A DNA stretch of 32,000 nucleotides, taken from NCBI RefSeq assembly GCF_000148385.1, contig NC_014537.1:1230001-1262000 (forward strand), given 5' to 3'. Shown piece after piece: positions 1 through 32,000 of this stretch (position 1 is its first letter; each line of letters opens with the position of its first letter). The position numbers and the translations under genes were made by a program. The DNA is from Vulcanisaeta distributa DSM 14429 (GTDB lineage: Archaea > Thermoproteota > Thermoprotei > Thermoproteales > Thermocladiaceae). The notes under the pieces were generated by a model. It was not told the origin of the DNA, did no database searches, and saw only the letters and a list, made by a program, of their open reading frames with translations.

Positions 1-18
1 GACCCATACGCAAACATT

Positions 19-903
19 ATGGAGAAGATTAAGGTCCTCAGGAAGATGGAGCCATACCTCAGGAATTATGGCTTACTACCCACAGACTTCAGGAGGAGTA
101 GGGATGGGGAGAGGATGTTTGAGGCTTTGAGGAATGTGGTTAGGAATGCGATGAGTGGTATGGGACAGGTGAAGGTCGTTAGGTTCACGGATATCGACAA
201 GTATCCAACATACGTGGTCAGTGTTAGGGAGTATAAGATCGGCGATAATTACTTCGACGTCGACCTGCAGAAGACGGCTATGAACCTAAGTAGGAAGTCC
301 ATGATGCATAAATTATTCACGAATAAGGACATCGTGGTTAAGGAGTATGCGAATGTAAAGACAATAGATATCGTACTGTGTCTGGACGTTTCGGGGAGTA
401 TGAGGGAGCTTAGTAATGGCATGCCTAAGATAGAGATTGCCAAGGATGCGGTGGCGCAGTACATTCAGTTCCTATCAAAGACAAATGATAGGCTGGCGAT
501 GGTATTATTTAACTTCAGGGCTGACGTACTATGGGGACTGCACCAGGTTAGGAGGTATTGGCAGCAAATGAATTACATGCTTAAGTATGTATATGCGGGT
601 GGTGGTACAAACTTGGCCAACGCCCTTGAGAGGTCCAGGGAGGTATTGACCAGGTCCAGGAGTAATTCTAAGCATGTGATTTGCGTAACTGATGGTAGGA
701 CTGTTAACTCAAGCATGTGTATTAAAGAGGCCGTTAGGCTTAGGAGGAGTGGCACGACAATATCTACCATAGCCATTGGCGAGAATAGTGATGATGAGTT
801 GCTGATGAGACTTTCGAAGATTGGCGGTGGCCTATTCATAAAGATTAGCAGTATTCATGACCTGGGTAAGGCATTGATAATGGATAAACTACATAGCATG
901 TGA
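19..903 (+). CDS. von Willebrand factor A (VWA) domain protein, possibly 5'-truncated by the window edge
   Basis: The ORF carries a MIDAS-type DxSxS motif (LCLDVSGSM). Later GGGTNLANAL and VICVTDG segments are typical of the VWA fold. The frame stays open upstream to base 1, so the true start may lie outside the window. Confidence 0.8.
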   Translation: MEKIKVLRKMEPYLRNYGLLPTDFRRSRDGERMFEALRNVVRNAMSGMGQVKVVRFTDIDKYPTYVVSVREYKIGDNYFDVDLQKTAMNLSRKSMMHKLFTNKDIVVKEYANVKTIDIVLCLDVSGSMRELSNGMPKIEIAKDAVAQYIQFLSKTNDRLAMVLFNFRADVLWGLHQVRRYWQQMNYMLKYVYAGGGTNLANALERSREVLTRSRSNSKHVICVTDGRTVNSSMCIKEAVRLRRSGTTISTIAIGENSDDELLMRLSKIGGGLFIKISSIHDLGKALIMDKLHSM

Positions 904-971
904 CTTAGGGCCCCTAATAATACACTGGGCATTAGCTTGTTTTCTTTATATATTCACATGCGATTATTAAT

Positions 972-2084
972 TTGGTGACTTTAGTGCTTAGGTGTTTCAA
1001 TGATTTCGTAAGTTTCATAGTGAAGTATCCATTTAGTAAGGAGGGGCTTACTAGGTTCAGGGAGATAACGAGTGAGAGGGGGATATACATTAATGACCTT
1101 GCAAATTCAGTAGTAGGTAGGCAATTACTTCAGCGGGCTTACGAAATACTCAGTGAGGCTATCCTGAAAAATTCAATAACTGATGATCCCGACCTCGGTG
1201 AGGATGAATTACTGGCTCATTACATAGCCATAGTACTTGCGGCGCACCTGGATAAGTCGCTATGGAGGAGGTTCGCGGATGTTGAGAGCAAGAGGTTTTC
1301 TGGTAAGTTAGCGCTTGAGGATCCTGACTGCGTGATATACATAGCTAAGGAATTCGGTATTAACGTCATGAGACTTAGAGATCTTGATATTTATGATGAG
1401 AGCCTAGCACTGGCGTTTGACGTTGGTGTTAGGGTTTGGGATTACCTGAGATTTATGCCCAAGAACGACCCCTACTGGAAGCTAGTTAATAGGTATCTAC
1501 TTAAGGGTTGGGTATTGATGACGTATAAGGACCTTGTTAGGCTTGTGGAGGAGGCTGTTGAGAAAAAGGTTCTTGAGCTAATAAGTAAGGCGCACGAGAA
1601 TCTTGATGAGACGAAGCCGTTAATCGACGCACTCGGTGGTATGAAGGAACTTATGGAATACAGGTCTGGGTTTACGACTAAGGTCAAGGTTCAAATAACT
1701 GGATTAACACCACCGTGTATGGAGGCAATAATTAATGAAATTAAGTCTGGAGGTAATCCAAGTCACCAAGCCAGGTTTGCCGTGGCTGCTTACATGCTCA
1801 GGAGGTGTCATGACCTTGAGGGTAAGCCCATTGAGGATTGTGTTGAGGATGTTGTTAATTTATTTAAGACCGTGGCTGACTTTGACGAGAAGAAGACTAG
1901 GTACCAGGTTGAGCACATAGCTGGGTTGAGGGGTGGGCGTAAGTTCTACATGCCCCCATCCTGTCATGAAATGAATAGCCTGGGGCTATGTCCGACAAAC
2001 CTTGGATGCGGTGTTAAGAGCCCACTTCAATATACGGCTAAGGCGATTAAGAAGTATCAGTCAATGCAGCAGGCCCAGGGTTAG
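972..2084 (+). CDS. priL: DNA primase large subunit (PriL)
   Basis: N-terminal YPF motif (VKYPFSKEG). The central/C-terminal TPPCMEAIINEI...NPSHQARFAVAAYMLR motif plus C-terminal cysteines (PPSCHEMNSLGLCPTNLGC) match the Fe-S domain of archaeo-eukaryotic primase large subunits. Start is TTG at 972 or GTG at 975, and a TATA-like CTTTATATAT lies about 25 nt upstream. Confidence 0.75.
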   Translation: MVTLVLRCFNDFVSFIVKYPFSKEGLTRFREITSERGIYINDLANSVVGRQLLQRAYEILSEAILKNSITDDPDLGEDELLAHYIAIVLAAHLDKSLWRRFADVESKRFSGKLALEDPDCVIYIAKEFGINVMRLRDLDIYDESLALAFDVGVRVWDYLRFMPKNDPYWKLVNRYLLKGWVLMTYKDLVRLVEEAVEKKVLELISKAHENLDETKPLIDALGGMKELMEYRSGFTTKVKVQITGLTPPCMEAIINEIKSGGNPSHQARFAVAAYMLRRCHDLEGKPIEDCVEDVVNLFKTVADFDEKKTRYQVEHIAGLRGGRKFYMPPSCHEMNSLGLCPTNLGCGVKSPLQYTAKAIKKYQSMQQAQG

Positions 2085-2515
2085 GCATACATTGTTGTAC
2101 CCTCACCCTGCCTTTGTTGTTGTGGTAAAGGTGCAATAGGCATCGCAGGTGGAATACCCAATTCCTTAAGTAGCAGGTTTACTTCGAAGAATACGTATTG
2201 CCCAATCATCATTTGAATAATTTGTGGAGATTTACCTGAGTTTACGGATTTAGCAATATCCTCAACTTGCCTCGGGTCGCCCTGGATAATTAACGCACCT
2301 CTAATCGATATGTTAACTATTGATGGGTTCGAGCTTGCGGCTAGTGAGAATGGTATTTCAACAATGTCACCTCTGACTATTGCGTTGGGACCTATGACGA
2401 GGTTAACGTTAAACGCAACCTGCGTTTGGGGTGGTATTAATTGAAGGCGTTCAGCATGTAGGTAATCGAACCTTATGCCCACGGCCTTAAACGATACTCC
2501 AGACATACTTGGCAA
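2081..2515 (-). CDS. hypothetical small protein, possible SecB-like fold
   Basis: 144-aa ORF with a TTG start at 2515 and an alternative ATG at 2506. The pattern of beta-strand-like segments followed by a long helix and a Gln-rich acidic tail resembles SecB by eye only. The ORF overlaps the priL stop by 4 nt in convergent orientation. Confidence 0.45.
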   Translation of the reverse strand: MPSMSGVSFKAVGIRFDYLHAERLQLIPPQTQVAFNVNLVIGPNAIVRGDIVEIPFSLAASSNPSIVNISIRGALIIQGDPRQVEDIAKSVNSGKSPQIIQMMIGQYVFFEVNLLLKELGIPPAMPIAPLPQQQRQGEGTTMYA

Positions 2516-2551
2516 AACACTTAAATTTAAATGGTAATTTAAAGTCTACGC

Positions 2552-3154
2552 ATGGGGAGTAATCAATCTAGGGAAACCTTGGATTTAATAAGGAAGGCAT
2601 TGGTAAAGGTGGGTTCTGAATTGAACAAGAGAGGTATTGACTTTATCCTCATTGGTAGTGCGGTGCTACCCCTACTTTACGGAATTGATTGGAACATACA
2701 TGACATAGATATCTTCATAATAAATAAATCAACAATAACGGAGCCCGAGGTATTTGAGGAAATTGCCAGGGAGAATGATTGGGACGTGGGCATGGACATG
2801 AATGGCATGATGTACTACGAAATTCTCGTTAATGCCCAGGTAATTAGGGTTGATCTCATGGAGAACATACTCGACATATATATACCTGAGGAAATGATAA
2901 GGAATGCAGTTAAGGTTAAGGTCAACGGTCTTGAAATAAGGAGTATAAGGCTTGAGGACTTACTAGTCCTGAAGGCCAGGGAGGCCAGTGAGGAGGGTGA
3001 CGAATTTTTGTCGAGGATCGCTGAAATTCTAGCGGACCCAGAGAGTAAGGTAAGTATTGACAAGGAGTACCTGAGGAGGGCCATTAATTACTACGCAGAT
3101 GATAAAGACTCAATAGAAAGAAGGCTCGAGAAATCAGGCATATATCTCGAGTAA
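2552..3154 (+). CDS. nucleotidyltransferase-fold protein (minimal NTase family)
   Basis: The N-terminal LIGSAVLPLLYG...HDIDIFI fits the GS-x(n)-DxD signature of minimal nucleotidyltransferases. A palindromic TATA element (2521-2530) is centred about 26 nt upstream of the ATG. Confidence 0.55.
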   Translation: MGSNQSRETLDLIRKALVKVGSELNKRGIDFILIGSAVLPLLYGIDWNIHDIDIFIINKSTITEPEVFEEIARENDWDVGMDMNGMMYYEILVNAQVIRVDLMENILDIYIPEEMIRNAVKVKVNGLEIRSIRLEDLLVLKAREASEEGDEFLSRIAEILADPESKVSIDKEYLRRAINYYADDKDSIERRLEKSGIYLE

Positions 3155-3155
3155 A

Positions 3156-3728
3156 TCACTTCATGTGCTCAACGGCGTAAACATAAATACCATCAAGAAC
3201 GCCAGGACCACCCTCACGGCCATGCGGGCTAATCCTCTCATCACCCCTCAACGTAGTGGCTAACTCAATGTTTGCCGCAAATTGGCTAACGACTTCCTTA
3301 TCAATACCTTCCACGACTATGTCATCCTTAGTCGTGGAAACCTTGACACCCTTGGGTATGTTGAGGATTATCTTCGACCTCCTACCCATGAAATTCTCAA
3401 TAATTAACTGATTGCCCTGAACCTTGGCATTCATTGGGAAGTGGGAGAATACGATCTTAAGCTTATACCTCCAGCCCCTCGTAACTCCAAGAATCATATT
3501 CCTAATATGGCCAGCCACGGTACCAACAACGGCCTTCTCACTCCTACCAGCGAAGTAGGACTCAATAATTATGGAGTCATCAGCAGGCCTTATAATAACC
3601 GGTATGTTTCCGAAGTTCCTCTCCAGGGTGCCTAATGGACCCTTAACAATGACCTTACTACCGTTAATATCAACCTTGACACCCTCCGGAACCTCCACCT
3701 CCTCAAACACGTATGGTTGTCTAGCCAT
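3156..3728 (-). CDS. rpl6: 50S ribosomal protein L6 (uL6)
   Basis: VEVPEGVKVDINGSKVIVKGPLGTLERNF and the two-domain repeat pattern are typical of archaeal L6P. I prefer the internal ATG at 3728 (190 aa), because a TATA-like CTTTAATA on the minus strand lies about 30 nt upstream, inside the longer 3788 extension. Confidence 0.9.
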   Translation of the reverse strand: MARQPYVFEEVEVPEGVKVDINGSKVIVKGPLGTLERNFGNIPVIIRPADDSIIIESYFAGRSEKAVVGTVAGHIRNMILGVTRGWRYKLKIVFSHFPMNAKVQGNQLIIENFMGRRSKIILNIPKGVKVSTTKDDIVVEGIDKEVVSQFAANIELATTLRGDERISPHGREGGPGVLDGIYVYAVEHMK

Positions 3729-3839
3729 ATCGATTTGATGATTGATTAAACCCCTATTAAAGCGTTTAGTATCGTTAAAATCATTCAATAAATAGCAATT
3801 TTAGATTTAATGATGCGATGTGGCTCACGTTCAGCTAAG

Positions 3840-3847
3840 TTTAAAAA
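3840..3847 (+). promoter_or_regulatory. TATA box for the leaderless first gene of the pilin-like operon
   Basis: TTTAAAAA is centred about 26 nt upstream of the ATG at 3870. This is the canonical spacing for leaderless crenarchaeal transcripts and favours 3870 over the ATG at 3810. Confidence 0.5.
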
Positions 3848-3869
3848 CCTATCATTCAATTTAATATTA

Positions 3870-5375
3870 ATGCTCAATTCCAAATTAAATGCCAAGGGAC
3901 AGACAAGCGCAATCGAGGTGGCAATAATAATACCGGCAATAATAATCGCAATAATAGTATTCATAGCCCTAATACCCAACTATTCCTACTCCGCAGGCTC
4001 CGAAGTAAACACCTTCCAATTAAACGCCATGGCACAATCATTACTCCAATACATAATCACAAACCCAGGAAACCCACAAAACTGGGGCCTAAACGCAAGC
4101 CAACTGGCGGCATTCGGACTAGCCCAACCAAACCAACCATACAACCTAGACCCATTCAAGGTACTGGCCCTAACCTACTGGGACTACCAAAACGGAATAA
4201 ACCCACTACCACCACCATCAGAAACGACAGCAATATGTCAAGTACCGCAATCAAGTAGTGGCTTCTTTGGTTACTTAAATAGTCTCAACATTACAGGCCT
4301 ATACATAACGGACTACTTCATACTAATACCAACCACCCTATCAAAGGCATCCCTCAATTACAACAACGTGAAGGAAATGCTGGGCCTAGGCAATAACTAC
4401 GACTTCAAACTAATGATATACCCCGTGTTCAACGTAATAGTAACAAACAACACATCGACAAACACGGTAACCGTACAAGTGACCAGGTTCAACACAAACC
4501 CACAACAACCGGTACCCAACGCAACAGTACAAATAACATACACAATTATGTATTACAGCACCACAAGCGGTAACAAATTTAGTTTCGCAATATGCGCGGG
4601 TACATCACCTCCAGAGACCACCAACAATAACGGAATAGCCACCTTCAACATGGCAACCCTAAGCTGCACAAGCACGACCGGCAACCTAACCGTGAACCAC
4701 CCATACATAAGTAACGCATCTAGCATATACATAGACGCATACGCAAGCATAAGCGGGATTGGAGACCACGGCTACTTAATATGGCCGAATAACATAACAA
4801 TACCACTACTGATGGTGATGATACTACCCAACAACACAAATATGAACTCAATACTCTTCATAGACCCAAGCGCCCTCAACACGACCTGCTTAGAAATCAT
4901 CTACAACAACACTGGGAAGAAATCACTTGGGCTAAGGGTAATGGCAATATACAAATCAGTCTATGGATATGTATTTCAAGAAACCAACTTTACCCTAAAT
5001 CCAGCAAACGGCAATAGCCAACAATCATACCCAGTGCCCTGCACAACTACATACCCAGGTAATGGTAACCCAAATAGCGGCCAAAAGAGCTCGGTGTGCT
5101 ACTGGAACGTACCCAGCTCACCGATGTTCCTCATAGTCACCGTCTACAGAAATTCCCAAGGACAGGCAGGCAGTGTACCTAAGTCGCAGATCCTCGTAAT
5201 ACCCTACGGAATATCGCCACAATTCTACCTAAGCAATAGAATCATAGTCTTCGGGAAATCAATAAAGAACGCCCCAGTGGGCACGGCAACATCCCTAGTC
5301 TACATAGGAGACTCAGCCTACTACGCAACACTGTACCTATACTACGGAGGAAACGTCTTCGGCCCAATAGGGTGA
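3870..5375 (+). CDS. large type IV pilin-like (class III signal peptide) surface glycoprotein, operon gene 1
   Basis: The N-terminus MLNSKLNAKG|QTSAIEVAIIIPAIIIAIIVFIALI has a short basic leader, a Gly, then a hydrophobic helix. The mature part is rich in N/T/S/Y/P/Q, has at least 13 N-x-S/T sequons and few charged residues. An alternative upstream ATG lies at 3810. Confidence 0.75.
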   Translation: MLNSKLNAKGQTSAIEVAIIIPAIIIAIIVFIALIPNYSYSAGSEVNTFQLNAMAQSLLQYIITNPGNPQNWGLNASQLAAFGLAQPNQPYNLDPFKVLALTYWDYQNGINPLPPPSETTAICQVPQSSSGFFGYLNSLNITGLYITDYFILIPTTLSKASLNYNNVKEMLGLGNNYDFKLMIYPVFNVIVTNNTSTNTVTVQVTRFNTNPQQPVPNATVQITYTIMYYSTTSGNKFSFAICAGTSPPETTNNNGIATFNMATLSCTSTTGNLTVNHPYISNASSIYIDAYASISGIGDHGYLIWPNNITIPLLMVMILPNNTNMNSILFIDPSALNTTCLEIIYNNTGKKSLGLRVMAIYKSVYGYVFQETNFTLNPANGNSQQSYPVPCTTTYPGNGNPNSGQKSSVCYWNVPSSPMFLIVTVYRNSQGQAGSVPKSQILVIPYGISPQFYLSNRIIVFGKSIKNAPVGTATSLVYIGDSAYYATLYLYYGGNVFGPIG

Positions 5376-5383
5376 TGGGCATG
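5370..5383 (+). promoter_or_regulatory. stop/start coupling junction with embedded Shine-Dalgarno motif (GGGTGATGGGCATG)
   Basis: The TGA of gene 1 overlaps an ATG (TGATG). GGTGAT is complementary to the archaeal 16S 3' end and sits 5 nt upstream of the second ATG at 5381. Confidence 0.6.
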
Positions 5384-7561
5384 ACTGGCATTGGCAAGAG
5401 GGGTCAGGGGTTATTAATCATTGCAATACTCCTGGTACTCCTGGTACTCGTAATAGCCCTCATATATAGGGAATTCACCATGACCCCAGCATACATATAC
5501 CAAAGGAGCGTGTACTACGCCCTTAAGTACGACCCGCAGGTAATCATTGAACAACTAATACAGGTAATGAATGCCGTGGTAACGGGCTATGCGATAAACT
5601 ACAGTCAATTTCTAATGAATGAGGGAGTCGCCCTATACCTACATGCACTAACCTCCATGCCTGTGTCTTATTCATTATCTAATGTGATTGAATCACAACT
5701 AAAACTAATGATAAACAGCATATACACACCAACAGGACTAATAGTACCAGAGAACAACCTAAACACAAGCATAACAGCGGTGACCGGGTTCTACGGAGCC
5801 CTAGGAATACCCGGCATTAAGTACGTGTACTCAGGAGGCAATGCATCATCAATACTAGCAAGCGCCCAACAAACCTACGACCTACCAAGCCTAGGAATAC
5901 AACACCTAACACTAAACTACTCCATAAACTTAACAGCGTCAATAGCGGCAAACGGCACCTGTAACATAAACCCAAACATAATGATTTATAACACAACGCT
6001 GGAGTGCATATTCAACTTCAAAACAAACACATACACATGCACCGGGCCCGGAATATACACCACAGGACAAGCCAACTCACTATGGGCACCATATTACCAA
6101 GCATATTCCAAACAGCAAGAATATTGGAAAAATGGCACTGGTTGGGTGGCTTCCTCAGGCCCATACCCACTGGTGTTTGTATACCCAGTTGATGAATTAA
6201 TGGGGCAAAATGGTTTTGTAATATCCGCAACCTTCGATGTAACGCAATCACCGAATAATTACTTAGTGGGCATAAACTTCCTAACACCAACACCACCAAC
6301 CAGCGGCACAGGCAGCAACGGCTACACTATTTGCGTTATACCAAGTTCTCAGCCAAGCAATAATCAGTACAAATGTACCGTTAGCTATAGGATAAGTTCA
6401 ACTTCAACCATAATAAATGTGACAGTTAAAGTAACGCCAAATAATCCCATTAATCTATTTAGTGGTAGCATTACCGGAAATGTCTCTATATATGTTAATG
6501 GTACAGTTGTATATTCGTCAAGGATTTATTTACCCAACTTTCACATAATACCGAATACAATATTCAGTAATAATGCATACATGTTAAGTGGTTATAATTC
6601 AAGTAGTGGGAAATACATTGGTTCCTGGGTGGCGCTAATATTCAGCAACGCCGCGGTAGTGAACGCCTCAATAAAGTACTTCAACAGTTATAAACTACCT
6701 ACGAACATACAAATACAGGTATCCATAAACAACAAGCCAGCACTGGGCACAACACTCAGTGGGCTAGCTGTAACACCCACATTAGGGGCATCAAGCTTCA
6801 ACGTAAACTACGCCGTATGTAACATAACAGATAACGCAATAGTATTCAACGTACAAATGCCCTGGCCACCCACGGGCTACCCAACAACCCAATACCTAGT
6901 GCTCATTAACTACAGCAACGTAGTATTGGCACTAAATCCCTGGGCTAACCCACAGAACTCACTGATTCCGCAGGGCTATTCGGCCACGTCGTTGGTGCCA
7001 TACATGGCTTACGTACTTAATAAGTCAAGTAATGAGCTTATTGTTAATACTTACTTCATAAACCTTGGCATACCCACGCTACTATCGATATACGGCTCAA
7101 GCACGGGCTTATACATAACGAATATAATCAATGGGTATGTATATTCCGTAATGGGCCCGGTAATACCATCATCATTAAACGTGCTTAAGGTTAATAATGT
7201 ATTTCCAATGCATGTTATGTCCATATTTACGTTTAACGAGACACTGTATAACCTAGCCGCTGGATACACGGTAATAAGCCAGGTAGTTCCACCAACGCAA
7301 ACCGAAATAACTGGTTACGGAAATACGAATAATTACCCAAGTGGGCTCTACAATTGGGTCACTGAGTATGAGCATTTCCCCAACCAAACACTACCCTACA
7401 CATACTTTAACTACACAATACTTAACTGCTGGGGGACAACACAAAACAATAATGAATACGTTAATTATAACCTGTACTACATATACGTAAATGGTCAGCT
7501 TCAATATAATGGCTATACACCAACTCAATACCTACCATCATGTCAAGGTTCATATTGGTGA
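5375..7561 (+). CDS. large type IV pilin-like surface glycoprotein, operon gene 2
   Basis: Start ATG at 5375 overlaps the upstream TGA (TGATG). A second ATG at 5381 follows a GGTGAT Shine-Dalgarno motif. N-terminus is GIGKRG|QGLLIIAILLVLLVLVIALIY. About 19 N-x-S/T sequons counted by eye. Confidence 0.75.
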   Translation: MGMTGIGKRGQGLLIIAILLVLLVLVIALIYREFTMTPAYIYQRSVYYALKYDPQVIIEQLIQVMNAVVTGYAINYSQFLMNEGVALYLHALTSMPVSYSLSNVIESQLKLMINSIYTPTGLIVPENNLNTSITAVTGFYGALGIPGIKYVYSGGNASSILASAQQTYDLPSLGIQHLTLNYSINLTASIAANGTCNINPNIMIYNTTLECIFNFKTNTYTCTGPGIYTTGQANSLWAPYYQAYSKQQEYWKNGTGWVASSGPYPLVFVYPVDELMGQNGFVISATFDVTQSPNNYLVGINFLTPTPPTSGTGSNGYTICVIPSSQPSNNQYKCTVSYRISSTSTIINVTVKVTPNNPINLFSGSITGNVSIYVNGTVVYSSRIYLPNFHIIPNTIFSNNAYMLSGYNSSSGKYIGSWVALIFSNAAVVNASIKYFNSYKLPTNIQIQVSINNKPALGTTLSGLAVTPTLGASSFNVNYAVCNITDNAIVFNVQMPWPPTGYPTTQYLVLINYSNVVLALNPWANPQNSLIPQGYSATSLVPYMAYVLNKSSNELIVNTYFINLGIPTLLSIYGSSTGLYITNIINGYVYSVMGPVIPSSLNVLKVNNVFPMHVMSIFTFNETLYNLAAGYTVISQVVPPTQTEITGYGNTNNYPSGLYNWVTEYEHFPNQTLPYTYFNYTILNCWGTTQNNNEYVNYNLYYIYVNGQLQYNGYTPTQYLPSCQGSYW

Positions 7562-7569
7562 TGCCTATG
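7557..7569 (+). promoter_or_regulatory. stop/start coupling junction (GGTGATGCCTATG)
   Basis: Same architecture as the 5370 junction, between genes 2 and 3. Confidence 0.6.
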
Positions 7570-9333
7570 AACGCGCCACCCGTTAGTCATGTTCGTGGAC
7601 AGGTAAGGATCATTGAGGCCATTGCGACGACAATAATCGTGCTCATACTAGCGGCCCTACTTCCAATAATCTTCAATTCACCGACAACGACACTAAGGAG
7701 CCAGGTACAGACAAACACGGAGTGGTATGCGTATGACGTATTGCTGACGGCCATTAATAATCCACAATTCACGTACTATGTACAACATAATAACTGGAGT
7801 GCCATTCGCTCGCTCCTCAACACTATCGTTGGTCCTCAGTATGATTGGTACATTGCAGTGGTCCCGTATAGGAAGGTCGTATCTATAGTATCGGTAATGA
7901 ATTATGGGAACTACGTATTAATACCCCTGAGTATAATACCGAAAGTTTACTACGCTCCTCCACTGGGTATGCCAATATTCATGACTAGTATGAGTGTGTC
8001 AATGCTCTCGCTAAATGTCTATACAATAAACTCCATACTAGGTGGTAAGTACTCAATAAACATCACTATGCCTTTATCGAATGTAGCTTTCATACAGTGC
8101 AAAAACTTGTTTAGTACGAACATAACACAGTGCATTAAAAGTGGTAATGTTAGGATGATTAATTGGTGGCTTGAGTCCTTTGACCCACGTACTGGCGTTG
8201 CGGTGGTTTGGCTTAATGCCACCGGTAATGTTTACATGCTCGTGTCCAACGGCAGTATCCCTTACAACGTGTTAAGTAATTCCTACTGCCAGTACCCATA
8301 TTGTTACCCAATCGGTGGCGTCAGCAACATTATGTACTCCTCATTCAACGCCCCATATAACAATGAACCACAGTTCATTAACTACTACACACAGCAAGCA
8401 CTATCTCAATGCTATTCAAGTAGCAATGGCATGTATGGCGGCAGTAATTACCTAGTTATGATAAAAACAAGCGGCGGAACCGCGTCAGGACAAAGCCTAA
8501 ATGCGCCAACAACGGTCAGTTGTACCCTACCGGTAAGCGTTAATGATAACGTGGGTGGAATTAACGCATACTTAATTGGTCAATTATTGACGTCAATCCC
8601 AGGCACAAGCTTCACACTGGGCTTTAGCAATGTTGAGGTGGAACTGGGTGTCTGTTTCGTTAATGGTACGTGTATCAATGATTATACGGGATCGGTTGCT
8701 GGTGCATCATTCCCAATAAGTATTGGCAATGTAAATGCCGCCGAGACTTACGGAAATACCCATGAATACCTATCTCTAAGTGTTAATGGTAATACCGATA
8801 TCACGTCACTACCTAGCTATTACTACGTGTACCTACTCACGCTGTCGTTATCGTTAGATCTTGCGAAATGCGGAATAGATGTAAATGCATCAATATATGA
8901 CTTAGTTACAATGAGTAGCGTGTCGCTTTCATATTTCTACAATCTAACGAGTAATGATGGACTTAATTGTACGCAATTAATGTCACTTCCAAACATAACG
9001 AGCATAAGCCTAACGATGATACCCAGCAACATATTACTACAACAAAGCACACCACAGAATCCAAATAATGACGTTTACTATGTCTATAATGCCACAACCA
9101 TAGTCTATGACTTGTGGGTATCGCCAACACCAACAACGTCCTACTACATACCAATTACAATCTCTTACAACTTTGAATCCATCGATAAGTACAACGTGGT
9201 GCCTCAGCAGTACAGGGAGAGGTTCTTCCTAAGTGGGTTTGCACCCACCGCCTCTGCCTATGCCATCATTCAGCTGCCCAACGGCACCTACTACCTGGTT
9301 TACCTGGGCCTAATGAGTGTGGCTAGTGGGTGA
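7561..9333 (+). CDS. large type IV pilin-like surface glycoprotein, operon gene 3
   Basis: TGATG overlap with gene 2, with an alternative ATG at 7567 (the ORF track starts at 7540). N-terminus is PPVSHVRG|QVRIIEAIATTIIVLILAALLPIIF. Many sequons and several Cys residues. Confidence 0.7.
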   Translation: MPMNAPPVSHVRGQVRIIEAIATTIIVLILAALLPIIFNSPTTTLRSQVQTNTEWYAYDVLLTAINNPQFTYYVQHNNWSAIRSLLNTIVGPQYDWYIAVVPYRKVVSIVSVMNYGNYVLIPLSIIPKVYYAPPLGMPIFMTSMSVSMLSLNVYTINSILGGKYSINITMPLSNVAFIQCKNLFSTNITQCIKSGNVRMINWWLESFDPRTGVAVVWLNATGNVYMLVSNGSIPYNVLSNSYCQYPYCYPIGGVSNIMYSSFNAPYNNEPQFINYYTQQALSQCYSSSNGMYGGSNYLVMIKTSGGTASGQSLNAPTTVSCTLPVSVNDNVGGINAYLIGQLLTSIPGTSFTLGFSNVEVELGVCFVNGTCINDYTGSVAGASFPISIGNVNAAETYGNTHEYLSLSVNGNTDITSLPSYYYVYLLTLSLSLDLAKCGIDVNASIYDLVTMSSVSLSYFYNLTSNDGLNCTQLMSLPNITSISLTMIPSNILLQQSTPQNPNNDVYYVYNATTIVYDLWVSPTPTTSYYIPITISYNFESIDKYNVVPQQYRERFFLSGFAPTASAYAIIQLPNGTYYLVYLGLMSVASG

Positions 9334-9341
9334 TGGGTATG
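9328..9341 (+). promoter_or_regulatory. stop/start coupling junction (GGGTGATGGGTATG)
   Basis: Same architecture, between genes 3 and 4. Confidence 0.6.
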
Positions 9342-10082
9342 TCCAGGGGCTTGAGCGAGATTGTTAGTATGGTCATTATCATGGGTGTCGTAATCGCCCT
9401 GGGCCTCATATTCTACATAATCGTTGGAATCAACTTTAGTAAGGCATCAGCGAGTGTGTCGGTCTCGCAGATCGAGACCTTATTCGATAACATAGCCACC
9501 GACTTGGACAGCGCCTTGTCCAGTCCTATGCCATCTAACGTGCTTAGTTATCCGGTCTTTATGACGAATTACGGAACCTACAACGTTGCGCCATCTTTTT
9601 GTAATTTAACGATTAATGGAATAACCGCATATAGTAGTGGCGGTGTAGTATTTGGTGTACCGCCAGGCTATGGCTCAATGCCCAGCGGCTACATTAACGT
9701 GCTCCTGGGGAATAGGAGCCTAATAGTGGCTAATGAGTCGAGTAATTTATTTAATGTGGTGTTCTATGGGGCCTCCACAATCTCCGGCGTGACTTATGGT
9801 GAGTTCATTGCGTTGTATCCTAGGGTTGCTGTGCTTACCATGGGTGGTGGTCAGTATGAGTTATTGGTGCCGGTGTTGATTGGTCGTTTTAATCCCAGCC
9901 TTAGTAATTTGCTTGTGTTTAATGTTACGTATCCAATCTCGGTTAATTATAACTATGACAGGCCCGGGACGTACATCATTAATTACACATGCGGCGCCAA
10001 GAATGAATTGTTAAGTAGCGACGTTGTGCTTAATGGAAAAATTGAAATACTCCCTGTGTACATATATGTGTATTATGGGTGA
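9333..10082 (+). CDS. type IV pilin-like protein, operon gene 4 (paralogue of gene 5)
   Basis: TGATG overlap with gene 3, with an alternative ATG at 9339. N-terminus MSRG|LSEIVSMVIIMGVVIALGLIFYII closely matches the archaeal pilin N-terminal consensus (RG-L/Q-S/T-E/P plus hydrophobic helix). Confidence 0.8.
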   Translation: MGMSRGLSEIVSMVIIMGVVIALGLIFYIIVGINFSKASASVSVSQIETLFDNIATDLDSALSSPMPSNVLSYPVFMTNYGTYNVAPSFCNLTINGITAYSSGGVVFGVPPGYGSMPSGYINVLLGNRSLIVANESSNLFNVVFYGASTISGVTYGEFIALYPRVAVLTMGGGQYELLVPVLIGRFNPSLSNLLVFNVTYPISVNYNYDRPGTYIINYTCGAKNELLSSDVVLNGKIEILPVYIYVYYG

Positions 10083-10089
10083 TTGAATG
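10077..10089 (+). promoter_or_regulatory. stop/Shine-Dalgarno/start junction (GGGTGATTGAATG)
   Basis: GGTGAT spans the TGA stop of gene 4. The ATG of gene 5 follows 4 nt after the stop. Confidence 0.55.
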
Positions 10090-10929
10090 AAGTCTACGCC
10101 CAAGCCCATCCATACCCACTGGAGGCACGGACAAAGTGACGTATTGAGCACTGTTATCCTAATTGCCGTGATAATGGTCGTGAGCGCCATATTTATAGTC
10201 TTCTCCATGGTACAATTTGGTAATGAGGTTTCTCAATCATCCATCGAGTACATTGCCTCGTTTCTCACGAATGTTGCGGATGACATCGATACATTCATGT
10301 TCGTTCCAGGCGCAATACTCGTGTATCAATTACCGAATACAAATTATGGAACATATAATTTCGTAAACTCACTATGTAACATATCCATTAGCGCGGCTTC
10401 GAGTAATGTCATTAACGAGGTATCCGGCGGATTGGTATACGGTGTACCACCCACGTATTTCTCACTGCCGCCTGGGTTCAGTACGGTGTGGAGGGGTTCT
10501 ACATTTAATGGAGCACCTACATCATCATTGAATGATTTCTCATTGATCGTTAGTTACCAAACGCGCGTCTTAATGGGTACATCAATGGCTGTCCTACAGT
10601 TTGGTTATGGTAACTTCAACGGTATTAGCTATGGCACTTACTTGGTCATGATTCCTAGGGTCATGGTTATAAATGGTACTGGGCCCAGCGGGATTGGTTA
10701 CGTGTACATACCAGTACTTAACCTAGTCAGTAATCAGGGTAGGGGTAAGTTAATCATTAGCATTCAGAACATTAGTTCTCAGTCAATAGTTCTTAAAAAT
10801 GGTGGTGAATTAAAGATTAGCGAGGTCTGTCATTTCGGCAATGGCGTCAAACCAATAAGCTCAAGCGCCGTTGTGGTTGGTAATACCGTGTACGTAACCA
10901 TAGTTCAAATAGGTGTTGGCTTTGGGTGA
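10087..10929 (+). CDS. type IV pilin-like protein, operon gene 5 (paralogue of gene 4)
   Basis: N-terminus is HWRHG|QSDVLSTVILIAVIMVVSAIFIVF. It shares the blocks YGTYN..CN(L/I)(T/S)I, SGG(V/L)V(F/Y)GVPP.Y and YG.(F/Y)(I/L).(L/M).PRV with gene 4. A GGTGAT motif lies 3 nt upstream of the ATG. Confidence 0.8.
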   Translation: MKSTPKPIHTHWRHGQSDVLSTVILIAVIMVVSAIFIVFSMVQFGNEVSQSSIEYIASFLTNVADDIDTFMFVPGAILVYQLPNTNYGTYNFVNSLCNISISAASSNVINEVSGGLVYGVPPTYFSLPPGFSTVWRGSTFNGAPTSSLNDFSLIVSYQTRVLMGTSMAVLQFGYGNFNGISYGTYLVMIPRVMVINGTGPSGIGYVYIPVLNLVSNQGRGKLIISIQNISSQSIVLKNGGELKISEVCHFGNGVKPISSSAVVVGNTVYVTIVQIGVGFG

Positions 10930-10937
10930 TGGGCATG
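10924..10937 (+). promoter_or_regulatory. stop/start coupling junction (GGGTGATGGGCATG)
   Basis: Identical 14-mer to the 5370 junction, between genes 5 and 6. Confidence 0.6.
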
Positions 10938-11501
10938 GACACACTGGCCTTTATAATAATGACCGTGGCCCTCATGGTTCTGGTTATAACCTTCACCTGG
11001 TACATGAATTACTACGTATCCATGAACCTGCTCAACACGGCAAATTACATAACCTCACTGGTAACGTCAGCATTGAAGCATGAGACGGAGACCGCCATAT
11101 CAATAGCCTCCTTCAGCGATGTTACTGGGAGTTTCAACTTCACATTTATGCTACCCACATCGTCATTCTCAACCCAGGGACTCGCCATAAACTACAATAT
11201 AACCCTATACCCAAGGAAAGAAGGTGAGATAATCGAACTTATGGCAAACATAACCGTGACGGCAAGCCTAGGCCCTATAACGAGAGTAATGAGGACGACA
11301 ACTCTACTCTACGCATCAACACAGCCATATAATATTACCGCTTATAACTGCGTTAATAGAAATCGTCCAGTAAACTTAGTAAATTCCATATGGTTATATC
11401 AGGTGCCGGTGAATTTATCGAACTATATCTGTACCTGGAATAGTAAGGATATTCAGCTGGGCTATGCAGTAATAAGTATAAATAAGGGTTATCAGGGATA
11501 A
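10929..11501 (+). CDS. membrane-anchored operon gene 6 (pilin-like hydrophobic N-terminus without a basic leader)
   Basis: TGATG overlap with gene 5, with an alternative ATG at 10935. N-terminus is MDTLAFIIMTVALMVLVITFTWYM. The extracytoplasmic part contains several sequons (NFT, NIT, NIT, NLS). Confidence 0.65.
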   Translation: MGMDTLAFIIMTVALMVLVITFTWYMNYYVSMNLLNTANYITSLVTSALKHETETAISIASFSDVTGSFNFTFMLPTSSFSTQGLAINYNITLYPRKEGEIIELMANITVTASLGPITRVMRTTTLLYASTQPYNITAYNCVNRNRPVNLVNSIWLYQVPVNLSNYICTWNSKDIQLGYAVISINKGYQG

Positions 11502-11512
11502 TTCATTAAATC

Positions 11513-11929
11513 ATGAATATGAACATTAATGAATTAAGGTTGTTTCCTTGGAGCAATTACGGCGTTGTCTTCACAATACTCTTTGGTTCAAGGGCCTGGG
11601 GCAGGATTGTTAAGGGTGATTGGGACATAGCCGTTTGGCTAATAGACATTGATAAGTACGTCGACCTTCAATACTCCTTATCCCGGTTCCTCCGCGTTCA
11701 TGAGGAGTATGTAGATCTCGTGCTACTTAATAATTATGAATACCTGCCCTGCTCATTAATAATCGACATACTTGGTAGGGGCAAGGTTATTTACTACAGG
11801 GACCTGGATGAGTACTTAGACATTAAGTTGAGAGTCCTAAAGCCCTGCTTTGACTTCATGATTGATGCCGAGAAACTTGACTTACTGAGGACGCAGATAG
11901 ATGCGGTGATTAGGAGATGGGAGCGATAG
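11513..11929 (+). CDS. minimal nucleotidyltransferase (MNT/MntA-type antitoxin)
   Basis: LFGSRAWGRIVKGDWDIAVW fits the GS-x(9-10)-DxD NTase signature. The ORF overlaps the downstream HEPN gene by 13 nt. TATAAATA at 11477-11484 is a candidate promoter. Confidence 0.8.
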   Translation: MNMNINELRLFPWSNYGVVFTILFGSRAWGRIVKGDWDIAVWLIDIDKYVDLQYSLSRFLRVHEEYVDLVLLNNYEYLPCSLIIDILGRGKVIYYRDLDEYLDIKLRVLKPCFDFMIDAEKLDLLRTQIDAVIRRWER

Positions 11930-12330
11930 AGCGATTGCTTAAGCTCCTCCTCCATTACACGACATTGCTGGATAACTTAAGCGTTAATGACCTAGATGAC
12001 GTGTATAAGTACCTCTCCGCCATATACCTACTCCAGGTTCAGGCCCAGTCATTAATTGACATTATGGTTAAGGCAGCCTCGGCCCTGGGTCTCGAGGTTG
12101 AGGGTTACGTGGATGCTGGTAATAAGTTAATGAGCGTTGGTATATTGAGCGGTGAGGAATTTAGTAAATATAGGTCCATTGTTAGGTTTAGGAATATCGT
12201 GATTCACCAATATGGTATTGTGGATATTAACATAATCCGTAGGATAATCGGCAATAGGGAGTATAGGGATGTTACTAAGCTCGGTATTAAAGTTGTTGAG
12301 GAGTTACGTAGGCGTGGGGTTGATTGTTAG
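11917..12330 (+). CDS. HEPN domain protein (DUF86/HepT-type toxin)
   Basis: The C-terminal RFRNIVIHQYG matches the R-x4-H-x-Y HEPN RNase motif of the DUF86 family. It is paired with the upstream MNT gene. Confidence 0.8.
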   Translation: MGAIERLLKLLLHYTTLLDNLSVNDLDDVYKYLSAIYLLQVQAQSLIDIMVKAASALGLEVEGYVDAGNKLMSVGILSGEEFSKYRSIVRFRNIVIHQYGIVDINIIRRIIGNREYRDVTKLGIKVVEELRRRGVDC

Positions 12331-13799
12331 GCGTCCCTAACCCTAATGAGTATTGGCCTTCTGAGCGGGTTCATTAGGCCGGCCACGAAGAACTCCCTGG
12401 TGCCGAGTTGGGCTAGGGTTGCCTCGCTCACGTCTGCCAGGTCCATGTACGCGGCTATCTCCCTGAGGTCGCCCTGGGCGCTTAACCTGCTAAAGAACAC
12501 GGTGCCTAGGTTAGCCCTGATGCTGGCCCTAACATCCCTTGCAATCCTCTGGCTAGCAACGATGAGTGATAGTCCCCACTTACGGCCTTCCCTCGCCGTG
12601 GTTTCGATGATGTCGCCGCATATCGTCCACTCATTCTCAGGTACGTAGTTCTGGGCCTCATCAATTACGAAGACTAGGTCGAGCGGTGCCTTACTGGCCT
12701 TCACGAGCCTCCAGGCAGCGTCTATGACATCGGCAACAATTGCCTGCTTAACCACGAGTTCCGGATCAAGGCTTAAATCAATGACCACTAAGTTTGATTT
12801 CAATGCCATGTTTACGATATCCATCGGCGATAAAGTCCTCTTATTAAGTTCATCAAAGAACTCACTCTCTATGAAGTAGTCAATGAAGAGCCTAGCCTTC
12901 TCAACAGTCGAATCCCTGGCGCCCAACCCCCTCATGCTATCCACTAGGTGCTTCGTGAATGACGCCTTATCCCACTTAACCACTTGACTAGCTTGAGTAC
13001 TTGGCTGTGGATCAATTAATTGTGATGATTGCTGTCTCTTCATCCTCTTGTCGCCACTTACGTACGTAATTACCGCAACCTCCAGATATTCGCCAAAGGT
13101 CTGCCAATTAAGCCTAGCCTTCTCCGCAATTACTGAGGCTATCGTTGGTGGTGAGATTGAGATCTCCTTAGAGGTTATTACCCTATCCCTGAAATACGGC
13201 GTATAATCCACGCCGCTGTGGTCGAAGACTATCACGTGCTTCCCAACCCTAACCAACTCCTCAATTAACGCCTTAACAAGCCTGGACTTACCCACACCAG
13301 TGGCTCCGAAAACACCAACATGCTGATTAACAAAACCTGCGTCCAAGTTAATGGACCAACCACTATACTTATGATTACCAATGTGTATTGGTAGGTTGGA
13401 CTTTATATAATCATTAAGGAACTTACCGTCTTTAATAACGAATACCTTAGAACCTGGCGTCGGTACGTGTCTAACCTCAAGCACGGACTTAGTACTCGGC
13501 TTTAATGTGGCATAGAGCCTAACCATGGCTGAGGTGAAGGGCATGAGTATTGTCTGGTCAAGAACCTCGGGCCTATCTACGAAGGGTGACCTAACCCTAT
13601 CCCTAATGAGCGGCTCGAGCTTTGTAACATTCCTAATAACACCAAGTAACAATTCATCCTCAAGGGATGGGTCATGAATAATGACCAACTGCTCTTCCAG
13701 GGCTAGGTTCTCAGTCTTCTTATAGAATTGAATCGGCACTAAACTAACAGATGCCCCACTGGTTGTAATGCCGACCTCAATACAGCACTTATCAAGCAT
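12327..13799 (-). CDS. HerA/DUF87-type (FtsK-HerA superfamily) ATPase
   Basis: Walker A is GVFGATGVGKSRLV and Walker B is LVFVIDEAQNY. The ASQR...R region and an N-terminal barrel-like region (LVIIHDPSLEDELLLGVIRNV) resemble the HerA HAS domain. A minus-strand TATA (TTTATAA) lies about 27 nt upstream of the ATG, so the transcript is probably leaderless and monocistronic. Confidence 0.8.
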   Translation of the reverse strand: MLDKCCIEVGITTSGASVSLVPIQFYKKTENLALEEQLVIIHDPSLEDELLLGVIRNVTKLEPLIRDRVRSPFVDRPEVLDQTILMPFTSAMVRLYATLKPSTKSVLEVRHVPTPGSKVFVIKDGKFLNDYIKSNLPIHIGNHKYSGWSINLDAGFVNQHVGVFGATGVGKSRLVKALIEELVRVGKHVIVFDHSGVDYTPYFRDRVITSKEISISPPTIASVIAEKARLNWQTFGEYLEVAVITYVSGDKRMKRQQSSQLIDPQPSTQASQVVKWDKASFTKHLVDSMRGLGARDSTVEKARLFIDYFIESEFFDELNKRTLSPMDIVNMALKSNLVVIDLSLDPELVVKQAIVADVIDAAWRLVKASKAPLDLVFVIDEAQNYVPENEWTICGDIIETTAREGRKWGLSLIVASQRIARDVRASIRANLGTVFFSRLSAQGDLREIAAYMDLADVSEATLAQLGTREFFVAGLMNPLRRPILIRVRDA

Positions 13800-14010
13800 T
13801 CAATGATTAATCTCAGGGGAGCTTATAAATAACTAATGATGAATGATTTTATCAATAGATTATAAAATTGAATGTAAACTATGCTTTATCTATAAATAAT
13901 ATATTTGTAAAATGAAAAAATCATTTGATATTCTACAAGCATAATATTACAAGAATATAAATATAAAGGGAAAAATTAATAAAGGAGAATAAAACATACT
14001 ATATTCTGTT

Positions 14011-15909
14011 ATGTCTAACCCACCAGAGACAGGTCCAAAGATTGGTGTTGAGAAGGCTGAGGTTACGGATAAACAACTCAGGAAGGCTTTGAATGTGTTC
14101 GATATTGCATACCTAGTAATAGGTGCAGTAATAGGTAGTGGTTGGTTATTCGGCTCCTTCTACGCGGCGGCAAAAGCCGGCCCTGCCGCGATAATTTCCT
14201 GGCTACTTGGGGGTATATTCCTAATGTTCATAGCCTTCTCATTCGCAGAATTAGGCGGTATGATACCCAAGTCCGGATCTATAGTGAGATATCCACAATA
14301 TAGCCATGGCAGTCTCACTTCATTCATACTCGCATGGGCTTACTTCCTAAGTGCGATAACGGTGCCGCCCGCCGAGGCTGAAGCCGTGGTTACATACATG
14401 TCATCATATGTCCACGGCCTCCTCACACCAACCGGTGTCTTAACCCTTGAAGGTGGTCTTGTGGCATTTGCCTTCTTAACATTCTTCTTCCTCCTCAATT
14501 ACTTTGGTGTTCATGTTATGGGTAAGACGAACACGGCCGTTGGTTGGTGGAAACTAATAATACCAATACTCACAGTTGCCTTACTACTTGGCTTATTCCT
14601 ACATCCGGCTAACTTCACGGCAGTACCTGGTGGTTTTGTGCCGTATGGATGGGCGCCAGTATTCATGGCATTACCAACAACCGGCATTGTATTTGCTTAC
14701 CTAGGCTTTAGGCAGGGCATTGAGTATGGTGGTGAGGCAAAAAACCCACAGAGAGACCTACCACTCGGTACTGTGATAGGCTTCTTAATATGTATGGCAA
14801 TTTACATATTACTTCAGGTTTCCTTTATTGGCGCTATTGATTGGTCTAAGCTTAGTCTTAAGCCTGGTGATTGGACTGACCTAACATCAACTGTGCTAAG
14901 TAGTGGTCCATTCTATGAGATCATGAAGATCAGCGGAATACCGATACTAATGGCCTTCGGCATAGTCCTACTAATCGACGCCATAGTGTCACCATCCGGC
15001 ACAGGTTGGATATACACAGGTACATCAGCGAGGACATTCTACGGCATGGCTGCTGATGGCCACTTACCTGACTGGTTCCTGAAGCTTAATAGGTGGAGGG
15101 TACCAATGTGGTCAACGATTGCCGCCTGGCTTGTTGGTGCGTTATTCCTAATACCATATCCGGCATGGGTATATATAATAACATTCATAAGTTCAACAAC
15201 GGTATTGACATACGTCGTTGTAGGATCAACACTCGTAGTACTTAGGAAGACGGCGCCTGAGGCTCCTAGGCCATTTAAGTTGCCTGTTCCATATGTATTT
15301 GGTGCCTTGGCATTCATATTTGCCTATTTAATACCGTATTGGTCTGGTTTTACGACTATGTGGGGCGTCACGGCATTGGTCCTCGCGGGCTTACCGCTAT
15401 TCTTCATGTATACTTCAGTTAATAGGTTTGGTGTTAGAAGGAGTAATGCTGCAATCCTTGGTGTTATTTATTGGATTGTTCTCGCCCTATCAACGATATT
15501 CCTCATTTATTATGACATAATAGTTCCGTATAATGCCGCATCTGCCGCAGGCACGGCATTACCATTTAGCATAAAGTACGTAATACCATTCGTGGCTTAC
15601 GTCATAATAATGCTGGCAATGACTGTGGCCTTCATCTACATAATCCGCATGTGGTCTAATGAGGAGGGTAAGCAGCATATTAATGCTGGTTGGTGGGTTC
15701 TCGGTTTGATATTCACTACGTTGATACTCGACTTCTTTGGCCCATTCAGCGTCTGGACTTCACCACCACTACCATTCCCATACGACACAATAACAGCAGC
15801 AATAATAGCCCTAATACTGTTCTTCTGGTCAGTGAGAAGCGGAATACCAACAAAAGACCTAGAAATAGTACTAAAAGAAATGGGAGTAATAAAGGAGGAA
15901 AGAAAGTAA
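14011..15909 (+). CDS. APC-superfamily amino acid permease with C-terminal extension
   Basis: The N-terminal LRKALNVFDIAYLVIGAVIGSGWLF and AELGGMIPKSGS motifs are typical of APC transporters. Hydrophobic segments run throughout the 632 aa. About four extra predicted TM helices follow the usual 12-TM core. Confidence 0.8.
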   Translation: MSNPPETGPKIGVEKAEVTDKQLRKALNVFDIAYLVIGAVIGSGWLFGSFYAAAKAGPAAIISWLLGGIFLMFIAFSFAELGGMIPKSGSIVRYPQYSHGSLTSFILAWAYFLSAITVPPAEAEAVVTYMSSYVHGLLTPTGVLTLEGGLVAFAFLTFFFLLNYFGVHVMGKTNTAVGWWKLIIPILTVALLLGLFLHPANFTAVPGGFVPYGWAPVFMALPTTGIVFAYLGFRQGIEYGGEAKNPQRDLPLGTVIGFLICMAIYILLQVSFIGAIDWSKLSLKPGDWTDLTSTVLSSGPFYEIMKISGIPILMAFGIVLLIDAIVSPSGTGWIYTGTSARTFYGMAADGHLPDWFLKLNRWRVPMWSTIAAWLVGALFLIPYPAWVYIITFISSTTVLTYVVVGSTLVVLRKTAPEAPRPFKLPVPYVFGALAFIFAYLIPYWSGFTTMWGVTALVLAGLPLFFMYTSVNRFGVRRSNAAILGVIYWIVLALSTIFLIYYDIIVPYNAASAAGTALPFSIKYVIPFVAYVIIMLAMTVAFIYIIRMWSNEEGKQHINAGWWVLGLIFTTLILDFFGPFSVWTSPPLPFPYDTITAAIIALILFFWSVRSGIPTKDLEIVLKEMGVIKEERK

Positions 15910-15959
15910 GCGCTCGTGTTAAAACTGTTTAAATAAAATTACTTTTTAATTATTCCCTG

Positions 15960-16628
15960 ATGATACAAAGACATACAGGGCTTGTCCTGGCTTTCGATGT
16001 TGATTGGGATGTGGAGAAGTCAATCATGTTCCTAAATGGCATTAGTGATCTTATTGATGCTGTTAAGATTGGTTGGTATCAATTACTGACTATTGGTCCC
16101 CAAGGAATTAAGGAGTTAACGGATAGTGTGAATAAGTATTTCCTAGCTGATTTTAAGCTTGGCGATGTTGCACACATTAATGAGTATGTGGTTAGGAAGG
16201 TGTATGGGTTAGGCATTAATGGTTTAATAATGCATGCTGTGGCCGGTAGGGATAACCTAGCTACCGCCATTAATGTGGCGCGTAAGTTAGGCGTTGACGT
16301 ATACCTTCTAATCTCTATGAGCTCTGGCGGTGAGTTGTATGATAGGAATCTTGATTATAATGTATCACTTGGTATGAGCCTTGGCGTTAGCGGCTTCATA
16401 GTCCCTGCGACAAAACCCAATGTGGTGAGGCAGGTCAGGTCAATGGTTGGTAGTAACTATCAATTATTATCACCAGGCGTTGGTGTTCAGGGTGGTAAAC
16501 CTGGATGTGCAATAGCCAATGGAGCTGACTTTGAGATTGTTGGTAGATCAATAATCAATAGTGAGTCACCAAGACAAGCCGCACTCAATATATTGAACGC
16601 GATTAGGAATCCAATCAGTTGCTCTTAA
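15960..16628 (+). CDS. pyrF: orotidine 5'-phosphate decarboxylase
   Basis: Contains LVLAFDV, the DxKxxD motif (LADFKLGDVAH) and the C-terminal GADFEIVGRSI, all typical of archaeal PyrF. Confidence 0.8.
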   Translation: MIQRHTGLVLAFDVDWDVEKSIMFLNGISDLIDAVKIGWYQLLTIGPQGIKELTDSVNKYFLADFKLGDVAHINEYVVRKVYGLGINGLIMHAVAGRDNLATAINVARKLGVDVYLLISMSSGGELYDRNLDYNVSLGMSLGVSGFIVPATKPNVVRQVRSMVGSNYQLLSPGVGVQGGKPGCAIANGADFEIVGRSIINSESPRQAALNILNAIRNPISCS

Positions 16629-17140
16629 TCAGGTAGCACCTTATCAATTGGCAACAACCTATCCCTCCAGTCAGACACGAGCTCCAGCACTAGCATTGTC
16701 TCTGTCTGGGCGATGTCTGGGTGTGTTGGCAAGTAATTAATTAGGAAATAGCTGAGTTGCCTGAGATCCTTAGCCCAAACCTTAAGTAATATGTCATAAT
16801 GGCCAGTTATTACATAGGCCTCCTCAATCCAGGGTAGTTTAGGATCTGTATCACTATCCTTTAATATCTTCTCAACAAGGAGCACTTGGGCCGACTTACC
16901 ACCACTTGGTGCGCTCCTCCTGACGCTAATCAGTACGAAGGCGAGGAGTGTGAAGCCAACCCTTAATGGGTCAATAACAGCCCTGTACGAGGTTATTACC
17001 TTATCACCCTCAAGCCTCGCCAATCTCGTAGCCACAGTAGTTCTTGGCCTATTGAGGATCTCGGCTAACTTACTTAATTGTAGCCTACCGTCTTTCTGTA
17101 TTTCCCTGAGTATTTCCTTATCTAACTTATCAATTATCAT
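16625..17140 (-). CDS. Lrp/AsnC family transcriptional regulator
   Basis: The N-terminal LDKEILREIQKDGRLQLSKLAEILNRPRTTVATRLARLE is an AsnC-type HTH. It is followed by an alpha/beta (RAM-like) domain. Confidence 0.85.
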   Translation of the reverse strand: MIIDKLDKEILREIQKDGRLQLSKLAEILNRPRTTVATRLARLEGDKVITSYRAVIDPLRVGFTLLAFVLISVRRSAPSGGKSAQVLLVEKILKDSDTDPKLPWIEEAYVITGHYDILLKVWAKDLRQLSYFLINYLPTHPDIAQTETMLVLELVSDWRDRLLPIDKVLPD

Positions 17141-17229
17141 TATGGCAGGTTTAGAAAGTGCGCTGTTTTAATCTTTCTATCATAAGGAAAATAATTAATT
17201 TAAGTATTTAATTAAATGAAGAATACACC

Positions 17230-17556
17230 TTATGCCGGTGCCCAGGCAATCTTGTACTTAGCTTTCCAATCCTCAAACTCCTTCTTCTCAGCATCACTCA
17301 GTGGCTTACTGAACCTATACCAGTTAGCCTTGCCCTTGGCTGAGTCTGGTGCCTCGCTGGTCTTCCATATGCAGTTCACTGGACATACTGGCACGCAGCT
17401 GAAGTCATCCTTACATAGGTCCCATATTAGCCTTGCCTTACCGTTCTCGTCAAGTTCCAACGCTTGGTATGGGCATACGCTCACGCATGCACCACAACCG
17501 ATGCAGATGTCTTGGTCAACAACAACCTTCTGGAAAGGTCCTGTCTTCTCTGCCAT
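17230..17556 (-). CDS. 4Fe-4S dicluster-type ferredoxin with C-terminal extension
   Basis: Canonical CIGCGACVSVCP motif, followed by an atypical second motif CKDDFSCVPVCP and a roughly 45-aa Lys/Trp-rich tail. Confidence 0.8.
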   Translation of the reverse strand: MAEKTGPFQKVVVDQDICIGCGACVSVCPYQALELDENGKARLIWDLCKDDFSCVPVCPVNCIWKTSEAPDSAKGKANWYRFSKPLSDAEKKEFEDWKAKYKIAWAPA

Positions 17557-17657
17557 ACGGAATTAAGCCCTTAATTGGGGTCTTAATAACTATTACTATT
17601 GATACTGCATGAACATGGTTACGATCATAGAGTATCAATTAATAAATAGGGTAAGTA

Positions 17658-18380
17658 TTACAGATTAAAAAGTCTAGAGAAATTACTACTAACAACGTCC
17701 CATAAATCCTCAACACTAATACCCTTTATCTCGGCAATAATTCTCGCGGCATCCTTAACCATGGGAGGCTCAAGCGTTATACCCCTATACTCATAAGGTC
17801 CATCACTCTCCAGCAGTATCATGTCGAGGGGCGCCTCCTTAGCCACGGCTTTCGACTTCTCCTGTATCTTTATAGCGGCATTAATCGATATATAGTAACC
17901 GTAATCCCTCAACTCCTGAATCAGGTTAAGAGGACCCGTGTACCAATGGAACAGGACCCTATCAACATCAGCCCTCCTAACCATCTCAAGGACATCCCTC
18001 CAGGCATCAGGGGCATGAATATTAAGCGGTAAGTCATAATCCCTGGCCCAACTAACGAACGTTTGGAAAAACTCAACTTGCCTATTAAAGGTTTGGGGGA
18101 CAAACCTTCTGTCAAGACCAACCTCACCAATGCACTTAGCCTCAGACAATAACTTCTCAACCTGCCTTAACTCATCAAGCCCAACCTTATCCACGTTCCA
18201 GGGGTGAATACCCACGCATGGTACAATATTCTCATAATTATTTGATAAGTCAATGGTCCTCCTTGAGGATGGGTAATCATCAGAAACAGCCGCAATCATT
18301 ATCTCCCTAACAAACTCCGCAATTCTACTATCCAGGAATTCGTGCAAGTGCGTATGCGCGTCGTAAAGCATTATGTGCAT
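17658..18380 (-). CDS. TatD-family metal-dependent hydrolase
   Basis: The N-terminal YDAHTHL (HxH), GEVGLD, NIHAPD, FHWYTG and ESDGPY motifs are characteristic of TatD-type amidohydrolase-fold nucleases. Confidence 0.8.
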   Translation of the reverse strand: MHIMLYDAHTHLHEFLDSRIAEFVREIMIAAVSDDYPSSRRTIDLSNNYENIVPCVGIHPWNVDKVGLDELRQVEKLLSEAKCIGEVGLDRRFVPQTFNRQVEFFQTFVSWARDYDLPLNIHAPDAWRDVLEMVRRADVDRVLFHWYTGPLNLIQELRDYGYYISINAAIKIQEKSKAVAKEAPLDMILLESDGPYEYRGITLEPPMVKDAARIIAEIKGISVEDLWDVVSSNFSRLFNL

Positions 18381-18403
18381 TAAGGCTAGGTATTATTAAA
18401 GGG

Positions 18404-18856
18404 TTATTGCTGTTGTTCAAGCCTAAGCACTTGGGACTTGACCTCAGTAACATCCTCCATCCTACCAATTATGACATGCCTAACTGTCTTGCCTAAAGGC
18501 CTTGTCTCGCCAATGTATACGATATCGCCAGGCTTAACATCGATGCACGGTGGAACCCTAACATGCATCTTCTTCCTCCTCCTCTCATACCTCTTATACT
18601 TAGGATCATAATGTAACCACTCATGGATAGCCGTCGCAGTTCTACCATAAACCTTCTCAACAGTGACAGTGAATACCTGACCCCTAACACTTAAGTGCCC
18701 ATGCCATGGACACTCAGGGTCATTACAAACCTTCTTAGGCGGTAAAATCCAGGGAATACCAACATGCCTAACCCTAACAAACTCACCATTAGGCAACTGA
18801 ACCTTCTCACCAGGCCTAGGTCTCTCAGGCAACTCCTTAACAATGACCTCAACCAT
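18404..18856 (-). CDS. rps17: 30S ribosomal protein S17 (uS17)
   Basis: CNDPECPWHGHLSVRGQVF..V...M..T and the C-terminal GD.V.IGE.RPL.K match archaeal S17P. The ATG at 18856 is preferred over the TTG at 18859, because a TATA arm is centred about 26 nt upstream. Confidence 0.85.
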   Translation of the reverse strand: MVEVIVKELPERPRPGEKVQLPNGEFVRVRHVGIPWILPPKKVCNDPECPWHGHLSVRGQVFTVTVEKVYGRTATAIHEWLHYDPKYKRYERRRKKMHVRVPPCIDVKPGDIVYIGETRPLGKTVRHVIIGRMEDVTEVKSQVLRLEQQQ

Positions 18857-18875
18857 CAAGCCACGTACAAATAAC

Positions 18876-18902
18876 CCCTTTAAAACAATTTCTTTTAAAG
18901 GG
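18876..18902. promoter_or_regulatory. perfect 10-bp inverted repeat (CCCTTTAAAA-N7-TTTTAAAGGG), candidate bidirectional TATA element
   Basis: Both arms read TTTTAAAGGG in the outward direction. The left arm is centred about 26 nt upstream of the rps17 ATG. The right arm would direct plus-strand transcription starting near 18922. Confidence 0.5.
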
Positions 18903-19182
18903 AACCCAAAGACTTATAAGCATAGCTACTGACTTATTAATGCCGCGACAGTCCCAGAGAGGACCGTGGCGGTCCCCAATGAATGTGGACGGACGAACCG
19001 CGGGGATTTCCGAACATCCCTCCATCACCATTCTCGAACTTATCAAAAGGTATTAATAAGTTACAAACTATGCATTGCGTGGTGATGAATTAATACGATT
19101 AAACACGCAATTACATGATAAGACAATGATTCAGCTTAAACTATATTGATTAGCTTACGCATGCGAAAATAATGACACCTCA

Positions 19183-20853
19183 TTAACTAATTATTATCAC
19201 CTTCCCATACTTACATGAATATGACGTTGGATTTCCGTAGTAGTTCGTAGCATTGAGTATGAAGCCGAAGGTCGGTATTCCAAAGGCCTTAGATGCCACC
19301 ATAACGGATATGTAAAGGTTCGTGCCCTTAGCGATACCAAGCAACTCTAGTTGAGTATTTGTAACAGTGGTGCTCGATGATGGTAATATAATACTTGCTA
19401 TCCCAAGCCCTGTTGCCACAATACCCGCTATTATACTGTATGGTGAAGGCGCTGCAAGCGACACAATACCTGCTGCTAATGACCCAATGCCCGTACCCAA
19501 TTGAGCTGTGTTTATGGCATACTTAACCCCACCAAGAGTAATATAGTATATTGTCCCTAACGTACCAGTCGTATTGTAGACCAGACCATTGCACATGCTG
19601 AGTTGTTCAGCTCCAGTTAGCGGATTAGGTGTAAAGCTTGCATAATCAATTACCGAGGATGCATTCAGAACTGGATAACTAATTAACCCCTTAGATACTG
19701 CGATGGCGCCGTAGTATAACGTGCTGATTGGGCCATTACCATAATCAACACCATATGTTAACTGTTCCTGCCTAGGCACGTAAAGAATTTCTGAAACAGT
19801 CACTGAACCTAGATACCACGTATAACCAGTCGTTACATCTACATACCAGGCATCATATTTAACCAACGCCCACGTACCACCGTATGCCCAATAAAGTGAT
19901 CCAGGACCTTGCGTTGAAGACATATTTATCGATATAGCTAGCGTCCACGACTCGCCCGTGCTATAAGATGTGCCTATATCTCCATAGTTAGTTGCCATGG
20001 CATCCCAGGAAACCGTACCACTATAGTAAACACCCAAGTAAGTTAATAATTTATTATCGTACTGCCTAACGGATTTATCCCACGTGATCCAGGCCAGTGG
20101 TAGTGTTCCGTTTATGCCCAGGCATGTTGATTCCGGTATAAATTCGTAGGGTAGCGGCATGTAAATACTCGGCTGAGGACCACTAACAGAACAATTATAA
20201 AGCACATAACCACCATAAGAACCAAAGACCTGAGGGTCAAGCTCTCCTGTCGAATTAATTTTCGTCCGAATAACCTTAAAGGGTTTTATCGTATTTACGT
20301 TAATGTTTATGGAGACCACTATGTACCTTGGTACTGCCGGATTCATTGGAGCAACTTTAACTCCTCTGGCGGCTAAGACCCAACCGACGTTGTATGGTAT
20401 AATCATTGGCACGACCCACGAATCATTACCGCTTATGTACGTTACGAATACTAGAAGTGACGTATTGTAGTCATTAACCGGCACTCCAGTGCCCAACCAC
20501 TCATTGATTATAAATGACCATGCACTCTCATTGAAGGGTAGTGTGATTACACTGCCGTAGGTGTGCATCATTGGTGTGACTCCGTTGGGTAGGTTTGCGT
20601 AGATGCTTACGAATGCGTTTACTGGCTTTATTATTGAGCCATTTATTACGTAAACCCTAATTACAATGCCGGGCGCCATTGATTGTAATGACTCGTAGTA
20701 GGATATTACACCGTTGTTCACCTTAATTGACTGTATTGGCATGGGCTGGGCCTGCGCGGTGTTTAGCAATAAAATGAGGGTCGATACTATGGATAGAGCA
20801 AGTATGATTAATACCAGCGCTCTGACGTATTTTACCTGAGCCATAATCATCAT
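19183..20853 (-). CDS. secreted/membrane-anchored glycoprotein of unknown function
   Basis: The N-terminal signal peptide (VRALVLIILALSIVSTLILLLNTAQA|QP) has an AxA-type cleavage site. The body is rich in Y/G/T/S/N, poor in charged residues and has many sequons. A C-proximal Gly/Ala/Ile-rich hydrophobic region is present (GIGSLAAGIVSLAAPSPYSIIAGIVATGLGIASIIL). Confidence 0.65.
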   Translation of the reverse strand: MMIMAQVKYVRALVLIILALSIVSTLILLLNTAQAQPMPIQSIKVNNGVISYYESLQSMAPGIVIRVYVINGSIIKPVNAFVSIYANLPNGVTPMMHTYGSVITLPFNESAWSFIINEWLGTGVPVNDYNTSLLVFVTYISGNDSWVVPMIIPYNVGWVLAARGVKVAPMNPAVPRYIVVSININVNTIKPFKVIRTKINSTGELDPQVFGSYGGYVLYNCSVSGPQPSIYMPLPYEFIPESTCLGINGTLPLAWITWDKSVRQYDNKLLTYLGVYYSGTVSWDAMATNYGDIGTSYSTGESWTLAISINMSSTQGPGSLYWAYGGTWALVKYDAWYVDVTTGYTWYLGSVTVSEILYVPRQEQLTYGVDYGNGPISTLYYGAIAVSKGLISYPVLNASSVIDYASFTPNPLTGAEQLSMCNGLVYNTTGTLGTIYYITLGGVKYAINTAQLGTGIGSLAAGIVSLAAPSPYSIIAGIVATGLGIASIILPSSSTTVTNTQLELLGIAKGTNLYISVMVASKAFGIPTFGFILNATNYYGNPTSYSCKYGKVIIIS

Positions 20854-20944
20854 TTATGATAAATTTCTTGGATTTTTTACTCTGGTGTTCATTTAAAATA
20901 TGCCTGTACTCTATACTTAGCGTCTCATTGATTTCCACTTAACA

Positions 20945-21925
20945 GTGAATACTGGAATAATCCTTATTAAGCCACTAAGTGCCCATACCTCAGTATGGCA
21001 GGTGTTGGTATTTGCAGGGAATGGCAGTAAAAACAATGTCTTCCTCAGCGTGTCAGACTTCATAAGAAACTTCTACCCAACACCCCTGGTAAGGCTTGAC
21101 CGCTTTGGCGATGTCTGGGCTAAGCTTGAGTTCTTTAATCCACTTAGTAGGAGTATTAAGGATAGGACCGTGCAATTCCTGCTTCGTAAGTACTTAAATG
21201 ATTATTTACATGGCCGCCTCGTCTTTGAGGCCTCCTCAGGTAATGTGGCGATTTCATTGGCGGCCTTGGCTAATGTTTATGGGTTTAAGTACAGGGCTTA
21301 TACAACGAAGCACTTGCCCGAAACCACTGAGGTTCTTCTCAAGGTCTTAGGTGCTGAGATTGTTAGGGTTGATAGGGAGATGATTGATGAGGAGTTTTGG
21401 CGTTGGGTTAGTAAAGAGGCCGTTAGGAATGGGGCGATCAATCTTAATCAGTTTGAGAATGTTGATAATCCTGATGGTCATTACCAAGTTACTGGTGAGG
21501 AAATTGTTAGGCAGTTCAGGGGTGTTGGTAAGGTGCCTAGGGTGTTAATCGCGGGTATTGGCACTGGTGGGCATATAACTGGTATTGCTCGGAGGCTTAG
21601 GGATGAGTTCGGTAATGTTTATGTTGTTGGTGTTGAGCCTGCGGCGGGTAGCGCAATACCTGGCATAAAGAGGCTTGAGTCTGGGACTAGGTGGGTTCGT
21701 GAGGTCGTTAATGAGGTTGTTGATGTTGGTCTTGAGGAGGCTGTTAGGGGTGTTATTACAGTGGCTAGGAATACAGGTCTGCTCATTGGTCTTAGCAGTG
21801 GCGCTGTCTTTCAAGCCTTTCTGAGGGTTAGGGAGAGGTTTGGTGATGTGACTTACCTATTGATTTTTCCTGACGATATTTATAAGTACGTGAGTATCAT
21901 TGGTCGTTTCGTGAATTCCGCGTAA
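20945..21925 (+). CDS. PLP-dependent cysteine synthase family enzyme (CysK/CysM/CBS-like)
   Basis: TPLVRL...KLEFFNPLSRSIKDR carries the PLP-lysine motif, GTGGHITG is the glycine-rich phosphate loop, and SSGA lies near the C-terminus. The listed GTG start at 20945 may be too far upstream; an in-frame GTG at 21050 gives a more typical N-terminus. Confidence 0.75.
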   Translation: MNTGIILIKPLSAHTSVWQVLVFAGNGSKNNVFLSVSDFIRNFYPTPLVRLDRFGDVWAKLEFFNPLSRSIKDRTVQFLLRKYLNDYLHGRLVFEASSGNVAISLAALANVYGFKYRAYTTKHLPETTEVLLKVLGAEIVRVDREMIDEEFWRWVSKEAVRNGAINLNQFENVDNPDGHYQVTGEEIVRQFRGVGKVPRVLIAGIGTGGHITGIARRLRDEFGNVYVVGVEPAAGSAIPGIKRLESGTRWVREVVNEVVDVGLEEAVRGVITVARNTGLLIGLSSGAVFQAFLRVRERFGDVTYLLIFPDDIYKYVSIIGRFVNSA

Positions 21926-21986
21926 GTTCTGTGAAAGTTTCAGTGTACTCTTTAAATAAAAACCTGATAGGACTTTTTAACCTGTA

Positions 21987-21998
21987 CACGTATACGTG
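21987..21998. promoter_or_regulatory. perfect 12-bp palindrome CACGTATACGTG between TATA and start codon
   Basis: It lies 3 nt upstream of the ATG at 22001 and downstream of a TATA-like CTTTTTAAC (about 21972-21980). This is an operator-like position. Confidence 0.4.
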
Positions 21999-22000
21999 AT

Positions 22001-22234
22001 ATGATGACTGGCAAGTACAAAGTCTTCATAAACAGGAGAATGGGTAGGATCCTAGTCAGTGGTAAGTCTGAGGACTTATCACTTATTGAGGAGGGCTGGA
22101 GAATAATTTATGAGGATAATGATTGGAGAAATGCCTTTGAGTATGCCAGGAATTACGCGGATAAGCATGATTACGTGCTCGAGTGGTACCTTGAGGAAGA
22201 GAAGGAGGTTTTGAAGGACGCCTTAATTAATTAG
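22001..22234 (+). CDS. small acidic hypothetical protein
   Basis: 77-aa ORF with a plausible leaderless promoter. No recognisable motif. Confidence 0.4.
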   Translation: MMTGKYKVFINRRMGRILVSGKSEDLSLIEEGWRIIYEDNDWRNAFEYARNYADKHDYVLEWYLEEEKEVLKDALIN

Positions 22235-22237
22235 GTA

Positions 22238-23629
22238 TCACTTAACGCGTTCTCTATCAACCTTCTTAATAACATCAATTATTATATCCACAGCCTTCTC
22301 GGCGAGCTCCATGGGTATGTTTAGCGGTGGTGCAATCCTAATAGTGGACTTGCCCGCGCTTATCACGGCAACACCCCTCTTAAAGGATTCATAGAGCACC
22401 TGCTCAATCTCCTTGGTGGCATACTCCTTAGTCCTCTTATTCCTAACAAGTTCAACACCAATCATTAGGCCGAGGCCGCGTACATCGCCAATCAATTCCA
22501 CACGGTCCATCTCCTCCATGAACCTCCTCTTTATGTAATCACCAACCCTCTGGGCATTTACCAATAGGTCCTCATCGTTTATTATATTTATGACCTCAAT
22601 ACCTGCAGCTAAAGCTACTGGGTTACCACCGAAGGTGTTTGCGTGGGATCCCCTTGGTAGGTCCATTATGCTTGCCCTACCAACAATTGCACCGAGTGGT
22701 AATCCTGCGGCTATTGCCTTAGCCATCGTTATTATGTCAGGCTCAACACCCCAATGTTCAATGGCGAACCACTTGCCAGTCCTGCCGAATCCTGCCTGTA
22801 CCTCATCATCCACTAGCAATATGCCGTACTTATCAGCGATTTTCCTTAAACCAGGGAAGAAGTTTTTCGGTGGAACTACATAACCACCCTCACCCTGTAT
22901 TGGCTCAAAGAATATCGCAGACACCTCGCTTGGGTCAACCATCTTTCCGAATATCCAATCCTCCAGGTAACCGAGAACAGCTTCGCCGCATTCCTCCTCG
23001 GTTAGGTTCTTTCCGAATGGACACCTGTAGGGGTATGGATATGGTATGTGTATTACGTTAGGTAGCATTGGGTTAAAGCCAAACCTCTGTATTGGCTTGC
23101 TCGCGGTTAATGCCATCGAGCCGTATGTCCTTCCATGAAAGGCGCCCAGGAAGGCGATTATGTAAGGCCTCTGATTCCTAAAGTGACCACGCGATATCTT
23201 CATGGCCCCCTCTATTGATTCTGTGCCTGAGTTTGTGTAAAAGACGCGCTTAGTGCCACTTATTGGTACTATGCCAGTGAGCATTGACGCGTGTTTAACG
23301 ATTAATTCGTAATAGAAATCAGTCATACTATAATGCGTGAATAACTCGGCTTGCCGCTTTATAGCCTCTATGACCCGTGGATGGCTATGTCCGACGTTCA
23401 TAACTGCAATACCAGCATTGAAGTCGATGTATAGGTTTCCATCAACATCTTCGATAACAGGCCCATAACCCCGCCGAATAACGAGTGGGTACCACCGGCC
23501 AAAGGATTGCATTACCAATGACTCATCCATCTTTATTATTTCCTGAGCCTTAGGGCCTGGTGGTTCAACAACTATTTTAGGAACGTTGTTTAAGTCTATT
23601 GGCCAGTACCACTTGGGCGGCATTGGCAT
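22238..23629 (-). CDS. class-III (GabT/ArgD-like) pyridoxal-phosphate aminotransferase
   Basis: Contains SGTESIEGAMK, the FHGRT motif, DEVQAGFGRTGKWFA and the TMAKAIAAG lysine motif, all typical of 4-aminobutyrate/acetylornithine-type aminotransferases. Confidence 0.85.
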   Translation of the reverse strand: MPMPPKWYWPIDLNNVPKIVVEPPGPKAQEIIKMDESLVMQSFGRWYPLVIRRGYGPVIEDVDGNLYIDFNAGIAVMNVGHSHPRVIEAIKRQAELFTHYSMTDFYYELIVKHASMLTGIVPISGTKRVFYTNSGTESIEGAMKISRGHFRNQRPYIIAFLGAFHGRTYGSMALTASKPIQRFGFNPMLPNVIHIPYPYPYRCPFGKNLTEEECGEAVLGYLEDWIFGKMVDPSEVSAIFFEPIQGEGGYVVPPKNFFPGLRKIADKYGILLVDDEVQAGFGRTGKWFAIEHWGVEPDIITMAKAIAAGLPLGAIVGRASIMDLPRGSHANTFGGNPVALAAGIEVINIINDEDLLVNAQRVGDYIKRRFMEEMDRVELIGDVRGLGLMIGVELVRNKRTKEYATKEIEQVLYESFKRGVAVISAGKSTIRIAPPLNIPMELAEKAVDIIIDVIKKVDRERVK

Positions 23630-23719
23630 TATCAGGGTTTATCTAATTAATAAATTCTTCTCTATAGGTTTTCATCATCAATAATTAAGTAAATAGGTTA
23701 TATTTAATGGTAATAAGGC

Positions 23720-24652
23720 TTATTTAGTTACAAATAATTTAAGGCCAGCCACGGTTGGTGTGACTATGGCTCTACCATCACTTAGGTACCTAATTTTAAT
23801 TAAGTTCATGTTAGATAGTTTAATCAATTCCTTAATAACGTCATTCCTACTCACCGCAGCTGATTGGGTTATCATATCAATTAGTGATGCCATTGTTGTA
23901 AAACCAAGCTCATTAACTGTCCTTAAAATCTCTAGGTCGATATCGTTTAGCGATTCCCTGCTAAGCTCGAAATTATTGCTCACAATGCTTAATCCAAGCC
24001 TTGTTACTAACACCTCTGAACCCATGCCGTTGCTTACCCTAATTAACTTACCAAAGATTTCCTGGGGAATTGATATTGAGGTCATCACTAACTCATCGAA
24101 TATGCCAATATCACGTGGCATGCGGTTAGTCATAACATAGATATTGCCGAGACCTCTCACCTCCTGTAATTCGTCCTTAATCTCGTCCGTAAAGTCTGTT
24201 GCAAGTATTGCTGAGCCCTTAATGCCGTTAGATGCGTAATAAGCCAGTATAACGGTGGTCACTAAAGACTTTATGGGTTCAATGAGTGGAACATTTATAC
24301 AGCCCCTACCCAACGGTTTCCATATATTAAGCATACCCATTAGCTTCATGAAGTAGTAAAGTCTCGATACATTATAGTCCTGATACGTCTCAATTATGTA
24401 ATTCACGGCATCATGAAGCCTTGAGGAGTTCATGAGCGAGTCGAGCAATAGTCTCATATCATCATCCCTCAGGTCAAGTATTTTACTCCACATTATTGCA
24501 ACCCTCGTTATAATCCCTGGGTTCAACTCCACGTCAATGCCAATATTACTATCATTACCTGGGCATAACATGGTCATTACCCAATCGTTATTTGGTAATA
24601 CGTTGCGAATTAAGTAATCAAGTCCTAACGATCCGTATACCAGTATTAACAT
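23720..24652 (-). CDS. hypothetical protein with C-terminal winged-helix DNA-binding domain
   Basis: The C-terminal LEILRTVNELGFTTMASLIDMITQSAAVSRNDVIKELIKLSNMNLIKIRYLSDGR looks like a wHTH. The N-terminal alpha/beta-like region begins MLILVYGSLGLDYLIRNVL. Confidence 0.5.
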   Translation of the reverse strand: MLILVYGSLGLDYLIRNVLPNNDWVMTMLCPGNDSNIGIDVELNPGIITRVAIMWSKILDLRDDDMRLLLDSLMNSSRLHDAVNYIIETYQDYNVSRLYYFMKLMGMLNIWKPLGRGCINVPLIEPIKSLVTTVILAYYASNGIKGSAILATDFTDEIKDELQEVRGLGNIYVMTNRMPRDIGIFDELVMTSISIPQEIFGKLIRVSNGMGSEVLVTRLGLSIVSNNFELSRESLNDIDLEILRTVNELGFTTMASLIDMITQSAAVSRNDVIKELIKLSNMNLIKIRYLSDGRAIVTPTVAGLKLFVTK

Positions 24653-24761
24653 CGTATTACTGCCTTGTTCCGTAATAGAAAAGATTAATGATTAAAATAC
24701 CGTAACTAATCAATGTGAGGAATTTTTAAAATCAGTAATTAATTACGTAGATTCGACGTTA

Positions 24762-26279
24762 ATGGCGAGGAGCATAAGGACAATGGCGGTCTTGGCATCA
24801 CTACTTACCCTATTAAGTAGTTTTACGTATAATATCGCTATCACGAGGAAGATACCAACGGCAGGTCTTGGACTACTATCGTTATTAAATGCAACAATTG
24901 GCTTCTCAATCCTACCGACCGCCTTAATAACCTTCGCCTACCCAAGGTTGACGGCTAGGGATAATGGGTTAAACATCATTGCTGCCGTGAATGTATCATC
25001 AATCTTTTACCTAGTGACGTTTGTACTAACCATAGCTTACCTAGCGAGTGTTTGGACTAAGATGGGGCCCTATGCCTGGTTGGTCCTTATTATAGCGGTG
25101 CTCTCGGAAATAACGTCATACCTGCAGTCCATAACTAATTCAATATTGATGGTTAAGGATAGGAGTAGGTTCGTAATAACGTCAATAATTCAATCACTTA
25201 CTAAGTTCATCGCCATACCAGTGATAATGGTGCTTGGATGGACCATAGAGGTTATCCTGTGGTCGACATTCTTTATAGTGTTTATACCATCTCTGTACGC
25301 CTTCATATACTCACTGAGGTATAATATTCATGCCTATGATACCCGTAGATACTTGAGGGAGGTCCTTAGTGCGTCTTGGGTACCGTTAATGGGTTACGCA
25401 ATTAATTCCTTTAGGTCCCTGGACACAATGTTCATTGGGATCTTTGGTTATGCCCAGTTGAGTATTTGGTACGTGATTTTCATACTCAGTAAGCCGTTTG
25501 GTTACAGTGGCACTCTTATTAACGTAACCTACGGTGAACTCCTTGAACGCGGAAAGCTAAACATAATCTATAGGGACTTCCTGATATTACTTTTAATAAC
25601 TACGTATGTGGCGTTGGCATTGACGTTCTTCCCTGGGATTTACATAAACCTCGTTAGGCCGAGTATGCGGGGTGAGGTTGATTTATTGGTGTTACCCATC
25701 ATCCTTCTTGCGGTAAATAGTGTCTTGGGCAATGTTAATCAGTTCATTAGCAATGTCATGCAGGGTGTTGATAAGAGGGATATTGAGAATGCCAGTGAGA
25801 TAAGGCCCGGCGTTTATTTAAGGAGTCTTATTTTACATACTCATTTAGCCGAGCTTGTTTTCACAATTGTTTACCTATTAACAATGGCGCCATTAATCAT
25901 AGTATTCAAAGACCTGGGGTTCACGTATTACGCAGTGGTTGGTGCATTAGTTTCCTCATTACTTGCAAACATGGCGGCATTGGGGTTTAGGTTTGCTAAA
26001 CTTGGTAGTCTCAAATCCCTACTTAATGGTAAGGCATTAATTATGGATTATGCATTACCATCATTACTATCAATAATTGTTTTAATGCTTGTTGTACGTG
26101 TGATTAAGTTCGTGCTTTATCCAAGTATTATTATCTCGCTGGTTCAGGTATTAATTGCATCGTTAATAACCCTAGCCATTTACTTCAGTATTGCGATGGT
26201 CGTTTCAAGAAATGTGAGAAATATAATCATTATTTTAATTAGGAGGATAGTTAACACAATTACTGCCTCTCAACCCTAA
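24762..26279 (+). CDS. polytopic membrane protein, probable MOP/Wzx-type oligosaccharide flippase
   Basis: About 14 hydrophobic segments over 505 aa. The N-terminal pattern (ITRKIPTAGLGLLSLLNATIGF) resembles polysaccharide-biosynthesis (Wzx/AglR-like) proteins. This is a by-eye call only. Confidence 0.45.
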   Translation: MARSIRTMAVLASLLTLLSSFTYNIAITRKIPTAGLGLLSLLNATIGFSILPTALITFAYPRLTARDNGLNIIAAVNVSSIFYLVTFVLTIAYLASVWTKMGPYAWLVLIIAVLSEITSYLQSITNSILMVKDRSRFVITSIIQSLTKFIAIPVIMVLGWTIEVILWSTFFIVFIPSLYAFIYSLRYNIHAYDTRRYLREVLSASWVPLMGYAINSFRSLDTMFIGIFGYAQLSIWYVIFILSKPFGYSGTLINVTYGELLERGKLNIIYRDFLILLLITTYVALALTFFPGIYINLVRPSMRGEVDLLVLPIILLAVNSVLGNVNQFISNVMQGVDKRDIENASEIRPGVYLRSLILHTHLAELVFTIVYLLTMAPLIIVFKDLGFTYYAVVGALVSSLLANMAALGFRFAKLGSLKSLLNGKALIMDYALPSLLSIIVLMLVVRVIKFVLYPSIIISLVQVLIASLITLAIYFSIAMVVSRNVRNIIIILIRRIVNTITASQP

Positions 26280-27543
26280 GCGACTGTGGAGTCCACTTCC
26301 ACGATAGGGCGGCGTAAATAACGTAGAGTAGCAACGCATTAAAGAACGCAAACACCACAAGGCTCCCATAAATCAGGCCAGGCTGTATAGATACCAGCTG
26401 CAGTAGTGCGTTCAATTCGGGTGTTAGTAATGTGGAGACCTTTAGAGTATTGGCAACCTGAAGTGTGAATTGCAGGCCGTAAGCCTTAACGAGGGCTGGT
26501 ACCGCAGGTAATGGGGGAACTATTGCGTAGGGCAAGTGCGCCAAGCCGTTCATTACCTCGGCACTAATCATTAGCAGTAGTACGAGGACGAGCTTGAGTG
26601 CTGATATGGGCCTATTGATGAACTTGAAGGATAGGGCTATTAGTATGAGTAGTATTAGTCCTAGGGCTATGTCCATGTAGAACACGCCGGTCAATATCAT
26701 GGTTGGTTCATAGACTGGGTATAGGCTTGAGGGTAGGTAGGCAGGTGGCTTACCAAATATTGACCAGGCAACCGTCGGTGAGTATAGGTAAACCTCATAT
26801 AAGTATAGCCCAGCGAATACTGCGTACAATACGCCGAATATTAGGCTTATCCAATTACTAATCCTGTACCCAACCAACCTATACTCACTCTTATCGACCG
26901 AGTACCTCCAACCAAATATTGAGTTTATTAATACCCCAGTCATCGCGATCGCCCCAAAAAGCGTTGCCAGGAATAATGGCGCATATGTTGGGTTTAGGAA
27001 TACCTGGGACCAATTAATGCCGAGTGTGAATCCAACAATTGATGACGTATCCTTAAACACCTCAACACCCGCTGGGTAGTTTATGAAGGCGAACACGAGC
27101 CTAAACATCGCTGGTATGACCGTAAGTGATATGGCCATGCCATAGCCAACGGCGACATGCCTCATCGGGCTAATCCTGCCAAAGCCCCTGTAGTAAAATC
27201 CAATGAAGGGAAGCGCTATTGCAACTCCAAACACTATGGCAACACCCCACACAGGCCACAGGAGGGCCCCGGCTATGTTCGTGAATATCGGCAGCAAGCC
27301 CGCCAGGAACACGGTTATTATCGTGCCGAAGAGACCGCCTATTGCATATACCGTGATTAGGTAATTAGCCATGTTGTGCGCCAGGTCGACATAGACCTGT
27401 TTATTACGCTTATAACCAATCAACTCGAGCGTTGGCAGTATCCAACCAAGGCCGAGCACCGTGTACACCAGTGGCAGGTGAACGGAGAATGCCCATGCAA
27501 TTAGACCCACGGCAATCTCTGTCGCGGAGACCATACCCACCAC
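26260..27543 (-). CDS. cytochrome bd-type oxidase second subunit, a CydA paralogue (CydA-prime) rather than canonical CydB
   Basis: It sits directly downstream of cydA with a 1-nt gap. Its N-terminal region aligns by eye with CydA (HL..LG...E..Y.R..Q...A......G..FGT). GTG start at 27543, or ATG at 27534 preceded by GAGGTGGTG. Confidence 0.7.
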   Translation of the reverse strand: MVGMVSATEIAVGLIAWAFSVHLPLVYTVLGLGWILPTLELIGYKRNKQVYVDLAHNMANYLITVYAIGGLFGTIITVFLAGLLPIFTNIAGALLWPVWGVAIVFGVAIALPFIGFYYRGFGRISPMRHVAVGYGMAISLTVIPAMFRLVFAFINYPAGVEVFKDTSSIVGFTLGINWSQVFLNPTYAPLFLATLFGAIAMTGVLINSIFGWRYSVDKSEYRLVGYRISNWISLIFGVLYAVFAGLYLYEVYLYSPTVAWSIFGKPPAYLPSSLYPVYEPTMILTGVFYMDIALGLILLILIALSFKFINRPISALKLVLVLLLMISAEVMNGLAHLPYAIVPPLPAVPALVKAYGLQFTLQVANTLKVSTLLTPELNALLQLVSIQPGLIYGSLVVFAFFNALLLYVIYAALSWKWTPQSLRVERQ

Positions 27544-27544
27544 C

Positions 27545-28954
27545 TCAGTACTCCACAGCCTTTACCTCAGTCTCTACGTACTTAGGCGCCCTCCTTAGGT
27601 ATAGGTAGACCATGAACACCGCTAGTGACGGCATGGCAATCTCAACAATTAATACAAGCACAGCCAACCAAACTGGGAAGTAGAGCGTTGGGTTCAGTAA
27701 ACCACCTGGTCCAACGGGTACGCCAGTAATTATTGGTGGACTGCCATTTGGATTGGGGTCTGCCTGAACGAGTATGAATGGGTACCTACCTGACTCAGCT
27801 GAAACCGCGCCGCCTATCGAAGCGAAGGCTGCGAAGAAGGGCATTAGATAAACGCCACTCCTCTCGAAGAAGTTCGCTAAAGCCCTGGCCCAGCTAAAGC
27901 TACCGAAGAAGCCAGGGAATAGGTACCAAAGCGACAGCGCACCGCTCCAAATACCGAGTAATATTCCGAATATTACCATGAAGACCCAGTAGAAAATAAA
28001 TACGAAGGCCGGTGGCCTCTCATAAGCTGGCCAACTGAAGTAGCCCCAGAATGCGTGATTAAACGTACCATACGCTAGGAAGCTTGTTAGTGGGTCAACC
28101 TTGAGGCCGCTCCAGAACATACCCTCAAGAGCCGCCAGCTTAAGTGGGTCATCCTGTAAAACGAGCTCACCCTGTAGATGCCCAAGCACGAATCCCTGTA
28201 TTGCCGTTAGTATGGCCATGGTGGGAACGAGGATCTTAAGCATCATCAACCTCTCCGGCTTCTTATCACGTATGTAGAAGTATAGGTATATTGCTGCTAT
28301 TATTGACCAGGTAAGTATTACCGCGGCTAGTATACCATGGAATATGAAGACATTGGCACCCCACCAGAACATATTCCAGGCATCGGCTGGTGAGGCCCAC
28401 TTAACCACGTAATCCGTTAAGCCAACCACGTTCTGTCCAGTGGCCTGATATAGATTGATTACTTCGAGTCCTGGTGGCCTCATGCTTAATGATGCCATGA
28501 CCGCTAATATGTTGTAGGCACTATAGTAACCACCAAATGCTGCGGCTATACCTATTATCCAGTGAAGGACCTGGTTCTTAATCTTATTCCACGTAAATAC
28601 GTAGAGTGGTAATATGATTACCTCCGTTAAGAAGGCAAATAACTCCAGGTAGAATGGAAGTACTATTGCCTCGCCAATAAGTGATATGAAATTGCTCCAT
28701 AAAGTGACCAATCCGAATTCCACTAATGTGCCGAAGGCGGCGCCAACGCCGAAGAATATCGTTGATATTACTGAGAATGTTCTGGCAGTATTATACCAGA
28801 ACTGATTATGGCTTCTGATGTATAGGTACTCGGCAACCACTGCCAGGAGTATTGTGCCAAGGAAACTTGATGCCATTGCTAAATGAGCTAAAACGCCAAC
28901 CGCAGTAACAACCCTAACATCAGTTGGCGCCCCAAGTATGGGTTGATCCACCAT
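27545..28954 (-). CDS. cydA: cytochrome bd-type oxidase subunit I
   Basis: Contains AHLAMASSFLGTILLAVVAEYLY, FG..LVEFGLVTLWSNF and LELFAFLTE, which resemble the conserved helix 1-3 motifs of CydA. Polytopic, 469 aa. Confidence 0.8.
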   Translation of the reverse strand: MVDQPILGAPTDVRVVTAVGVLAHLAMASSFLGTILLAVVAEYLYIRSHNQFWYNTARTFSVISTIFFGVGAAFGTLVEFGLVTLWSNFISLIGEAIVLPFYLELFAFLTEVIILPLYVFTWNKIKNQVLHWIIGIAAAFGGYYSAYNILAVMASLSMRPPGLEVINLYQATGQNVVGLTDYVVKWASPADAWNMFWWGANVFIFHGILAAVILTWSIIAAIYLYFYIRDKKPERLMMLKILVPTMAILTAIQGFVLGHLQGELVLQDDPLKLAALEGMFWSGLKVDPLTSFLAYGTFNHAFWGYFSWPAYERPPAFVFIFYWVFMVIFGILLGIWSGALSLWYLFPGFFGSFSWARALANFFERSGVYLMPFFAAFASIGGAVSAESGRYPFILVQADPNPNGSPPIITGVPVGPGGLLNPTLYFPVWLAVLVLIVEIAMPSLAVFMVYLYLRRAPKYVETEVKAVEY

Positions 28955-29077
28955 CGTATGTAATTAATGAAAATTAACAATTTATATCTTGGTGCATCTT
29001 ATATTTTCACTTAAATAGGCATATGTATGTTCACTAAAAATACTAGCATTTAATTATAAATATTTAAATTTATTTAC

Positions 29078-29099
29078 ATTTAAATAAATTTATTTAAAT
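29078..29099. repeat. perfect 22-bp palindrome ATTTAAATAAATTTATTTAAAT
   Basis: The sequence is its own reverse complement. It is embedded in a run of TATTTAAAT-like direct repeats (29061-29100), between the nox stop and the cydA promoter. Confidence 0.9.
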
Positions 29100-29112
29100 A
29101 TAAAAGAATACA

Positions 29113-30432
29113 TCAACCCCTAAGAAACTGTCTCGCGGCAATTATTAATGGATCCCAAACCTGAGTTACGGCAGGTAAGTAGGCTAGGTCACTCATGAAT
29201 AGATCCTCAACAGTTGCTCCCCTGCCCATTAACGCGGCTAACGTGTCAATTTTACCGAGTACGTAAGAGCCATCATCACCAAGCACCTGAGCACCTATAA
29301 TTCTCATGGTGTTTTTATCCACGATTAGCTTTATTGTCACATAGCCACCACCTGGGTAATACCTAGCCCTTGTCCTGGCAGTTATTGTGGCACCTTCCGC
29401 CTTAAATCCATGTCTAAGCGCCTCCTGCGTTGTTAGGCCTGCACTTGCTATGTATAGGTTCATGAACCTAGTCATTGAGGTACCAACAACGCCAGGGAAG
29501 ACCATGGACCTACCAGCTATGTTACTACCTGCTACGAACCCCATCTTATTAGCCGTGGTCCCAAAGGGGTGCCAATAGGGCTTACCTGTTATTAAGTTCC
29601 TTGTCTCAGCCGTATCACCTGCCGCGTACACGTTCTCTAGGCTGGTCTTCATATGTTCATCAACCCAGACAGCCCCCGTCTCACCAATCCGTAAATTAAG
29701 CTGCTTAGCCAGTTCCACATTTGGCTTTATGCCCGTTGCTAATACCACGGCATCAACAACGTACTTACCACCATCAGTAACTATCACCTGCTTGCCACCC
29801 TGGCTGTTAATCTCGAGCACCTTCTCATTCAATCGCAACTTTACACCATGCTTAATTAACTCATTCTTAACGGCTTCACCTATATCCTCATCCAGGGACT
29901 TACGCAATGGATAACCAGACCTACCAATCATTAGCACATCCTTGCCCCTAAACCTAAATGCCTCGGCAACCTCAAGCCCAATATAGCCAGTACCGATGAT
30001 GCCAATGCTATTCATGGAATAGAGAATCTCCCTTAATCTTGCAGCATCGGCTGGGTGGTGCACCGTGAATACGTGACTCCCCTCAATTGGTATGCTTGGT
30101 ATTGCTGGAACAGCGCCCGTGGCAAGCACTAGGTAGTCCCATTGCACCTTGTTACCCTTATCCGTAACCACGTAGTTCGGGCCGACCTCAATGACTGCTT
30201 CACTAACCCTAACATCAATACCTCTCTCCCTCCGGAAGTAATCCGGTGTATAATGCATGAATAATTCGTAATTATCAAATAGGCCCTCAAGGTAGTACGG
30301 AATTCCACAGGGCGCGTGGCTAACCATGCTTGTCCTCTCAAAGACAACAACCTCAAGATCACGCCTCAACCTCCTTATTCTAGATGCTGCGCTCATGCCT
30401 GCAGCGCCGCCACCAATTATTACGACCCTCAT
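29113..30432 (-). CDS. FAD-dependent pyridine nucleotide-disulfide oxidoreductase (NADH oxidase / CoA-disulfide reductase family)
   Basis: The N-terminal VVIIGGGAAGMSAA is an FAD-binding GxGxxG. The single redox Cys motif SHAPCGIPYY is typical of the Nox/Npx/CoADR family. A second dinucleotide fold is present (IGIIGTGYIGLEVAE). Confidence 0.85.
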   Translation of the reverse strand: MRVVIIGGGAAGMSAASRIRRLRRDLEVVVFERTSMVSHAPCGIPYYLEGLFDNYELFMHYTPDYFRRERGIDVRVSEAVIEVGPNYVVTDKGNKVQWDYLVLATGAVPAIPSIPIEGSHVFTVHHPADAARLREILYSMNSIGIIGTGYIGLEVAEAFRFRGKDVLMIGRSGYPLRKSLDEDIGEAVKNELIKHGVKLRLNEKVLEINSQGGKQVIVTDGGKYVVDAVVLATGIKPNVELAKQLNLRIGETGAVWVDEHMKTSLENVYAAGDTAETRNLITGKPYWHPFGTTANKMGFVAGSNIAGRSMVFPGVVGTSMTRFMNLYIASAGLTTQEALRHGFKAEGATITARTRARYYPGGGYVTIKLIVDKNTMRIIGAQVLGDDGSYVLGKIDTLAALMGRGATVEDLFMSDLAYLPAVTQVWDPLIIAARQFLRG

Positions 30433-30497
30433 ACTGCCGTGAATTAAGAAAGAAAAAATAAATTATACCCTTTTAAATCCAGCATGCGTGGATTCAA

Positions 30498-31058
30498 ATG
30501 CATGATGGCAATACCAATGATAAATTATCGAAGATAATCGATATGATGAGGGAGCTCGAGAGGTACCTAGCCATTTTATACGGCATAGCCGCCTCAAGCA
30601 CCAATGAACCATTTATAAGCGCAATAATGAGGAAGATAAGCATTGAATCGGCAATGCATAATTATATATTAACGACGATAAAGGAGCTGATCCGTGAATG
30701 CCCGCCAAAGAAGGTCTTTGACATGGAGACATTGGCATCACTGCAGGGAAGTATTGAGGAGGCAATAACACATACTAAGTCATTAATTGATTACATAAAC
30801 TCAATGGAGAAGGTTCATTATGACACAACGAACGTAATAATTGATAAGTTAAATGAGTTGGAGGATTACGAGGATAATGCGGTGAGAGTCTACAGTTTTC
30901 TATTGAGGAGCTACCTACCGATTACAAGTACAAGAATGGATGCTAGACATAGGGCAGCCTCGAAGCTCATAGTTAAGTTGCTTAAGGGTATATCAGACGA
31001 TGAGAAGCACCATAGTGAGCTTCTCCAGGTTATTAGGGAATACTCACTAAAGCGTTAA
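30498..31058 (+). CDS. hypothetical helical protein, possibly ferritin-like/rubrerythrin-family
   Basis: Predicted all-helical. The IESAMHNY and SDDEKHHSELL segments resemble the E...H and ExxH metal-ligand helices of ferritin-like proteins. This is a weak by-eye call. Confidence 0.35.
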   Translation: MHDGNTNDKLSKIIDMMRELERYLAILYGIAASSTNEPFISAIMRKISIESAMHNYILTTIKELIRECPPKKVFDMETLASLQGSIEEAITHTKSLIDYINSMEKVHYDTTNVIIDKLNELEDYEDNAVRVYSFLLRSYLPITSTRMDARHRAASKLIVKLLKGISDDEKHHSELLQVIREYSLKR

Positions 31059-31106
31059 TTTGCCTAATACAGAAAGGAATTAAAGTGCTTAGTCCAGGTC
31101 GAGACC

Positions 31107-32000
31107 GTGAAGAGACCAGGGCTTTTCCTTAGGGAGTCCACGGGACTTGTTAGGGAGATTGGTCCCTGGACAGCCCTGCTCATGAATACTGCATTCATTG
31201 CCTTCCAGTCAGGGTTTATACTGTTGGTATCTAGTATGTTCAATTTCCCTTTGGGAAATCCATTAATGGCTATAGTAATTAGTGCATTATTATTCCTACC
31301 ACTAACAATATTGCTCAATAGGGTTGGCATCACGTATTACAGGACAGCTAGTGACTACATATTCATAACGAGGAATCTACACCCATCCGTAGGCTTTGCC
31401 ACAATGTTTATGTTCGTGATTGATCAAATGTTCTTTAACGCCGTATTAATAAGCCTCGGTTTAATCACAGGACTAGCACCTGCGATGATCGCCATTGGCC
31501 TTTCAAATAATGCACCCTACCTAATATCCCTTGGCAACTCACTAATGAGTAATCCATTAATGATATTCATAATGGGCTCCATGATATTCGCAATCATTGT
31601 ATTAATTAACATAGCATCATCAAGGGCAGGTACGTATTTAGCATCGGCAATCTCATTATTTGGCATAATAACATTTGCATTAACAATAATATTATTTTAC
31701 GTGTACGCGCCGCAAATAATTAACGCAGTAAATACCGCAGCGCCCAATATATTGAGTCAGGCTGTTTCTGTATCGAGAGAATTACCGAGTAATGGCGTTA
31801 TTATGGATACGATATACCTAATACCGTACCTAGCCTACGTATTTCCCTTCGTAAACTTCATACTATCAGTTGGCGGTGAGGTTAGGAGGGGTAACGCGGT
31901 GCCCATTGCCATATTTGGAACCTACGCCATAAGCACCGCATTCCTAATACTCAGCGTGTGGGTTACGGTTTCGTCATTAGGTATTAATAAGTTGAATGGG
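31107..32000 (+). CDS. APC-superfamily amino acid permease, 3'-partial (runs off the window)
   Basis: Not in the ORF track because no stop is reached. From the GTG at 31107 the frame reads MKRPGLFLRESTGLVREIGPWTALLMNTAFIAFQSGF..., followed by continuous TM-like segments to base 32000. The N-terminal pattern is typical of APC transporters. Confidence 0.7.
   Translation, partial: MKRPGLFLRESTGLVREIGPWTALLMNTAFIAFQSGFILLVSSMFNFPLGNPLMAIVISALLFLPLTILLNRVGITYYRTASDYIFITRNLHPSVGFATMFMFVIDQMFFNAVLISLGLITGLAPAMIAIGLSNNAPYLISLGNSLMSNPLMIFIMGSMIFAIIVLINIASSRAGTYLASAISLFGIITFALTIILFYVYAPQIINAVNTAAPNILSQAVSVSRELPSNGVIMDTIYLIPYLAYVFPFVNFILSVGGEVRRGNAVPIAIFGTYAISTAFLILSVWVTVSSLGINKLNG

What the first reader, a model, noticed from the sequence alone, without database searches (positions are those of the whole stretch)
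3810..11501. Orphan six-gene operon of unusually large type IV pilin-like (class III signal peptide) glycoproteins
Six consecutive plus-strand ORFs of about 501, 728, 590, 249, 280 and 190 aa are joined by 1-nt TGATG stop/start overlaps or a 4-nt gap. Five of the six begin with a short basic leader ending in [K/R/H]-G-[Q/L], followed directly by about 20 uncharged hydrophobic residues: NAKG|QTSAIEVAIIIPAIIIAIIVFIAL; GKRG|QGLLIIAILLVLLVLVIAL; HVRG|QVRIIEAIATTIIVLILAALL; MSRG|LSEIVSMVIIMGVVIAL; RHG|QSDVLSTVILIAVIMVV. This is the architecture processed by archaeal prepilin peptidases (PibD/FlaK/EppA class). The sixth protein has the hydrophobic helix but no leader. Characterised archaeal pilins and archaellins are mostly about 120-300 aa, so 500-730 aa pilin-like proteins are atypical. 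The window contains no PilB/FlaI-type ATPase, PilC/FlaJ-type platform protein or prepilin peptidase; the flanks are rpl6 and a HEPN/MNT pair. I do not recognise the globular parts as any named family. The operon could encode a filament, a tip or adhesin complex, or a pseudopilus-anchored surface assembly that borrows machinery encoded elsewhere.
Basis: partly seen in the sequence, partly recalled or inferred. Interest (0 to 1): 0.85.

Follow-up and report, generated by a model that had tools for sequence, protein, structure and literature searches.

The report
Detached pilin-gene operon of Vulcanisaeta pili
This is a real six-gene operon of large, pilin-like surface proteins from the hot-spring archaeon Vulcanisaeta, but a 2016 census of archaeal type IV pili already listed it as a pilin set encoded away from its assembly motor, so it is uncharacterised rather than new.

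Summary
Six co-directional ORFs (501, 728, 590, 249, 280 and 190 aa) are joined by four TGATG overlaps and one 4-nt gap. Five carry a short basic leader ending in Gly, followed by Gln or Leu and about 20 hydrophobic residues. The Gly-Gln site is conserved across Vulcanisaeta, Thermocladium and Caldivirga. The pilin-like reading is supported. P1 and P4/P5 are homologous to proteins that lie directly next to a T2SSE ATPase and a T2SSF/TadC platform gene in 75-80 of 80 Bathyarchaeia loci. A Caldivirga P4/P5 orthologue has a sub-threshold Pilin_N match. [quoted passage not shown] No ATPase, TadC or peptidase lies in the 32-kb window. The locus is not new. Makarova et al. 2016 (PMC4858521) list the Caldivirga orthologues as arCOG05475 and arCOG10501-10504, "subclade 4E". 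They state that the Vulcanisaeta and Caldivirga loci lack the ATPase and TadC, which probably act in trans. Most likely function, by inference: minor or modular pilins forming an adhesive tip or priming complex. Nothing has been tested experimentally. Novelty is low and interest modest.

The parts
3840..3847 (+). TATA-box-like TTTAAAAA, centred about 26 nt upstream of the P1 ATG; putative promoter of a leaderless operon transcript
   Evidence: Read directly from the sequence. The spacing fits the usual crenarchaeal TATA-to-start distance, which is established knowledge. Its function is inferred.
3870..5375 (+). P1, 501 aa. Pilin-like protein of the arCOG05475 family. Leader MLNSKLNAKG|Q, hydrophobic helix, invariant Glu at +6, conserved alpha/beta domain (NPGNPxxWG..FGL), then Ig-like beta-sandwiches.
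   Evidence: Searches give the ORF. It is 44% identical over 98% of its length to the Caldivirga protein P0057, which sits at the coordinates listed as arCOG05475. AF2 model: pLDDT 71.5, pTM 0.70. Foldseek finds only generic FN3/Ig folds. The P1 profile finds 259 cluster representatives. It matches the Bathyarchaeia family next to ATPase/TadC at hhalign probability 99.5%.
5375..7561 (+). P2, 728 aa. Largest member, arCOG10501 family. Leader ..GKRG|QGLLIIAILL with no acidic residue in the hydrophobic segment.
   Evidence: RGQ is conserved in three genera, and the leader is only M-R-G in Caldivirga and Thermocladium. Searches give the arCOG. No family, profile or structure match was found. No structure was predicted.
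7561..9333 (+). P3, 590 aa. arCOG10502 family. Leader ..HVRG|QVRIIEAI with invariant G13, Q14, R16 and E19, a helical region, then beta domains including a concanavalin-A-like jelly roll. Candidate lectin/adhesin module.
   Evidence: One search shows the conservation. AF2 model: pLDDT 68, pTM 0.52. Foldseek top hits are legume lectins and other ConA-like folds, probability 1.00, target TM 0.40-0.48. Weak DUF2341 hits recur in the window protein and its Caldivirga orthologue. The P3 profile matches the N-terminus of a 159-aa protein in the TadC-linked locus L008 (E 3e-5 in a small database).
9333..10082 (+). P4, 249 aa. Paralogue of P5, arCOG10503 family. Leader ..SRG|LSEIV.
   Evidence: BLASTP P4 against P5: 31% identity over 199 aa, E 1e-21. 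Alignment. The arCOG10503 count of 5 proteins in 3 genomes fits a duplication in Vulcanisaeta.
10087..10929 (+). P5, 280 aa. arCOG10503 family. Leader ..WRHG|QSDVLSTVILIAV. Pilin-N-terminal-like protein.
   Evidence: G15 is invariant and Q16 at 90% or more. The Caldivirga orthologue P0014 hits Pilin_N PF07790 at E 0.0049, 18.1 bits, below the 25.2 cutoff. The family profile matches the Bathyarchaeia family encoded directly after TadC: hhalign probability 91.4%; hmmsearch gives 66 hits in the local database, the first listed being Bathyarchaeia proteins, down to E 1e-12. The L011 member of that family, the one read here, has a canonical RRA|VSPAVSTVIL signal.
10929..11501 (+). P6, 190 aa. arCOG10504 family. 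Hydrophobic N-terminus MDTLAFIIMTVAL with no leader.
   Evidence: the leaderless MD.. start is conserved in three genera. The census calls it a 'Predicted pilin family protein' in the same super-cluster (SC.00556) as arCOG05473 of ATPase-linked 4E loci. No link could be shown here.

Best explanation
The operon is the pilin-like module of a type IV pilus-like system, called 'subclade 4E-like' in the archaeal census. In the Vulcanisaeta/Thermocladium/Caldivirga lineage it has become separated from its assembly ATPase and TadC platform genes. The proposed mechanism is as follows. P1-P5 are inserted into the membrane through their class III signal peptides. The single genomic PibD-type prepilin peptidase cleaves them after the conserved Gly. 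A VirB11/FlaI-type ATPase plus TadC encoded elsewhere then extracts them from the membrane; Vulcanisaeta genomes carry 6-7 such ATPases. The operon contains no short PilA-type major pilin. The five families also co-occur as a fixed set next to ATPase/TadC in other archaea. The proteins therefore most likely act as minor or modular pilins that form a priming or tip complex. That complex would present adhesive modules (the ConA-like lectin domain of P3, the Ig-like domains of P1, the uncharacterised bulk of P2) on a filament built from major pilins encoded elsewhere. What is shown: gene structure, motif conservation, homology of P1 and P4/P5 to ATPase/TadC-linked genes, and the predicted folds. 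What is inferred: cleavage, glycosylation, assembly in trans, tip location and glycan binding.
For: The operon is conserved as a unit with different flanks in three genera. Gly-Gln followed by a hydrophobic stretch is conserved although the leaders vary. Glu at +6 is invariant in P1 and P3. Sub-threshold Pilin_N and Flp1_like hits fall on the N-termini of Caldivirga orthologues. A distant P1 homologue, P0066, lies in a metagenomic operon that starts with a T2SSF gene. In 80 Bathyarchaeia loci the P1-like gene sits in a cluster conserved in 75-80 loci: T2SSE (5e-36), T2SSF (2e-24), then five proteins with N-terminal hydrophobic segments. Profile links are P1 99.5%, P4/P5 91.4%, and P3 to an L008 protein at E 3e-5. 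P3 has a lectin-like fold and P1 Ig-like folds. Composition is extracellular. The census assigns the Caldivirga orthologues to T4P subclade 4E, says the ATPase and TadC are absent from these loci, and names a 4A-clade ATPase as the likely partner. It also records one PibD per crenarchaeal genome listed (including Caldivirga), and 7, 6 and 3 clade-4 ATPases in V. distributa, V. moutnovskia and Caldivirga. The bacterial precedent is Streptococcus sanguinis PilC, a modular pilin with Ig and ConA-lectin modules in a tip complex.
Against: There is no experimental evidence for any member. No Pfam or NCBIfam model reaches its cutoff. P2, P3 and P6 could not be linked robustly to ATPase-associated families. 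P6 and most distant P1 homologues have no leader, so they cannot need a prepilin peptidase. In the P5 family the -2 position is not consistently basic. In the AF2 models the N-terminal helix has low confidence and is broken after about 22 residues rather than forming one long alpha-1 helix. The partner ATPase, TadC and peptidase were not located in this genome. The lectin assignment rests on a model with pTM 0.52.
Confidence: 0.6

Rival explanations
1. The six proteins form a membrane-anchored cell-envelope complex that is never polymerised. Their N-terminal helices act as uncleaved or merely trimmed signal anchors. The complex sits in the pseudo-periplasm or S-layer as an adhesin, a scaffold or a stator-like base, comparable in role to archaellum FlaF/FlaG.
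For: P6 and most distant P1-family members have no leader and start at the hydrophobic segment. [quoted passage not shown] No ATPase or TadC lies in cis. The models show a short transmembrane-length helix followed by a break.
Against: A strictly conserved Gly-Gln immediately before the hydrophobic stretch, with leaders of variable length, is hard to explain without processing. The P4/P5 homologue read in Bathyarchaeia locus L011 and the one in L008 carry canonical class III signals. The set is tightly linked to ATPase/TadC in other lineages.
Confidence: 0.2
2. The operon encodes its own filament. One or more of the smaller proteins (P4, P5, P6) would be the major subunit of a heteropolymeric pilus or pseudopilus, and the large proteins would be accessory subunits.
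For: P4 and P5 are duplicated, as major pilins often are. P5-family proteins have the most pilin-like N-terminus. The genome offers several ATPases.
Against: At 190-280 aa they are larger than the PilA-type major pilins that the census assigns to this system, arCOG03739/03740, which are mostly stand-alone genes. No similarity to PilA, FlaB or any solved pilin was found.
Confidence: 0.15
3. The proteins are a bindosome-like set: solute- or polymer-binding proteins that merely use class III signal peptides for surface display, as the sugar-binding proteins of Sulfolobales do.
For: P3 has a lectin-like fold. In the Thermocladium loci, GH57 glycoside hydrolase genes lie a few genes away.
Against: No solute-binding-protein family hit was found and no ABC transporter genes lie next to the operon in the window or the Caldivirga locus; one Thermocladium locus has a BPD_transp_1 permease gene about 9 kb away. 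The flanks differ in every genus. Homologues are linked to ATPase/TadC rather than to transporters.
Confidence: 0.04
4. The operon is a viral or mobile-element surface or adsorption module integrated into the chromosome.
For: The flanks differ between genera. AT skew is unusually high over P1-P2.
Against: There are no PHROGs hits. Matches to viral structures are only generic Ig folds with TM 0.16 or lower. GC content is the same as in the surroundings. No integrase or repeat boundary was found among the ORFs listed or the neighbours scanned. Orthologues are vertically conserved in three genera.
Confidence: 0.01

Closest known systems
Archaeal T4P-like system 'subclade 4E' pilin set: arCOG05475, arCOG05473 and arCOG10501-10504 (Makarova, Koonin and Albers 2016, PMC4858521)
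   Same: It is the same locus type. The Caldivirga orthologues at NC_009954 1947594-1954001 are listed gene by gene. The text states that the Vulcanisaeta and Caldivirga loci lack the ATPase and TadC. The arCOG10503 count (5 proteins in 3 genomes) matches the P4/P5 duplication.
   Different: The census is purely computational. It calls arCOG10503 only a 'membrane protein', whereas here its family is linked to proteins with canonical class III signals that follow TadC. It describes arCOG10502 as 'mostly Ig-like', whereas the model here shows a ConA-like lectin fold. The Bathyarchaeia and Marsarchaeota relatives found here do not appear in the parts of the census read here.
Modular type IV pilins of Streptococcus sanguinis: PilB (vWA module) and PilC (Ig plus ConA-like lectin modules), which form a tip complex with PilA (PMC8179133, PMC9934059)
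   Same: Both have a class III signal peptide and a short pilin-like N-terminus with large adhesive modules grafted on. P3 is predicted to have the same kind of lectin fold. Both are very large for pilins (52.8 kDa for PilC). In both, several pilin-like genes sit in one operon.
   Different: The S. sanguinis proteins are bacterial, with no detectable sequence relationship to these. There the machinery is encoded in the same pil locus, and cleavage, structures and glycan binding have been shown experimentally. Here everything beyond sequence is inferred.
Bacterial minor-pilin priming/tip complexes: GspH-I-J-K of type II secretion, and FimU-PilVWX with PilY1 of type IVa pili
   Same: Both are a fixed set of four or five pilin-like proteins that co-occur with the ATPase and platform. 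One subunit (GspK; P2 here) is the largest and lacks the conserved acidic residue in its N-terminal segment.
   Different: Homology, stoichiometry and tip location are untested here. The archaeal proteins are far larger, and some (P6, distant P1 homologues) have no leader peptide.
Characterised archaeal pilins and archaellins: Sulfolobus Aap/Ups pilins, Methanococcus EpdA-E, Pyrobaculum arsenaticum pilin, FlaB
   Same: They share the class III signal peptide architecture, a presumed PibD/FlaK-type peptidase, beta-rich glycosylated heads and a VirB11-family ATPase with TadC.
   Different: Those are mostly 120-300 aa and match Pilin_N or Arch_flagellin models. P1-P3 are two to five times larger, and no window protein reaches any curated model cutoff.

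Membership tests
Type IV pilin-like proteins (class III signal peptide proteins) | A short, positively charged leader ending in Gly/Ala, followed directly by about 20 uncharged hydrophobic residues | tested here: met
   P1-P5 carry the motif, and Gly-Gln is invariant or nearly so across orthologues. P6 does not: it has no leader.
Type IV pilin-like proteins (class III signal peptide proteins) | Cleavage after the Gly by a prepilin peptidase (PibD/FlaK/EppA) | not testable with these tools
   The census reports one arCOG02298 peptidase in each crenarchaeal genome listed, Caldivirga included. The enzyme was not located in this genome and no cleavage data exist.
Type IV pilin-like proteins (class III signal peptide proteins) | A long N-terminal alpha-helix protruding from a beta-rich globular head | tested here: inconclusive
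   The AF2 models of P1 and P3 have helices 14-34 and 15-38, then a low-confidence break, then a second helix (48-64 and 46-65), then beta domains. N-terminal pLDDT is below 50-60.
Type IV pilin-like proteins (class III signal peptide proteins) | Genetic association with a VirB11/PilB-type ATPase and a TadC/PilC-type platform protein | tested here: met
   The association is absent in cis: nothing was found in the 32-kb window. It is met at family level. P1 and P4/P5 homologues are adjacent to T2SSE and T2SSF genes in 75-80 of 80 Bathyarchaeia loci and in locus L008. For P2, P3 and P6 the link is weak or not shown.
Type IV pilin-like proteins (class III signal peptide proteins) | Incorporation into a filament | not testable with these tools
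   No experimental data exist for any member (one search found only the census paper).
Pfam Pilin_N (PF07790, archaeal type IV pilin N-terminal domain) | Score at or above the gathering cutoff of 25.2 bits | tested here: not met
   The window proteins give no hit. The Caldivirga P4/P5 orthologue scores 18.1 bits, E 0.0049. The 609-aa L008 homologue gives E 0.055. These are suggestive but below the cutoff.
arCOG05475 / arCOG10501-10504 (T4P subclade 4E-like pilin set) | Orthology to the listed Caldivirga genes, in the same operon order | tested here: met
   Locus L003 genes fall at CP000852 positions identical to the Table S4 entries, except that the first gene is called 24 nt further upstream. 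P1 is 44% identical to the Caldivirga protein over 98% of its length. P5 is 40% identical over 84%. Gene order and N-terminal motifs are conserved for P2, P3 and P6.
Concanavalin A-like lectin/glucanase fold (P3 module) | Jelly-roll fold similarity to solved lectins, and a carbohydrate-binding site | tested here: inconclusive
   Foldseek gives probability 1.00 and target TM 0.40-0.48 to legume lectins, and weak DUF2341 hits recur. The model pTM is only 0.52, and no binding residues or ligand were examined.
   No hit reached threshold in Pfam, NCBIfam, PHROGs or PDB sequence searches. Viral fold matches are only generic Ig.

The most novel reading that the evidence does not exclude
The five protein families (P1, P2, P3, P4/5, P6) may be the archaeal counterpart of the bacterial minor-pilin priming/tip complex (GspHIJK, PilABC). 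On this reading they form a fixed heteromeric cap conserved across TACK archaea (Thermoproteales, Bathyarchaeia, Marsarchaeota). The cap would contain modular lectin or Ig adhesin pilins, together with leaderless members that enter the assembly without a prepilin peptidase. In Vulcanisaeta it would be a free-standing cassette able to serve any of the 6-7 ATPase/TadC motors.
Probability: 0.3. Interest if true: 0.6.

Novelty: already known. Interest (0 to 1): 0.3.

Why it matters
If the model is right, this operon is a compact, conserved example of how archaeal type IV pili gain adhesive function: through large modular minor pilins rather than through the major subunit. It would also show that a pilin cassette can be genetically separated from its motor. 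That bears on an open question raised by the 2016 census: why hyperthermophilic archaea carry so many and such diverse T4P systems. The wide occurrence of the same seven-gene cluster in Bathyarchaeia suggests the system is ecologically widespread. As a discovery, however, the locus is already catalogued. Its remaining value is as an uncharacterised target for structural and biochemical work.

Tried and rejected
- Pfam, NCBIfam and PHROGs scans of all six proteins gave nothing above cutoff.
- Profile searches of PDB sequences with the P1, P4/5 and P3 families found no relatives.
- Foldseek of the P1 model against PDB and BFVD found only generic tandem Ig/FN3 matches (TM about 0.13-0.16), so neither a specific nor a viral relationship is supported.
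- The search for related loci with the very diverse alignment A4 failed because no stretch was conserved enough. The sub-alignment A5 worked, but it returned almost only Bathyarchaeia, so Pyrobaculum, Thermoproteus and Thermofilum 4E loci were not examined directly.
- hhalign and hmmsearch of P2 and P6, and direct comparison of P3, against the Bathyarchaeia cluster families were not significant. Their correspondence rests on N-terminal motif resemblance and on the census.
- The bacterial-type promoter/terminator scan gave counts at chance level and does not apply to archaea.
- The neighbouring HerA-like ATPase (DUF87) was considered as a possible motor and rejected. It is FtsK/HerA-class rather than VirB11-class, lies on the opposite strand beyond a toxin-antitoxin pair, and is absent from the Caldivirga and Thermocladium loci.
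- The upstream VWA protein was considered as a T4P regulator, as the census suggests for such proteins. It is separated from the operon by the primase large-subunit gene (PriL) and other genes and is not conserved next to the operon in other genera.

Full report
**Observation.** The region 3810-11501 contains six consecutive + strand ORFs. With ATG starts they are:
- P1, 3870-5375, 501 aa
- P2, 5375-7561, 728 aa
- P3, 7561-9333, 590 aa
- P4, 9333-10082, 249 aa
- P5, 10087-10929, 280 aa
- P6, 10929-11501, 190 aa

Every junction also carries GGTGAT, a Shine-Dalgarno-like sequence, followed a few bases later by a second ATG. The real starts of P2, P3, P4 and P6 may therefore lie two codons further in; this is inference. 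A TATA-like TTTAAAAA at 3840-3847 sits about 26 nt upstream of the P1 ATG, which fits a leaderless crenarchaeal operon transcript (the function is inferred).

P1-P5 have a short basic leader ending in Gly, then Gln or Leu, then about 20 uncharged hydrophobic residues. P6 begins directly with the hydrophobic segment. A crude scan for this architecture over all 66 ORFs of at least 60 aa in the window recovers P2-P5. Apart from these it hits only two antisense ORFs and one Sec-type secreted protein. The six proteins have 1.1-2.6 N-glycosylation sequons per 100 aa and 5-9% charged residues. Their cytosolic neighbours have 0-1.0 sequons per 100 aa and 21-33% charged residues. This fits extracellular glycoproteins, although glycosylation itself is not shown. 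P4 and P5 are paralogues (E 1e-21).

**Organism and conservation.** The closest named relatives are Vulcanisaeta proteins (93% identity to V. souniana for P5, 89% to Vulcanisaeta sp. JCM 16161 for P1). All strong homologues come from Vulcanisaeta, Thermocladium and Caldivirga. The operon is conserved as a block in all three genera:
- six genes in Vulcanisaeta and Thermocladium
- five genes in Caldivirga, which has a single P4/5 gene

The flanking genes differ in each genus: rpL6 and MNT/HEPN in Vulcanisaeta, rpL13 and Lhr in Caldivirga, and other genes in Thermocladium. The unit under selection is therefore the operon itself. The Gly-Gln junction is invariant or nearly invariant in the P1, P3 and P5 families, and RGQ is kept in P2. 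Meanwhile leader length ranges from 3 to about 20 residues. P1 and P3 also keep an invariant Glu six residues after the predicted cleavage site. P2 has no acidic residue in its hydrophobic segment.

**What the proteins are.** No Pfam, NCBIfam or PHROGs model reaches its cutoff, and profile searches find no relative among PDB sequences. There are sub-threshold signals at the expected place. The Caldivirga P4/5 orthologue hits Pilin_N (PF07790) over residues 8-42 (E 0.0049), and the Caldivirga P1 orthologue hits Flp1_like over residues 6-29.

AF2 models built with family alignments gave the following.
- **P1** (pLDDT 71.5, pTM 0.70): an N-terminal hydrophobic helix, a second helix, a conserved alpha/beta domain and tandem Ig-like sandwiches. 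Foldseek finds only generic FN3/Ig matches in PDB and BFVD.
- **P3** (pLDDT 68, pTM 0.52): an N-terminal helix, a helical region and beta domains. Its best PDB matches are legume lectins and other concanavalin-A-like jelly rolls, at probability 1.00 and target TM 0.40-0.48. This agrees with weak DUF2341 hits that recur in P3 and its Caldivirga orthologue.

**Link to type IV pilus machinery.** Nothing in the 32-kb window resembles a T2SSE ATPase, a T2SSF/TadC protein or an A24 peptidase. This was tested with Pfam on the neighbouring ORFs and with cognate ATPase and TadC profiles against all six frames.

The families themselves are machinery-associated elsewhere.
- An exhaustive HMMER search with the P1 profile finds 259 cluster representatives, mostly 340-420 aa. 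They include Marsarchaeota and many Bathyarchaeia.
- A distant homologue, P0066, lies in a metagenomic operon reading T2SSF-609-175-357(P1-like)-159-418.
- In 80 Bathyarchaeia loci the P1-like gene sits in a cluster conserved in 75-80 loci. Its first two genes are a T2SSE ATPase (5e-36, with a PilB3_C domain) and a T2SSF protein (2e-24). Five proteins with N-terminal hydrophobic segments follow, of 291, 158, 410, 437 and 672 aa in L011.
- Profile comparisons link P1 to the 410-aa family (hhalign 99.5%) and P4/P5 to the 291-aa family (hhalign 91.4%). An hmmsearch with the P4/P5 profile gave 66 hits in the local database, the first listed being Bathyarchaeia proteins, down to E 1e-12.
- The L011 member of the 291-aa family, the one read here, has a textbook class III signal, RRA|VSPAVSTVIL.
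- P3 matches the N-terminus of the 159-aa L008 protein (RGQARILEAV; E 3e-5), which in turn matches the 437-aa family.
- P2 and P6 could not be linked.
- Most distant P1-family members, like P6, have no leader. Their initiator Met aligns with the Gly at -1, and a conserved Asp/Glu aligns with Glu16 of P1.

**Prior knowledge.** The locus is already in the literature. Makarova, Koonin and Albers (2016, PMC4858521) list the Caldivirga genes at NC_009954 1947594-1954001 in their Table S4. From the second gene onward these are the same coordinates as the genes in locus L003; the first gene start differs by 24 nt. The entries are:
- arCOG05475, "Predicted Pilin family protein", the signature of subclade 4E
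[quoted passage not shown] - arCOG10504, "Predicted Pilin family protein"

[quoted passage not shown] Table S1 gives arCOG10503 as 5 proteins in 3 genomes, which matches the P4/P5 duplication. It also shows one PibD-type peptidase in each crenarchaeal genome listed, Caldivirga included. Table S3 counts 7, 6 and 3 clade-4 ATPases in V. distributa, V. moutnovskia and Caldivirga, and no archaellum. A full-text search for these arCOG names finds no later paper, so the system remains experimentally uncharacterised.

**Most likely mechanism.** Confidence is about 0.6 that these are functional components of a T4P-like system, and lower for the details. P1-P5 would be inserted through their class III signals, trimmed by PibD after the conserved Gly, and extracted by an ATPase/TadC pair encoded elsewhere. 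Two facts point to a minor or modular pilin role in an adhesive priming or tip complex. The operon lacks a short PilA-type major pilin. The same five families also travel as a fixed set with the motor in other lineages.

The best-studied analogue is bacterial. Streptococcus sanguinis PilC is a 52.8-kDa modular pilin with an Ig module and a ConA-like lectin module, and it forms a tip complex with PilA and PilB. P3 has the same predicted module type. P2 is the largest subunit and lacks the acidic residue, which recalls GspK-type capping subunits; this is inference only.

**Rival explanations.**
- An unpolymerised membrane-anchored envelope complex (confidence 0.2). The leaderless members and the short, broken N-terminal helices in the models support it.
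- A self-contained filament with P4, P5 or P6 as the major subunit (0.15).
- A bindosome-like binding-protein set (0.04).
- A viral or mobile module (0.01). The absence of PHROGs and BFVD matches and the vertical conservation argue against it.

**Verdict.** The claims of an unrecognised family and of exceptional size are overstated. This is the Vulcanisaeta copy of a pilin cassette catalogued in 2016, and large putative minor pilins or adhesins are a described feature of Thermoproteales T4P loci. This analysis adds four modest points:
- evidence that the arCOG10503 family (P4/P5) is pilin-like rather than just a membrane protein
- a predicted lectin module in P3
- the wide occurrence of the cognate seven-gene ATPase-TadC-pilin cluster in Bathyarchaeia
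- the observation that many family members lack a leader peptide

Novelty is "already known" (computationally) and interest is about 0.3.

Noticed in passing
window 19183-20853 (- strand): A 556-aa protein with a Sec-type signal peptide (..LLLNTAQAQP), the same low-charge, N/S/T/Y-rich, sequon-rich composition as P1-P6 (DEKR 8%, 2.0 sequons per 100 aa) and a Gly/Ala/Ile-rich hydrophobic C-terminal region. It has no Pfam, NCBIfam or PHROGs hit. It may be an S-layer-like or other envelope glycoprotein.
   Followed up: partly
window 11513-12330 (+) and 12327-13799 (-): An MNT (Polbeta nucleotidyltransferase) and HEPN (HepT-like) toxin-antitoxin pair starts 11 nt after the P6 stop. A TATAAATA box lies inside the 3' end of P6 (about 11478-11485). 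Next comes a convergent 490-aa HerA/FtsK-class ATPase (DUF87, 6e-21) with weak hits to anti-phage HerA models. The trio is present in the two other contigs carrying an identical P5 (L001, L002) and absent from the Caldivirga and Thermocladium loci, so it is probably a defence or toxin-antitoxin islet unrelated to the pilin operon.
   Followed up: partly
window 5371-5376, 7557-7562, 9329-9334, 10078-10083, 10925-10930: Every internal gene junction of the operon contains GGTGAT overlapping the upstream stop codon, followed by ATG-N3-ATG at four junctions or a single ATG at P4/P5. It looks like a conserved translational-coupling or Shine-Dalgarno element, and it explains why five of the six proteins end in Gly and three begin MGM.
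   Followed up: partly
window 19-903 (+), cut by the window start: A VWA-domain protein (508 aa in locus L001) lies 3 kb upstream. The 2016 census notes vWA proteins as recurrent T4P-associated regulators. Here it is separated from the operon by PriL, a 144-aa ORF, a DUF2204 nucleotidyltransferase and rpL6, and it is not next to the operon in other genera.
   Followed up: partly
loci L011-L090 (Bathyarchaeia) and alignment A4: Most distant P1-family proteins, and the 158-aa and 437-aa cluster proteins in L011, start directly at the position that is the mature N-terminus in Vulcanisaeta (M-x3-4-I-[DE]-[HY]). They are therefore pilin-like proteins without any leader peptide, sitting in a cluster with a T4P ATPase and TadC. 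How such subunits would enter a type IV filament without prepilin processing is unexplained.
   Followed up: partly
window 26260-27543 and 27545-28954 (- strand): Two adjacent membrane proteins both match cytochrome bd oxidase subunit I (E 5e-16 and 4e-54), so the usual subunit II position is occupied by a diverged subunit-I-like protein.
   Followed up: no
window 4001-6000: The + strand has a strong AT skew (0.33 and 0.24) and a negative GC skew over P1 and the start of P2. This probably reflects the Asn/Thr/Ser/Tyr-rich codon usage of these genes rather than foreign origin, since GC content is unchanged.
   Followed up: no
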